In this document: positions 1 to 64,000 of the stretch, in pieces
Position numbering within the stretch: position 1 is the first letter of the stretch
How the letters are laid out: the number at the start of each line of letters is the position of its first letter
Source of the DNA: an uncultured delta proteobacterium
Lineage (GTDB): Bacteria; Desulfobacterota; Zymogenia; Zymogenales; Zymogenaceae
DNA: 64,000 nucleotides
Reading direction: 5' to 3'
NCBI GenBank assembly: GCA_963735595.1
Contig: CAVTLK010000001.1
Location: 640,001 to 704,000, forward strand
Notes under the pieces: model-generated
What the model was told of the DNA's origin: nothing
Seen by the model: only the letters and a program-made list of their open reading frames with translations
Databases searched by the model: none
Program-made: the position numbers and the translations under genes

Positions 1-3000
1 AACTCCACCAGGATGAGACTGTCTTCCCTGTATGACCTGATTACCAGCGCCGCCTGTTCCTGCCCGGCGAGCGCGTCCCGGGCGTTGTTGATGAGGTTGA
101 TAAAGACCTGCTGGAGCTGGTATGGGTCGACAAAGTTCTCCGGCAGGTCGTCGGCAAACGACGTACGTACGTCGATGTTGCTGACCCTCAGATCGTACTC
201 CCTGAGCTTGAGCGATTCGGTCAGGATCTCGTTGATGTCGGTCATCATCCGCTCCGGCCGGTGCTCACGCGCGAACGCCAGCAGACCGCCGACGATCTTT
301 GCCGACCGTCTCGACTCCCTCAGGATAACGTCGAGCTTTGCCCTGATATCGTCCGGCACGTCCCGCCTCGAAAGCAGCTGCGCGTTGCCGATGATTGACG
401 TGAGCGGGTTATTGAGCTCGTGTGCCACCCCGGAGATCATAGTGCCGACGGCGGAGAGCTTTTCGGACTGCAGGAGCTGCATCTCCATTCTCTTCTTTTC
501 GGTCATGTCCCGCGCGGAAGAGAAAAAGTGGACGGGCTTGCCGTTATCATCTTTCTTCAGGTTCACCGACACCAATACATCGATAGTCTCCCCGCTTTTC
601 TTCTTTAACCTGGCCTCGAGGTTCGTTACATAGCCTTTTTCGATGATCCCGTTTATAATCTCCTGCCTGTCGTCCGGGTTCGAATAAAGTTCAAGCATCG
701 TGATTTTGGAAAGCTCCTCGGGAGAGTAACCGAAGAACTCCTGAGCGGCATCGTTGGTGTCGATAAATCTCCCTTCGAGGTCGGTGATGCACATAAAATC
801 CCGGGATGTCTCAAACAGGCTGCGGAATTTTTCCTCGGATGCTCTGAGCTCAAGCGTACGGTCGAAAAGGAGCCTGTTTATTTCCTGTATATTTTCCTCG
901 GCTTGCCTGCGATCGGTAATGTCGCTGCAGGCCCCTATCATTCCGTATGCATTTCCTGTTTCATCGAACATGGCCGAGCCGCGGTCCGTCCAGTAGCGAA
1001 TCGTCCCGTCCTTCTGTATCACGCGGTATTCCTCGTTATACGGCACCTTCTTTTTCACATGCTGCTCTAACGCCGCCAATACCCTGTCGCGGTCTTCGGG
1101 ATGAATCACCTCTTCCCACGCCTCGATCGTCCGGGGGAATTCGCCCGGGTCATAGCCGAGCATTTCATCAATATTACCGTACCAGTCCAGGCTTCCCCGT
1201 TTGATATCCCACTCGTATATCAAGTCGCTCGCGCTGACGGCGCCGACGCGAAACCGCTCCTCGCTCTTCCGTAATTCGTCTTCCGCTTGCCTGCGCTCGG
1301 TAATGTCGGTTATCAGGCCCGTCAGGCCGATAACCGAACCGCCGTCCATGACGGGGTTCGATGACGAGCGGACGTAACGATAGGAACCGTCTTTCGTGAC
1401 AACCCGAAATTCCGCCTCCTCCTTGATTCCCTGGAGGCTCCGGCCGAAGCTGCCGATGAGATCAGGGAGATCATCAGGATGTATGAACTCGGCGAGGTTC
1501 TTCCGTACGTATTCGTCCGTTGTATAACCGGTTATCCCTTCCGCAACGGGGCTCATATACGTTATCGTTCCGTCAATATCTACATTAAACACAACGTCAC
1601 TGATATTCTCCACGAGCGAGCGGAATTGTTCCTCGCTTTTCTTGAGCGCTTCCTCGATCCTTATACGCTCGGTGATATCTGCATTGAATCCGTGCCAGAT
1701 TATGCCGCCGTCTGCCAGTTTCTCGGGTGTCGATTGGGCAAACAGCCATCTGACCGGCCCGCCGGGGATCTGTACTCGATATTCGCATTGCCAGAGCGTC
1801 ATGCGGTCGGCGCTCAATTCAATTGACGTTACTACTTTGTCAAAATCCCCGGGCACTATCGCTCCGGCGATTGGAGAGAAATCCTCGCGCACGTCCTGAG
1901 GCGAACAGCCGAAGATGTCTCTAATACCTTCCGAGGTAAATGGAACACAATAGGTTCCGTCGGGCCTCTTCAAGAACTGGAAAATCATCCCGGGGACGTT
2001 GGCAGACAGTTTCCTGAATCGGACGTCGCTTTCGCGCAGGGCGTCCTCCATCTGTCTACGCTCGGTGACGTCTCTGATGATCTCCAGCGAGCAGTAGTGC
2101 CCCTCCGGCATAAGGATCGGGGATATATGAATCTCGAGCACCGAGCCGTTCGAGTAGGTTGCTTCCTTAACGAACTGCTTATGCTCGCGGATGGTCTCCA
2201 GCGTAACGCATCCGTTGCACGGAACGTCGATGCCGTGGTAAAACTCGTGGCATATCTGTCCTATTCCATCGCCGAAACGCTCCTTCGCGGCCCGGTTTTG
2301 AAAAACGATCCGGTACGATTCATCGATGATATCTATCGAATCGTCCATGAAGTTGATCACGTTCTCATTGAACTTCTTGAGGTACGATATCTTCTCTTCC
2401 GCGCTTTTCCTTTCGGTGACGTCCTCAAGCATTCCCATCTGGCGCGACGCCTTCCCCTTTTCGTCCGGGACAAAGAACCCTCGATCGCGGATCCAAACGT
2501 AGTGCCCGCCCTTGTGCCGCAGGCGGTACTGGACGTCCCAGAAGGAACAGGCCGCCTCCGCCTGATTGAGGAGTCGCAGCGTCTCTTCCTTGTCGTCCGG
2601 ATGCAGCCACTCGAGCCACTGGTCGAACCCTCCGCCATATTCCTCCGGCGCGTAGCCCAGCAGCTCTTCCATCGTCAGGCCCCAGACGATCCGCCCGGTA
2701 GGAACGTCGTAGTCATAGGCAACCTGGCCCGAGGCCGCCACGACCAGCTCGTAGCGCTCCTTCCACTGACGAACGGCGTCTTCCCGCTGCCTGCGCTCGG
2801 TGACGTCCTGGATGGCGCCGCGAAGGCATATCGGGGACCCCTTCGCGTCCCGGACGATCTCTCCGAGCGCGTAGATCCATTTCGCCTCGCCCGCGGGGGT
2901 TATGATGCGGTATTCGAGCTCGTACGTATCCTCATCCTCGACGGCCTGAACGACAATCCGCTCGGCCATCTCCCGGTCGTCCGGGTGCACCAAGGTCAGG

Positions 3001-4718
3001 GTGTCGGAAACGACCGGCGTATAGACAGCCGGGTCCCGGCCGAAGATTTTGTAAGTCTCATCGGACCAGACCAGCCGGTCGGTGACGAGGTCCCAGTCCC
3101 AGCTCCCCACGGAGGCGATTCGCTGGGCCATCGACAGGGTGCGCTCGCTTTCCTGAATCTTTTCTTCGGATATCCTCCTCTCGGTGATGTCCTCGGTGAA
3201 TCCCTCGAAGTATTCTATCGTGCCCTCGGAATTATAGACGGGATGCACCGACTGCCGGCCCCACCTGATGCTCCCATCTCTTCGCTTGAACCGGCCTTCG
3301 GTGGTGGCCCAGCCGTCTTTTCGTATAGCCTCTTCCAGAAGCGCCGAGCGCTGCCCGGGCTCAGCGTACAGCTCGGATGCGATATCCTTCACCGAGGAAA
3401 CCATCTCTTCGGGCGAATCGAACCCGACCATGCGCGCCAGTGCCGTGTTGACCCGCAAATATTTCCCCTCGGGCAGGGAATGGAAGATCCCGACCGTCGC
3501 CCCCTCGAAGAGGTGGCGGTAGCGGCCTTCGCTTTCGATCAGCGCCTCCTCGGCCCGCTTGCGGTCGGTGATGTTCTTGATAACGTGGACCGACCCGACG
3601 ACGTCGCCCTTCGCGTCGAAGATCGGCGAATCCACCAGCTGCATATAGATACCAAGCCTCGGCTCGAATATCTCCCCCTCCACGCTCCGTTTGGTCTCGA
3701 AGACTTTACTGTGCGGGCAAAACGGGGGTGGTTCCGTTGTCCCGTGGATCACCTCGTAGCAGAACTTGCCGATAAGGTCTTTCGGGCTTATCTTGACGAA
3801 ATCAGCGAAAGACCTGCTCACCCTTTGTATCCGGTAGTCGGCGTCCTGGATGGAGATCATGTCCGTGATGGAGTCAAAGGTGGTTCTCCATTCCTGCGCG
3901 GCCCTCAACAGGGCCGCCTCGGACTTCTTGCGCTCGGTTACGTCTCGCCCGACGCCGATGATCTCCCTGGGTTTGCCGTCCGCGTCCCTCACCAGCGTCA
4001 CGGCGAGTTCACCCCAGATGGTCGTCCCGTCTTTTCGGTAAAATTCAAGCTCCATGCTCCGGGATATCGTAACGTCTTTGTTGGCAAGCCGCTCAGCGGT
4101 CATTTCTTCGGCAATGATGCTCTTGAGGGTTTTAAGCGACTGGGGCGTTACCTGTTTGTCAAGCGGCAGGGCGTTAAGCTCTTTCAGCGTATATCCGCGG
4201 TCCTTGGTCACCGACGGGCTGATATAGGTCGCCTTGAGGTTGAGATCCATGACCCACACGGTATCGGTCATGTTCTCGGTTATCGTGCGGTAGTGTTTTT
4301 CGCTGAGCCGGACTTCCTCGTGCAGCGCCCCGTTTTCGATCACGAGGCGCTGCTTTTCGAGAGCGTCGGTGACTACAGCCAGGACTTCATCCATGTTAAG
4401 GGGCTTAATGAGGTATCTCTGAGCCCCTTCGTTTATCGAGCGCACCGCCGAATCAAGGGTTGGGTCCGCGGCAACCATGACGATCGCCGTGTCCGGTTGC
4501 AGCTTCTTGAGCGGCGCTATCAGTTCGGTCCCCGGCGTATCGGGAAGTCCGATATCAAGCAGCACCACATTGAAGGGCTTTCCACGCGCGGCGGTAATCG
4601 CCTCGTTTGCCGTCCCGACCGCGAGAACCTCAAATCCCTCCTTTTTGAATATCGCGGAGAAGCGCTTGCGCGCGCCCGTATCGTTATCGACAATCAGGAT
4701 TGTCGGCTTCCCGTTCAT
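1..4718 (-). CDS. Hybrid sensor histidine kinase: N-terminal receiver, about 10 PAS/PAC domains, HisKA, HATPase truncated by window edge
   Basis: Manual translation (absent from ORF track because the stop is off-window): MNGKPTILIVDND...VVLLDIGLPD receiver; repeated D[IV]TER[KR] PAC ends; H-box VAHELNNPL; N-box QVFINLINNARDA. Confidence 0.9.
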   Translation of the reverse strand, partial: MNGKPTILIVDNDTGARKRFSAIFKKEGFEVLAVGTANEAITAARGKPFNVVLLDIGLPDTPGTELIAPLKKLQPDTAIVMVAADPTLDSAVRSINEGAQRYLIKPLNMDEVLAVVTDALEKQRLVIENGALHEEVRLSEKHYRTITENMTDTVWVMDLNLKATYISPSVTKDRGYTLKELNALPLDKQVTPQSLKTLKSIIAEEMTAERLANKDVTISRSMELEFYRKDGTTIWGELAVTLVRDADGKPREIIGVGRDVTERKKSEAALLRAAQEWRTTFDSITDMISIQDADYRIQRVSRSFADFVKISPKDLIGKFCYEVIHGTTEPPPFCPHSKVFETKRSVEGEIFEPRLGIYMQLVDSPIFDAKGDVVGSVHVIKNITDRKRAEEALIESEGRYRHLFEGATVGIFHSLPEGKYLRVNTALARMVGFDSPEEMVSSVKDIASELYAEPGQRSALLEEAIRKDGWATTEGRFKRRDGSIRWGRQSVHPVYNSEGTIEYFEGFTEDITERRISEEKIQESERTLSMAQRIASVGSWDWDLVTDRLVWSDETYKIFGRDPAVYTPVVSDTLTLVHPDDREMAERIVVQAVEDEDTYELEYRIITPAGEAKWIYALGEIVRDAKGSPICLRGAIQDVTERRQREDAVRQWKERYELVVAASGQVAYDYDVPTGRIVWGLTMEELLGYAPEEYGGGFDQWLEWLHPDDKEETLRLLNQAEAACSFWDVQYRLRHKGGHYVWIRDRGFFVPDEKGKASRQMGMLEDVTERKSAEEKISYLKKFNENVINFMDDSIDIIDESYRIVFQNRAAKERFGDGIGQICHEFYHGIDVPCNGCVTLETIREHKQFVKEATYSNGSVLEIHISPILMPEGHYCSLEIIRDVTERRQMEDALRESDVRFRKLSANVPGMIFQFLKRPDGTYCVPFTSEGIRDIFGCSPQDVREDFSPIAGAIVPGDFDKVVTSIELSADRMTLWQCEYRVQIPGGPVRWLFAQSTPEKLADGGIIWHGFNADITERIRIEEALKKSEEQFRSLVENISDVVFNVDIDGTITYMSPVAEGITGYTTDEYVRKNLAEFIHPDDLPDLIGSFGRSLQGIKEEAEFRVVTKDGSYRYVRSSSNPVMDGGSVIGLTGLITDITERRQAEDELRKSEERFRVGAVSASDLIYEWDIKRGSLDWYGNIDEMLGYDPGEFPRTIEAWEEVIHPEDRDRVLAALEQHVKKKVPYNEEYRVIQKDGTIRYWTDRGSAMFDETGNAYGMIGACSDITDRRQAEENIQEINRLLFDRTLELRASEEKFRSLFETSRDFMCITDLEGRFIDTNDAAQEFFGYSPEELSKITMLELYSNPDDRQEIINGIIEKGYVTNLEARLKKKSGETIDVLVSVNLKKDDNGKPVHFFSSARDMTEKKRMEMQLLQSEKLSAVGTMISGVAHELNNPLTSIIGNAQLLSRRDVPDDIRAKLDVILRESRRSAKIVGGLLAFAREHRPERMMTDINEILTESLKLREYDLRVSNIDVRTSFADDLPENFVDPYQLQQVFINLINNARDALAGQEQAALVIRSYREDSLILVE

Positions 4719-5360
4719 TGTTTTCCCTGCCTTGACCATATCCTGCGCCTTTTTCATAGAACCTCACCCATGCGAATCAAAGACGATGAGAGCGACGAAC
4801 CGGGTTTCCCCGGAATTCCAAACCGGCCGGCCCTCGAACAGGTCGCCGGATTCACTCGGGCCGGCAACTCCACGGAAAGGAATAGCCCGTCCCCCCGGTC
4901 CCGTCGGCAGTAACGGCCCGGTTCCCTACTGCTGAAACGAACAAATAATTCCACTATATCGGTTATTTACCGTCGTCCCTGTAAAATACAAACGTTTCCC
5001 GGAGAGGTGCGATCCGTATTGGGTTATGGTGATTCCGGCCAATCCGAATGGGACGGCGAAGAGCTGCTCGATACGAAGTAAGAAGAGACGGATGGCCTGA
5101 CGAGAAAAAACACTCCATCATATCGGCTAACGGAATAGTTGAATATATTAGTTATTTTACTATTCAATTCCGGTTTTGTCAAACCGCGCAGCTGAACGTG
5201 AAGTGTAATATGAAGAATTCCTGCTATAGATGATGCAATAAATAGCACGCAGGAATACGATTCAATAGTAATATTTTGTTAAATGCATCTTCCGGTAATT
5301 TCTTTTTTTTATTTTTGGGGGGCTTCGTAGCGGCCGCGCAGACCCCCGTCCTGAAGACGC

Positions 5361-5451
5361 AAAAAGGGGTTACGGCAATTGCCGTAACCCCCCGCTGTCA
5401 TTGGTCGGGACGGGAGGATTTGAACCTCCGACCCGATGGGAACCGGTAATG
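5361..5451 (-). repeat. Copy of tRNA-Pro 3' half plus terminator (att-like remnant 2)
   Basis: 5402-5434 matches tRNA-Pro 3' end with 1 mismatch, degenerate match to ~5451; hairpin GGGGTTACGGC-AATT-GCCGTAACCCC plus U-run. Confidence 0.85.
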
Positions 5452-5575
5452 AGGAGATCGCATCTCGCAATGAAACCACTGAACGCGGGACGAATGGAGA
5501 GATGCGAAAAGGCAACGAAGGGCCCGGTGATCTCAAGGCTCACGATCGATTCACCGGTACTCCGTGAGCAGGGGA

Positions 5576-6310
5576 CTAACGCTTGAGACTTGTCTGACTG
5601 CCTCCTCTCTCATCATCCTTGTCATTCCCCTCGACGCCCCTCTTTCCCCCGGGCGGGAAGACCATCATCTTCTGGAGGAAGTGGTAGGTTGTCTCTCCTG
5701 ACGCCCTGGAGGGCATGGGCGGCAATTTGTCTCCCGTTACGGTGATTTCTTCCCCTCCGACGACGAAAATCGGTGGCAAATCCGGGAAATAAGTCGGGGC
5801 GAGATAGACGGCGCCCTTAATAGTCAATAGGTGCGTGGTGCCTCCGTCCGGGTCGCGGGTCACGCCGAAGTCCGTCCCCCGCACTCCGACCGTCGCATTA
5901 CCCGTCTCAATAGTGAACCGAGAATCCTTGCTGACAAAGGGAACGACGATCGCCCTGATCTTGCCTTTGAGCAGCCCGAATGTGCTGGTGGATACCTTCG
6001 TGACCTCCAGCGTATTGAGCTCCTTGATCACGACCCGGCTGTTTGCCCCTATCACGATCGTGCTGCCATCGGAGAGCATAAGCTCGACCTTCCCCTTATC
6101 GCTGGTTTCGATCATGTCACCGACGCCAAGCCGTGTCCCCTTGACGAGCCGCACAAAACTCGTCTCCGCCCTGAATGTGACTTCCGGGAACCCCCTCGTA
6201 TCTACGACCACGGCGTCGGCCGGGTTCTGGCCCCGGGCGTCTACAAAACCCGCGACAATCAGTAACGTCACTACGGTACATACGGTCCCTATGCTCCTCA
6301 ACGACATCAC
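5576..6310 (-). CDS. FecR-domain exported protein
   Basis: Signal peptide; GDMIET...VELMLSDGSTIVIGANS, GKIRAIV, TVGVRGTDF FecR motifs. Confidence 0.8.
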   Translation of the reverse strand: MMSLRSIGTVCTVVTLLIVAGFVDARGQNPADAVVVDTRGFPEVTFRAETSFVRLVKGTRLGVGDMIETSDKGKVELMLSDGSTIVIGANSRVVIKELNTLEVTKVSTSTFGLLKGKIRAIVVPFVSKDSRFTIETGNATVGVRGTDFGVTRDPDGGTTHLLTIKGAVYLAPTYFPDLPPIFVVGGEEITVTGDKLPPMPSRASGETTYHFLQKMMVFPPGGKRGVEGNDKDDERGGSQTSLKR

Positions 6311-6349
6311 CTATCCCTCCTTTTTCGCGCAATATACCGTTCCAGTACT

Positions 6350-6378
6350 ATGATACCCCTCTCCATTGTGATAGTCAA
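6350..6378 (-). promoter_or_regulatory. sigma70-like promoter for the FecR gene
   Basis: TTGACT-17 nt-TATCAT on minus strand. Confidence 0.55.
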
Positions 6379-6426
6379 CGTACTTCCTTCTCTCCTCTTC
6401 CCGGTTCCATTTCCGGCATAATCCAT

Positions 6427-6517
6427 AAAAAAGGGGTCACGCGAACCGCGTAACCCCTTGATATTCTTGGTCGGTACGAGAGGATTTGAACCTCCGACCA
6501 TAGGCCCCCCCGTCATG
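6427..6517 (-). repeat. Copy of tRNA-Pro 3' half plus terminator (att-like remnant 1)
   Basis: 6468-6499 matches tRNA 3' end with 1 mismatch, degenerate through anticodon arm to 6517; terminator 6427-6458 identical to 8349-8380. Confidence 0.9.
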
Positions 6518-6562
6518 CAGAGCCGGTGAGGCGAACCCCCTGATACTGCAGCGAAAATGATC

Positions 6563-8248
6563 TCAGGGTCGAGGCCCGTTTCCTTCCCAGCCCTTCAGAC
6601 CATTGACGTAAACCTGCGTCGAGGCGCTGGTAACGGTGTGATCGGTGATCACGTTGACGCAGGCGGGTTTGCCCGATTGCAGGGCTCTCTCAATGGCCGG
6701 GGCGATCTGTTCGTCACTGGTGACGAACTCGCCGTAACCGCCCAGGGACTCTACCATGCGCTCGTAATGGACGATGCCCAGCTCGGTACCGCATACGCGG
6801 TCCATCCCGTAGCACATCTCCTGGGAATGCCTGGCGGAGCCCCACGCCTGGTCGTTGCAAATGACCGAGACCACCGGGATAGAGTGGCGGGCGGCGGACT
6901 CGAACTCTATGGCATTGAAACCGAAGGAGCCGTCGCCAGAGACGAGGATGACCTTCGCCTCGGGGCGTGCCAGCTTGGCGGCCATGGCGAAGGGAAGACC
7001 TATGCCCAGGCTTCCGAACTGGAGCCCGTTCGCGATGACGCCGGACTTCACGCCTGCACGCAGGGTGATAAGGCCGAAATAGACGGTGTCGCCCCCATCT
7101 ATGATATAGATGGCGTCGTCCCCCGCTACGTGTCTCAGCTGATGCATGAGCCGGAAGGGATGGATAGGGTCGGTGGGTGTCTCCATCTGCTTCCGGTCGC
7201 CCTCGCTCACCGCCGTCTGGATGCCCGCGAGGGTTTCGATCCATTCGCCGCGCTTTCTTTCCTTTACCCGGCGGTTAAGCTGCCGGAGCACCGCGCCGGC
7301 ATCTCCGACCAGGGCGACGTCGGCGACCCGGTTTCTGTTCACCTCGACGGGATCGATATCCACCCGTATCACCTTGGCGTTGGCCATATAGTCCCCGTAG
7401 CTGAGGACCCAGTTGAACCGGATGCCGACGGCCAGGACCACATCTGCCATGGTCAGGGCGGCGAATGATCCCGCGAACCCTCCCGGCCAGAGTGAGAGGG
7501 GGTGCTCGTCCGGGATGGCGCCGCGTCCGCAGTTCATCAGCAGGGTGGGAATGCCGGCTTTTTCCACCAGCTTCAAAAGCTCTGCGTCGGCGTCGCTCCA
7601 GCAAATTCCGTCTCCCGCCACGAGAATCGGTTTCTTGGCGTTGTTGAGGAGTTCGGCTGCTTCCTCGATCAGGCCCTCGTCCGGTGACGCCGGGATAACG
7701 GCGCCGCGTTTAGCCGGCAACAGGATCTCGGCCCCTCCAAGCGGCGGAAAGAGGATATCCGGGGGGAGTTCCAGGTAAACGGGACCCGGCCTGCCGGACA
7801 CCGCGTGCGTGAACGCCGTCGCCAGGTATTCGGGGATCCGTGCCGCCTGGTGGCATTTACCCGTCCACTTAGTGACCGGCTTGATCATATCCACCTGGTT
7901 CACATCCTGGAGGGCTCCCCTGTCCAGCTCGCGTATGGAGCCTACGCCGCTCAGGACCACCATGGGGGCGCCCTCGTAGTAGGCGTTGGCGACCCCGGTG
8001 AGGGTGTTCGTGAACCCCGGACCGGCGGTTACCACGCATACCCCCGGCCTGCCCGTGTATATGGACCAGCCGTGGGCCATCATCGCGGCGGCCTGTTCGT
8101 GGCGCACGTCTATGACCCTGATCTTGTGCTCCAGGCAGCCGTCCAGAATGGGCATGATATGCCCGCCGGAGATAGAGAACAGGGTATCGACCCCCTCTAT
8201 TTCCTTCAGGTACCGGGCAACAACGTGTCCGCCGTGCGTGTCTCCCAT
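6563..8248 (-). CDS. Thiamine-diphosphate-dependent enzyme (acetolactate synthase-like / 2-hydroxyacyl-CoA lyase-like)
   Basis: VRHEQAAAMMA, TAGPGFTN, GDGSFGF...NDQAWG ThDP motif. Confidence 0.9.
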   Translation of the reverse strand: MGDTHGGHVVARYLKEIEGVDTLFSISGGHIMPILDGCLEHKIRVIDVRHEQAAAMMAHGWSIYTGRPGVCVVTAGPGFTNTLTGVANAYYEGAPMVVLSGVGSIRELDRGALQDVNQVDMIKPVTKWTGKCHQAARIPEYLATAFTHAVSGRPGPVYLELPPDILFPPLGGAEILLPAKRGAVIPASPDEGLIEEAAELLNNAKKPILVAGDGICWSDADAELLKLVEKAGIPTLLMNCGRGAIPDEHPLSLWPGGFAGSFAALTMADVVLAVGIRFNWVLSYGDYMANAKVIRVDIDPVEVNRNRVADVALVGDAGAVLRQLNRRVKERKRGEWIETLAGIQTAVSEGDRKQMETPTDPIHPFRLMHQLRHVAGDDAIYIIDGGDTVYFGLITLRAGVKSGVIANGLQFGSLGIGLPFAMAAKLARPEAKVILVSGDGSFGFNAIEFESAARHSIPVVSVICNDQAWGSARHSQEMCYGMDRVCGTELGIVHYERMVESLGGYGEFVTSDEQIAPAIERALQSGKPACVNVITDHTVTSASTQVYVNGLKGWEGNGPRP

Positions 8249-8348
8249 GATCCCCTCCTTCCGATGCAGGATTAAGAATTGACGCGTCGAACGGGGCGGT
8301 TCTGAGTGCAGTGAATAAATTTTACACTATTTTGACAAAAGACAAAAG

Positions 8349-8380
8349 AAAAAAGGGGTCACGCGAACCGCGTAACCCCT
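8349..8380 (-). terminator. Intrinsic terminator after tRNA-Pro
   Basis: GGGGTTACGCG-GTT-CGCGTGACCCC followed by T6 on minus strand. Confidence 0.85.
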
Positions 8381-8388
8381 GCTATCAT

Positions 8389-8466
8389 TGGTCGGGACGA
8401 GAGGATTTGAACCTCCGACCCCATGACCCCCAGTCATGTGCGCTAACCAGTCTGCGCTACGTCCCG
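8389..8466 (-). tRNA. tRNA-Pro(GGG)
   Basis: CGGGACGTAGCGCAG...CATGA-CT-GGG-GG-TCATG...GGTTCAAATCC...CGTCCCGACCA cloverleaf with encoded CCA. Confidence 0.97.
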
Positions 8467-8541
8467 ATTTTTTCTATCTGTTGTATCCCCTCAGCGGCCG
8501 GATAGGCCCCCCTCACACCCCTCGCCCTACCGTAATATGTC

Positions 8542-8570
8542 ATGATAGTAAAAAAGAAAAAAAAGTGCAA
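8542..8570 (-). promoter_or_regulatory. sigma70-like promoter for tRNA-Pro
   Basis: TTGCAC-17 nt-TATCAT. Confidence 0.55.
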
Positions 8571-8576
8571 GACAAA

Positions 8577-8852
8577 TTATTCGTTGAGGGCGCGTTTCAG
8601 CACGTGGCTCGGTTTGAAAGTAACAACTCGCCGCGCGTCGATCTCGAGTTCGTCTCCGGTCTGGGGATTTCGCCCCTTACGGGGTTCCTTCTGCCGAACC
8701 ACAAAGTTGCCGAACCCGGATATCTTGACCTTCTCCCCGCTTTCGAGCGTTTCCTTTATGACCTCGAACAGCTCATCGATGATGACGGCGGACTCCTTCT
8801 TTGACAAGCCGAGATTCTTATAAATGGAATTTATTAAGTCGGTCTTCGTCAT
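8577..8852 (-). CDS. ihfA: Integration host factor alpha
   Basis: VKISGFGNF...GRNPQTG...RRVVTFKPS; follows pheT. Confidence 0.95.
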   Translation of the reverse strand: MTKTDLINSIYKNLGLSKKESAVIIDELFEVIKETLESGEKVKISGFGNFVVRQKEPRKGRNPQTGDELEIDARRVVTFKPSHVLKRALNE

Positions 8853-8870
8853 AACGTCCCCCCTAAAAAG

Positions 8871-11274
8871 TTATCTGATCTGCACATCGAGTTTCTTCTT
8901 TAAGACATCCAGTACCCTCCCGTGAACCGCGTTTACCTCGTCGTCGGTAAGCGTCCTATCTTCCGATTGGTATCTTACCGTCAGGGCGAGGCTCTTCTTA
9001 TCCTCCTGAATCTGCTTGCCCTGGTAGACATCGAAAATGGTAACGTCATTGATGAGGCTGTCGCCCGCGCCACAGATCGCCTCGATAATCTTCTTTGACG
9101 TGAGGCTTCCGCCCACGACCATCGATATATCGCGCAGAACCGATGGAAAACGGGAAACCGATCGGAACGTGAAATCCCGTGCCGCACAGCCCACCAGGGC
9201 AGATAGATCGGCTTCGAGAACATACGCGTCTCGGCCGAGGTCAAAGTTCTTCATAACCTTCGGGTCGATCCTGCCCATGTATCCGACGGGTACCTTCCCG
9301 CTCATAATGGCGCACGACTGCTCCGCGTCAAGATACGGATAGTCGTTCGTATCAGTGTATTCTATTTCCAGGAAGCCCAGCTTGTCAACCACCGTCTCCC
9401 AGATGCCCTTGATATCGAAGAAATCGACGTCACCCGCCGGCATGCCCCATTGTCTCGGATATCGTTTCCCGGATATCAGGGCGCACACATGTTCGTTCTC
9501 GGTGGGCAGGCCCTTTTTGTTCGGTCTGAAAACCCGCGCCGTCTCAAAGATCCGTACGTCATAGTTCAGGTAGTTGATGTTCGTGACGCAGGTCTTGATT
9601 ATCGACGGTATCAAAGTCGTACGCATCGACGCCATGTCTTCGTTCATCGGGTTGGCCAGTTTAATGGCGGTACGGCGCGCGTCGCCCGCCGGGAGTTCCA
9701 GCTTCTCCAGCCAGTCGATCCCGATAAAGCTGTAGGTGATTACCTCGCTAAATCCTTCAGACAGCATGACCTCCGACACCCGCTGGGTGAGCGTGCGGAT
9801 CGGCGAGCGTTCTGAATAGTCCATTCCGATTTCGGGGAGCGTCTCGGGAATCCGGTCAAAGCCCTTGAGCCGGGCGACCTCTTCGATAAGGTCTATCTCT
9901 CGCTCGAGGTCCATCCGGAACGGCGGCGGCAGGGCAGTTACCGAGTCGTCCGTCTCGGCCTGCACCTCGAGCTGGAGCCTCTTGAGGAATTCCTTTGACT
10001 CCGTGCGTCGTAATGTCAAACCCCATGATTTTCCTGGTTCGGGGCGTTCGGATGGTCACCGGTTTGGGCAGCGGTATCGGCCCCAGGACATCGATCATAC
10101 CCCGTGCGATCACCCCGCCGGCCAGTTCGCGGACAAGCTCCGCCGCGCGGTTTGCCGCATCCACCAGGCCCACCGGGTCGACCCCCCGCTCGAAGCGGAA
10201 GGCCGCCTCGCTGGGCAGCCCCAGCTTCTTGGCGGTGCGTCTGATTGACGGTGGATGGAAATACGCGGCCTCCAGGAGTACGTCCGTGGTGTCCTCCTGA
10301 ATTTCCGAGTTCGCGCCGCCCATGACGCCGGCTATGCCCACCGGCCTTTGTCCGTCGCAGATCATCAGCACGTCCTCGTTGAGCACCCGCTCGACGGCGT
10401 CCAGGGTATAGAAGGTTTCACCTTTGGCGGCACGCTTTACCACGATCCTGTGTCCCTCAAGGAGGCTGTAATCGAAGGCGTGCATGGGTTGCCCGTATTC
10501 GAGCATGACGTAGTTGGTGATATCAACGACGTTGCTGATGTCGCGCAGGTCAAGCCTCTTCAGGCGAAGGCGCATCCAGAAGGGGGACTTTCCTATCGTG
10601 ATCTTCTGGACGACCCGGGCGGTATAGCGGGGGCAGAGGTCCGCATCGATAACGTCTACCGACGCGAGGGTTTTGATATCCGGCCCTTCCTCGACAATCG
10701 ATATTTTCTTTTCCTTGAGCGGGACACTCGTGAGCGCCGATATCTCCCGCGCAAGACCGATGATAGAGAGGCAGTCTGCCCGATTAGGAGTCACGCCGAC
10801 GTCCAGCAGCCAATCCGTGAGGTCCATCGCCTCCGTTATCGGCCTTCCGGTCGCCGCGGTCGGCTCGAGCTCCATAATCCCCGAGTGATCGGCCGTAAGC
10901 GCCATTTCGTCCTCGGCCAGCAGCACGCCGACCGACTCGACGCCGCCGAACGCGCGCTTGCCGACCTCGATACCGCCCGGAAGGCGAACGCCGGGCAGCG
11001 CGAGAGGGGCCTTAATGCCGGCCCGTATATTGGGGGCCGACGAGACGATGGTTACCGGGGATTGCCCGGTAGTAACCTGACAAACCGTGAGCCCCTCTGT
11101 CGTGGGATGGGGCCCGGCCTCGATTACTTCACCAACGAGGATCTTTTCCAATCCTTCGCCGAGCCGCTGGACAGCCTCGACCTCAAAGCCGGACATGGTC
11201 ATGAGATCGGCGAGCTTATGGACCTCAAGATCAATATCGACAAAATCAGACAGCCACTGTATGGTCGCTTTCAT
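8871..11274 (-). CDS. pheT: Phenylalanyl-tRNA synthetase beta subunit (one frameshift near 10000, likely sequencing error)
   Basis: ORFs 9856..11274 (TPNRADCLS, FERGVD) and 8871..10019 (DLIEEVARL, RTLTDDEV) join. Confidence 0.95.
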
Positions 11275-11433
11275 ATCTCTTACGTTTTACCATCAATCGA
11301 TCACGGAAAAGCCGTGGAAGTATCACCCTGTTCGGTATTCCCCGTAAATGGGGAAACCGGTAACGGGCAGGTCACGAAACGCGCGGCTTAAACTGATTCC
11401 CGTGATCCGAGCGTTATGCGTATGCTCGTCCGG

Positions 11434-12444
11434 TTAGAACTGGTTGAGGAATCTTAAATCGTTCTCGAAGAAAAGCCTGATGTCATCGATTCCGTATTTT
11501 AGCATCGTAATACGCTCGATTCCCATCCCGAAGGCGAATCCGGTATACTCCTCCGGATCATAGCCTACCATCGAAAAGACCGCCGGATCTACCATCCCCG
11601 ATCCGAGTATCTCAAGCCACCCGGTCTGCGAACAGACACGGCACCCCTTCCCCTTGCAGATGACGCACCCGATATCGACTTCTGCCGACGGCTCCGTAAA
11701 GGGGAAGAAGCTCGGGCGAAAGCGGAGGTCCGTTTCGCTTCCAAACATCGCGTGGACGAATACCGAGAGTACCCCCTTGAGGTCGGCCATGCTGATGTCG
11801 TTTCCGACCATCAATCCTTCCACCTGATGAAACATCGGTGAATGGGTGACGTCGTAATCGGGACGATAGGCTTTGCCGGGGGCAACGATCTTGATGGGAG
11901 GCCGTCTGCTCTCCATCGTCCTGACCTGCACCGGCGAGGTATGGGTCCTGAGCAGCATCTCGTCGTCGATATAGAACGTGTCCTGCATGTCCCGGGCCGG
12001 ATGGTGCCGCGGCATATTGAGCGCCTCGAAGTTGTAGTAGTCAAGCTCAACCTCGGGACCCTCGGCCAGGTCAAATCCCATGCCAAGAAAGATATCCACG
12101 ATCTGCCGGTATACCCGGGTAACGGGATGCACTCTCCCCGTGTATCCCCGCCTTCCGGGAAGCGTATAATCGATCGATTTGGTCTTCTTGTCGGATGCAC
12201 CACCGGCAAGCCGCGCCAGGGATTCGTCGAAGGCCTTTTCTATCCTGTTCTTCAGTTCGTTGGCGAGTTTGCCGATTTTCGGACGCTCCTCGGACGAGAG
12301 CGACCCCATATCGCGCAGGATAGACGTCAGCTCGCCCTTCCTGCCGAGGTATTGTATCCTGAGTGATTCGATAGACTGCACGCCGGTGGCGTTCTTGATC
12401 TGTGAAAGAGCGGAAGCCTCCAGGGCCTTGAGTCTATCCAGCAT
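11434..12444 (-). CDS. pheS: Phenylalanyl-tRNA synthetase alpha subunit
   Basis: [27 protein letters not shown]. Confidence 0.98.
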
Positions 12445-12802
12445 GTGCCGTGAGCCCTTCCTTGGCGCGTTCTACGATCTTTGCAAAGCCGTCACGATCA
12501 CGCACGGCCAGGTCCGCAAGGACTTTACGGTCGATCTCGATCCCTGACTTATGAAGGCCTTCCATGAAGCGACTGTAAGACAGGTTATTTTCCCGTGCCG
12601 CGGCGTTAATCCTGACGATCCAGAGACGCCGCATATCCCGTTTTTTCACCCGGCGATCCCGGTAGGCGTACATGAGGGCGCGCTCAACGGTTTCGCTGGC
12701 CGCCCTAAAACCGCGAGATCTCCCGCCTACGTACCCCTTTGCCAGTTTGAGGATCTTGTTGCGCCGCTTTCTGGCCTTCGTTCCTCTTACAACCCTAGAC
12801 AT
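12434..12802 (-). CDS. rplT: 50S ribosomal protein L20
   Basis: YAYRDRR...LWIVRINAA...DRKVLADLA. Confidence 0.97.
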
Positions 12803-12883
12803 TGTATATGAACCTCCGTTGTTACAGGTGATACCGATAGCGGTCCCGACGGTCTCCCGACGGTCGGGCCGCCCTCGGCGGTC

Positions 12884-13088
12884 TCAGATGCCTGCGTTCG
12901 GCAACAGCCGCCTGATCTCACGCATATTTTCACGTACGATCAAACCCGCGGCCCTGAGGTGGCGTTTGCGTTTTGTGGTTTTCTTTGTCAGAATATGATT
13001 CGAAAACGCCTTACTGCGTTTAACCTTTCCCGCGCCGGTTCTTCTTGAATCGTTTTGCCGCCGCTCTGTTCGTCTTTATCTTAGGCAT
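12884..13088 (-). CDS. rpmI: 50S ribosomal protein L35 (one extra base near 13040)
   Basis: MPKIKTNRAAAKRFKK then shifted frame TGAGKVKRSKAFSNHILTKKTTKRKRHLR; lies between infC and rplT. Confidence 0.92.
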
Positions 13089-13247
13089 GTGTAATCCTCT
13101 CTCTCATTCGAGTTACCGTGTTATTCGGTTCGTCTCTCTATCCCATCAATCGGCCACCCGGCAACACCACCCGATACGCCTCACGAAGGTGAGGCGTAAG
13201 GCGTTATTTCAGATTACCTCACTCCCTCCCGGGGGCCGTGGCCGTAT

Positions 13248-13766
13248 CTATTTTTGCGGGGCGATGATCATGACCATGTTTCGCCCCTCGAGGGTCGGCT
13301 TTTGCTCGACGGTCCCGATATCCACAATCTCGAGGGCTATCTTATCGAGTATCTTCCTTCCGATCTCCGTATAGGTGATCTCCCTCCCGCGAAAGATCAT
13401 GGTAACCTTTGCCTTATCACCGTTTTCGAGAAAACGCTTGATGTCTTTGACTTTATTCTGCACGTCATGGTCCGCGGTCTTGGGGCTTACCTTGACCTCC
13501 TTGATGTGCATCACGCTTTGTTTCTTGCGCGCGTCATGGGCCTTCTTGCTCTGCTGGTATTTGAACTTGCCGTAGTCCATGATGCGGCAAACCGGAGGAT
13601 CGGCCGTAGGCGCAACCTCCACGAGATCCAGACCGAAATCCTCGGCCCTTCTCAGGGCGTCGTCCGTCGTAATAATGCCCAGTTGTTCGCCGTCCGGAGC
13701 GATCACCCGAACCTTATCGGTCCTGATCATACGATTAATTCTGACGTCTTTGGCTTTCTCTTTTAT
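13248..13766 (-). CDS. infC: Translation initiation factor IF-3, probable ATA start
   Basis: GGAGG SD then ATA AAA GAG...RINRMIR; PPVCRIMDYGKFKY, FRGRE. Confidence 0.95.
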   Translation of the reverse strand: MKEKAKDVRINRMIRTDKVRVIAPDGEQLGIITTDDALRRAEDFGLDLVEVAPTADPPVCRIMDYGKFKYQQSKKAHDARKKQSVMHIKEVKVSPKTADHDVQNKVKDIKRFLENGDKAKVTMIFRGREITYTEIGRKILDKIALEIVDIGTVEQKPTLEGRNMVMIIAPQK

Positions 13767-13769
13767 AGT

Positions 13770-15677
13770 CTACCCCCTCCAAAAGACTGAGCTTTCCGTC
13801 TTGACGCGCTCAATAAATTCGCCTATCTTCATCGGCTCGAGGTTTTTCCCGTCCAGCAGCCGCGGAGTAACAGTCCCGCCCGCCACCTCGGCCTGGCCGA
13901 TGATGAGGGTAAAGGGAACCTTCTCGATCTGCGCCTCCCTGATCTTGAGCCCCAGTTTCTCGTTACGGAAGTCGGCCCGCGCACGGATTCCGGCGGACTT
14001 GAGCTCGCCCAGGACTTTCTTTCCGAAATCTATATGGTCATCGGTTATCGTCACGATTAGCGCCTGCAGCGGAGCAAAGCCGACCGGAAACGCCCCGGCG
14101 TAATGCTCGATAAGGATCCCGAGAAACCGATCCATCGATCCGAGGATGACACGGTGCAGCATCACCGGCCGCTTCTTCTCGCCGTTTGAATCGATAAACG
14201 TGAGGTCGAAGCGTTCCGGGAGGGTAAAGTCACATTGGATGGTCGCGCACTGCCACTGCCTGCCGATCGCATCCCTCAGCTTGAAGTCGATCTTCGGGCC
14301 GTAGAACGCCCCGTCGCCCTCATTGACTGCGTATTCCTGTCCCTGCTTCTCGAGGGCAAACGTGAGGGCCTCCGTGGCCCGCGCCCAGTCCTCATCGGAG
14401 CCAATGGATTTTTCCGGCCTGGTCGACAGCTCCATCGAATACGGGAATCCGAACACCTTCATGGTATAGGCAACGAACTCCATAACACCCACGATCTCAT
14501 CGATGAGCTGCTCGGGCGTGCAAATGATATGGGCATCGTCCTGTGTGAAGGCCCGGGCCCTGAGCATCCCGTGGAGCACGCCTGACTTCTCGTGGCGGTG
14601 CACCGTACCAAGCTCGAAATACCGCAGCGGAAGATCCCGGTAGCTTCTGAGTTTCGACTTGTATATAAGCATGTGCGCCAGGCAATTCATCGGCTTGATG
14701 CCGTACTGCTGTCCCTCCACCTCGGTGAAGTACATGTTCTCTCGATAGTTATCGAAGTGGCCGGATCGCTCCCAGAGTTCCCGCTTGAGTATCATCGGGC
14801 CGATGACGATATCGTACCCGCGCCTGAGGTGTTCTGCCTTCATGAAGTCTTCGATGATCATCCGCAGCATCGCGCCCTTGGGGTGATAGATTGGGAGGCC
14901 GGCGCCCGCGTCGTCGTTAAACTGGAAAAGATCGAGCTCCCTGCCGAGTCTCCGGTGGTCGCGGCGTTTGGCCTCCTCAATCAGCGTCAGGTGCTGTTGC
15001 AGCGACTCCTTATCCGCGAACGCCGTTCCGTAGACCCTTTGCAGCATCTTATTCTTCTCGTCTCCCCTCCAGTACGCCCCGGCTATCGATGTCAGCTTAA
15101 AAGCCTTTATTACTCCCGACGAGGGGATGTGCGGCCCCCGGCAGAGATCGGTGAAATCTCCCTGTGTATAGAGTGAGACCGTTTCGTCCTGAATACCGTC
15201 TATCAACTCGATCTTATATGTCTCGCCCTTTTCCCTGAATAACTCAACCGCTTCCTTTACCGGGACGATCCTTCTTTCAAACGGGCTATCTTTCTTTATG
15301 ATCTCGCCCATCCGCTTCTCGATTTTCTCGAGGTCTTCAGGCTCAAACGGCTTGGCGATGTCGAAGTCATAATAAAAGCCGTTTTCAATGGCCGGGCCGA
15401 TCGTTACTTTCACATCGGGAAAGAGCGACTGGACCGCTTCGGCCATGATATGCGACGTGCTGTGCCGCAGTATCTCGATACCCTCGGGGCTGTCCAGGGT
15501 GATAAATCCGATTTCACCCTGGGCGGGAATCTTCTCCGAGAGATCGACGGGCCTCCCGTCGACCGTCGCCGCTATCGCCGACTTCCTGAGCTCGGCGGGA
15601 ACCAGGTCGGCAATCGCCATCCCCTCTCTCGGCTCGGGCGTCTGAAAGCCCCTGCTCTGTATTGTTAGCTGTACCAT
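13770..15677 (-). CDS. thrS: Threonyl-tRNA synthetase
   Basis: [28 protein letters not shown]. Confidence 0.98.
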
Positions 15678-15689
15678 CGTAATAAAAGT

Positions 15690-15727
15690 AAAAAAGGCAT
15701 CAAAAACCTGGAGTCATTGATGCCTTT
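15690..15727 (-). terminator. Terminator-like hairpin between tRNA-Val and thrS
   Basis: AAAGGCATCAA...TTGATGCCTTT plus T-run ending 12 nt before thrS ATG. Confidence 0.6.
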
Positions 15728-15781
15728 CTCGTTTCTTCAAAACGTCTCGATAGCTCTTTATCCCACACAGGTTTTTAATAC

Positions 15782-15856
15782 TGGTAGGCACGGGCGGGAT
15801 TGAACCGCCGACATCTACCGCGTCAGGATAGCGCTCTACCACTGAGCTACGTGCCT
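15782..15856 (-). tRNA. tRNA-Val(GAC)
   Basis: AGGCACGTAGCTCAGTGGTAGAGC-GCTATC-CT-GAC-GC-GGTAG...GGTTCAATCC...GTGCCTACCA. Confidence 0.97.
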
Positions 15857-15868
15857 AAATTCTTAGAA

Positions 15869-15897
15869 TTAATAGCAATTTCTCCATCAAATGTCAA
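15869..15897 (-). promoter_or_regulatory. sigma70-like promoter for tRNA-Val/thrS
   Basis: TTGACA-17 nt-TATTAA with TG extension. Confidence 0.55.
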
Positions 15898-15932
15898 GAT
15901 AATTCTCGTGCTCGCGGCGATTTGTACCGCGC

Positions 15933-16493
15933 TTATTGTATCTCCCTGAGGTACCGCTCGGCATCACGCTTGTACGTCCCTTCGAGTTCAATCACCTTCT
16001 TCAGGTCCTTCCTGGCTTCCTCGGTCTTTCCCGCCTTGATGAGTGAAACCCCCATCCAGAACAGCGCCTTGTCGTTATTGGGAGAGATCGACAGTATAGA
16101 CTCGAAATCGGTCGTCACCCTGTCCAGCCACCCGTCCCCGCCGATGATCAGAGACGTACGCATAGAGGCCAGGAGCGCAAGTACCGTTTCGTTGCCCTCG
16201 GCCGCGTATTGTTTTGCGAGATCGATATAACCCTCAGATACATCCGGAACGTCCTCTATCGCCCAGTATATGCCCTTTCCGGCCAGGGCAGGAGAGAACT
16301 GAGGATTATCGGCAAGCGCCGTCTCGAACTCCCGCATGGCGTCTTCTGGAAACCCCATATCGACGAATGCTATTCCGTTTTCGGCGTGATGTATAGGAGA
16401 GCCGAAAGGGTAGTGCTGAACATCGATCCGATGGGCGCACCCGAAAAGAAAAAACACGATGAGCACTATCGGGGGTATATGTCGCTCAATCAT
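15933..16493 (-). CDS. TPR-repeat lipoprotein
   Basis: Lipobox-like FLFGC; TPR-like helices (AMREFETALADNP; KALFWMGVSLIKAGKTEEA). Confidence 0.7.
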   Translation of the reverse strand: MIERHIPPIVLIVFFLFGCAHRIDVQHYPFGSPIHHAENGIAFVDMGFPEDAMREFETALADNPQFSPALAGKGIYWAIEDVPDVSEGYIDLAKQYAAEGNETVLALLASMRTSLIIGGDGWLDRVTTDFESILSISPNNDKALFWMGVSLIKAGKTEEARKDLKKVIELEGTYKRDAERYLREIQ

Positions 16494-16693
16494 TCGTTTC
16501 GCATCGATATATCTGAAATCGCATGTTTATAGATGAGATACGGCCTATCGGCGTCGATGAATATACAAAAATTATCAAAACTCCTCACCACCCCAACCAC
16601 CTCACGGCCGTCGAGCAGGTGAATGGCGATCGAGGTTCTCTCTTTTCTGACCTGATTGAGGAACTGATCCTGGATATTAATACCGGTTTTCAT
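16490..16693 (-). CDS. hfq: RNA chaperone Hfq
   Basis: NIQDQFLNQVRKE...SFDNF...IYKHAIS. Confidence 0.95.
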   Translation of the reverse strand: MKTGINIQDQFLNQVRKERTSIAIHLLDGREVVGVVRSFDNFCIFIDADRPYLIYKHAISDISMRNE

Positions 16694-16856
16694 TATGTCG
16701 AGCCGTATACTATTTGTCCCGCTTTACGCGCACTCAAACCCCGGTACCGCGCACCGTACCGTGATTCCGCTTCCGTTCCAAACAAAAAAACCTGATTATA
16801 GTTCTATCATTAAAACCGGTCGATGTCCAGCGATTTTTTATTGTATGCCTGTTACG

Positions 16857-16888
16857 AAAAAAAGGGGGGGCTACGATGCCCCCCCCTT
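16857..16888 (-). terminator. Intrinsic terminator closing the cytoplasmic FDH operon
   Basis: G/C-run hairpin followed by T7 on minus strand. Confidence 0.8.
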
Positions 16889-16940
16889 GATTGTACGCGT
16901 CTCCCTGACGGCCTGGCGTCGGCGGACACGCAGACAGGAT

Positions 16941-19652
16941 CTATACCGCCGCTCTCTTTTGCTTCAGTTCGATCTTGACCGCACTGACCTTATATTCCGG
17001 AATCTTACCAATCGGATCCAGAAAGGTATTTGTCAGGACGTTGGCCGCCGCCTCCGCATAGTGGAACGGCATAAAGATCGTACCGGGCTTGACCCGGTCG
17101 GTCACCCACGCACGGACCTCAACGGAACCGCGGCGCGACGAGATGAATGCATTTTTGCCGTCGCCGACCCCGTAGGTCGTTGCATCCTTCGGGTTTATCT
17201 CGAAGAACGGGCCTTTCGATCGGAAGTTGAGACCCTCCGACCGACGGGACATCGTTCCGGTATGATACTGGTAGAGTATCCGGCCTGTCGTGAGTATCAG
17301 CGGGTATTCCTTATCGGGAAGCTCCATCGCTTCCTTGAATTCTATCGCGTTAAAGAGTCCGAGACCCCGCACGAACTTGTCCTTATGCAGGAACCGGGTA
17401 CCCGGATGCTCCTCGTTGGGGCACGGCCATTGGATGCCGCCCTTCTCAATTCTGTCATAGGAGATACCCGCGTAACTGGGCGTAACCTTCCTGATCTCCT
17501 CGAAGATATCTTTCGAGGTCCGATAGTCCATCGGATAGCCCATCCGCGCGGCAATATCCGCAATAATCTTCCAATCCGGCCGCGACTCACCGATCGGCCC
17601 CACCGCCTTGCGTACCCTCTGAACACGCCGCTCGGTGTTGGTAAAGGTACCGTCTTTCTCTGCAAAGCTGGCCGCCGGGAATACGACATCGGCAAGTTCG
17701 GTCGTCTCGTTCATGAAGATATCCTGACAGACGATAAAGTCCGCTTTCTTCAGGGATTCCCTCACGTGGGCCGTATCGGGATCGGAGACCATGGGGTTTT
17801 CCCCCATGAAGTAGAGCGCCTTGAGTTTTCCCTCATGGACCGCATTGGTCATCTCTACGATGGTCAGACCCACCTTCTCCGACAGGGGCATTACCGGTTT
17901 CCACGCCTCGGTGAACTTGGCACGGACCGCTTCGTCGATCACCCGCTGGTATCCGCAGAAGACGTTCGGGAGCGCACCCATATCGCAGGCGCCCTGCACG
18001 TTGTTCTGACCCCTGAGCGGATTCACGCCGCCCCCCGCTACGCCGATGTTGCCGGTGAGCATCGCCAGGTTCGCGAGCGACATAACGTTATCGGTGCCGG
18101 TGGTATGCTGCGTAATTCCCATGGCATAGTAGACCGCCGCCGGTTTGGAGGTCGCGAAGAGCCTGGCGGCCCCGATCAGGTCCGCGGCCGGGATGCCGGA
18201 TATCTTCTCGACATACTCCGGGGTATACTTTTTGACCGCCTCCTTCATCTTATCGAACCCTTCGGTTCGTCCCGCCACATACTCCCGGTCGTAGAGACCT
18301 TCCTCTATGATGACGTTCATCATCCCGTTGATCCAGGCCACGTCGGTCCCCGGACGCTGACGGAGGTGTATGGTAGCGAACTTCGCGATTTCAATGTTCC
18401 GGGGATCCACAAGGATAAGCTTTGCGCCCTTGTTGACCGCCTGTTTAAGCTTCGTGGCGATAACCGGGTGGTTCTCCGTTGTGTTGGTGCCCGTCAGGAG
18501 AAATACCGAGCTCTCCGCCGCCTCCGCGATGGAGTTTGTCATCGCCCCGCTGCCGAACGCTGTGGCAAGACCTGCCACGGTAACGCTGTGTCAGAGGCGG
18601 GCGCAGTGATCGACGTTATTCGTACCGATCACCGCGCGGGAGAACTTTTGCAGTACGTAGTTATCTTCGTTGGTGCACCGGGCCGAGGTAAACACGCCGA
18701 TCGAATCCGGTCCGTGTTTGTCCCGTATTCCCTTGAGACGTGCGGCCGTATAGTCGAGCGCCTCGTCCCAGGAAGACTCCCAGAATTTCCCGTCCTTCTT
18801 GATGAGGGGTTTCGTCAGCCGCTCTGGGTGATGGATGAAGTCGTGGCCAAAGCGTCCCTTGACACAGAGGCTTCCCTGGTTCGGCTCGCCCATTTCATAG
18901 TCGGAGGTAACCTTAACTACCTTTCCGTCCTTGACGTTCAGTGTGATCTGGCAGCCGACGCCGCAGTATGAACAGGTCGTTTTGACTTTCTCAAACTCCC
19001 AGTCTCTCCCCTTGAAACGGCCCTGCTTTTCGGACAGCGCCCCCACCGGGCAAACCGAGACACATTCACCGCAGAACACGCACTCGGAGTCTTCGTAGGT
19101 CCTGCCGAAGGCGGGACCTACGGTGGCGTGTCTGCCGCGATACGAGAAATCAAGGACCTGGTTGACCTGAACCTCGTTACAGGCCCGCACGCATCGCCCG
19201 CAGACGATACATCGATCCATGTCCCTGATGATCATCGGGTTGCCGTCCTCGATCTCAAAACCGGGCGGGTTAATCGGAAATCGGGGTTCTTCGATACCCA
19301 GCTCGTACGTCAGCTCCTGTAGGAGACACCGGCCGTTGGCCTCGCAGACCAGGCAGTTGTGTTTTCCTGAAGACAGGAGGAGCTCCGTGGCGAGCCGTCG
19401 GGCGGAGATTACCTTGTCGGAACCGGTTGTTACCTCCATGCCTTCGGTAATCGGCTGGGCGCAGGAAGCCACCAGGTTCCTGGCTCCCGCCACCTCCACC
19501 ACGCATACCCGACAGGCGCCCGCGGCCTTTGCCGCCGGGTGGTAACAGAGAATCGGAATCCGGATATTGCTTTCCTTGGCAACCTCATAAATCGTCTGGC
19601 CGGGTGCCCCGTGCACCTGCTTGCCGTCGATAGTGAGCGTTATCGTCTTCAT
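16941..19652 (-). CDS. fdhF: Cytoplasmic selenocysteine formate dehydrogenase alpha subunit with N-terminal NuoG-like Fe-S domains (UGA=Sec at 18591-18593)
   Basis: ORFs 18591..19652 and 16941..18578 are in frame across TGA: DHCARL-U-HSVTVAGL...GSGAMTNS; CSYCGVGC; LRGQNNVQG; no Tat signal. Confidence 0.93.
18562..18578 (-). promoter_or_regulatory. SECIS hairpin of cytoplasmic FDH
   Basis: GTGGCA-GGTCT-TGCCAC 12 nt after UGA, resembling the E. coli fdhF SECIS upper stem-loop. Confidence 0.8.
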
Positions 19653-19728
19653 AACACCTTCCTATGTGAATAACTATGGTACCTTGTGGCGCGTAATTCT
19701 CAGCTGGAGTCTATTGAACAGGTTTCCG

Positions 19729-22781
<3,053 letters not shown>

Positions 22782-22846
22782 GGGGGATTATCCTCCTCAA
22801 CCCGATAACGCGGCGCTTTGTTCGGCCGCGGTCAACAAGAGTCGTG

Positions 22847-23230
22847 TTACTTTACTATTTCCGCACCTTTGGCTAGGACAAAGGGAGTCTGTATCTCGCC
22901 TTTCACGATATGGCGCTTAAATACCTGACGCATTTTATTGGGATTCATATATTCGTATTTGATCGGTTCATTCCCGATTACTTCGACGGTCACCAGCGGC
23001 TCCCGGCTGCACAATCCCATGCATCCCGAGGTAGTCACTGCGACGTCCGAAACGCTGTCCTCGGCCATGACGTTCATGAGCGCCTCCAGCACTTCTCGGG
23101 CGCCGGACGCGATACCGCACGTCCCCATGTGTACGGTGACTTTTACCCGCGCACCCCCCTCTCGCAGCGCCGTATCGGTATGAACCTTGTCCTTGATCTT
23201 CTTCAGATCTTCTATCGTCAACTTTGACAT
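22847..23230 (-). CDS. Thioredoxin-like [2Fe-2S] ferredoxin (HndB/HydD-like)
   Basis: MGTCGIASGAR...SGCMGLCSREP. Confidence 0.85.
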   Translation of the reverse strand: MSKLTIEDLKKIKDKVHTDTALREGGARVKVTVHMGTCGIASGAREVLEALMNVMAEDSVSDVAVTTSGCMGLCSREPLVTVEVIGNEPIKYEYMNPNKMRQVFKRHIVKGEIQTPFVLAKGAEIVK

Positions 23231-23257
23231 ACTACCATCCTCATATAAATAGGTTGG

Positions 23258-23755
23258 TTATTTATAGTGGCTCAGAACCTCCGCCAACATAGCCGGCTTC
23301 ATCCTTCCATGCACCTCTTCGTCAACAACCACAACCGGCCCCAGTCCGCAGGCTCCGAGGCACCGCACCGACTCCAGAGAGAACATGCGGTCGGCCGTCG
23401 TCTCGCCTTCGCTAATCCCGAGGCTGCGTTTGAGCGTCTCCGCGATGGCCCTGCCCCCCCGAACGTAACAGGCGGTACCGAGACATACCCGGCAGGTATG
23501 CTTGCCGCGCGGTACCATGGTGAAGAAGGAATAAAAGGTCACCACCCCAAAGACCTGTGCCCGCGGAACCCCGAGGCCTTCGGCAATAAGCTCCTGGATT
23601 GAGACGGGCAGAAAACCGAGAACGCCCTGGACTTCTTCAAGAACCGGGATAAGCCCTCCGGGCTTACCCTTAAAACGCTTGATTATTTCGTCAACTTCCT
23701 TGAGTTGTCCCGGGGTAAATTCCTTGGCTATATCAACGTCCGGCAGTTTCTTCAT
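23258..23755 (-). CDS. NuoE/HydC-like [2Fe-2S] subunit
   Basis: VTFYSFF, CLGTACYVRG, CLGACGLGP. Confidence 0.92.
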   Translation of the reverse strand: MKKLPDVDIAKEFTPGQLKEVDEIIKRFKGKPGGLIPVLEEVQGVLGFLPVSIQELIAEGLGVPRAQVFGVVTFYSFFTMVPRGKHTCRVCLGTACYVRGGRAIAETLKRSLGISEGETTADRMFSLESVRCLGACGLGPVVVVDEEVHGRMKPAMLAEVLSHYK

Positions 23756-23797
23756 AAACCACTCCTTACTTACTGACCATTACAGGAATCACATATT

Positions 23798-24347
23798 TTA
23801 TGCTGTCGCTCCTAACTCCCTGGTTCCTTCCTCGATATCACCCCTGATGAGTGAGAGTACTTCCACGTGTTCGATAGGGACGTCATCGAGTTCGCACTTA
23901 ATTGCTCGCGTATCCAGCCGGTATTCCCGGCCGTCTTTCCTATGGGTGTAGACGAAATCAACGTGCGGGCTTCCCGCGATAAGGCTGATGATCGTCAGGG
24001 CCACATCACCGAGAGGCTGCCGATCGATATTCGAATGCCCGAACGTTACGGTAACCGTGGTGCCCTGCCCCTGTATCGAATCCAGCTTGAAGCTCCCATC
24101 GGCCAGCTCCGCGGCCAGCTTCAGCATGGGAAGGCCCAGACCCACGCGTCGCACCTTCTTTGGTCGTATAGAAGGGATCGAGCGCCTTTTCCCGTTCGTC
24201 GTCGCTCATCCCCTTTCCGTCATCGCTTATCTGAAGCGTGAGCGTATCGGCCTTCGTATCCTCGACAACGGTGATCATTACCGTCCGGCATCCGGCACGT
24301 ATCGAGTTTTCCGCGATATCGAGGATATGTTTCGAAAGTTCCAGCAT
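23798..24347 (-). CDS. HATPase_c-domain ATP-binding protein (frameshifted)
   Basis: HILDIAENSIRAG, DDGKGM, DPFYTTK then RRVGLGLP, IDRQPLGD. Confidence 0.8.
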
Positions 24348-24350
24348 TGC

Positions 24351-25093
24351 TCATTCGATAACGCATCGCCCCTCGGAGTACGCTATGGCCAGTTTCACCT
24401 CTTCAAACGTCGCCTCGGCCAGCCTCATCGTGGTTGCTGCCGAGCCGATATCGGAAAGGCAATGGGCGTCCGACGACGCGATAAAGGGATAATGCGACAG
24501 ATCCGGATATCGTTTCCGCGCCTGTGCGTACCCCAAGTGCCCGGGAGATCTCCAATGCGTCAAGGCCGCTGTCGTTATCTACAAATCCCAGCTGACTGAT
24601 GACCGAAAAACTCTCCCGGTCTATATGCGACGCAATGGCAAGCCCCCCAAAGGAATGAATGATCCCGATCAAATCGCTCATCGGGATTTCGGTCGCCCCG
24701 ATGAGAAGGCGCTCATTGATCCGTTCCACCTCTCCCTTTTCATTCACGACGGCCTGGCACCCAAAGAGGCGCTCGTCATTTCGGCCCGGGAGACGGTCAT
24801 AGACGATCTGTCTGTATTTCCGGCGAGGCTCGTCAAGTACCCGGCAAGAGCGCCAGTATATGAACCTCCTCGCTCGTGGTGATCTCCATTCCCGGGATAA
24901 TTCTAAGCGGCTCACGCTCGGCCGCCCGTATTACGTACCGAACGTTTTCGGCGGTGTTGTGGTCGCATATCGCAATCACATCGAGCCCCCTGGCTACCGC
25001 GCCACGGACAAGCGCCGCCGGATGCATATCGAGGTCGGCGCAGGGTGAAAGGCACGTGTGAATATGAAGATCACAGCGATACTCCCTGAACAT
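24351..25093 (-). CDS. PHP-family phosphoesterase (frameshifted)
   Basis: DLHIHTCLSPC, ICDHN, EEVHIL, ASHIDR, SSDAH. Confidence 0.85.
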
Positions 25094-25216
25094 GCTCACG
25101 ACCCCGAAACCTGACCGAACGGCACAACCATCGAGATGCCCCGCCCCGGTGACGGTCCTGTTTCTTTTGCGCATCAGGAAAGGAGCTATGCCACCGTCGG
25201 TTCGGCAAGAAGAACC

Positions 25217-25562
25217 TTATTCTTCTCGCGCCGCAATGAGTTGATATATCCTTGCCGGCTGTCTCAAAGCAGGGAAGCTTCGAAACCATAACCGGGACGT
25301 TCTCCTGCACCGCCTTTTCGAGCGTTTCCCGGGCCGGTTCGTTATTGTCAACCAGGATGATCCCGGCAAGGTCCTTAAGCGTCGCAACGGCGACGATATT
25401 CTGATGTACCTGGCGCGTAACCCAGATATCTCCCTGCTTACTGTTGGCGATCACGTCAGACAGGAGGTCGCCGACATAGCCGCCGTTGACTTCAACCGTG
25501 AGATTCTGCGCTCCCGACCTGACCACCAGGTTGAGATTTTTAACGATAGAACCGAGTTCCAT
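25217..25562 (-). CDS. DRTGG-domain protein (frameshift near 3' end)
   Basis: GGYVGDLLSDVIAN...WVT.QVHQNIVAVA. Confidence 0.75.
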
Positions 25563-25581
25563 TTCTCAGCCCGCCTTATCG

Positions 25582-26038
25582 TTATGAAGCATCGGTGATA
25601 TCGACGACCATCACCAGCCTGGTTCCCTTTCCGACCTCCGAGGTAATATCGAAGTCGTCAGCGTATCGGTCAATATTCACCCAGCCCCATCCCCGCGCCG
25701 AAACCCATCTCCCGTATCTTGGCCGTCGAGGTGCTGTACCCCGCCTGCCTGGCCAGGTCGATGTCGGGGATACCTTCCCCCTCGTCGACCACCTCGATGA
25801 CAACGTGATCCTCGTCCACCGACAGCGTGATATCACCCCGCCGGGCATAACAGACGATGTTCATCTCCGCCTCAAAGGTGCAGATGGCGGCCTTCCGAAT
25901 CACGTCGAGGGGCAGACACATCTTCTTCAGTATGCCCTTGATGCGGCTCGAAACCTTGCCCGCGTCATCGAAGTCGCCGCCGGCGACCGAAAAGGTGTCC
26001 GAAAAGGACGGTTTTCTATCCGCGTTTTTTTCCGGCAT
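25582..26038 (-). CDS. Anti-sigma-factor type Ser/Thr kinase (RsbT-like; frameshifted)
   Basis: FEAEMNIV, DEGEGIPDIDLA..GYST..REMGFGAGMGL, SEVGKGT. Confidence 0.85.
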
Positions 26039-26390
26039 CTACCTTATCCACGCAGCCGACGATCCCCCATCTGTAGAGCCGTCCCGCAGTTTCGAAGAGG
26101 ATGTACCGCGTCATGAGGATGGGTATCTTCAGTTCCTCGGCAAGTTTGACGGTCTCCGGAGGCGGTACCTTACCCCGGACGATGATGATGGCGGCGATAT
26201 CGAGGATCTCGGACGTGCGGATCACCTGCGGATTCGTCAGGCCGGTTAACAAGCATGGTGCCCGGTCGGGCGAACGCGAGCACATCGCTCATCAGGTCAG
26301 CGCCGAAGGCGGTATCACCTCCTTTTGCATCTGATCCTGTCCGACGACTACTTCGGCATCGAGTATCTGTCGTACCTCGCTAAGTTTCAC
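26016..26390 (-). CDS. DRTGG-domain protein (frameshifted)
   Basis: ADLMSDVLAF (shifted frame), TGLTNPQVIRTSE..D..IIVRGK. Confidence 0.8.
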
Positions 26391-26506
26391 GTAACCGGGT
26401 ACCTCATAACTATTTGGTTAGCAGAGCCCGCCGTTGGCGCCGATCGAATGTGCACGCGACATCCGATACTACAAGCGTCTCCTTATCCGCTGTCCGTCAG
26501 TTCGGT

Positions 26507-27935
26507 CTATCTCGTCGCTATTTCTTTTTTTCCGTTCATCACGTAGGCGTGCATGGCCTGCGCGGCTTTCCTTCCGGCGCCCATCGCCAGGATGACGGTG
26601 GCGGCGCCGGTAACGATATCGCCGCCGGCATAGACGCCCTCCCGCGAGGTCAGGCCGGTCTCTTCGTCGGCGACGATGTTGCCCTTCCTCCCGGTATCGA
26701 GCCCCGGGGTCGTTGCGGGCACGAGCGGATTCGGGCTGTTACCGATGGCCACCACGACCGTATCCACCGGGTATCCTGAATTCGGACCCCTTGATCGGAA
26801 CGGGTCGCCGTCTGCCGGAATCGTCGGGCTCACCCAGTTCCTGTTTCTGGCACTCGATCTCCCTGACCCAGTTGTTTTCGTCACCGATGAACGCTATCGG
26901 GTTGGTAAGAATGTGGAACTGAATCCCTTCATCCTTCGGCGTGGTGGACTTCTTCTTTTCTGGCCGGCATTTCTTCGAGCGAGCGCCGATATATAATATA
27001 CGCGTTGTCCGCCCCAAGCCTCAGCGCCGTCCGCGCGCTGTCCATGGCGACGTTGCCGCCGCCGATGACCGCCACGTTCTTGCCCAGCACGATGGGTGTA
27101 TCGTATTTAGGGAAGAGATACGCCTTCATGAGGTTGGAGCGGGTGAGATACTCGTTTGCCGAGTAGACCCCGTTGAGGTTTTCGCCGGGAACGCCCAGAA
27201 AGAGCGGGAAGCCCCGCCCCGGTGCCCAGGAATACGGCATCGTACTCGGACAAGAATCGTATCTACCGTCCGGATTTTGCCAATGACATAGTTGGTGACG
27301 AACTTCACCCCCATCTTCTTGAGATAGTCCGACCTCGGCCTCGACGATCGCCTTCGGCAGACGGAACTCGGGGATACCGTAGACGAGCACTCCTCCCGGT
27401 CTTGTGGAGGGCCTCAAAGACGGTGACGTCGTGGCCCAGGAGCCTGAGGGTGCCGGCCACCGTCAGCCCCGCGGGGCCCGATCCCACCACGGCGATCTTC
27501 TTGCCGGTGGAAACGGCGATCTTCGGCACCTCGACCTTTCCGGCGTTTCGCTCGTAGTCGGCGGCAAATCTCTCCAGACGCCCGATGGCCACCGGATCGC
27601 CCTTTTTGGCCAGAACGCACTTCACCTCGCACTGCTCCTCCTGGGGACAGACCCTCCCGCAGACGGCCGGCAGCGCGTTGGTCTCCTTGATCTTTTTGGC
27701 CGCGCCGATGAAATCCCCGGTCTCGATCATCGAGATAAATCCGGGTATATCGATTTCGACCGGACAGCCGGCAACGCAGCTCGGCTTTCTTGCACTTCAG
27801 GCAGCGTTGCGCCTCGCGTATCGCGGTCTCTTCACTATACCCAAACGGGACCTCATTGAAGTTTTTGCCGCGAACCTTGGGATCCTGTTCCGGCATTTTT
27901 TGCCGGGGAATTTGCATACGCTCTTTGGCTTCCAT
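26507..27935 (-). CDS. nfnB: NfnB / GltD-like large subunit of NADH-dependent reduced ferredoxin:NADP oxidoreductase (several frameshifts)
   Basis: NFNEV..G...EAQRCL.C, CGRVCPQEEQCE, GSGPAGL, YGIPEFRLPK, GGGNVAMD, GGDIVTGAATVILAMGAG. Confidence 0.85.
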
Positions 27936-27944
27936 GGTTATCCT

Positions 27945-28782
27945 CTATTTCTTGAGCGCCTGATTGAGAAAGCAATCCAGGGATTCGTGTTCCTGTTTCA
28001 TGTAGGTCTTCTGACGCATCATCAGCTCTTTGAAATCCACCTGATGCCCGTCAAATTCCGGCCCTTCCACACAGGCGAACTTGGACTTACCGTCGACCGA
28101 AACGCGGCACCCTCCGCACATGCCGGTGGCGTCAACCATGATGGAGTTCAGCGATACGACGGTATGGATTTTGTAGGGCCGCGTCACCTCGCTGACGGCC
28201 CGCATCATTACGACCGGGCCGATGGCCACCACGATATCGATCTTTTCCCCGGATTTAATAATCTCCTCGAGTGCCTGGGTAACGAACCCCTTCTGCCCGT
28301 AGGTCCCGTCATCGGTCATGACGATAAGCCGATCGGAGACCTTCTTCATCTCCTCTTCGAGGATAAGGAGGTCCTTGGTTCGGGAGCCGATGATGGTGAT
28401 GACCTTGTTACCCGCCTTCTTGAGCGCCTCGGTAATCGGATACATGGGCGCTACCCCCACGCCCCCGCCAACACAGACTACGGTCCCGAACTTTTCTATG
28501 TGGGTGGGCCTGCCGAGGGGACCGGCGAGGTCAAGGATGTTGTCACCCTGGTTCATCGTCCCGAGGAGTTTCGTGGATTTGCCGACTTCCTGAAAGATAA
28601 TGGTAACGGTGCCCGCCTTTGGGTCGGCGTCCGCGATGGTCAGGGGAATTCGCTCCCCCTGCTTCGTTGATACGAAGCACGATAAACTGTCCGGCCTTGC
28701 GCGCCTCGGCGATCTCACGGGCTTCGAGAACCATCTTGACAACGTCGGCCGACAGCCGTTCTTTTTTCACAATCTTTGCCAC
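27945..28782 (-). CDS. nfnA: NfnA small subunit (ferredoxin-NADP reductase-like; one frameshift)
   Basis: GQFIVLR..GERIPLTI, GGGVGVAP, MVDATGMCGGCRV, CVEGPEFD. Confidence 0.88.
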
Positions 28783-29030
28783 TTCAGGCTCGCTCCTTTA
28801 TCACATGGTATATAGTGCGTCGTGTCGATCGTTTTTTCGCAAAATTAAGGACGCCGTCCCGGAGAACCGCTTCGATAAATTCCTGATCACACATAGATAT
28901 CCGGCGTCCTGATTCATACCGCTATCGGCTGGACTTCCGGGGCCGGCCTGTTTGGCCGGCCCCGTATCCTTACCAATCTGTTACGTACATAATCAGATTC
29001 TTACTGAAAAAACTTCGCGCCGCTACGCCG

Positions 29031-30278
29031 TTACGCCTTCTTGGGCGCGGGAGCCTTATAAGGAGCGCGAGCAGGAATCCGACGACGAGAAACGCCGCCG
29101 CTATGTACAGGGCCACACCCTTGAACTGGGCAAAGACCCACGGGCCGATGATTCCGGCGGTTGCCCACGCGGTCAGCATGAATCCGTAGACCCTGCCGAT
29201 GTAGGTCGGTCCGAACGAGTCTGCCGCAAACGCGGGCATCGTCGCGAATCCGCCGCCGTAGCAGGCCAGCAGGTAGCAGGCGATGACGGTAAACAGCACC
29301 GCAGCCACCGACCTTCGGAAGCAGGATGTAGAGGACGGCCTGCGTGGCGAACATGATCATGAACACGGCCTTGCGCCCGATCGTGTCCGATATCCACGCC
29401 CAGAAGAGCCTGCCGAGGCCGTTGAAGATCGACGCGATGGAAAGGATCGTTCCGCCGGCGACCGCCAGCGCGGCCGCAAGCTTGACGGGATCGGTCTTCT
29501 GTCATCGGTCTTTTTCAGCACTTCCTGCGCCATCGGGCGACAGCTGTGAGATAAGGCCCAGGCCCGCCGATACGTTCAGGAAGAGCATGCCCCAGAGCAT
29601 CCACCATTGCGGGCTTTTTCTGAGCCTCAGCCGCGGTAAATGAACCGGCGGCCGACGTTGCCGTCTTGGACGGGGTGAATCCCTTCGGCAGCCATCCCTG
29701 GGGCGGGTTCTTATAGAACGAAGCCGCACCGACACAGAGGACCAGGAAGATCGCGCCAAGGATGTACCACGTATTGGCGACACCCATTTTGAGGATCATC
29801 ACCGGGGCAAGCTTGCCGATAAAAAAGGCACCCCCGCCATAGCCCATAACGGCAAGGCCGGTCACCAGGCCGCGCTTATCCGGAAACCATCGAATAAGCG
29901 TGGCTATCGGCGTTACATACGCGGCGCCACCACCCATACCGGCGAATAAGCCAAAGCCGATATAGAGGAGGACTATGCTTCCGACGGAATCGGCTAGACC
30001 TGCCATCATCGTGCCGATACCGAACAGGATAGCACCGATGGTCGCCACGAAACGGGGACCTTTTTTGTCAAGAATACTGCCGCCGAACGCTGCCGAAAGG
30101 CCGGTAAACGCCATCGGATCATAAAGGTAACCTGCACCCCGACCTCTTCCCAGCCGTGTGCTTCCATGAGCGGTTTCTTGAAGACCGACCATGCGTAGAC
30201 GGAGCCGAGGCAGAGCTGCATCACGATCGCCGCAACGGCTATCCACCAGCGCTTCATTTCTAAATTTTCTTTACTCAT
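29031..30278 (-). CDS. OFA-family (oxalate/formate antiporter-like) MFS transporter (frameshifted)
   Basis: LGSVYAWSVF, RWFPDKRGLVTGLAVMGYG, FNGLGRLFW, YGGGFATMPA. Confidence 0.85.
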
Positions 30279-30488
30279 TATTGCATTCCCTCTCAGAACT
30301 GTTATTGACGTAGCGTACAGTGAAACCGGCCTGTTCCGGTTTGCTTTCCACGATTCTCTTGGCTGTCTCTATATTATGCTCCCTCCCCTCCATGAAGCAG
30401 GACGTGTATCCGGGGCGGGGAGAAAGCGTGGTTCAATAATAGTATGAAACTGACGCTCAAGGGCGTCGCGTAACGCACTCTCTTGAAA

Positions 30489-30506
30489 TGAATGAGTACT
30501 CATTCA
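30489..30506. promoter_or_regulatory. Perfect 18-bp palindromic operator, TetR/FadR-box-like
   Basis: TGAATGAGTACTCATTCA immediately downstream of the -10 element. Confidence 0.8.
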
Positions 30507-30513
30507 CGCGACG

Positions 30514-30542
30514 ACTGTAACATACGCCCTATTTCCTGTCAA
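30514..30542 (-). promoter_or_regulatory. sigma70-like promoter of the MFS-nfn-fdh operon
   Basis: TTGACA-17 nt-TACAGT with TGn extension. Confidence 0.65.
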
Positions 30543-30807
30543 GGGAAAATATCGTCATTCTTTCTATCAGTATTTTACTACTCGGTCTGCACCGCGACCT
30601 AATAAACCGCTTTGTTGTGCGGGCGTGAAACCGGATAGGATACAGCAGCCGCATCAGAATAACATATCAGTATATCAAATCGGGTATTTTCAGTCAATGA
30701 TTTTGTTGAAATTGGCTATGATATGTTATTGGACGACCCATCCCGTTGTTCGGTTTCATCGCCGCCCCCCCATTTGGATCGACTCCCGACACCGGGTGTT
30801 GGGTCTT

Positions 30808-33117
30808 TCATTCCGGGGATATACCGGCCTTCACCCTGCCGCCTGCCGTAACCGCCTGCCCCAGGGCAATCCCGCCGTCGTTGGTTGGCACGCGGCGGTG
30901 AGTCAGTACCTCAAGCCGCGCCTTTTCGAGCGAATCGATCACGCCGGCCAGGAGCAGCCTGTTCTGAAAGCATCCGCCGCTCAGCGCCACCCGGCCGATC
31001 CCCGTTGTCTCGGCGATTTCTTTTACCGTCTGAACGATCCCGGCAATCAGCGTCGCGTGAAACGCCGCCGCCAGGTCCTGACGGGAGATACCGGCATCCA
31101 TTCCCTCGACGATTGCGCGAATCGTACCGGACAGGTCCAGGACGACCGTATCGTCCTTCAGTATGACTTCGAATGGGAGGATATCCGCGGCCCCTGCCGC
31201 AGCACACGCCTCAAGCTCCATCGCGGCCTGCCCTTCGTAGCTCACGCTTCTCTTCAATCCAAGGATTGCCGCTACTCCGTCAAATACCCGGCCCATGCTT
31301 GTGGTTACGGGGCTGTTGATATCCCGGTCTACCATTCGCATGAACGCCCCTTTCGCGGCGCATTCCGGCACCAATCCAAGCCGCTCGGCAATACCCTGCC
31401 ACCGGCTTCCATACGCGGTCTTTACGAGGCTTGCTCCCGTCCGCCACGGCTCACGGATAGCCGCCTCTCCTCCCGGAAGGGTAAAGGGGGCCAGGTGTCC
31501 CGCCCGTTTGAACCCAACCCGGTCCGCGATGAGCCATTCTCCGCCCCAGATTGTCCCGTCCGTGCCGTAGCCGGTCCCATCCAGCGCCACCCCGATTACC
31601 GTGTCCGATACCCCGTTTTCCGCCATGCAGGATACGATATGGGCGTGGTGGTGCTGGACCATGTGAACGATCGCCCCCTTCATACGCCGAGCCGCATCGG
31701 TCGTGAAATAGCCCGGGTGAAGATCGCAGGCGACGACCTTCGGCCCGCATTCGGTTATTCGCTGCATGAGCGCGACGGTCTCGTAGAAAAAGCCGCGCGC
31801 GCCGGGCGTATCCATGTCGCCGATATAGGGGCTCATGAAGGCCAGGTTCCCTTTCAGGATGCACACGGTTGACTTCAGGTGCCCCCCGACGGCCAGAACC
31901 TCGGGATACGATTCGGCAAGGACGATCGGCCCGGGGACGTACCCCCGTGACCGGCGCAGTATCGCCGGCCGCTCCCCCACCACCATCGCGATCGAATCGT
32001 CGCACCGAACGACGATCTCCCGGTCGTGGACAAGGAAGAAGTCGGCTATATCCGAGAGACTCGCCAGCGCGTCCTCGTTCCCGATGGCAATCGGCTCTCC
32101 GGAGCGGTTCCCGCTCGTCATGACCAGGGGCGGCATGTCGGAATCAAAAAGGAGGTGCTGCAACGGGGTGTAGGGCAGCATAACGCCGAAAGTTCCCATC
32201 CCCGGGGCAACGGACTGCGCGACGATAGTCTTTTCGGTGCGTGGCATAAGAACAATCGGCCGCCTGGCCGACGTCAAGAGCGCTTGTTCTTCGGGCGTAA
32301 TCTCGACAATCCGGCGGGCCTCCCGGAGATCCCTGACCATGAGCGCGAACGGCTTTTCTTCTCGAAGCTTGCGCCGCCTGAGCCGCAGGACCGCTTCGTC
32401 ATCGGTCGCGTCGACGGCCAGGTGAAATCCCCCGACACCCCGGATCGCCATGATCGAGCCGGAACGCAACAAGCGCGCCGCCTCGCCCACTGGATCGCCC
32501 GTGTCAACGGGCACGCCGTCGCCCGTCAGCAGCAGCACCTTCGGCCCGCAACGGGCGCAGGCGTTCGGCTGGGCGTGGAACCGCCGGCTTGCGGGATCCT
32601 CGTATTCGCTCCTGCAGTCCGGACAGAGATCAAATGCAGCCATCGAGGTCTTTTCCCGGTCATAGGGGATATCTTGAATGATGGTCAGACGGGGGCCGCA
32701 GTCGGTACAGTTGATGAATGGATAATGGTAGCGGCGATCGCCGGGGTCAAAGAGCTCCTCGACGCACCGGTCGCACGTCGCGATGTCGGGGGGGATGTGC
32801 AGGGCCGATTGCCCGGTCCTGCGGCTCGCTATGATGCGAAACTCGTCGGCCCCGACCGTCGGGATCGTTTCTTTTACGAGAGCCGGTGATCTCGGCCAGC
32901 GGCGGGAGTTCCGTTTCGGACGGCGGAAAAGAAGGATGATACCGAAGGGGGTTGTCCTTCCAGCTCCACGACAACGCCGTCCGACGTGTTCTTTACGAAC
33001 CCCGCCAGTCCGAAGCGTACGGCGTATCCGATAGATAAAGGGACGAAAGCCCACTCCCTGCACCGTGCCGGAGAACAGGGACCTCACGCGAATACGATCG
33101 TCCGAATTGGTTAACAA
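30808..33117 (-). CDS. hypF: Carbamoyltransferase HypF (local frame disruption in acylphosphatase domain; start approximate)
   Basis: GTVQGVGFRPF, CTDCGPR, RRFHAQP, QHHHAH, NDGGIALGQ. Confidence 0.92.
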   Translation of the reverse strand: MLTNSDDRIRVRSLFSGTVQGVGFRPFIYRIRRTLRTGGVRKEHVGRRCRGAGRTTPFGIILLFRRPKRNSRRWPRSPALVKETIPTVGADEFRIIASRRTGQSALHIPPDIATCDRCVEELFDPGDRRYHYPFINCTDCGPRLTIIQDIPYDREKTSMAAFDLCPDCRSEYEDPASRRFHAQPNACARCGPKVLLLTGDGVPVDTGDPVGEAARLLRSGSIMAIRGVGGFHLAVDATDDEAVLRLRRRKLREEKPFALMVRDLREARRIVEITPEEQALLTSARRPIVLMPRTEKTIVAQSVAPGMGTFGVMLPYTPLQHLLFDSDMPPLVMTSGNRSGEPIAIGNEDALASLSDIADFFLVHDREIVVRCDDSIAMVVGERPAILRRSRGYVPGPIVLAESYPEVLAVGGHLKSTVCILKGNLAFMSPYIGDMDTPGARGFFYETVALMQRITECGPKVVACDLHPGYFTTDAARRMKGAIVHMVQHHHAHIVSCMAENGVSDTVIGVALDGTGYGTDGTIWGGEWLIADRVGFKRAGHLAPFTLPGGEAAIREPWRTGASLVKTAYGSRWQGIAERLGLVPECAAKGAFMRMVDRDINSPVTTSMGRVFDGVAAILGLKRSVSYEGQAAMELEACAAAGAADILPFEVILKDDTVVLDLSGTIRAIVEGMDAGISRQDLAAAFHATLIAGIVQTVKEIAETTGIGRVALSGGCFQNRLLLAGVIDSLEKARLEVLTHRRVPTNDGGIALGQAVTAGGRVKAGISPE

Positions 33118-33124
33118 GCATCCA

Positions 33125-34226
33125 TCATTGGTACTTGTAATAGGCCGCGCAGGTTCCCTCCGCCGAGACCATGCAGGGGCCGAGGGGGTTTCGAGGGAAG
33201 CACGCCGAGCCGAAACCGCGGACATTCGGGTGGCGAGATGATCCCCTTGAGCACGTCTCCGCAGCGGCAGCCCGGCGTATCGTGAGACTCAACGGCCGGG
33301 ATGTCAAATCGCATCGACGCGTCAAATCCCCGATACTCCTTACGAAAGCCAAGGCCGCTTTTCGGTATCATCCCGAGGCCCCGCCAGATGCGAGTCGGCC
33401 AGCTCGAAGACCTCGTATGAGGATCCTGCGGGCCGCCGCTATTGCCCTCTTCCTTGACGCGCGCGCCGATACTGAATCTCGGTCTTTACGTCTCCCGGAG
33501 ATGATCTGTTCCAGGATCATCAGATCCCTTCGAGGATGTCCACCGGCTCAAAACCGGTGATCACTCCCGCCCGGCCGCTTTCGGGCGATGATGCGAATAG
33601 GCGGCCGTCCCGAGGATCGTGCTCACGTGCCCGGGAAGCATGAAACCGTCCACGGAGATCAGGGGATCGGAAAGGAGTGCATCGATTGCCGGGGGGATAA
33701 CTTTATGAACGGAAAACACCGCGAGATTGGAAATGGAGCATGACACTGGCGGTCTTGACGACCGACGCCGCCGCCGGCGACGTCGTCTCGAATCCGATCC
33801 CCATGAAGACGATCTGCCGGTCCGGGATTGTTTTTGCGCCAGCGTCCAGACACTCCACCGCGGAATCGACGACCCTGACGTCCGCACCGTCGGCCCGCTC
33901 CTTTTCCAGCGACCGCCGTTCCGGTGCCGGGCACCCGGAGCATGTCGCCGAAGGAGGCAAATATGACGCCGGGCTGACGGGCCAGGAACAGCGCCGCGTC
34001 GACGTCCTGCACGGCAGGTCACGCAGACCGGACAGCCGGGTCCCGAAATAAGCCGGATGTTTTCGGGGAGCAGTCCCCGTATGCCGAAACGGCCGATGGC
34101 GTTGGTGTGGCTTCCGCAGACCTCCATAATGGTGATCGACCGGGTTAGCCGTCCCGCCCGTTTTCTGACTGCGGCCAGAAGCCCGTTAAAAAGCTTCGGG
34201 TCCCGATACTCGTCAATAAACTTCAT
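33125..34226 (-). CDS. hypD: Hydrogenase maturation protein HypD (several frameshifts)
   Basis: MEVCGSHT, GPGCPVCVT, GFETT, PGHVSTI, GPCMVSAEGTCAAYY. Confidence 0.9.
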
Positions 34227-34440
34227 GTTCGGTAAGCTCCCGAAGCAGCGCAAGCTTCTCCCTGGCGAGCTCCTCATCGACCTTATGAATCGCGAAGCCC
34301 GCGTGACAGATGACGTAATCCCCGATCGTGACCTCTTCATCGATCAGGTCCAGAAAGGCCTCGCGCCGAGTCCCTTCGATATCGATAATCGCCCGATTAT
34401 CGTCGATGGAGATGATTTTCCCGGGAAATGCAATGCACAT
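34213..34440 (-). CDS. hypC: Hydrogenase chaperone HypC
   Basis: MCIAFPG...GDYVICHAGFAI. Confidence 0.95.
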   Translation of the reverse strand: MCIAFPGKIISIDDNRAIIDIEGTRREAFLDLIDEEVTIGDYVICHAGFAIHKVDEELAREKLALLRELTEHEVY

Positions 34441-34442
34441 TG

Positions 34443-34800
34443 CTACTCCTCTTGTTCCACTTCCATTTCGATGAGCTTCAGGTCTTCCGTGCCCCCTACC
34501 AGAAGCACCGAAGGATCACCGCATGAGGGGCACGATGAGTATCCCCTGATAGTCGATGTCATATTCCTTCCGACAGGAAGACACGAAATGACGACCGGAG
34601 TGATCTCGAAGGAAAGAACGGCCCCTTCGGCCCGGGTTCCCCGGGCCATCGCCTCAAACGCCGTCTCCAGGGCGTCCGGCTGGATGCACGACATCCTGCC
34701 GAACGAAAGCGTGATCCTGTCCGACTTTTGCCGCGTTGTTTTTTTCGGCGTGTTCAAGGGCGATCTCAAGGACCGACTGCGCCAGGCTCAGTTCGTGCAT
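34443..34800 (-). CDS. hypA: Nickel metallochaperone HypA (frameshifted)
   Basis: MHELSLA start, CPSCG, GGTEDLKL. Confidence 0.88.
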
Positions 34801-35297
34801 TCCGGCCTCCTGACGGGTTTTACCGAGAGGGCCGCCAACTCCTCCAGCAGCAACCGCTCAATATCCGAAAATCGCTCGACCAACAGATCCGAAATCCTTA
34901 CTTCCATTGTATCATATTTCTCCGGCACGACGGTGATAAAAGTAACCGGCGGGCATTGATCCAAAAGATCGGCCATGGCAAGGACGTCCAGGAACTCCAC
35001 CTCGTGGGCCGACGTGGGTGCGTGGCAGATAGAGCGACATCTCTTCTTTCGTGAATCGGTATAGTGAGCCCGGCGTATCGTCGATCCTGATCGCATCGAT
35101 GACGATGAGATGCCCGGCGCCGGTGACGATATCCAGGAGACCCAGGCCCGCCGTCCCCCCGTCCACCAGCGAGACGGTATCCGGCAGTATATACCGATCC
35201 GAAAACCAGGCGATAAATCGGACCCCGAATCCGTCGTCCCCGACGAGGAGGTTGCCGAGTCCCAGTATGGTGATAGTTTTGTTTTGTTCATCGGCAT
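34788..35297 (-). CDS. Hydrogenase maturation endopeptidase (HyaD/HybD family; frameshifted)
   Basis: ILGLGNLLVGDDGFG, DGGT, IDAI, SAHEV. Confidence 0.88.
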   Translation of the reverse strand: MPMNKTKLSPYWDSATSSSGTTDSGSDLSPGFRIGIYCRIPSRWWTGGRRAWVSWISSPAPGISSSSMRSGSTIRRAHYTDSRKKRCRSICHAPTSAHEVEFLDVLAMADLLDQCPPVTFITVVPEKYDTMEVRISDLLVERFSDIERLLLEELAALSVKPVRRPECTN

Positions 35298-35320
35298 GTA
35301 CGTAAAAAGACAAGGTCGCA

Positions 35321-35356
35321 TAATAACAAAGTCCTCGCCGAAAAGCGAGGACTTTG
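35321..35356 (-). terminator. Hairpin/terminator after hydrogenase structural genes
   Basis: CAAAGTCCTCGC-loop-GCGAGGACTTTG followed by TTATTA. Confidence 0.55.
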
Positions 35357-35416
35357 CGAGATTTGTGAGGGGAGAGGATCCTTCTCCCCTCTCATTTCTT
35401 GAACAGGCGAGCCGAT

Positions 35417-36108
35417 TCAGTGCTCTTTGGCCTTAAAGACCATGCCGTTTATCATCGAGGAGACGGTGCCTTCCTTGAAGACGATGTCGTACCAGAAGGC
35501 CATATAAATGTGCACGATGATAAACAGGACAAAGAGCCAGGTCAGGATATGGTGGACGTAGCGCACCATCGCCAGCCCCCCCATGCAGACGCTCGACGGG
35601 GGTCAGTATCCAGGCGTAAGGCCCAGCAGCCCGTGATCGTATCCCGCCCCGGTGAGGATGAGTCCCGTAATGACGATGAGAAAGATCATCACGAAGAGCC
35701 CCATGTAGGACAGCGCCTGCAGCGGCCCGTACAGGTAGACGTGCTCCGGGCGCTCGTTGGACACGAGTAGGTAGAACTTGATCTGTTTAATGAAGTTCTT
35801 CCAATCGGTGATCGCGAGGAAGTTCTTCCAGTTGGCGTGAAACCTCTCGAAAGAACCCCATGTACATTCTCCAGACGAACAGTATCGTGAGGATCACGCC
35901 GAACAGGAGGTGATAGTACCGCATCTCCCCCATGAGGAACTTATGCACCGTCTCTCCGGACGACACCGAGAAACGGATCGGCGATATACCAGCCGGTTAC
36001 GATAAGGAAGAAGATGGAGATCGCCATGGCCCAGTGGTGCACGCGGATTGGCACCGTCCATTCCCTGACGGGTGTCCTCTTTTCCATGGCCGTATCTTTA
36101 TTTTCCAT
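35417..36108 (-). CDS. hyaC: [NiFe]-hydrogenase cytochrome b subunit (frameshifted; absent from ORF track)
   Basis: Manual translation: IRVHHW..ISIF.LIVTG.YI, MRYYH, YGPLQ, VRYVHH..TW...IVHIYM. Confidence 0.85.
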
Positions 36109-36119
36109 GGCGGACTCCT

Positions 36120-37790
36120 TTACAATACTTTGAACTTCTTGATCTCGTTAGTCCTCGGGTCAATGATGTGGACGGCGCAGGCCATGCACGGATCAAACGA
36201 GTGGATCGTCCTGATGATCTCCAGCGGCTGATCAACGTTGGCAAGGCGAGTCCCGATCAGCGATTCTTCGTACGGCCCCCTGAGGCCGGCCGCATCCCTC
36301 GGCGAGCAGTTCCACGTCGAGGGAACGACCGCCTGGTAGTTTTCGATGACCTTGTTCTTGATCTTGATCCAGTGGCCCAGCGACCCGCGCGGCGCCTCTT
36401 TCATGCCGCGCCCTTGCGCCTCCTCGGGAACATCGCAGCGGGTCCACGTCCTGGTATCGCCGGACTTGATGTTGGTCACCAGCTCGTTGACCCAGGCCTC
36501 AGTATTGTCGGCGATGAGCTTGGTCTCGAGTGCCCGCGCGGCAGTCCTTCCAAGGGTTGAAAAGAGGACCGTGACCGGCAGTCCCGTGGCCTTGAGGGTG
36601 GAGTCGACCAGGTCCTTGATCTTCTGATCGCCCGTGGCATATCCGATGATGAAGCGTGCCAGCGGCCCCACCTCATAGGGGAGACCGTCGTACCGGGGCG
36701 CCTTGCACCAGGTATACTTCTCGTCGGCCTTGACGTGTCCGGACTCGTCGTAGTCGGTATAATTCGGTTCGGTTGACCCATCGTACGGGTGCAGCGGCTG
36801 GCCGTCCGTGTACCAGGAGTGCGTAACGTCCTCGGTGATCTTGGTCTCGTCAAGCTTCTCGACGTTTGCAAGGTCCCGGTTCTTGATGACGCCGGGCTGG
36901 AAGAACGTCGTGGTGTAGTCGTCGTCGAGGTTGATCCCCCCGTAGGAGAGGTAGTTCTTGACTCCGCCGCCGATCCCGGCCAAACCCTCGTCCTTGTAGT
37001 AGGTGGCCGCCAGCAGGACGTCCGGGATATACGCGGTCTCGACGAAGTTCCTCATCTCCTTGAGCCGGAAGAGATACTCGCCGATTCGGTAGGCGTCCAG
37101 CGTATCCATTACCGAGGTAACGCCGCCGGCAACCAGCGTCTGCGGGTGGGGGTTCTTGCCGCCGAAGATCGCCATCATCTGGGCGCCGACCTTTGAGACG
37201 GCCAGGGCGTCCAGGTAATGGGATACGATAATAAGGTTTGCCTCCGCGGGCAGCTTGTAGGAGGGGCTTCCCCAGTAGCCGTTGGCAAAGGGCCCTAACC
37301 GGCCCGATTCAACGAATTTTTTCAGCCGTTCCTGGACGGACTTATAGTGGGATGCGGAGGAATTGTACGGGTTGTCGCAATAGGCGCGCGCCATATCCTC
37401 GGCCCTCCGGGGGTCCGCCCCCAGGGCCGAAACGACGTCCACCCAGTCAAGACCGTGCAGGTGATAGAAATGCATGATGTGGTCGGTTATGTAGAGAGAT
37501 GCATTGATGAGGTTTCTCACGATACGGGCGTTCGTGGGCGGCTTGACCCCGAATGCGTCTTCCACTGCCAATATCGAGGCCTCATAATGGGAATAGGTGC
37601 AGACCCCGCAGAACCGCTGGGTCATGAGCCCCGCGTCCCGGGGGTCTCTCCCCTTGAGGATAGTCTCGATGCCCCGCCAGAGGGTGATGGTAGACCAGGC
37701 GTCCTTTACGGTATTACCCTCCAGCTCGACCTCTATGCGTAAATGTCCTTCAATCCGGGTAATCGGATCGATTATTATTTTCTGAGCCAT
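36120..37790 (-). CDS. hyaB: Group 1 [NiFe]-hydrogenase large subunit
   Basis: DPITRIEGH, L1 QRFCGVCTYSH, L2 SFDPCMACAVH plus cleavable C-terminal tail. Confidence 0.96.
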   Translation of the reverse strand: MAQKIIIDPITRIEGHLRIEVELEGNTVKDAWSTITLWRGIETILKGRDPRDAGLMTQRFCGVCTYSHYEASILAVEDAFGVKPPTNARIVRNLINASLYITDHIMHFYHLHGLDWVDVVSALGADPRRAEDMARAYCDNPYNSSASHYKSVQERLKKFVESGRLGPFANGYWGSPSYKLPAEANLIIVSHYLDALAVSKVGAQMMAIFGGKNPHPQTLVAGGVTSVMDTLDAYRIGEYLFRLKEMRNFVETAYIPDVLLAATYYKDEGLAGIGGGVKNYLSYGGINLDDDYTTTFFQPGVIKNRDLANVEKLDETKITEDVTHSWYTDGQPLHPYDGSTEPNYTDYDESGHVKADEKYTWCKAPRYDGLPYEVGPLARFIIGYATGDQKIKDLVDSTLKATGLPVTVLFSTLGRTAARALETKLIADNTEAWVNELVTNIKSGDTRTWTRCDVPEEAQGRGMKEAPRGSLGHWIKIKNKVIENYQAVVPSTWNCSPRDAAGLRGPYEESLIGTRLANVDQPLEIIRTIHSFDPCMACAVHIIDPRTNEIKKFKVL

Positions 37791-37815
37791 TCTCACTCTC
37801 CTTTATGATGGCCTG

Positions 37816-39027
37816 CTACTTTTTTTCGGCTTTCTTCTTCTTGTCGTCTTCCGGGCCGTGGCGCTTGATGGCCGAAGCCGCTGCATGGGCGGCAACGCCG
37901 GCCACCGTGAGGCCCGCCAGGGTCGCGAAGACCGTGTTGACAGTGGACTCAACCCCCTTTACGCCGATCGCCCCATCGGATATCGGTTTTTCGAGGGGGG
38001 CCATCGTATCCCAGAAGGCCGGCTCGTAGCATCCCATACAGCCGTGACCGGCCATGATCGGCCACGAGGTGCCGTCGTTATAGCGGACCTTGCCGCAGTT
38101 CGCATAGGTGTAGGGGCCCTTGCACCCCATCTTATAGAGGCACCAGCCCCGCTTTGCGCCGGCGTCGCCCCATTCCTCGACATACTCGCCGGCGTCGTAG
38201 TGGGAGCGCCGCTCGCAGTAGTCGTGAATACGCTTTCCGTAGGCAAACAGCGGCCTGCCGAGGGAATCGGTGGCCGGCAGCGCCCCGAACATCAGGAAAT
38301 GGAGAACGGTCCCGACGAAGTTTACCGGGTTGGGGGGGCATCCCGCGATGTTGATCGTCCTGATCCCGAGGGAGTCCCGAATGCCCTTGGCATCCGTCGG
38401 GTTGGGCTTGGCAGCCTGGATGTTACCGAAGGAAGAGCAGCTCCCGATGCAGATGACGGCGGCGGCCTTCGAGGCCGCTTCCTTGCCGATCTCTTTTCCG
38501 GTTTTCCCCTCGCTCCCGATCCTCAGGTACTTGCCGTCCAGACCCTCGGGGATGGCACCCTCGATGACCAGCACGTACTGCCCCTCGAAATCGGCCATGG
38601 CCTTCGTGAGGTTTTCCTCGGCCTGCTTGCCGGAAGCGGCCATCAGGGTCTCGTGGTACTCCAGGGAGATCGTGTCCAGGAGAATGTCATCGACGTTCGG
38701 ATAGGACGTGCGCAGGAATGCCTCGCTGCACCCGGTGCACTCGGCGAAGTTAAGCCAGATGACCGGCAGCCGGCTGAAGTTCTCCGCCGCGCGCGCCACC
38801 ATGGGGCGGAACATCGGCGGGAGCATCATGACGCCGGTTATGAACGACGTCCACTTGACGAACTCCCTGCGTGAGACCCCCCGCGCCTTGAGGCTTTCCT
38901 GAAGACTCTCTCTCGGTTCGGGCAATGTCTCTTCAATTTGATCCAGTTGGACCTGACAGTACTCCATTAATTCCCGGTACTGCTTTTCTACCGTCCGGCG
39001 GTGGCCGGAGCCGTTTGTGCCGCCCAT
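37816..39027 (-). CDS. hyaA: Group 1 [NiFe]-hydrogenase small subunit (Tat signal, C-terminal membrane anchor)
   Basis: AAAGGAGG SD before ATG 39027; SRREFVK, ECTGCSE, GCPP, CLYKMGCKGP, HGCMGC. Confidence 0.95.
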   Translation of the reverse strand: MGGTNGSGHRRTVEKQYRELMEYCQVQLDQIEETLPEPRESLQESLKARGVSRREFVKWTSFITGVMMLPPMFRPMVARAAENFSRLPVIWLNFAECTGCSEAFLRTSYPNVDDILLDTISLEYHETLMAASGKQAEENLTKAMADFEGQYVLVIEGAIPEGLDGKYLRIGSEGKTGKEIGKEAASKAAAVICIGSCSSFGNIQAAKPNPTDAKGIRDSLGIRTINIAGCPPNPVNFVGTVLHFLMFGALPATDSLGRPLFAYGKRIHDYCERRSHYDAGEYVEEWGDAGAKRGWCLYKMGCKGPYTYANCGKVRYNDGTSWPIMAGHGCMGCYEPAFWDTMAPLEKPISDGAIGVKGVESTVNTVFATLAGLTVAGVAAHAAASAIKRHGPEDDKKKKAEKK

Positions 39028-39258
39028 AATGCCTCCTTTCAATAGATCATCTGGTCTCTGTAGGAAACTACTCGGTATAATCAATTAGATCGGCGCGCAA
39101 TCCTTCCGCCCCGCTTTCTGTACGGATTATCGATGCTCATTGGACATCGATGCCGGCAGGGAGCCGATTGCCCGGCTTCGTATCGAGCGGGTCTCGATAA
39201 TCGTGATGCCGACAACAAAGCACTCCGACCTGATGAGATCCGCTGTCAGTTCGCCGCT

Positions 39259-39370
39259 AAGATAAAACCGGTGTTTTGGGAAGGATACGCGATGCGCAAG
39301 GGTAAGATTCCGGGAAGATGACATGGGCACGTCATCCCGATCCTGCGCCGTTCTCCTTTCCAAACACGGG
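39259..39370 (-). terminator. Putative riboswitch-controlled terminator (long imperfect hairpin overlapping aptamer 3' end)
   Basis: UCCUUCCCAAAACACCGG (39268-39285) is complementary to aptamer CCCGUGUUUGGAAAGGA; followed by UUUUAUCUU. Confidence 0.5.
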
Positions 39371-39493
39371 AGGCATGGGCGTTTCCGTCCATACCCTATC
39401 GTCCCTGTTCCATCGGCGGAGGGGAAAGGATTGCCTTTTCGTGGCCGTAAATCCCTTCCCGACCCGTACCATTAGGGCACAGGGATCGGAGAA
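39351..39493 (-). ncRNA. Moco/Wco-family riboswitch (P3-less type) upstream of the hydrogenase operon
   Basis: P1 UUCUCC/GGAGAA; P2 UCCCUGU/ACAGGGA with CCUAA...AUGG receptor-like motif; P4 GGGUAUGG..GAAA..CCAUGCCU; canonical 3' end CCCGUGUUUGGAAAGGAG. Confidence 0.88.
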
Positions 39494-39502
39494 AGCAGGT
39501 TA

Positions 39503-39531
39503 TTTATAGTGCAACCGCATAAAGATGTCAA
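39503..39531 (-). promoter_or_regulatory. sigma70-like promoter directly before the riboswitch
   Basis: TTGACA-17 nt-TATAAA. Confidence 0.65.
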
Positions 39532-39684
39532 GGTTTTTTGATGGGCGGGTAGATGAAAAGAAGCGATAGGGGATAGCCCCACAATAGCGCTGTTATCCCG
39601 CTACCCATAACATGACAGCGGGCGGAAGTGAGGAGAGCGGCTAGCCGGCATCGGCCGCGTGCTGTCCTGCCGGAACGTACTCTA

Positions 39685-40534
39685 TTATGTATCGATTGCC
39701 AGGACGCTCACCAGGTCGACCGTGTCCCGGATATATCCCTCCCGTTTCGCAACGATATCAAGGCGGATGGTCGTAAGGTCCTCAAGTCTCGGGAAGGGCG
39801 TCGGCCTTTCTTTCGAGTCGACCGATTTCAGGTAGTGCTTACAGGTATCGCAGACATATACCCGGTGGGCGGGGTCGTTTTCAACCGTGAAATATCGTGT
39901 CTTTTCCCGCCCGGCTTCACCACAAAACGGACAGGTCAACCGGCGGAAGTTCCACCGCGTCAAACATCGGCCGCAGGAGAGCGTGAGACGTGCCGTCCTC
40001 TCCCTCGATGAGCGAAAGGTGCGGGGCGGCGCCGCACACGGGGCAGTAGGAGGCCGCCCACTTGTCCAGCAATCCGGTTCGCTCAAAGCTCTCCTTAATC
40101 GGATTAAGGAGATACCGCAGCGTCTCGTTTGCCGCCAGAAGCGCTACCGGACGCGAGCCCCCGAATCCCTCCGGAAAGAGATATTCCTGGCTCAGCACCC
40201 CGCTCAGCAGCGCCCGGAAGGCCTGCCGATCGCCGTAAAACCCGACGATTTCCTCGGCGCCTTTCTGATCCTTTTCGAGCACGACGGTTACCAGCCGGGC
40301 AAACCGCTTCCCGAGCCTTTCGACATCGTCAGGAATCAGCCGCACGTCGGCCAGAGGGAATCCGTCGGACAACCGGCCTGAATCCGGAGGGGCGTCCGCT
40401 TGCCTCTGCGTCCCCGTCTCTTCTCCGCCGATTCGCACAAAACCCGTCAGGATTGCCAGAAGCGGCTCGATTTTCGGGTCATTACTCATCGCCCGTTTAA
40501 TGGCGGCGATTTCGGGGTCTTTCATGTATGCCAT
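39685..40534 (-). CDS. fdhE: Formate dehydrogenase accessory protein FdhE (frameshifted)
   Basis: YCPVCGAAP, CGRCLTRW...CPFCGE, VCDTCKHYLK, DLTTIRLD. Confidence 0.85.
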
Positions 40535-40599
40535 TCCCCATAATGATTGGGGCGGCCGTACGGCCGCCCCTTCAATGATAGATCGGGTTTTCGGCTCAC

Positions 40600-41238
40600 T
40601 TAAGCCTTTGACTTTCGGGTTTCCTTGACGATCTTTTCCCGGTAGTAGCCGGGCATATGGGTCTTGGCCCACGCCTCGGTCACCTTGCCGTCCGTCATGA
40701 CCGGCAGGCTGCCCGTCGTGCCGACGGTGCCGAGATAGATGTGCACCATCGAAAACCCGCCCATGACGGCAACACCGAGGGCATGAAAGACCACCGTCCA
40801 CCGCATGAGCGGAGCCCAGATGAGGCCCTTTCCGAACCAGAGCAGTAACCCCGTGGCAATCATTACGGCGCCGTAGAGTGCCACCGTAATAAAGAACAGC
40901 TTCTGGCCCGCGTTGTACTTATACGGCTCGGGTATTTTCGCCTTCCAGAGGTAACCGCCCGCCGCCTTCATCCACTCGATATCTGTCTTGTCGATGTAGC
41001 CCGCTTCTTTATACCAGTGACGCACGGCAAAGACAAGGGCAATCGTGAAGACAAGGCCGATAAACCGGTGGTAGTCCTTGACCGCCCGGTAACCGCCGAG
41101 CATTTCGGCAAGGGGGGCAAACGCGTTGACGGCGATTATCAGACCGGTAAAGACCAGGGCCAGACACGTCCCCGCCAGAACCCAGTGGATTACCCGCTCG
41201 TAGGGGGTCGATGCGATAACGACTTTTTGCCCAGCCAT
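40600..41238 (-). CDS. fdnI: Formate dehydrogenase gamma (cytochrome b) subunit
   Basis: ERVIHW, KYNAGQK, VHIYLG, GKVTEAWAKTH. Confidence 0.92.
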   Translation of the reverse strand: MAGQKVVIASTPYERVIHWVLAGTCLALVFTGLIIAVNAFAPLAEMLGGYRAVKDYHRFIGLVFTIALVFAVRHWYKEAGYIDKTDIEWMKAAGGYLWKAKIPEPYKYNAGQKLFFITVALYGAVMIATGLLLWFGKGLIWAPLMRWTVVFHALGVAVMGGFSMVHIYLGTVGTTGSLPVMTDGKVTEAWAKTHMPGYYREKIVKETRKSKA

Positions 41239-41239
41239 G

Positions 41240-42043
41240 CTACTTACCTCCCTCTTCCTTGGGATGCTTCGGTCCCTTGATCATATAGTGAAGGAGCGCC
41301 CCCCGATGACGCCTCCGATTGACAGGAGTCCGAGCGGTTTGGCGATGTTTCTCCAGAGTTTTACGGTTATCGGGACGTGCGGCGAGACCGGGAGCTTCGC
41401 GTAGAGCTTTTCCTGCTCGGTCAGCACGTACATGACGTGGGTCCCATCGACGTAGTCCCTACCGTACAGGGAGGCCGCCAGACCTTTTTCGACAAGTTGG
41501 GCCACCCGCTGCTCTCCCTTGTCGATCATCTGCTCTTTGAGGCCGAAGCTGAGGCACCCGGTGGGGCATGCCTTGACGCAGGCCGGAATCATTCCGTTGG
41601 TGATTCTATCCTCGCAAAGGGTGCACTTATACGTCACCTTCGTCTCTGAGTCGTAGCGCGGTATACCGAACGGACAGGCAATGACGCAGTACTTGCAGCC
41701 GATGCAGAGGTCCCGGTTGAGCCTGACGGCCCCTTTCTCCCCGTACGTGAGGGCGCCGGAAGGGCAGACCCGCACGCAGGAGGCGTCGGTGCAGTGAAAG
41801 CACCCGTCCTTGCGGAAAATCCAGTCGACACTGCCGTCCTCTTTTTCACGCTCCTGGAAGCGGATGAGCGTCCAGGTGTTGTGTTGAAGGTCGGGAGGGT
41901 TTTGGTGGCTTCCCCAATTTGTTGTCTGGGCGCCCGGCTGTGAATTCCAGTTCTTGCAGGCAACCTGACAACCGCGGCATCCCGTGCACTTTGGAGAGGT
42001 CGATGAGTTTGACCATCTCTTCCTTTATCTTTGTCGCTGCCAT
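41240..42043 (-). CDS. fdnH: Formate dehydrogenase beta (4Fe-4S) subunit (frameshifted)
   Basis: GCRGCQVACK (shifted), CIGCKYCVIACPF, KCTLCEDR...PACVKACPTG, C-terminal TM. Confidence 0.88.
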
Positions 42044-45000
42044 TATAGCCACCCTCCTTTCACCTTTTCAACATTAACCAGGAAGGCCTTGCTCTCGGGA
42101 ATTGAGGTGTTTGGGTCACCGATAGTCGACGTGAGCAGATTGGCCGAGTCGCCGAACGTGTAGACCTCCGGCTTGGGCACGGCAGGATCGCTGCTCTGCC
42201 CCTCCTCGGTGGTCCGCCACCCGAAGTGCCACGGGATACCGACCTGATGGAGCTCGACGTTGTCACCGAGTTTAAACGGTTTAAACCGCTTGGTCACGAT
42301 GGCAACGGCCACTATTTCGCCCCTGGCCGACGAGACCTTAACCCGGTCACCCCCTTCGATCCCCTTCATCTCCGCGAGCTCTTCGCTCATCTCTACAAAA
42401 TTTCCCGGCTGCATCTCTGCCAGCCAGGGCTGCCAGCGCGTCATAAGCCCGGTCTGCCAGTGTTCCGTAACGCGGTACGTAGTCGCCAGAATCGGGTACT
42501 TCGGATCGCAGGTGCCGGCGTAAACGTCGACGTCGCTGCCGACTTCCGGTCTATCGTAGCGGCGGATGACGGGACTGATGAGCTGTTTGGGATTGAGCAG
42601 GTTTGCCGGCACGGGACACTCGACAGGCTCATAGTGCACCGGGAACGGGCCGTCGGCAAGGCCGGGGCCGAATATCGATGCTACGCCCTCTTTCTGCATG
42701 ATGAAGGGGAGCCTCCCATCCGGGTTGGTGGACCCGTCGGCCTTTTTGAGCGGCGGATAATTCCCGTCGATGACATCCCCAACCCACTTGTCTCCGGCCC
42801 AGCGGACGACCGGCTTTGCCGGCGCCCACGGCTTGCCGGTGGGATCGACCGATGCGCGGTTGTAGATGATCCTCCGGTTGACGGGCCAGGACCATGCCCA
42901 TTTCGGGAAAAGACCGATGCCCGACGTATCCGTGTTGTTCCTTCGGGCGGAGTTGTTGCCGTCCGCGTTGTAGGACTGGGAATAGACCCAGCTACCGCTG
43001 GAGGTGGAACCGTCGTCCTGGAGCATTACGAACGAAGGCACGAGGTCCCCCTTCTTATACTGCTTGTCCTTGATGACTGTATCGTCGAGGAAGTATCCGT
43101 TTATCTCTTTGGCCACGTAGTGGCGTATCAAAGGCCTTCATCTTGCCCGAGTAGTCCTTAGGGCCGTATTCCCAGGCGAGCTTGGTGAAGGCTTCCTTCA
43201 AGACGGCGTTGTCCTTCTCCATGTGCTCCCTGACCTTGAAGAAAGAGCTCGGTATGATCTCGCCGTCGGCCATCGCCTCTCCCGGCGGATTGACCGCCTT
43301 ATAGCGCCATTGCATCCAGCGACCGGAGTTGGTGATGCTCCCCTCCTTTTCGAGGGACGCGGCGCACGGAAGCATGAAGACCTCTGTCTTGATATCGGCG
43401 GGTTCATTCCAGGACCCCGCCAGAAAGAGCCGGTCTCGTTGTCGAAGAGATTGACGTTCACGAGCCACTCGAGCTTCGCCAGGCCCTTTCTGACCTTATT
43501 CGCATGGGCACCGGAGCATGCCGGGTTCTGACCCCAGGCGAGCACACCCTTGAGTTTACCCTTGTAGGCGGCGTCCCAGATCTGCAGCCAGGAGTAGTTG
43601 ACGCCGTCGTCGGGCTTGGGGAGGTAGCCGTAGCCTCTTCGAGAGTGGCGTTCAAGCCGTAGAGCGCCCGCAGGAGACTCACCATATACTTGGGATAGTT
43701 GGATGCCCAGCTCGCGCTCAGGGGGTTGGATGGCTTGACTGCGTGATCCGGGCCGGTTGTAGGCGGCCAGCGTACGCCAGAGACGCGGTCGGCGCGGCGA
43801 GGTATCCGGGAAGAATATGGTAGAGGAGTGCCGTAGTCGGTGGAGCCCTGAACGTTGGACTCCCCCTCAGCGCGTTGACGCCGCCTCCGGCCACTCCCAT
43901 GTTGCCCAGAAGCATCTGGATGATGGACATCGCCCGGATGTTCTGGACGCCGACCGTGTGCTGCGTAAAGCCCATGGCGTACAGGATCGTCCCGGCCTTG
44001 TCGGACGCTCCCGCTCTTCGCGTACGCCTCGTAGACGGCCGATGAGCTTATCTTCGGGGGTGCCGGTAACCTGTGAGACCGTCTTCAGGCTCGTACCGGT
44101 CATACTCTTTCTTGAGCAGCTGTAAAACGCACTGCGGATCAGTAAGCGTCCGGTCTTTCATCGGGAACCCGTCCCCGCCGGCCACGAACGTCCAGGTCGC
44201 CTTATCGTATTTGCCGCCCGCCGGCGTCTCCGTCAGGCCGGAAAATACGCCGTCGTTGTCTGCCGCCAGCTTAAAGGCTGAATTGACGACAAACGACGCG
44301 TTCGTATATTCCCGGACGTATCTCAGAAGTAGAGCTTCTTTGTCGATGATATACCTGATCATACCGCCCAGAAAGGCGATATCCGATCCGGATCGGAGGG
44401 GGGCGTAGATGTGGGCCTTTGATGAAGTCTGGGTGAACCTCGGATCGACGCTGATAAGGACGGCACCGTTGTCGATAGCCCGCTGTACCCATTTGAAGGA
44501 AATCGGGTGATTTGCGGCAGCATTGCTGCCCATGACAAGAATGACGTCACTGTTCTTCAGATCGATCCAGTGATTGGTCATTGCGCCTCTACCGAACGAC
44601 TCTGCCAGAGCCGCTACCGTTGCGCTGTGTCAGATACGGGCCTGGTGTTCAATATACACCAGGCCTAACCCCCTCAGGAATTTCTGATAGACATAGCATT
44701 CTTCGTTGTCCATGGCCGCGCTGCCGACCGAGGCGACCGCGGTCGTTCGGTTGACGACCTGGCCCTTGTCGTTGGTGCGGGTGAAGCTCTCGTTGCGGGA
44801 CTTGACGATTCTCTTGGCGATCTTGTCGAGGGCCCAGTCCCACGATACCGCTTCCCATTTGTCCGAGCCGGGGGCGCGGTAGAGGGGAGTCGACAGGCGG
44901 GCGTCATTGACCGCTATCTGATAGAGCGAGCCGCCCTTCGGGCAGAGGGAACCCTCGTTGATCGGGTGATCTGGATCGCCCTCGGTGTTGATCACCGTGC

Positions 45001-45187
45001 CGTTGCGGGTATGGACGATGATTCCGCAGCCCACCGCGCAGTAGGGACAGATGGTGGTCGTCTCTGTGGCGTACAGGGTTTTCAGCGGGAGCGCCTCCGC
45101 CCGAACCGAAGCGATATTCAGGCCCAGACCTCCCACGAAGACCGTGGCGCCGGTTAGTCTAAGAAACGTACGTCTGGTAACTTCCAT
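42043..45187 (-). CDS. fdnG: Periplasmic selenocysteine formate dehydrogenase-N-type alpha subunit (UGA=Sec at 44630-44632; several frameshifts)
   Basis: Tat TRRTFL; CPYCAVGC; EHQARI-U-HSATVAAL..SFGRGAMTNHW; WPVNRRIIYNRAS; TTYRVTEHWQTG. Confidence 0.92.
44597..44613 (-). promoter_or_regulatory. SECIS-like hairpin of fdnG
   Basis: CGGCTCT-GGC-AGAGTCG 16 nt downstream of the UGA. Confidence 0.7.
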
Positions 45188-45258
45188 GGCTCTCCTCTTT
45201 GCCTGAGTAATACTTTATTGACCGTTGACGTTCAACCCGATTGGCCAACCAAACCAAT

Positions 45259-45315
45259 AAAAAAAAGGAAGAGATACCTCCCCCTTGTCCCCATGGGAAG
45301 GTCATCTCTTCCTTT
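45259..45315 (-). terminator. Intrinsic terminator in fdnG leader overlapping aptamer P1
   Basis: AAAGGAAGAGAUGACCUUCCC...GGGGAGGUAUCUCUUCC followed by U8. Confidence 0.85.
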
Positions 45316-45394
45316 GCAAACGGCGGGGTAAGCGATCTCTCCCTTACCCGTATCGGCTCACGGATCCCGTCGGGATCGGTGAACTCGGAAGATA
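45304..45394 (-). ncRNA. Variant Moco/Wco-family riboswitch (compact, P3-less) upstream of fdnG
   Basis: P1 UCUUCC/GGAAGA, GA, P2 GUUCAC..GAUCCC-GAC-GGGAUC..GUGAGC, CGAUA junction, P4 GGGUAAG..GAGA..CUUACCC, P5 GC-CGUUU-GC, AAAGG: same topology as the 39351 aptamer. Confidence 0.72.
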
Positions 45395-45408
45395 GTATTT
45401 TCGCGAAA

Positions 45409-45437
45409 ATAATATACGGGTGGTACTAAAATGTCAA
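45409..45437 (-). promoter_or_regulatory. sigma70-like promoter of the fdn operon
   Basis: TTGACA-17 nt-TATTAT. Confidence 0.75.
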
Positions 45438-45547
45438 GAACTTAAACGCAGTACCGACCACAATAATGTGGGGGATGTGGACGGTTAATATCTCGGGCAG
45501 GCGGCCGTTTTTCTCGCGAAACTACCGCATCACGGTCGTGCCGGCGA

Positions 45548-46465
45548 TTATAGGGCCGTGAAGTCTCTGATTTCGCGGAGGACGTCGTCGATGTCATAGG
45601 GATATTCGAGACGGTAAATCCTTTCCATTTTACGAAACCAGGTCATCTGGCGTTTGGCGTACCGTCTGGTGTTTCTTTTGATGAGCGCGATCGTCTCGTC
45701 AAGGCCGAGCTTCCCCTCGAGATGGTCCACGATCTCCCGGTACCCGATTGTCTCAAGCCCGGGCGACCGGGGGCCGTACCCCATATCGAGGAGACGCTGC
45801 ACTTCGCGAACGATCCCGTCCGATATCATCAGGTCAACCCGATCATCAATCCGACGGTTGAGGGCCTCGCGTTCCATCGAAAGGCAAAAGGTGATCGCAT
45901 CGTAGCGTCTCGTTGAAAACGAGTGGCGGGCCGCCAGCTCGCTCTTGGGTATCCCCGTCAATCGGTAGATCTCCAGGGCCCGAATAAGCCGTACCCGGTC
46001 GTTTTGGCCGATATGGCCGGCCGACCGGGCGTCTACCCGCTCAAGCTCCTCCCTCAGACGGTCGGTCGAAAGTACTCCCAGCTCCTCCCGCACCATCCCC
46101 CCGTCCGGCGAACCGGGCAGCTCGAAGATACCGAAGACCAGGGCCTTGAGGTAGAGGCCCGTCCCTCCTGTCACGATCGGGACTGCCGCGTCGCCGACGA
46201 TTTCTTCGATAGCGCGGTCTGCCGCCCGTGCATAGGCCATCGCGTTATATCGGCGGTCGGGATCGATTATATCAATGAGATAGTGGGGAACCCTCTCGCG
46301 TTCGGCCGTGGTCGGCTTGGCGGTGCCGATATCGAGGTATCGGTAGACCGCCGCAGAGTCCGCCGAGACGATCCGGCCGCCGATCTGTTCCGCTATATCC
46401 GCCGCGAGGCCCGATTTGCCCGAGGCGGTGGGGCCGGTGATGATAACGATTTTCGCCAGCGTCAT
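45548..46465 (-). CDS. miaA: tRNA dimethylallyltransferase
   Basis: GPTASGKS, DIGTAKP, GGTGLY, TRRYAKRQMTWF. Confidence 0.97.
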   Translation of the reverse strand: MTLAKIVIITGPTASGKSGLAADIAEQIGGRIVSADSAAVYRYLDIGTAKPTTAERERVPHYLIDIIDPDRRYNAMAYARAADRAIEEIVGDAAVPIVTGGTGLYLKALVFGIFELPGSPDGGMVREELGVLSTDRLREELERVDARSAGHIGQNDRVRLIRALEIYRLTGIPKSELAARHSFSTRRYDAITFCLSMEREALNRRIDDRVDLMISDGIVREVQRLLDMGYGPRSPGLETIGYREIVDHLEGKLGLDETIALIKRNTRRYAKRQMTWFRKMERIYRLEYPYDIDDVLREIRDFTAL

Positions 46466-46542
46466 GATTCGATTTCCCGCCGCCGAACGGCATACGTTAT
46501 CCGAGACGGCCGTGACGAATACCTCGACGGTCCATCAGGCCG

Positions 46543-48327
46543 TCACGTCCTCCTGAAACGCCGCTCGATTTCCTGCCGGGTGATCCTGATCATCGTCGGC
46601 CTCCCGTGGGGACAGTGAGCGGCAAAGGGAGTATTCTCGATCTCGCCGATGAGCCCGTCTATCTCCTGGACCGAGAGGTCCCTGCCCGCCCGAACCGATC
46701 CGTGACAGGCCACGGCCTTGATCATTCGATCGACCGTCTCCTCGATTCCCGGCCGGCCGGTTTCCTCCCGGAGTTCTTCGGCAATCCCCATGACGAGGCC
46801 CCGCACGTCGGCGTCTTTGACAATCGAAGGGACGGCCGAGACCAGAAGCGTCGCGCCCCCGAATTCTTCCAGCTCAAAGCCGATCATGTTGATTTCGTCC
46901 AGATACCTGACGACGGCGGCACGGATGGGGCCGTCGAGTTCCAGGGTGATCGGGAAGAGGAGCCGCTGCTTGGCCACGGCGTTCCGGGAGCGGCCCGCCT
47001 TGATTCGCTCGTACACCACGCGCTCGTGCGCGGCGTGCTGGTCGACGAGGACCAATCCCTGTCCGTCCGAGAGGACGATGTAGGTGCCAAGGACCTGTCC
47101 CAGGAGTTTTGCACCCGGTCCTACGGCCTCCTCCATCTCTCCCGGGATCTCGGGGAAGATTTCCGCTTCTTCACCCCGGGGATACAAATCGGCCGGCGCC
47201 GCCCCGGGGCGGTCGGAGAGAGAGGCCCAGAGGTCCATCGCCTCCCGTATCGATCCCTCGGCAGGCCTTTGGACGTCGCGTTCGGAGTCGTAGTGGGTCG
47301 GCCTGCCAACAGAGATGGAGACTTTCGTGAGCCGCCGAACCGCCGCATCGACCGACCGGTAGACGACTCCGCCGACGAGCTTCGGATCGACGAACTTTAC
47401 CTCGCGCTTGGTCGGGTGAATATTGACGTCCACCTCCGAAAACGGGAGCTGTATGAAGATTACCGCGACCGGAAACCGCCCGCTAGTAATCAGGCCGGAA
47501 TAGGCGCGCACGATCGCCGCGGTGAGCGAATAGTCTCGCACCGGGCGGTCATTGACGAAGAGGTGTATGCCGGACTGAGTCGAGCGGGATTCTTCGGGCC
47601 GTCCGATGAGGCCCGTTGCCCTGATACCTTCTTCCTCGCCGTGCACTTCCTCCAGGTCCCGGGCGACACGCCTTCCCAGGACGTCCCCGGCCCGCTCTCT
47701 CAACGTCCCGGGCGGCGCACTGATTGCCTCCTTGCCGTCGGCCGTCAACCGGAACCGGACGTCCGGACGCGAGAGGGAGTGCTTAACGATCACGTCGTAA
47801 CCGTTGAGGTATTCGGTACGGTCGCTCTTGAGGAACTTCCGGCGCGCGGGCACCGAATAGAAGAGATCCTCCACGATAACCCGTGTGCCTTCCGGAATCC
47901 CCGCGTCCCGGACGTGCTGGACGACTCCTCCGGCGGCGACAATCTCGGTCCCGGCGTCGGCCCCGCGCTCCCGCGAGAAAAGCGTAAACCTCGATACGGA
48001 CGCGATCGAGGGGAGCGCCTCTCCCCGAAAACCGAGGGTGTGAATCGCCCCCAGGTCCTGCCTATCGGTTATCTTGCTGGTCGCATGACGCTGGAGGGCC
48101 AGCCGAACGTCGGCGGCGCTCATCCCGATCCCGTCATCCACCACGACGATACGCTGCTTACCCCCGGTTAACATCTCGATATCAATACTGCGGGCTTCGG
48201 CGTCAAGGGAGTTTTCCACGAGCTCCCTGATCACCGATGACGGGCGTTCGACGATCTCACCTGCCGCTATGAGGTTGATGAGCGTATCGGGCAACAGCTT
48301 GATTTTGGGTTGTTCGTTAACGCCCAT
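46543..48327 (-). CDS. mutL: DNA mismatch repair protein MutL
   Basis: IAAGEIVERP, GFRGEAL, DQHAAHER, CPHGRP. Confidence 0.98.
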   Translation of the reverse strand: MGVNEQPKIKLLPDTLINLIAAGEIVERPSSVIRELVENSLDAEARSIDIEMLTGGKQRIVVVDDGIGMSAADVRLALQRHATSKITDRQDLGAIHTLGFRGEALPSIASVSRFTLFSRERGADAGTEIVAAGGVVQHVRDAGIPEGTRVIVEDLFYSVPARRKFLKSDRTEYLNGYDVIVKHSLSRPDVRFRLTADGKEAISAPPGTLRERAGDVLGRRVARDLEEVHGEEEGIRATGLIGRPEESRSTQSGIHLFVNDRPVRDYSLTAAIVRAYSGLITSGRFPVAVIFIQLPFSEVDVNIHPTKREVKFVDPKLVGGVVYRSVDAAVRRLTKVSISVGRPTHYDSERDVQRPAEGSIREAMDLWASLSDRPGAAPADLYPRGEEAEIFPEIPGEMEEAVGPGAKLLGQVLGTYIVLSDGQGLVLVDQHAAHERVVYERIKAGRSRNAVAKQRLLFPITLELDGPIRAAVVRYLDEINMIGFELEEFGGATLLVSAVPSIVKDADVRGLVMGIAEELREETGRPGIEETVDRMIKAVACHGSVRAGRDLSVQEIDGLIGEIENTPFAAHCPHGRPTMIRITRQEIERRFRRT

Positions 48328-48381
48328 CGGTATCCTTCGCTATGGCGGGTTCCCGGCTGCGGGGTCCAGATCGCACCGCGG

Positions 48382-50088
48382 CTAGAACTCCATCCTGGAC
48401 AGTCGCCGTACGCCGAGCCTCATCGGGACAAAAAAGACCGCCAGATTCAGGGCAATAATCAGGGCCGCCGATACGATGAGGCTCGCATATTCGTACGTTC
48501 CCGGAAGCATCTGCTCCCGGAAATAGACGTAGACCGGCCGCGCCTCGATAACGATAGACAGTCCTATATAGATCAGTCCGATTATCATGTAGATGATGCC
48601 CCCAAACCCGGCGGCGATCTGGGCAACGTTCTCATAGAAGAACCGGGGATAAATCGCCCCGAGCCCCACTCCCAGCGCCGTGAGCGAGAGGCCGAACAGG
48701 AACACCGTTACGGTAGAAAGCACCATCATGAAAGGAGCCACGCCCAGAAGGATGTTGGAGGCGATTATGAGAAATTCGCCGAGGACGATTATCGGAACGA
48801 CATAGATAGAAAACTTACTCCAGAGAAACTGCCTGACCGACAGTGGTGAAGTAAAGATAATCCAGTACGCCTGCCCCTCGAGGCTCGTCGTGGGGAAGAT
48901 GAACCTCACGGCCAGGGCGGCGATTACAAATCCGGTGAGACCGAGGTTGAGAAACGCCGTAACGTCCTTGAGAAAATCGCTCGTCGCCGGGATGCTCCGT
49001 ATTGAAAAGAGATACATGACAATAAGGGAGGCTAACAGGAAGAGCTGGGACCACTGTGTCGGGTCCCTGAACAACGTCTTGATGTCCTTCACGACGACCG
49101 CCCTCCGCTCCGAATCAAGCGGAGAAAAGATGCGGTCAACGAAGCCGAAGCCACGGACACGACGTTCCGTCCCCCGATCCCGGCCCTCGGAGCTCTTCGA
49201 AAAGCCGGGGAAGTAGATGAATCGGGAAACCGCCATAACCGCGGCTGTTCCGAGGATAGCCCCGGCGACCAGGAAGATGAGGTTTTGCGTGAAGACGCCC
49301 GTCTCTTGCCCCACCATCGAATTGATCAGGTGAGAAAGCCACGTGGAGGGGAGAAACGGATACTTAGGCACCCGCAGCTCTTCCAGTGCCAGCATGAATA
49401 CCGGCTGCGAGAGCGTGCTGATATCCTCATAGAGCGACTCCGGCCTGAGGTACCGAAAGAAGAAGATGAGCCCCCCCGCGAAAACCATCCCGAGGACGGT
49501 CAGCACCTGATGGGTACGCCGTGCGGGAAAGAAACGCAACAACAGCATCGTCATGAGGGTCCCGATAGCGGCAGGGATCAATATGAACGGGATCAGGAGC
49601 AACACGATTCCTGCATAGAAGCCGACGCCCGCGCCGAAGGCGCGGCCTAAGGCAAAATATATGGGGAGGCCGAAGATGACGACCATGTAGGAGCTGTTGA
49701 CGGTGCTTTGGGCGAATTTCGCCGCAAACAGCCGGGTATGCGGTATCGGTGACGAAATCAGGAGGTCCAGGTCGCGCGAGAGGTAGAGGGCCGACAGCGA
49801 AGCGATGATATTGCTGAAAACCAGGACCGAAAAAAGCGTGAGGTTGATCATCGCCATGAGGCGATCGACGAGGATCGATCCCACCTGCGCAATATCCAAC
49901 CCGACTATCGGCTGGGGATTCAGGAGGAGGCCCAGGATTCGATAGAAAAGTATATAGTCAAGGACGATAAAAACGACCCCTCCGACGCCGAAAAAGACGA
50001 TCTTGAGGGTTTTCTCCCCGGTCGGGTTTTTGAGGTCGTTGAAGGTCGATCTGATCTTCTCGCCCCATAGGGTCATCAACTGGCTCAT
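48382..50088 (-). CDS. Putative ABC exporter permease
   Basis: Multi-TM protein, LISSP and KD..T.FRDP motifs, adjacent to an ABC ATPase. Confidence 0.75.
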   Translation of the reverse strand: MSQLMTLWGEKIRSTFNDLKNPTGEKTLKIVFFGVGGVVFIVLDYILFYRILGLLLNPQPIVGLDIAQVGSILVDRLMAMINLTLFSVLVFSNIIASLSALYLSRDLDLLISSPIPHTRLFAAKFAQSTVNSSYMVVIFGLPIYFALGRAFGAGVGFYAGIVLLLIPFILIPAAIGTLMTMLLLRFFPARRTHQVLTVLGMVFAGGLIFFFRYLRPESLYEDISTLSQPVFMLALEELRVPKYPFLPSTWLSHLINSMVGQETGVFTQNLIFLVAGAILGTAAVMAVSRFIYFPGFSKSSEGRDRGTERRVRGFGFVDRIFSPLDSERRAVVVKDIKTLFRDPTQWSQLFLLASLIVMYLFSIRSIPATSDFLKDVTAFLNLGLTGFVIAALAVRFIFPTTSLEGQAYWIIFTSPLSVRQFLWSKFSIYVVPIIVLGEFLIIASNILLGVAPFMMVLSTVTVFLFGLSLTALGVGLGAIYPRFFYENVAQIAAGFGGIIYMIIGLIYIGLSIVIEARPVYVYFREQMLPGTYEYASLIVSAALIIALNLAVFFVPMRLGVRRLSRMEF

Positions 50089-50822
50089 CGGGCGACACCG
50101 TCCTCCTCGGTGAGGGTAAAGAATATCTCCTCCAATTCCCGCGAGCTCGTGTGAGCTGCCGTCATTAAATCGTCGATAGAGCCCGCGGCTACGAGCTCCC
50201 CTTTATTGATAATTCCGATTCGGTGGCACATCTGTTCGGCGTGGGCCAGCGTGTGGGTAGACATAAAGATGGTCGTCCCGTTTCTTGAAAGGTCGGTAAA
50301 TATCTCGCCGACCAGCTTTATGCTGCGGGGGTCGAGCCCCACCATTGGCTCGTCCACGATAATTATTTCGGGGTCGTGGAGGAGCGCCTGTGCCATTACG
50401 GTCTTTTGTTTCATCCCGTGGGAATACCCCTCGATGAAATCATCGAGCCATCCTCCCATCGAGAACATATGTGATACGATCTCGATCTTCTCGTTGATCT
50501 TCGCCCGGTCCATGCCCCACAGGCTGCCGATGAACCCGAGGAATTCTCTGCCGGTCAGCTTTTCGTAGATGAAGGGTTTATCCGGGATATAGGCGCAGAT
50601 CCGGCGCGCCGCCGTTGCGTCGCGCTCCAATGGAATGTTCGAAAGGCGGATCGAGCCCGCGGAGGGCCTCAAGAGCCCGGCCATCATCTTAATGGTCGTG
50701 GTCTTGCCCGCCCCGTTGGGACCCAGGAAGCCGAAAAACTCACCGCGCCCGACGGTTAGCGTCAGGTCATTGACCGCCCTGATTCTTCCGTAATCCTTAA
50801 CGAGATGCGATAGTTCGATCAC
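50085..50822 (-). CDS. ABC transporter ATP-binding protein
   Basis: GPNGAGKTT, YSHGMKQ, IIVDEP, STH; probable GTG start 50822. Confidence 0.93.
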   Translation of the reverse strand: MIELSHLVKDYGRIRAVNDLTLTVGRGEFFGFLGPNGAGKTTTIKMMAGLLRPSAGSIRLSNIPLERDATAARRICAYIPDKPFIYEKLTGREFLGFIGSLWGMDRAKINEKIEIVSHMFSMGGWLDDFIEGYSHGMKQKTVMAQALLHDPEIIIVDEPMVGLDPRSIKLVGEIFTDLSRNGTTIFMSTHTLAHAEQMCHRIGIINKGELVAAGSIDDLMTAAHTSSRELEEIFFTLTEEDGVAR

Positions 50823-51568
50823 GATTCCCCCTCCTGGCGTTCCATCAGCCGGCGATAGATTACCTCTCCGATCGAAAGACCGATGTCGATGAATTCCGGG
50901 CCGTATCGCCGCCCGGTTTCGGTCCGAAACGTTTCTTTGATCCGCTCTATCCCCCCGATACTCTTGTGGTATCCCGCCAGCATGCGCCCCACGTCGATAT
51001 GCGAATACTCGAGCATATCCCACAGGGTGACGATGAAGTTATCCGGGCCCCAGCGAAATTTATCGGCGTCATACAGGGAGTCGGAGATAGTCTTTGCCGT
51101 GCGATCGGCTATCGGGGTTTGCTGCCTGAAGGCCTCATGATTCCTGATGGCCCCCACGATTATCGTCCTGCGGGCGGCGTCCATCCCGTATTGTTCGAGT
51201 ATCAGGTCGGCATCCTCGGCGCTCCTCTCGGCGTGATTGGATTCCTTCCTCCGTATATCGTGCAGCAGTCCCGCCGTCTGTACGGCGATTATCGCCTCGG
51301 TTGCCTTCGGGCCGGCCTCTCGCATCTCTACGGCAACAATCGTGCCGGCATCCAGCGCCACAAGCTCCGAATGCGACAGTCCGTGCCCGATATTATCGGC
51401 CTGCCCCGACAGGTAGTCTCTATATCGCCCAACCGTCTCGTCGGTATGGTAGATACTCGTGGAGAGCTCAACGGCCGACTTATTTTCGCGATAGAAACGG
51501 GGTATACCGGCCTGCCGCCCGGCTTCCCGCGCGACGAGCCTGGCCTCGTCAATCGTAATAGGCCTCAT
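50819..51568 (-). CDS. HD-domain protein
   Basis: GHG..H, GLLHDI, NHA, RNHEAF, LYDADK. Confidence 0.8.
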   Translation of the reverse strand: MRPITIDEARLVAREAGRQAGIPRFYRENKSAVELSTSIYHTDETVGRYRDYLSGQADNIGHGLSHSELVALDAGTIVAVEMREAGPKATEAIIAVQTAGLLHDIRRKESNHAERSAEDADLILEQYGMDAARRTIIVGAIRNHEAFRQQTPIADRTAKTISDSLYDADKFRWGPDNFIVTLWDMLEYSHIDVGRMLAGYHKSIGGIERIKETFRTETGRRYGPEFIDIGLSIGEVIYRRLMERQEGES

Positions 51569-51684
51569 TGGTCAATGATACAGGAATCACCACGCCGCTG
51601 TCAATGGCCGGCCGTAGTTTCGATTGCGGATTGCCGGAGATTATGGTAGTATATATTTACTACCTCATTGAGGGAGGCGATAAG

Positions 51685-51840
51685 ATGACTGGAAAGATGA
51701 AAAAGGCCCTTCTTGCCCTCATGATCGTCATCACGTTGGGGGCAGGCTTCGGCTGCGCGACGGCGTCCGTGGGATTCGGATACCACGTCCCCGTCACGTC
51801 CCGCTTTGGAACCGGGGTCTATTTCGGCTTCGGTTTTTAG
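51685..51840 (+). CDS. Small putative lipoprotein (51 aa)
   Basis: GGAGG SD; basic N-terminus, hydrophobic core, GFGC lipobox-like site; fills an intergenic gap. Confidence 0.6.
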   Translation: MTGKMKKALLALMIVITLGAGFGCATASVGFGYHVPVTSRFGTGVYFGFGF

Positions 51841-52568
51841 GCGCCGAGCGCGACGATCTTCACGTCTCCGGCGGCGCCGATCTTCCCGCCGGCGATCGCC
51901 ACCGCGCCGAATACGCCCGGTATCCCGGTGATATCGGACAGTGCCGGTTCTATGTCCATTGTTTTCTTCACCCGGTTTCCCAGCGCAGTGGCGGCGGCGT
52001 CCGCGAGCGCCCCATACCCGGCCACAACCGTTGCGAGATCCGCCGTGCCCAGGCTCAGAGACCGGCCGATAAGCGCCGACGATGAACATATGCCGAGCCC
52101 TCGTTTCGCATCACCGATCTCAATGCCGACGCTCGGCCCTTCGTTTTCGGCGTACAGGGCGATCACCCGGGTATCCCCCGAAATCAGGAAGACGTCCCCG
52201 CCGTTTTCCACTATGATCTCACTCGAGGACGGCAAAAGCCTTCGGGCGACGAATTCGGCGATTGCGCCCGCCACACCGGCCATCGGCCCCACCCCCGAGA
52301 GACCCGAATCCCGGATCATCTCCTTGATGATGGGCGCGGCGTACGGGTCATCGGCGATGGGGATGAGCGATGTCTGGAATTCGGACCTGGATCGAATATA
52401 TCCTTCGACGGTGTTACGTGCGTCCATAACCGCCGAGTATGCCTCATCGGTCAGGTCGGTCTCGGCCCGAATAAGAAGGTTGGTTTCTTTGACGGTGACG
52501 GAAAACTCGACGAGATCCGCGCTCCGTGATATCGTCCGATAGGTCCGGTTTTCAAACAATCGCTGCAC
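51837..52568 (-). CDS. UPF0280 / ApbE-superfamily protein (start approximate)
   Basis: VGPMAGVAGAIAE, IVENGGD, GRSLSLG.AD..TV...ALADAAATALGN. Confidence 0.85.
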   Translation of the reverse strand: MQRLFENRTYRTISRSADLVEFSVTVKETNLLIRAETDLTDEAYSAVMDARNTVEGYIRSRSEFQTSLIPIADDPYAAPIIKEMIRDSGLSGVGPMAGVAGAIAEFVARRLLPSSSEIIVENGGDVFLISGDTRVIALYAENEGPSVGIEIGDAKRGLGICSSSALIGRSLSLGTADLATVVAGYGALADAAATALGNRVKKTMDIEPALSDITGIPGVFGAVAIAGGKIGAAGDVKIVALGA

Positions 52569-52588
52569 TTCTGTCCCACGGCTCCCGT

Positions 52589-53294
52589 CTACTTCTTTTC
52601 CCGTCGGTGCGGAGCCTTCGCGCCTTCGCAAACGTCCGCCGGCAGGCTCTCATGTTCCTTCAGCTTCTTCTCGAGGGACCGCACTTTCTTGATCAGGAAT
52701 TGAATCGCCTCTTCCTCGGGATCGGGGAGGAGATGGTGTTCGAGGTTAACGTCCTCGTGGGGCTCACCCTCCTGCGAGAGGATAATCCGGCCGGGTACGC
52801 CGACAACGGTCGACCGGGCGGGGAGTATCCCTGACGACGACCGAGTTGGCGCCGATGCGCGTGTATGCGCCTATGATGCAGGGACCGATAATCTTGGTTC
52901 CGGCGCCCACCACCACGTGATCGGCCAGGTCCGGGTGGCGTTTTTCCTTTTTCCAGCTCTTGCCGCCGAGCGTCACCCCCTGGTAGAGGGTTACGTTGTC
53001 TCCGATAATCGAGGTCTCCCCAACGACAACGCCCATCCCGTGGTCGATGAAGAAACGCCTTCCTATCGTGGCCCCGGGATGAATCTCGATGCCGGTGATG
53101 AATCGGCCGAACTGGGAGAGGATGCGTCCGATCAGCTTAAGCCTATGGTTCCACAGGAAATGGGAAAGCCGGTAGATCAGAAGGGCGTGCAGCCCCGGGT
53201 AGCAGATGAGTATCTCCAGGGTCGTCCGGGCGGCCGGGTCCCGCTCGTAGATTACCTGAATATCCTCCTTGATCGTCCGAATGCAGCGAAACAT
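52589..53294 (-). CDS. cysE: Serine O-acetyltransferase (frameshift near 52820)
   Basis: [31 protein letters not shown]-terminus LEHHLLPDP in shifted frame. Confidence 0.93.
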
Positions 53295-53395
53295 ATGTAT
53301 ATCCTTTCAGAAAATAGTCGAGGATGTGTGGAAGATCGCGCCGGCCGCGCGCTCCGATACGACACCAATCCGGACGGCGATAGCCGGATATCCTC

Positions 53396-54353
53396 CTACG
53401 AAGTAAACACTCCGATCCTTCTGAATCGTTCATAGCGGGCGCCGACAAGCCGGTCGACGGGAATCTTCATGAGCTCCGAGAGGTGCCGGTGTACGGCGCC
53501 GGCAAGCCTCTCGGCCGCGGCCGCGTGATCCCGGTGGGCGCCGCCGTGTGGCTCCGGTATTACCTCGTCGATCAGCCCGAAGGCAAGGTTATCCTGCGCG
53601 GTGGATTTGAGCGCTTCGGCGGCCTTGCGCTTCATGGTGTGGTCTTTCCAGAGTATCGACGCACATCCTTCCGGAGAAACTACCGAATAAGGTGGCATGC
53701 TCCATCATCAATAACCGATCCGCGACCGCAAGCGCCAGCGCACCGCCGCTGCCGCCCTCCCCCAGCACAACGGTGACGATCGGGGTCCTGAGCAGCGACA
53801 GGACCGCCATCGAGCGGGCAATCGCCTCAGATTGGCCCCGTTCCTCCGCCGCGACGCCGGGGTACGCCCCCGGGGTATCTACCATCGTGATAAGGGGAAG
53901 CGAAAAGCGCTCGGCCAGTTCCATCAGCCGCTGGGCCTTTCGGTAGCCTTCCGGGTGGGGCATCCCGAAGTTCCGCGTCATCCGCTCCTTCAATCCCCGC
54001 CCCTTCTGATTACCGATGACCATAACCTTTACGTCACGAAAAGTCCCGAATCCCCCCACAACGGCCGGATCGTCTGCGAAGAGCCGGTCACCCTTCAGTT
54101 CAATAAAGTCGTCAAATATCAGCGAGATGTAGTCGAGCATCTGGGGCCGCTTTTCATGCCGCGATATCTCGACCTTTTTCCAGCGATCCATCTTCGAAAA
54201 GTAGTCGAGTTCGAGCCGCTCCGCCTGGGCCTGGAGTTTCTCGAGCGACTTGCGTATGTCGGGATGCGGTTCACCCCCCGACGCGGTCTCTATCGACCGG
54301 ATCTTTCGATGCAGCTCGCGGATGCTCCGCTCAAATTTCGCTCCATTGTCCAC
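53396..54353 (-). CDS. accA: Acetyl-CoA carboxylase carboxyltransferase alpha (frameshift near 53690)
   Basis: PEGYRKA, DTPGAYPG..AEERGQ, GEGGSGGAL, YSVVSPEGCASILW. Confidence 0.94.
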
Positions 54354-54369
54354 CGATCGTTTCTCCCGT

Positions 54370-57300
54370 TTAAGCCAGATTTATCGATCCGTCATAAAAG
54401 AGTTGCCCTACCGCCTTGATGAACCCGTCGGTAGGGTCCACCGTGAGTTGTTCGGGAAGCGAGATCGTCACGCATCCCTCGTGCTCATTGCATATCCGCA
54501 GGAAAACCCTGGATGACCCGCGGTTTTCTTCTATCAGCCGTCTGAGGGCGGCGATCCGCTCCTCGGGGAGATCGAGGTCGTTCACCTCGATATAGACCGA
54601 TCGTGCGCCGTTTTGCGGGACCTTGCTGAGGGGGGTTATCTTCCTGACGAGCACCTTGACCGATTCCTCGCCTTTGTCGAGATTTCCTTCCATGAGTATC
54701 GGTATGTCTCCGACAAGATATTCCCGCGACTCGGCAAACGTATCCGCAAAAACGACCGTCTCGACGAGCCCCTTGGTGTCTTCCAGTGTCACGAAGGCCA
54801 TCCGGTCTCCCTTCTTGGTGATGATCTCCCTGATGGCAGCTACGATCCCGCCGATAACTACCGTTGACTTATCCTGCATCTCCCCGATCGAAACGGTATC
54901 GCAGGTGGCGATGCCCTTGAGTATGGTGAGGTATTGGTTGAGGGGGTGGCCGGTAATGTAAAACCCGAGGCTTTCCTTCTCGTTGGCCATCGTCACCTGA
55001 TCGCTCCAGTCGGCCACGTCTCGGGTAGTCCCCCTCGAAATCCGCCACGGGTCCGGTTTGCGGGTCTTTCGTCCTGATGTGATCGAAGATGCTCATCTGC
55101 CCCAGTCTCTGGTTTTCCTGGTGGGTCTGGCCATTTTCCACCGCCCGGTCCACGGCCGCCATCATCCTGGCACGGCTGCGGCCGAAGCAATCGAAGGCGC
55201 CGCATTTGATGAGGCTTTCCACTACCCGTTTGTTGACCTTCCTCAGATCGACCCTGCGCGCGAAATCGAACAGGGACGTAAAGGGGCCGCCGGTCTCTTT
55301 GGCCTCGATGATCGATTCGATGGCCGATTCCCCCACGTTCTTGACGGCCTTGAGCCCGAAGCGGATCACGTCTCCGGATACGCAGAAGTCAAGCCCGCTT
55401 TCGTTGACGTGGGGAGGAGCGGCCTCTATGCCCATGTCCCGGCACTCGCCGATGTACTTCATGATCTTGTCGGTATCGTCCATCTCCGAGGTCAGGAGGG
55501 CCGCCATGAATTCCACCGGATAGTGGGCCTTCAGGTACGCCGTCCGGTAGGCGACCATCGCGTAGGCCGCGCTGTGCGATTTGTTGAACCCGTATTCGGC
55601 GAATTCCTCCATCTGGGTGAAGATCTTCTCCGCCTTCTTGACGTCGATCCCGTTGTGGACGGCGCCGCCGACGAACTTCTCGCGTTGGCGCCCCATCTCC
55701 TCCCGTATCTTTTTACCCATGGCCCGGCGCAGCAGGTCGCTGTCGGCCGTCGTGAAATCGGCCAGTTTCATCGCCATCTGCATGACCTGCTCCTGGTAGA
55801 CCATGACGCCGTACGTGTCGGCCAGGATCTCCTTGAGCTGGGGCAGCTCGTATTTGATCGCCTTCTGGCTGTGTTTTCGTCTGATATACTCGTCGGTCAT
55901 ACCGGTATTGAGGGGGCCGGGGCGGTACAGCGCCACCAGCGCGATGATCTCTTCGAACTTCTCGGGGACGAGCCTGACCATCAAGTCCTTCATGCCGGTT
56001 CCCTCGAGCTGGAACACACCGTCGGTGTTCCCCGACTGAAAGAGCTCGTAGGTCTTTTTATCATCGAGCCTGATTCTCGATATGTCTATATCTTCGCCCC
56101 GGTTATCCTTGATCAGCCGTGTCGCGTGATCGATGACGGTCAGGGTCTTAAGGCCGAGGAAATCGAACTTGATCAGCCCGAGCTTCTCCACGCCCTTCAT
56201 ATCGAACTGGGTGACCACCTCGCCCTTCTGCCCCCTTGTCAGCGGCATATAATCCATCAGCGGGCGGTTACTGATCACCATCCCCGCGGCGTGCGTGGAG
56301 GAGTGGCGGTTGAGCCCTTCCAGCGATTTCGCAATCTCGATGAGACGGGAGACCCGCTGGTCGGATTCGACGAGCTCCCGCAGCCGGGGCTCGGCCTTGA
56401 CGGCGTCTTCCAGCATGATGTTCAGCGGCATGGTCGGGATCAGCTTGGCAATCCGGTCCACCTCGGGGTAGCTCATGTCCAGCACCCGCCCCACGTCCCG
56501 AACTACCGCCCGGGCCTGCATCTTGCCGAACGTGATGATCTGCGCGACCTGCTGCTGGCCGCCGTACTTCTCGGATACATACCGGATGACCTCATCCCGC
56601 CCGTTCCTGCAGAAGTCAATATCGATATCGGGCATCGATATCCGCTCCGGATTCAGGAACCGCTCGAAGAGGAGGTCGTAGGCCAGGGGGTCAATATCGG
56701 TAATGCCGAGGCTGTAAGCCACGAGGCTGCCGGCCGCCGATCCCCTGCCCGGCCCCACCGGGATACTGCTTTCTTTTGCGTAGTTAATGAAATCCGCAAC
56801 GATCAGGAAATAGCCGGCAAAGCCCATACTCATGATGGTGCCGACTTCTTTTTCGAGGCGATCAAGATAAAGCTGTCTGCTCCGTTCGGCGTCGTCTTTA
56901 CCCGAGAGCAGGCGGTCCGACCGGCGGTCAAAGCCGGCCCTGACCTCCCTCTCGAAGTAGGCGTTGATATCCTCTCCATCGGGAAGTCGGTATTCCGGGA
57001 ATTGAAAGGTGCCGAAGGAAAACTGAAATGAGCAGCGCTCGGCGACGGCGCAGGTATTGGCGATCGCATCGGGAATCTCGGCAAACGCCCGGGCCATCTC
57101 CTCGGGTGACTTGACGTAGAATTCGTCCGTCGTCATCCTGATACGGCCGGGGTCGCTGATGGTCTTTCCGGTCTGGATGCATAAGAGTACGTCATGGGCG
57201 GCCGCGTCCTGGCGCTTCATATAGTGGCAGTCGTTCGTGGCTACCATCGGCAGCGAGAGCTTACCGGCCATCTCGATGAGGGCGCGGTTGACCTTACGCT

Positions 57301-57853
57301 GCTCCACGATACCGTTTTCCATCAGCTCGAGGAAGAACCTGCCCTGATATATCTCGGAAAAAACACCGGCGGAAGCAAGCGCCCCCCGTTCATCTCCCTG
57401 AAGGATCTTGGAGGCAATCTCTCCCTTGAGGCAGGCCGAGAGGGCGATCAGGCCGCCGCTGTAACGGGAGAGGAGCTCCTTATCGACCCGGGGTTTGTAG
57501 TAAAAGCCCTCGAGATGGGCGTGCGTCAGGAGCCGGTTCAGGTTTCGGTACCCTTCCTCGTTCTCGACGATCAGGACAAGGTGGTTGTTCCTCTCGGCAA
57601 GCGGCCCCGTCTCGTGATCGGTGTAGGTGCCGGGGGCGACGTACACCTCGCAGCCGATGATAGGCTTGATGCCGGCCTCTTTGGCGTGGAGGAAAAAATC
57701 GAGGGCTCCGTAGAGGTTGCCGTGGTCGGTAATCGCCACCGCCGACATCTTCATCTGGCGGGTGGCGTCAAACAGGTCCTTGAGGCGAATAGCCCCGTCA
57801 AGCAGGCTGTATTGGGTGTGGAGGTGGAGATGGACGAATTGGGGGTCGGCCAT
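54370..57853 (-). CDS. dnaE: DNA polymerase III alpha subunit (frameshift near 55020)
   Basis: HLHTQYSLLDG, GRGSAAGS, PDIDIDF, YGFNKSHS; OB-fold C-terminus in ORF 54370..55017. Confidence 0.96.
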
Positions 57854-57855
57854 GA

Positions 57856-59412
57856 CTACTCCCACTCTATCGTGCTCGGGGGCTTGGTCGAGACGTCATA
57901 CACGACGCGGTTGACCCCCTTCACTTCGTTGATGACGCGGGAAGCGATCCGGGCCAGGACGTCATACGGGAGCCGAACCCAGTCGGCGGTCATCCCGTCA
58001 AGGCTGTTGACAATCCGCAATGCGACAACATTGTCGTAGGTGCGCTCGTCTCCCATGACCCCTACGGTCTTGACCGGAAGCAGCACCGCAAATGCCTGCC
58101 ATATCTCGTCGTAGAGGCCGGCGGACTTGATCTCGTCTTCCACGATAACGTCGGCCTCGCGCAGCATATCACAGTGCGGTTTGGTGACGTCACCGAGGAT
58201 CCGCACGGCAAGCCCCGGTCCGGGGAAGGGATGACGGCCGATGACCTCTTCCGGCAACCCCAGTTCCCGGCCCAGCACCCGGACCTCGTCCTTGAAAAGT
58301 TCCTTGAGAGGCTCGATCAGGATGAGGTTCATGACATCGGGCAGCCCCCCGACGTTGTGGTGGCTCTTGATGGTGGCTGAAGGCCCCTTGAACGAGACGC
58401 TCTCGATTACGTCGGGATAGAGCGTCCCCTGGGCGAGGTATTTCACGCCGGGAATGGCGGCGGCTTCCTTCTCGAAAAGCTCGATAAAGAGGTTGCCGAT
58501 GATCTTGCGTTTCTTCTCGGGATCGGTCACACCGGCGAGCCGCGCGAGAAACTGCTCTTCGGCCCATAGAACGTGAAGATCCATGTGGAAATGCCCATGG
58601 AAGACCTTTTTTACCCGCTCTGCCTCTCCCGTGCGCAAGAGACCGTTGTCCACGAAGATGCAGGTGAGCCTGTCGGCTACCGCGCGGTCGATAAGGGCCG
58701 CAACTACCGAGGAATCGACCCCCCCCGAAAGGGCGCAGATCACCCGGTCGTCCCCCACGACATTCCTGATTCTGTCTATCTCCGTATCGATAAATGAGCG
58801 CATCGTCCACAGGCCCGAGAGACCCGCGACATCAAACAGGAAGTTCCTGAGTATCTCGGTCCCCCGGGGGGTATGCACCACCTCGGGATGGAACTGAACG
58901 CCGAATATCCTCTTTCCCCGATTCTCGATAGCGGCCACGAGGTCATTATCGCTTTTGGCGCAAACAGTGAAGCCCGGCGGCGCCTTCTTGATGCTGTCTC
59001 CATGGCTCATCCAGACCGCGACTTTCCCTTCGGCCTGGAAGCCGGAAAAGAGGGTGTCGTAGGACGCCGGTCTGACAACCGCCCTTCCATACTCGCGATT
59101 CCCGGACGATGCCACCTCACCGCCCAGAAGGTGGGTAATGAGCTGCATGCCATAGCATATCCCCAACACGGGTATGCCCATGTCGAGTATCTCCCGGGCA
59201 ACATGCGGAGCATTTTTATCGTAGACACTGGCAGGGCTGCCCGAAAAAACGAGCGCCCGCGGGCGAAGCTCTCTGATCTTCTCGATCGGTATCGTATAGT
59301 GGTGGATCTCGCAGTATACGTGCTGCTCCCTGATACGCCGGGCGATAAGCTGGGTATACTGTGAGCCGAAGTCGAGGATGAGGACGTTTTCCTGGTGGAT
59401 GTCGCTATGCAT
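57856..59412 (-). CDS. guaA: GMP synthase
   Basis: [35 protein letters not shown]. Confidence 0.98.
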
Positions 59413-59419
59413 CGGGAGT

Positions 59420-60883
<1,464 letters not shown>

Positions 60884-60973
60884 TTAAAGGGCGCCCCCCG
60901 GAGGATACCCATGCCTCCGCGGGGCCGGCCTGTTAAAGGTGAGACACACAACGCCCAGCGGCGTTCATATGTC

Positions 60974-61908
60974 CTATATATACGGCGATTTAATCAGTCC
61001 CTCAATAATCCCTTCGAGGATTCCCCGGTCGCTCACAATCAGGCCGCCCGCGCCGAAGCGATCCATTATCGCCCCAACGATGACCGCCCCCGCGATGATC
61101 ACGTCCTCCCGCCCCTTGCTCATAACGGGATAGCGGGCCAGCCGTTGCCAGCCGGTCATGGATATGCACTCCTTTCAGGATGGAATCGATACGGCCCCGT
61201 GTGAGGAGACGGCCTTCCACGGCGTTTGGGTCATATACATCAAGATCACGATCGATGGCCGCCAGCGTCGTTACGGTGCCGGCCGTCCCCGCGAGGCGTA
61301 ACGGCCCGGTGCCTGTTGTGAATCGATTATATACCCGATCGATCCGTTTTTCCACAAAATTCAAAAGGCGATCTATCTCTTTTGGCTGCGGCGGGTCTCC
61401 GGCCAGGAACATCTCGGTGGTTCGAACCACCCCCAGGTCGGTGCTTACAATGTCTATGACGTCACCATCCCGGGCGTGTATTAACTCGGTGCTTCCTCCT
61501 CCGATGTCGATGACGATGAGATCTCCCCGGCCCCCTCGAACCGTTGGGGCGATCCCATCCATGACCAGGCGGGCTTCCTGGGTGCCGGAGATGACGTCAA
61601 TCCCGATGCCGCATGAGCCGGCCGCCGCGACGAATTCTATGGAATTTTCGGCCTCTCTGACGGCGCTGGTTGCCACCGCCCGATAGCGTATTACGCCAAG
61701 CCGTTCCCAACGGTTTTTGAAGTCTTCCGAGTGCGTCCACTGTTCGGGCGATCGCCGCGGGCTTAAGCCTCCGCGAGGTCCCTATCCCCTCACCGAGCCG
61801 CGTAATCCGCTGGGCCCGTTCTATAACCTGAAAGCCCTCCCCCGTTTCCTTTTCGCCTACCATTAACCGGACGGTGTTTGACCCTACGTCCACCGACGCC
61901 GAACGCAT
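60974..61908 (-). CDS. ppx: Ppx/GppA family phosphatase (two frameshifts)
   Basis: DVGSNT, ATSAVREA, DIGGGSTE, GREDVI..G, GILEG. Confidence 0.88.
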
Positions 61909-62361
61909 CTATGTTTCCCCTCCGAGGGACTCCGTCATGAGGGGGACGTTGCCGCGGACCAGCAAAACCGTCTTGCGAAAAAGGGCCAGAATAAAAGCGA
62001 CGGCGATTTCCGGATGTTCCATGGAGAGTCGGGTCAGTCCCTCCCGCGAAAGGATCAGGGTCTGCGTATCTTCGTCGGCCCGTGCGGTAACGACCCTGGG
62101 GCCCTCGTCGATGACTGCAAGTTCACCAAAGCTGTCTCCGGGCCCCAGCCGAACCAGCCGTTTTTCCACCCCTTCGGTGACCATCTTGGTCAATGATACG
62201 TAACCCGAGTCGATAAGGAAGAGTGATTCGCCGCGCATATTTTCCACGAAGATGAGCGAATCATTCTTGAAACGCCGCATTGTCAGGTACCGGGAAAAGA
62301 CGGTCAGCATCTCATCGCTCATCTCGGATAGTAATGGGAATTTCCTGAGGGCGGCGGTCAT
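61909..62361 (-). CDS. Cyclic-nucleotide-binding domain protein
   Basis: LGPGDSFGELAVID.GPR..TARA. Confidence 0.85.
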   Translation of the reverse strand: MTAALRKFPLLSEMSDEMLTVFSRYLTMRRFKNDSLIFVENMRGESLFLIDSGYVSLTKMVTEGVEKRLVRLGPGDSFGELAVIDEGPRVVTARADEDTQTLILSREGLTRLSMEHPEIAVAFILALFRKTVLLVRGNVPLMTESLGGET

Positions 62362-62364
62362 ACT

Positions 62365-63129
62365 CTACCCCTTTTTCTCCTTGAGGGACTTGAGAATCTC
62401 CGAGAGCTTCTGACGGGTTTCATCGTAAGAAAGCAAAAGCGCCGAGAGCTCCACCTCGTGTTCGACGGCCGAATGTCGATCGAGCCGGGGCACAAGGTCC
62501 GATATCCGTTTGATCATCGACAGTACCTTTGGCGATCTTTGGGCGAGTTTACCGGCGAGGTCATTGGCTGCATCCATAACCTTTTCGGGAGGCAATACCT
62601 GCGTGACAAGACCGATCCGCTCCGCCTCTACCGCCCCGATGGGTTCTCCGGTCATAGCCAGTTGCTTGGCCTTGGCGATTCCTACTCTTCGCCAGAGGGG
62701 ATCGAAGATCGGATTGAGGCCGAACTTTACCTCGGGATGGGCGAAGATCGCCGTTTCCGAGGCTATGATGAAATCACACGCCAGAGCAAGGTTGAAACCG
62801 CCTCCCAGGGCGATACCCATCACCGCCGCCACCATCGGTTTGGGGAAATCATAGAGCGAGAGGTAGTAATCGATGATCGGCTCAAAGTAGGTCTTGTACT
62901 CGGTGGAGGAGAGTTTCGTCAGCTCGGCAAGATCGATGCCCGCGGAAAATATCTCCGGTCCTCCCGTGATGATGACGACATTTACCTTTGGGTCGTCCTT
63001 GAGCTCTCCCATGAGGTCGGACAGCTCACCGCAGAGATTCCGGGAGAGCGCGTTCATCTCCCTTGGACGATTGAGGGTGATAGTCCCTACACCGTCCCGG
63101 ACACAAAAGACTAAGTCGGTATAACCCAT
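62365..63129 (-). CDS. Enoyl-CoA hydratase/isomerase family protein
   Basis: LNRP..MNAL, FSAGIDL, ALGGG..LALACD, PEVKFG. Confidence 0.92.
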   Translation of the reverse strand: MGYTDLVFCVRDGVGTITLNRPREMNALSRNLCGELSDLMGELKDDPKVNVVIITGGPEIFSAGIDLAELTKLSSTEYKTYFEPIIDYYLSLYDFPKPMVAAVMGIALGGGFNLALACDFIIASETAIFAHPEVKFGLNPIFDPLWRRVGIAKAKQLAMTGEPIGAVEAERIGLVTQVLPPEKVMDAANDLAGKLAQRSPKVLSMIKRISDLVPRLDRHSAVEHEVELSALLLSYDETRQKLSEILKSLKEKKG

Positions 63130-63232
63130 GGTCGCACTTCCAGAATATCAAAGAAAACGGTAATCACGCTCACGGGATCGTTAGTACCGCCGGGCCCCGC
63201 GCCAATCCGCGGAGGCGATACGCACCCGCCCG

Positions 63233-64000
63233 CTATCGTTCGGGATGTATCAGGCCCAGAAGCGTATCGAGGTTTATCCCATCGTATATCTCGGGATTCC
63301 CCTCCTTTGGGGTTTCGATAATCTTGGGGACGCCCCGAAACCTGGTATCGTTCATAATCAAACGAAACGGGTCAAGCCCGAGCTCGCCCCATCCGATATG
63401 CTGATGACGATCCACACGGGATCCGAGCCCCTTTTTGGAGTCGTTGAGATGAAATGCCCGCAGGCGCCGTAATCCCAGCAGCCTGTCGAATTGTTCCATT
63501 GTCTTCTCGTACTCCCGCCCCGTCCTGATATCGTAACCGGCGGCAAAGGTGTGGCAGGTGTCGTAGCAGATCCCTATCCGGCTATCGACTCCCGATTTTT
63601 CGATGATTTCGGAAAGCTGTTCAAACGAATTGCCGATGCCGTTTCCCTGCCCGGCCGTCGTTTCCAGAAGAACCGTTACGGCGCCGGACTTGGAAAGGAC
63701 GTCACCAAGGGCCGCCCCGAGTTTTTCGATTCCCTCCCGTTGCCCTGTCCCGCCGTGGCTTCCGGGATGCATTACCAACAGACCGATTCCGAGGGATAGG
63801 CATCGCTCTATCTCCTGCCGCAGGCTTTCTACCGATCGCGCCGCCGTCACGTCGTTTGCCGACGCCGGGTTGATGAGGTAGTCCGTATGGGCGACGACGC
63901 TCCCGAATCCGCCGTCTTTCACGGCCTGGCGAAACTTAGCCGCCTCCCCCGGATTGATGGGTTTGCCAGCCCACTGGTTGGAGTTCTTGGTGAAGAGCTG
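63233..64000 (-). CDS. nfo: Endonuclease IV (5' end off-window)
   Basis: QLFTKN..QW, HPGS, ETTAGQG, DTCH.FAAGYD, HLNDSK..GSRVDRH. Confidence 0.95.
   Translation of the reverse strand, partial: QLFTKNSNQWAGKPINPGEAAKFRQAVKDGGFGSVVAHTDYLINPASANDVTAARSVESLRQEIERCLSLGIGLLVMHPGSHGGTGQREGIEKLGAALGDVLSKSGAVTVLLETTAGQGNGIGNSFEQLSEIIEKSGVDSRIGICYDTCHTFAAGYDIRTGREYEKTMEQFDRLLGLRRLRAFHLNDSKKGLGSRVDRHQHIGWGELGLDPFRLIMNDTRFRGVPKIIETPKEGNPEIYDGINLDTLLGLIHPER

Follow-up and report, generated by a model that had tools for sequence, protein, structure and literature searches.

A riboswitch pair predicted to control formate dehydrogenase and [NiFe] hydrogenase operons in opposite directions in Zymogenaceae

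In syntrophs, electron transfer as H2 or as formate varies with growth conditions (PMC5101538), and no sensor for this choice is named in the portion of the syntrophy and riboswitch literature covered here. In P. carbinolicus, formate dehydrogenase (FDH) activity increases 100-2700-fold with tungstate and hydrogenase activity is unchanged with tungsten (PMC4275255), whether or not that organism carries a switch of the kind described below; in Syntrophomonas wolfei, a tungstate transporter and FDH-2 are induced together with weak Hyd2 (PMC3582634). The closest described RNAs belong to the P3-lacking Tuco/Wco subclass of the Moco RNA (RF01055; Regulski et al. 2008, PMC2408646). Like those described below, they share a P1–P2–P4–P5 junction without P3 and occur in several copies per genome 5′ of tup, moe, aor and fdh genes, and a receptor-less minority form with GCAA loops is known among them (Dre-1-1 precedes an AOR gene). 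In S. wolfei, Swo-1-8/Swo-1-10 lie 5′ of an [FeFe] hydrogenase with cytochrome b and Swo-1-11 lies 5′ of fdnGHI-fdhE (PMC2408646 Fig. S2); in the sections covered these are table entries only, with no sign assigned, and neither 'hydrogenase' nor 'formate dehydrogenase' occurs in the main text. Wco RNAs have likewise already been connected with hydrogenase genes in print: one sentence of PMC9481103, in the part covered, places tandem Wco riboswitches 5′ of 'ferredoxin hydrogenase' and 'nickel and zinc binding hydrogenase' genes, without sign, mechanism or FDH pairing. In Eubacterium limosum, a Tuco regulon comprises five P3-less switches in one genome (PMC11725836).

Here we describe a locus of Ca. 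Zymogenaceae in which RNAs of this class, single and not tandem, lead two adjacent operons for formate and H2 metabolism. The joint best explanation, to which we assign a probability of about 0.6, is that the two leaders are wired oppositely, so that the cofactor raises the FDH operon and probably lowers the [NiFe]-hydrogenase operon.

Two adjacent operons with cytochrome b subunits

The window (the whole stretch of 64,000 nucleotides analysed) contains two co-oriented minus-strand operons, fdnG(Sec)-fdnH-fdnI-fdhE (45187-39685) and hydS-hydL-cytochrome b (39027-35417), with the following features.

45409..45437, minus strand: sigma70-type promoter of the fdn operon (TTGACA-17-TATTAT; 11/12 consensus)
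45301..45398, minus strand: short P3-less, receptor-less Moco/Tuco aptamer of the fdn/aor subtype (model score and covariation)
45259..45312, minus strand: predicted intrinsic terminator, its 5′ arm being the P1 3′ strand, followed by U8 (fold; terminator score +46)
42043..45187, minus strand: fdnG, Tat-exported selenocysteine formate dehydrogenase alpha subunit (TIGR01553 in three pieces)
39685..42043, minus strand: fdnH (Fe-S subunit), fdnI (cytochrome b) and fdhE (TIGR01582, TIGR01583, TIGR01562)
39556..39582, minus strand: weak terminator-like hairpin 3′ of fdhE, between the two operons (pattern match alone)
39503..39531, minus strand: sigma70-type promoter of the hydrogenase operon (TTGACA-17-TATAAA; read from the sequence)
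39337..39503, minus strand: canonical P3-less Moco/Tuco aptamer (RF01055, 64.9 bits, E 2.5e-13)
39259..39345, minus strand: expression platform, consisting of an inner hairpin, a C-rich tract, an anti-P5/P1 segment and then UUUUAUCUU
37816..39027, minus strand: hydS, [NiFe]-hydrogenase small subunit (TIGR00391 above cut-off, Pfam)
36120..37790, minus strand: hydL, group 1-type [NiFe]-hydrogenase large subunit (PF00374)
35417..36108, minus strand: hydrogenase cytochrome b (frameshifted; intact 229-aa G001 copy, PF01292)
30808..35313, minus strand: hupD, hypA, hypC, hypD and hypF maturation genes, outside the region of the initial annotation

As the initial annotation had proposed, each operon combines a Tat-exported catalytic unit with its own cytochrome b: twin-arginine motifs were read off the FdnG and HydS sequences, and there is one PF01292 protein per operon, the hydrogenase copy being scored on its intact G001 version. 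The fdn operon encodes an FDH-N (FdnGHI): the alpha subunit is a Tat-exported selenoprotein, the beta subunit is the Fe-S protein, the gamma subunit is a cytochrome b, and FdhE is present. The Sec codon of fdnG is the TGA at 44632-44630, which is followed by a SECIS-like hairpin that matches SECIS_3 at E 0.1, below the gathering score. The second operon encodes a group 1 membrane-bound [NiFe] hydrogenase: HydS carries a hydrophobic C-terminal tail in addition to the Tat motif, and HydL has Ni-binding CxxC motifs, ends in DPCMAC (cysteine, not Sec) and has periplasmic [NiFe] hydrogenases as its best solved relatives. Frameshifts in the window assembly affect fdnG (nine frame switches), fdnH, fdhE, the hydrogenase cytochrome b gene, hupD and hypF; they most likely reflect assembly indels because the G001 copies are intact (FdnG, 1047 aa), and they bring the alpha, beta and FdhE pieces under whole-protein cut-offs. 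HypC was identified from G001 ORF mapping, and HupD, HypA, HypD and HypF from profile matches. The hairpin between the operons comes from a pattern scan in which terminator-like sites were not enriched (12 versus 13.0 by chance).

Each operon also starts from its own sigma70-type promoter, as first annotated (45437-45409 and 39531-39503). Similar promoter sites lie 5′ of the relatives' fdn switches, and the hydrogenase promoter, which an automated promoter scan did not list, is kept in 5/5 sequences of the genus.

Two aptamer subtypes and the fdn leader

In both leaders P2 leads through CGAUA straight to P4, placing them in the P3-lacking (Tuco/Wco) subclass, in agreement with the tungsten uptake and tungstoenzyme genes of the host. 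The assignment as Moco-type RNAs, made initially from the letters alone, holds for both by different routes. The hydrogenase leader passes the RF01055 gathering threshold of 36 bits (full model). The fdn leader in the window gives no RF01055 match even at E≤10; only two of the eight relatives' leaders exceed the gathering score (G001, 54.6 bits; G003, 51.5 bits), and with model R2, which is of canonical type and was built without the fdn subtype, the fdn leader scores 45.4 bits. Covariation supports its fold: 10/27 pairs are changed on both sides and 94.4% of cells are paired in a structure derived from the same 12 related sequences, a level reached by 0/500 shuffles, with slid controls at 39-52%. 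By sequence and conservation, the fdn leader is a divergent Moco/Tuco variant that would work like the family, below RF01055 scoring membership. Rfam overlooks most (7/9) of the predicted ON-subtype RNAs 5′ of fdnG.

The two aptamers differ structurally, as had been noted. The hydrogenase aptamer has a GAAA tetraloop on P4, a receptor in P2 and a 50-nt P2 extension, and aligns with the tupA, tupB and ALDH aptamers. The fdn aptamer (P1 5′ strand, 45392-45387) has a GAGA P4 loop without the CCUAA/AUGG receptor, and its P5 differs. Such differences could mean that each type binds its own ligand (one the Mo and the other the W cofactor, or one the metal-free and the other the metal-loaded pterin) and that the operons answer different signals; direct ligand binding was never shown for the Moco RNA class in the parts of PMC2408646 covered. 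We consider this very improbable: both types lack P3, a feature linked to tungsten in the same source, tupA is present and modA was not found in the genome (93% complete), and receptor-less aptamers stand ahead of FdnG, of the bis-MGD family, as well as of AOR genes. Discrimination between Mo and W, as initially suggested, is thus unsupported, and the structural difference instead tracks the predicted sign of control.

The terminator at 45312-45259 uses an aptamer strand, the 3′ strand of P1, in its stem and ends in a U-tract, the arrangement of a transcriptional ON switch. All of the 17 fdn/aor-type switches of the family have a U-rich terminator beginning at this strand (scores +14 to +46), with stems and loops that vary across the family. 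We therefore predict that the fdn leader is an ON switch. This reading requires the inner stem to win, because even the bound state leaves a short hairpin with a U-tract that scores positive (+17 to +28) in G000, G003 and G007-G009. Whereas the control demonstrated in PMC2408646 is OFF (E. coli moaA), the receptor-less form here goes with an ON terminator; an ON design was not found discussed in the sections of that paper covered.

The sign of the hydrogenase switch

The initial annotation placed an overlapping terminator-like hairpin in both leaders, which stands for fdn and not for the hydrogenase leader, whose terminator score is −11.3, below threshold. None of the ten family hydrogenase leaders scores as a terminator (−8.6 to −33). 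The inner hairpin lacks a U tail; downstream, the anti-P5/P1 segment (39285-39268) displaces P1, giving a long alternative hairpin with UUUUAUCUU (39267-39259) directly 3′ of the segment. In 5/5 genus leaders the probability of P1 is 0.82-0.96 at +60 nt and 0.00 at +87 nt, a displacement that parallels the tupB leader of the same genome. Downstream C>G skew is 0.30 in the window and 0.33 across hydrogenase leaders (10/10 positive), close to tupB (0.32), with fdn at −0.12 and background at −0.03 ± 0.21. Start codons lie 6-8 nt 3′ of the P1 AGGAG in 22/36 canonical family switches and 2/17 ON types (shuffles: mean 4.7, maximum 12 in 2000; the sequences are related, not independent). This set includes the G006-G009 hydrogenase leaders, and a single site carries ATG, TTG or GTG across G007, G008 and G009. 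In G002, a cytoplasmic [NiFe] hydrogenase is likewise preceded by a canonical switch that has a leader ORF (family assigned via the G000 homologue), and L094 has a bound-state-compatible terminator (+27.6) 5′ of a hydS relative. Taken together, these data make the hydrogenase leader a likely OFF switch.

The annotation had favoured the view that the hydrogenase is built only if the FDH can be matured, that is, both leaders ON. For the window's genus, whatever the sign elsewhere, the long ligand-free hairpin and UUUUAUCUU would then act as a weak terminator, and the cofactor would co-induce hydrogenase and FDH. A short U-run does follow the ligand-free hairpin, and this leader could therefore still be ON. 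The hairpin is kept despite sequence change in all five genus leaders, with the U-rich run direct in G000 and G003 and gapped in G001, G002 and L090; scores lie just under threshold in G000 (−11.3), G001 (−8.6) and G003 (−9.9), and long-stem terminators (79-83 nt) do occur in the family, in G007-G009 fdn leaders. Moreover, in the genus leaders no leader-ORF start (0/5) and no bound-state terminator was found, forcing P1 in G000 hardly frees the C-rich tract (6.5 to 7.0 of 21 cytidines unpaired), and hydS ribosome-site occlusion then rises clearly in L090 alone (0.35 to 0.04). The G007-G009 hairpins score negative too, which likewise weighs against OFF. Against the both-ON reading, the U-tracts are short or off the stem (tail term 3.2-4.2 versus 4.0-6.0 in ON types), G002 and L090 score −28 and −27, hairpins of the same kind without a U tail occur in tupB and G006-G008 ALDH leaders, all other readable hydrogenase platforms point to OFF, and a sign flip without change of aptamer subtype would be required. 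Because aptamer type and platform match those of tupA, tupB and ALDH rather than the fdn/aor leaders, we regard co-induction as unlikely; an OFF hydrogenase switch giving a metal-dependent formate/H2 toggle, which the annotation had held as its fallback, fits better and is the best reading. The signs need not be shared among hydrogenase switches, since their aptamers are not clearly one lineage. In favour of OFF, the closest aptamer outside the hydrogenase set comes from tupA in 9/10 cases.

Conservation in related genomes bears on whether the switch matters. It is kept at the hydrogenase in 9/10 family genomes and at 8/8 full fdnG loci; both switches persist where the operons are divergent or unlinked, and aptamer and promoter follow hydS through rearrangements. 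L208 repeats the layout (fdn ON plus canonical hydrogenase switch), and G005 has neither fdnG nor a hydrogenase switch (one genome, 88% complete). The arrangement is conserved, and both operons are predicted to respond through RNA to one cofactor signal. The RNA runs searched, which contained contigs of relatives alone, yielded nothing on the leaders. Control by RNA alone, as originally proposed, is unproven, as apparent second promoters lie inside the G004 fdn and G007-G009 hyd leaders. Beside an ON fdn switch, the hydrogenase switch might then only trim expression, a second promoter in the 310-470 nt leader (hydS starts ~310 nt 3′ of the Rfam match in the window) driving most hydS with no real toggle. 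TTGACA-type sites 3′ of the aptamer in G007 and G009, a conserved block ~40 nt 5′ of the hydS ribosome site in the window's genus and the rarity of the switch at close hydS loci with 900 nt upstream (6/62; 56/62 lack it) favour this, but the retention of aptamer plus promoter just described, and the lack of a consensus-type second promoter in the scan of the window's hydrogenase leader, make it improbable.

A predicted tungsten-dependent swap of redox enzymes

Under opposite wiring, the P1 3′ strand of the ligand-free fdn leader would pair into the terminator ending in U8, a structure evident from sequence and conservation; ligand would hold P1 and let polymerase read on. In the ligand-free hydrogenase leader, the downstream segment would strip P5/P1 into the long hairpin, as the two computed states suggest; with ligand, the aptamer would persist and leave the C-rich tract and anti-Shine-Dalgarno segment free. 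The output may be Rho-dependent termination (Rho is present in the genome) or occlusion of the hydS ribosome site. At the same position in G006-G009, the P1 strand would be the ribosome site of a leader ORF, with the sign of E. coli moaA.

Across Zymogenaceae, subtype is predicted to track the sign of control, receptor-less ON and canonical OFF. The resulting substitution regulon would turn ON the tungsten enzymes FdnG and one AOR per locus (the host has five AOR loci), and turn OFF tungstate uptake (a TupA-type PF12849 protein has its own switch), cofactor synthesis and the tungsten-free stand-ins, NAD-ALDH and hydrogenases. Because both carry cytochrome b, FDH and hydrogenase probably serve a single membrane electron pool as alternative outlets or inlets, and tungsten supply would decide between them. 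The tungstate-dependent FDH activity of P. carbinolicus accords with this scheme, and its unchanged hydrogenase activity and the joint induction in S. wolfei speak against it. The model of PMC5101538, in the part covered, gives menaquinol an outlet through enzymes of either type; mqnA/D and menD were not found in searches of this genome. More broadly, at somewhat less than even odds, we propose a single riboswitch class whose receptor-less ON and canonical OFF forms make a tungsten rheostat, swapping FdnG for membrane hydrogenase and AOR for NAD-ALDH, setting formate versus H2 handover by a fatty-acid-oxidising anaerobe, with separate origins of this logic in Zymogenaceae, in the L208/L098 lineage and in Syntrophomonas. 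The reciprocal switch, if true, would give a concrete, testable answer to the H2-or-formate choice, and the pair would provide matched natural ON and OFF reporters for a class in which ligand binding itself is unproven.

Reciprocal FDH/hydrogenase and AOR/ALDH wiring was not found described in the literature covered on Moco/Tuco/Wco RNAs. The E. limosum regulon resembles this one in its switches at a W-aldehyde oxidoreductase and tupABC and in its mixed transcriptional and translational platforms, but has no switch at FDH and no hydrogenase among its targets ('hydrogenase' occurs nowhere in the sections of PMC11725836 covered). S. wolfei comes closer: in the entries covered, this fatty-acid syntroph has RNAs of this class ahead of both a hydrogenase and an FDH-N that are linked to cytochrome b, but differs in its [FeFe] rather than [NiFe] enzyme, tandem switches, unlinked operons, phylum and canonical aptamer at FDH. 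It is culturable and has this RNA class at both enzyme types.

The logic also has a counterpart in another class. Cobalamin riboswitches repress B12-independent isozymes such as metE and nrdAB. A category 'isozymes of B12-dependent enzymes' is present in PMC3766115. There, too, a cofactor riboswitch turns off a cofactor-free stand-in; here, by contrast, the stand-in would use another chemistry, with H2 replacing formate, and the cofactor-using enzyme is predicted to be turned on by this RNA class as well.

Operon structure and the two leader RNAs

The window spans 640001-704000 of contig C1 in genome G000, and its relevant features are as follows.

45187-39685, minus strand: fdn operon, fdnG-fdnH-fdnI-fdhE, preceded by miaA
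39337-39503, minus strand: Moco RNA ahead of hydS, the only one that Rfam detects in the window (64.9 bits)
39027-35417, minus strand: hydrogenase operon, hydS-hydL-cytochrome b
35326-35391: two hairpins between cytochrome b and hupD, which may split or stabilise the transcript
after cytochrome b, down to 30808, minus strand: hupD, hypA, hypC, hypD, hypF
29515-30278 and 23988-28742, minus strand: directly after hypF, genes named by eye as hydrogenase-associated regulators (DRTGG, PHP, kinase-like), an NfnA-like gene and an oxalate/formate or lactate MFS transporter
16941-23755, minus strand: second Sec formate dehydrogenase, cytoplasmic, with NuoE/F-like partners
15785-15856 and 8392-8466: two tRNA genes

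The genes after hypF extend the cluster to a 30-kb formate/H2 island. No Moco-type RNA was found before the cytoplasmic formate dehydrogenase. A twin-arginine leader is present in FdnG, as is an in-frame TGA within an HQARI-U-HS motif; the SECIS match 3′ of the TGA is weak (E 0.1). HydL ends in DPCMAC, and its nearest solved relatives are periplasmic [NiFe] enzymes. Frameshifts occur in six of the ten window genes checked (nine times in fdnG). We read them as assembly indels because genes unrelated to either operon are also broken in this genome (G000); pseudogenes are less likely, as these unrelated cases are many and the orthologs in the related genome G001 are whole proteins.

In the window search, the fdn leader gave no Rfam match even at E ≤ 10, and custom covariance models (R1 and R2) were built for this reason; R1 scores on its own training sequences are not counted as evidence. 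The fdn leader is nonetheless a true relative of the Moco RNA: its orthologs in G001 and G003 exceed the Rfam gathering score, the leader itself scores 45.4 bits with a model trained on 30 canonical aptamers, and P1, P2, P4 and P5 are kept in 12 aligned fdn/aor leaders, in which 10 of 27 pairs are changed on both sides. The initial annotation, which placed a P3-less Moco-type RNA before each operon, is thus upheld on this point, as is its remark that the two aptamers differ structurally. P3 is absent from both RNAs, whereas a GAAA loop and its P2 receptor are present in the hydrogenase RNA (canonical type) and absent from the fdn RNA (short type), as taken from alignments; a receptor regex was crude and miscalled 5 rows. 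Regulski et al. link the P3-less class to tungsten and also describe a receptor-less minority (PMC2408646). A very short variant (about 80 nt) with minimal P2 and an ON-type terminator precedes fdnG at L208:2809-2890, one of the further hydS loci described below, and has no Rfam match.

Conservation of the paired layout

The initial annotation had proposed looking for the double layout in related genomes, and there the switches are kept. Among the ten Zymogenaceae genomes (G000-G009), nine have a switch ahead of hydS, including G008, where hydS is split between two contigs, the first ending with the leader and the start of the gene. A short-type switch precedes all eight full fdnG copies, in G004 at a distance of about 770 nt, and in G009 also an fdnG start where the contig breaks off. 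G000-G004 have the two operons side by side in the same direction; in G006 they diverge, and in G007 and G008 they lie on separate contigs. Each operon keeps its switch in all of these genomes. In G005, hydS lies directly 3′ of miaA, and the fdnG ortholog and the hydS switch are both absent. The idea that the hydrogenase RNA is no more than the tail of the fdn operon was rejected, because the RNA stays with hydS in G006, with its divergent fdn, and in G007 and G008, where the two operons are on different contigs.

Beyond these genomes, 160 further hydS loci were collected. An identity of 62% or more was reached by 75 of them, and 900 nt of upstream sequence was available for 62 of the 75; six of the 62 bear a switch. 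Three of these (L090, L160, L187) are family or genus members, and three (L094, L098, L208) have a different aptamer subtype, with the double layout recurring at L208. Hydrogenases were the target of none of the 51 switches (10 + 41) read outside the family in the same phylum. The double layout is not repeated in the family of G079, G109 and G139 (six to eight switches per genome, 6-kb spacing), in which N-terminal sequences, inspected by eye, point to cofactor, transport and xanthine-dehydrogenase-like genes as the targets.

Predicted signs of the two switches

Terminators were scored by the d'Aubenton Carafa rule in all fdn, aor, hydrogenase and tupB leaders, and in 5 of 12 tupA and 4 of 9 aldehyde dehydrogenase (ALDH) leaders. 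The best terminator of each of the 17 family fdn/aor leaders begins at the P1 3′ strand and has a U-rich tail, with scores of +14 to +46. P1 and terminator are mutually exclusive, and the ligand-bound fdn leader should therefore allow read-through; that is, be ON. In G000, G003 and G007-G009, that U-tract also follows a short hairpin scoring +17 to +28 while P1 is intact, and there the ON reading depends on the inner stem forming first. A constrained fold favours the inner stem in the G000 leader but not in that of G007.

The initial annotation had seen a terminator-like hairpin in both leaders and interpreted both as ON, with a hydrogenase OFF switch, and hence a formate/H2 toggle, as its fallback. 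The terminator is confirmed for fdn but not for the hydrogenase, as none of the ten family hydrogenase leaders scores as one in either the bound or the ligand-free state. We now prefer the fallback. Across the canonical class, the AGGAG of the P1 3′ strand often doubles as a ribosome site, and a start codon lies 6-8 nt 3′ of it in 22 of 36 canonical switches (shuffles, 4.7). The hydrogenase leaders of G007, G008 and G009 have ATG, TTG and GTG at one site, opening 61-110 codons, and that of G006 has an ATG opening 53; these four share the OFF geometry described for E. coli moaA (PMC2408646). At L094, a U9 terminator can form with P1 intact. No leader-ORF start was found in the five hydrogenase leaders of the window's own genus, nor a conserved leader ORF. 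In all five, P1 is stable to +60 nt and wholly displaced by +87 nt, the pattern of the G000 tupB leader, and the tract downstream of P1 is C-rich.

From these features we infer that the window's hydrogenase leader is OFF, either Rho-dependent (Rho is encoded in the genome) or via the ribosome site, and we put the OFF sign at about two in three. Against OFF, whole-leader folding gives little additional unpaired C and changes in ribosome-site occlusion that are inconsistent across the ten leaders. In addition, all five genus leaders have U-rich sequence after the hairpin, and three of the five score near the terminator threshold. Between genera, the hydrogenase aptamers are as near to tupA/ALDH aptamers as to one another, and the sign therefore cannot simply be carried over by orthology. 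In an RNA run, 6% of words matched, on contigs of relatives only and none over the platforms (the regions 3′ of the aptamers).

The wider regulon and known systems

The G000 genome (3.63 Mb, 5 contigs, 93% complete) has six Moco/Tuco-type RNAs: the short type ahead of fdnG and one aor, and the canonical type ahead of tupA, tupB-moeA-moaA (named by eye), an NAD-dependent ALDH (PF00171, scored on the G001 copy) and hydS. This subtype-to-target pattern repeats across the family; it is not phylum-wide, because in other Desulfobacterota canonical-type aptamers with no terminator lie directly before fdnG/aor (L191:141-249, L287, L304, L307, L286). A TupA-type binding protein is encoded, and modA had no match in this 93% complete genome. 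The genome has five AOR loci, 18 acyl-CoA dehydrogenase matches and three UbiA-family genes; the menaquinone genes mqnA/D and menD were not found in the genome search.

Downstream of the ALDH lies an [FeFe] hydrogenase in G001 and G005, and in G000 and G003 this position is taken by a cytoplasmic [NiFe] enzyme. Between the ALDH and the hydrogenase there is a terminator-like hairpin in G000, and there are promoter-like sites in G001 and G005; in G002 a canonical switch lies directly ahead of the [NiFe] operon. In the ALDH and G002 hydrogenase switches (L001, G000:C1:155208 onward; L045, L048, L049, L053, L058), a 24-codon leader ORF (35 in G005) starts from the P1 ribosome site. All six ORFs keep a (Y/C)FPPP motif, and their control may include a polyproline stall. 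The tupA leader ORFs (L003, on G000:C5; L052, L055, L059) retain 42 codons despite frame-shifting indels; in G000 and G003 the stop overlaps the tupA start, which suggests translational coupling. Tandem switches occur before aor (ON-type; L065 and L068, in G007 and G008) and before ALDH (canonical; L058, in G005). An antiterminator design recurs in many canonical switches ahead of moa/moe/tup genes, with a terminator loop that complements P5 (L271, L273, L277, L283, L308, L064, L067).

Among named genomes, the closest hydS relative is Candidatus Zymogenaceae (94% identity), followed at 62-76% mainly by Smithella, Syntrophaceae and other deltaproteobacterial records. The class Zymogenia is described as fermentative, and tungsten is unmentioned in the available part of that description (10.1101/2021.03.22.436540). 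We found no publication on opposed Moco/Tuco control of formate dehydrogenase and hydrogenase in a search that covered mostly non-subscription literature; supplements of PMC9481103 and PMC11725836 may list such cases. The five-switch Tuco regulon of Eubacterium limosum has neither enzyme among its targets (PMC11725836), and tandem Wco RNAs are stated to lie ahead of hydrogenase genes in a survey from 2022 (PMC9481103). In Syntrophomonas wolfei, both an [FeFe] hydrogenase that comes with cytochrome b and fdnGHI-fdhE are listed behind Moco RNAs in the supplement of PMC2408646, whose main text makes no mention of hydrogenases. An S. wolfei model has a menaquinol outlet via either enzyme type, by growth condition (PMC5101538). 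One proteome shows its tungstate transporter and FDH-2 both high (PMC3582634), a co-abundance that a simple toggle does not explain; judged by position, FDH-2 (Swol_0797-0800) appears distinct from the operon listed under Swo-1-11. The component parts are thus known or already listed, and it is the opposed wiring and an enzyme-swap regulon that we infer here from sequence.

Follow-up and report, generated by a model that had tools for sequence, protein, structure and literature searches.

A genuine and conserved riboswitch of the Wco type precedes a [NiFe]-hydrogenase operon in the 64,000-nucleotide stretch of DNA analysed here (the window). The arrangement is less new than the first-pass annotation of this DNA held, and the sign of control is probably the opposite of the one proposed there. 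Its main value lies in the paired layout with the formate dehydrogenase operon fdnGHI, which makes a tungsten-controlled choice between formate and hydrogen directly testable. The release of hydrogen versus formate by syntrophic and fermenting anaerobes, and its control, is a long-open question; for Syntrophomonas wolfei the evidence points to a membrane hydrogenase in one study and to a membrane formate dehydrogenase in another, a difference that has been ascribed to growth conditions (Crable 2016, PMC5101538). If the RNA before the hydrogenase genes represses them while its sister activates the dehydrogenase, tungsten supply would be a direct, testable control that picks hydrogen or formate as the electron carrier. 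Such a control would bear on trace-metal dosing in digesters and on the interpretation of metatranscriptomes, and would provide the first worked logic for a link between this RNA and hydrogenases that has so far only been listed in print.

All features of the riboswitch locus lie on the minus strand, a point absent from the first-pass annotation. The two operons and the RNA before fdnG are arranged as follows.

30808-35229, minus strand: hyaD protease, hypA, hypC, hypD and hypF (profile and Pfam matches, comparison with genome G001)
35420-36108, minus strand: hyaC, cytochrome b, frames split in the window assembly (tblastn with the G001 copy; PF01292)
36120-37790, minus strand: hyaB, large subunit with RxxC and DPCxxC motifs (PF00374, E 7.5e-217)
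37816-39027, minus strand: hyaA, [NiFe]-hydrogenase small subunit with twin-arginine leader (TIGR00391, 457 bits)
39566-39582, minus strand: terminator-like hairpin between fdhE and the hydrogenase promoter (terminator scan)
39685-45187, minus strand: fdnG-fdnH-fdnI-fdhE, selenocysteine formate dehydrogenase-N operon, frames split (NCBIfam)
45259-45391, minus strand: variant Moco/Wco RNA before fdnG, with short P2, no GAAA loop and a U8 terminator (sequence)

The hydrogenase operon reads hyaA, hyaB, hyaC, hyaD, hypA, hypC, hypD, hypF, with hyaC, hypA and hypC assigned by Pfam on the intact G001 copy. HyaABC and the protease have the marks of a membrane-bound group 1 [NiFe]-hydrogenase, namely a Tat small subunit, the RxxC/DPCxxC motifs and a cytochrome b; HyaB carries cysteine, not selenocysteine. 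Only hydrogenase and Hyp genes, and no Mo/W gene, occur within hyaABCD-hypACDF, and the earlier claim that the aptamer heads a hydrogenase operon is supported. RF01055 RNAs usually stand before genes for Mo/W uptake, cofactor synthesis or cofactor use, a tendency with published exceptions, from which this operon departs. Directly upstream on the same strand lies the fdnGHI-fdhE operon, whose fdnG contains one TGA (selenocysteine) in intact relatives. The frames of hyaC, hyaD, hypA, hypD and the fdn genes are split in the window and whole in G001; the splits are likely to be assembly indels.

The hydrogenase promoter and leader contain the following elements.

39503-39531, minus strand: sigma70-type promoter TTGACA-17-TATAAA (sequence motif, conserved in the genus; predicted activity)
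39351-39493, minus strand: P3-less Moco/Wco aptamer, P1 to P1 (the RF01055 match spans 39337-39503)
39422-39460, minus strand: long hairpin capping P2 (RF01055 alignment and folding; variable in length and sequence across the family)
39335-39348, minus strand: anti-aptamer 1, pairing with the 5' strand of P1/P2 (genus-specific; duplex -20.7 kcal/mol)
39296-39348, minus strand: spacer hairpin H and its extension (stepwise folding; competes with anti-aptamer 1)
39268-39285, minus strand: anti-aptamer 2, C/U-rich strand able to pair with P5 and the P1 3' strand (MFE; putative role)
39259-39267, minus strand: weak U-run after anti-aptamer 2, a pause or weak terminator (tail score -4.7)

A covariance-model search returned a significant RF01055 match on the minus strand (64.9 bits against a gathering score of 36, E 2.5e-13, model positions 1-135, the full model). 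The alignment contains P1 (UUCUCC/GGAGAA), P4 with its GAAA loop, the CCUAA/AUGG receptor and P5, with P3 gapped and P2 capped by a 50-nt insert relative to the model. All six P1 pairs are kept in five aligned copies, among which P2 is changed on both sides. The two motifs of the putative tertiary contact, the GAAA tetraloop on P4 and the receptor in P2, are both present. The promoter motif named in the annotation is present (TTGACA at 39531-39526, 17 nt, TATAAA at 39508-39503), P1 begins 10 nt past it at 39493, and TTGACA-17-TATA is kept in all four aligned genus genomes. A consensus promoter scan listed no promoters because it requires T at position 6 of the -10 box. From the GGAG of P1 to the hyaA start at 39027 the distance is 326 nt on the same strand. 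As to a separate hyaA promoter, which by the annotation would have refuted its reading, a sequence scan from the switch to the start of hyaA gave no sigma70-like site in four of four genus genomes. A sigma54-like site near +243 was rejected, being found in one of nine leaders. No RNA record was listed for 38000-41200, and three RNA runs of the same study gave only six short pieces of low identity, none of which fell on the leader; these results weigh on neither side.

Anti-aptamer 1 (39348-39335), another element new to this analysis, forms duplexes of -8.8 to -20.7 kcal/mol in the five genus-type copies and of -2.8 to -7.5 kcal/mol in the other six hyaA leaders, and is changed on both sides in G001. 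As the transcript grows, its pairing has an advantage of 4.4 kcal/mol at +20, breaks even at +42 and has become unfavourable once +58 is reached. In the competing hairpin H, the core pairs are kept in five of five copies at five of seven positions. Anti-aptamer 2 and the U-run at 39267-39259 stand as the first-pass annotation described them, and the ligand-free MFE of the leader (-99.8 kcal/mol, z -2.96) includes their pairing with P5/P1; the duplex taken by itself is no better than in 200 shuffled leaders (z -0.6, p 0.27), and a significance of its own was rejected. The weight of anti-aptamer 2 comes solely from its recurring position. Its best window falls at +61 to +77 in eight of ten hyaA leaders, and among canonical switch records 18 of 33 have the window at +55 to +85 against 26% expected if uniform, a count that is inflated by kinship and in which a pyrimidine-rich strand easily matches a purine-rich one. 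A 78-codon ORF at 39127-39363 was considered as a leader peptide and is unsupported, its start lying inside P5 without a ribosome site. The distal leader has an inverted repeat with 7-bp arms at 39134-39156; it is retained in part by G001 and G003 and could be an RNA hairpin or a protein site.

The window genome holds five RF01055 matches, before an NAD-type aldehyde dehydrogenase, hyaA, tupA, tupB-tupC-moeA and an aldehyde:ferredoxin oxidoreductase (AOR); the AOR gene was assigned by PF02730, and tupB, tupC and moeA were named from their translations. Because a tupA-type PBP is present, modA was not found in this 93% complete genome and five AOR-family genes occur, tungsten is the likelier metal for the switch, in keeping with the association drawn by the first-pass annotation. 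P3-lacking forms of RF01055 go with tungsten (the P3 rule; Regulski et al., 2008, PMC2408646), and by this rule and the gene set the ligand is likely to be the tungsten cofactor; the molybdenum cofactor or a precursor is a less likely candidate. Regulski et al. (2008) likewise did not show direct binding.

hyaA is present in all ten genomes of the family, and in eight of them (G000, G001, G002, G003, G004, G006, G007 and G009) it is immediately preceded by a same-strand RF01055 match at 313-486 nt from its start; these genomes are not independent, and the conservation counts share their kinship. In G008 a contig end coincides with the start of hyaA, and a switch whose leader resembles that of G007 is truncated by the end of another contig; no switch was found in G005. 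The switch is retained where fdn is divergent (G006), absent from 8 kb upstream (G007) or absent from 2 kb upstream (G009), and these three cases reject the idea that it is a leftover of the fdn operon; the same follows from its recurrence in eight of ten family genomes and in a second lineage. In G006 (L039/L158, G006:C39:15549-16116), hyaA and fdnG stand back to back and divergent, each with its own promoter and switch subtype.

Outside the family the arrangement is rare. Rfam found two matches among 40 scanned of 80 genome HyaA loci and three among 20 scanned of 80 metagenome loci, and a core profile over all 160, with flanks of at most 1.2-1.5 kb, gave a same-strand upstream switch in the same five; two of the five (L076, L181) are family-type. 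The second lineage comprises G158 and 20 relatives, of which eight have a HyaA match and three (G158, G162 and G165) a switch directly upstream; L189 duplicates the G162 leader and was not counted separately. G158 and G162 share the whole layout of the window, with variant switch, fdnGHI, canonical switch and hyaA. In a downstream-gene survey of the kind suggested in the first-pass annotation, a wide distribution was rejected: none of 30 non-family phylum genomes with RF01055 matches has a same-strand PF01058 gene just downstream. One divergent PF01058 case (G141) occurs in that set, and the nearest [FeFe] gene to a match is 12.7 kb off, behind unrelated genes. In a HyaA tree that was built without G002, L117 and G165, the family forms one supported clade (100/97) with the switch in nine of 11 rows, G008 counted, and two losses (G005, L182). 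The switch label needs five changes on this tree, at least three of them forced, and more than one origin of the hyaA switch is plausible. Among switch-less HyaA loci, L098 (803-1204), L119 (302-721), L190 (485-868) and L215 (505-954) are preceded by a small gene for a ModE-like DNA-binding protein (TIGR00637, E 5e-10 to 1e-15, below the cut-off), through which a protein might exert the same control. At L098 there is, in addition, a divergent gene with a Tat leader and a weak match to the variant switch. A nickel-type context, with a CbiM-like transporter or NikR upstream, was seen at L082, L102, L084 and L191 (L082 and L084 scanned).

The RNA before fdnG, likewise missing from the first-pass annotation, is a sub-threshold sixth copy of the RF01055 type in the genome. 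Its aptamer part spans 45391-45308 on the minus strand; Rfam at E values up to 1 does not list it, and orthologues at the same place in G001 and G003 exceed the RF01055 cut-off. The U8 terminator takes the P1 3' strand, and the RNA is predicted to be an ON switch for fdnGHI. Subtypes were counted on 45 switch records gathered by pattern from fetched loci. Eleven records, five before fdnG and six before AOR genes, all lack the GAAA loop and end GCAAAGGAA, while the remaining 34 all keep it and precede tupA (10), tupB (4), aldehyde dehydrogenase (9), hyaA (10) and a cytoplasmic hydrogenase (1). Aptamer subtype tracks gene class, and the loop-less subtype is sub-threshold and partly missed by Rfam.

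In the terms 'ON build' and 'OFF build', which are our own, all 11 loop-less variants have a predicted ON build, in which a hairpin that captures the P1 3' strand is followed by a run of U7-9 at +42 to +46 (tail scores -5.6 to -6.4). The same build was seen by eye before fdnG in G006, G007, G008, G158 and G162. For the AOR variants it fits the induction of switch-bearing AORs by tungstate that is described for P. carbinolicus (PMC3543383, PMC4275255). The hyaA aptamer is of the canonical subtype that also stands before tungstate transport genes and the metal-free aldehyde dehydrogenase. Canonical tupA copies have an OFF build, either with a terminator downstream of P1 (G004, G006, G008 and G009) or, in four of six genus copies, with a leader ORF that opens behind the P1 ribosome site and closes where tupA begins. 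Tandem switches occur at L055, L057 (G007, G008) and L060 (G005): a pair of ON-type variants in front of AOR, and a pair of canonical copies in front of the aldehyde dehydrogenase.

The preferred reading, which we hold to be somewhat probable, is that the cofactor represses the hydrogenase by early termination, and about two thirds of that likelihood goes to a route via Rho. Without the cofactor, the C/U-rich strand 39285-39268 would pair with P5/P1 and stay hidden, so that transcription goes on; with the cofactor bound, the aptamer would hold, the strand would be exposed and untranslated, and Rho would terminate the transcript. Anti-aptamer 2 is accordingly a candidate Rho entry region. In other genera the same outcome may be reached by P1 locking the ribosome site of a leader ORF, and within the window genus anti-aptamer 1 might offer a second route as an antiterminator: if it persisted without ligand, the long hairpin would be blocked and the result would again be repression by the cofactor. 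HyaABC and FdnGHI would be parallel quinone-linked outlets, the hydrogenase probably serving as a tungsten-free substitute for the formate dehydrogenase.

Several observations argue for repression. The aptamer subtype follows gene class, the hyaA leader is not built like the loop-less ON variants, and the terminator-like hairpin sets it apart from fdhE. In four of ten hyaA leaders the GGAG of P1 is followed after 7-8 nt by a start codon, which opens frames of 53, 110, 107 and 61 codons, and the two long frames have a chance of about 0.001 each at local composition. Outside the family, the hyaA leaders of L184 and G165 have terminators downstream of P1, an OFF build, in long leaders that may hold a second promoter. 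C exceeds G over +21 to +100 in all ten hyaA leaders (28:14 in the window), and forcing the aptamer fold raises unpaired C in nine of ten, from 4.0 to 7.8 in the window. Rho is encoded in the window genome, and the unmasking of Rho sites by riboswitches has been described for ribB and thiM (PMC12360218). Two P3-less switches of E. limosum that stand in front of non-pterin genes are reported to be up-regulated on tungsten limitation (PMC11725836), which supports repression by the cofactor. The physiological setting was counted on the same side: an acyl-CoA dehydrogenase, etfBA and a 722-residue CCG-domain oxidoreductase frame are adjacent in the window genome, the layout expected for electron flow from ETF to quinone in the Crable 2016 model (PMC5101538), and no DMSO-family terminal reductase was found there, PF00384 giving only two formate dehydrogenases and one truncated subunit. 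A hydrogenase serving Mo-dependent respiration was rejected on the latter result, and a preprint predicts the class to be fermentative and non-respiring (10.1101/2021.03.22.436540). G005, which has neither a switch nor an FdnG match, also counts for repression, as one event in an 88% complete genome where a single deletion could have removed both. The leader frames at L040 (G007, 110 codons) and L042 (G008, 107 codons) start behind P1 and stay in frame through A+T-rich DNA, with little residue conservation.

Other observations count against it. The window genus has no start codon 5-10 nt behind P1 and no leader ORF. Rho sites take up 60-90 nt, and the C-rich stretch exposed in the bound fold, about 40 nt, is short for one. 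G009 has the switch and no full FdnG match, in an assembly of 550 contigs. The direction assigned to the aldehyde dehydrogenase switches is itself presumptive, and P. carbinolicus is reported to express an extra acetylating aldehyde dehydrogenase in tungstate-rich medium (PMC4275255). Finally, the window leader without ligand has as its MFE a long hairpin with a U-rich run at its end, and all four genus genomes, although their sequences have changed, have U-rich windows grouped at +80 to +87, as an ON switch would predict.

That ON switch is what the first-pass annotation proposed: without cofactor, anti-aptamer 2 would invade P5/P1 and form an intrinsic terminator at the U-run, and the cofactor would block termination, so that the hydrogenase is made along with the formate dehydrogenase when tungsten enzymes are active. 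The hairpin is indeed the MFE from +80 onward, with a margin of 9.5 kcal/mol over the P1 state at +86; G000, G001 and G003 have a U-rich tail behind it (as do G002 and L181 by eye), and the anti-aptamer pairs are kept or improved across five copies. However, the closing helix is just 2-4 bp long (2 bp in the window) and has a mismatch three pairs away from the base, the terminator scan does not call the hairpin in the window, and its tail (-4.7) is weaker than those of all 11 ON-type terminators (-5.6 to -6.4). A U-tailed hairpin was scored in three of ten orthologous hyaA leaders, and no such terminator was scored in the other seven. The same pairing also occurs elsewhere without a U-run: in the aldehyde dehydrogenase leaders of G006, G007 and G008 the anti-aptamer is a 14-15 bp match at +65 to +74, and since no U-run follows, the pairing appears to work without intrinsic termination. 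An ON switch at hyaA would further need a change of sign relative to orthologues with OFF builds, and an aptamer subtype different from that of every examined tungsten-enzyme switch. We therefore regard activation as unlikely, though it deserves real weight, and as less likely than repression.

Two further possibilities are far less probable. The RNA could have little effect, having been inherited from a neighbouring Mo/W locus or bypassed by a downstream promoter that mainly drives hyaA. The position of fdnGHI just upstream in the window genus, the lack of a switch before most HyaA relatives and the two losses inside the family clade would suit this view, but the switch is kept in G006, G007 and G009, where fdn is divergent or absent from the upstream stretch, P2 has changed on both sides and the leader scans for sigma70- and sigma54-like sites speak against a downstream promoter; we consider it improbable. 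About as improbable is control of translation only, with freed anti-aptamer 2 pairing with the hyaA ribosome site, again with repression as the result. That site (39040-39031, minus strand) reads GAAAGGAG and resembles the P1 3' strand, and translational control has been proposed for three of five E. limosum switches (PMC11725836). Yet it lies 230-400 nt away, G005 has the same site without a switch, and the bound fold in the window pairs the strand with a different purine run near +235. Full-leader folding leaves its accessibility nearly unchanged (0.29 to 0.21 unpaired), a small change on which long-range masking was rejected and which was counted against repression as well.

Taking repression at hyaA together with the predicted ON switch at fdnG, a broader and more tentative proposal, to which we give somewhat less than an even chance, is that this riboswitch class has diverged into two subtypes, opposite in sign, which together act as a tungsten selector. 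The loop-less subtype would turn FdnGHI and AOR on and the canonical one would turn HyaABC, the cytoplasmic hydrogenase and the NAD-linked aldehyde dehydrogenase off; tungsten would set formate versus hydrogen, and the wiring would have arisen more than once and would explain the S. wolfei disagreement. B12 riboswitches, which repress B12-independent isoenzymes such as metE and nrdAB, are a precedent for a cofactor sensor that shuts a cofactor-free alternative; there the isoenzymes carry out one reaction, whereas the hyaA/fdn alternative changes the product from formate to hydrogen.

The first-pass annotation knew of no described case of a hydrogenase behind this riboswitch, and here it has to be corrected. 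Supplementary Fig. S2 of Regulski et al. (2008; PMC2408646) has entries for S. wolfei in which the tandem RNAs Swo-1-8/Swo-1-10 precede an [FeFe] hydrogenase that has a cytochrome b, and according to one sentence on tandems in Sherlock et al. (2022; PMC9481103), Wco switches are found in front of hydrogenase genes with no relation to cofactor synthesis. Both are listings, and neither passage tests or explains the link. The word 'hydrogenase' (as a word start) is absent from the main text of the former and 'hydrogenase' from that of the E. limosum study (PMC11725836), and the available text of PMC13390414, PMC8892533, PMC9971707, PMC5317091 and PMC13271884 has nothing on it. No account of the direction or of the paired layout, with formate dehydrogenase ON and hydrogenase OFF, was found in the literature searched; supplements and subscription papers may hold one.

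The hyaA switch resembles the P3-lacking RF01055 type (PMC2408646) in P1, P2, P4, P5, the GAAA loop, the receptor, the missing P3, the 5' leader position and the presence of multiple copies in a genome, in front of tup, moe, AOR and FDH genes. It differs in that the genes of its operon neither make, import nor use pterin, and in its 50-nt P2 cap, two competing anti-aptamers and lack of a strong terminator. The S. wolfei system likewise has this RNA class before a membrane-linked hydrogenase and an FdnGHI operon with its own copy (Swo-1-11), but the enzyme is [FeFe] rather than [NiFe], the RNAs are tandem rather than single, the phylum is another and their rows in the supplement carry no comment. 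From its subunit layout, we infer that the switch-bearing hydrogenase of S. wolfei is the Hyd2ABC of Crable 2016. For the Wco tandems, the sentence of Sherlock et al. (2022) gives no direction, organism or physiology. The E. limosum Tuco riboswitches (PMC11725836) are also P3-less, stand before non-pterin genes (iron transport, focA) and are up on tungsten limitation, but their targets, as described, are transporters. In E. coli ribB and thiM (PMC12360218), the bound fold unmasks a C-rich site or blocks translation and leads to Rho termination as proposed here; these belong to another aptamer class, and Rho coupling at hyaA is putative.

Other hydrogenase and formate dehydrogenase genes were seen near such switches or in the window. 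At L069 (5962-6450, minus strand, G002), a canonical switch with a P1 ribosome site and a 24-codon leader ORF lies directly before a cytoplasmic [NiFe]-hydrogenase operon that encodes a 594-aa Fe-S subunit with a PF00384 match and the small and large subunits. In G000 and G003, the cytoplasmic [NiFe]-hydrogenase operon follows the switch-bearing aldehyde dehydrogenase. An [FeFe] hydrogenase stands behind the switch-bearing aldehyde dehydrogenase at L061 (2621-4372, G001) and L060 (4764-6512, G005), with Pfam run on the G001 copy only; a 290-nt gap in G001 may hold a promoter for this hydrogenase. The window itself contains a second selenocysteine formate dehydrogenase (16695-28742, minus strand) with NuoE/NuoF-like partners, small regulatory-type genes and an Nfn-like pair, the partners being named from translations and only the NfnA-like frame profile-scanned; a pattern scan of the genome gave no switch before it. 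An oxalate/formate-antiporter-like MFS gene (28970-30270, minus strand) follows hypF after a gap with promoter-like motifs of its own.
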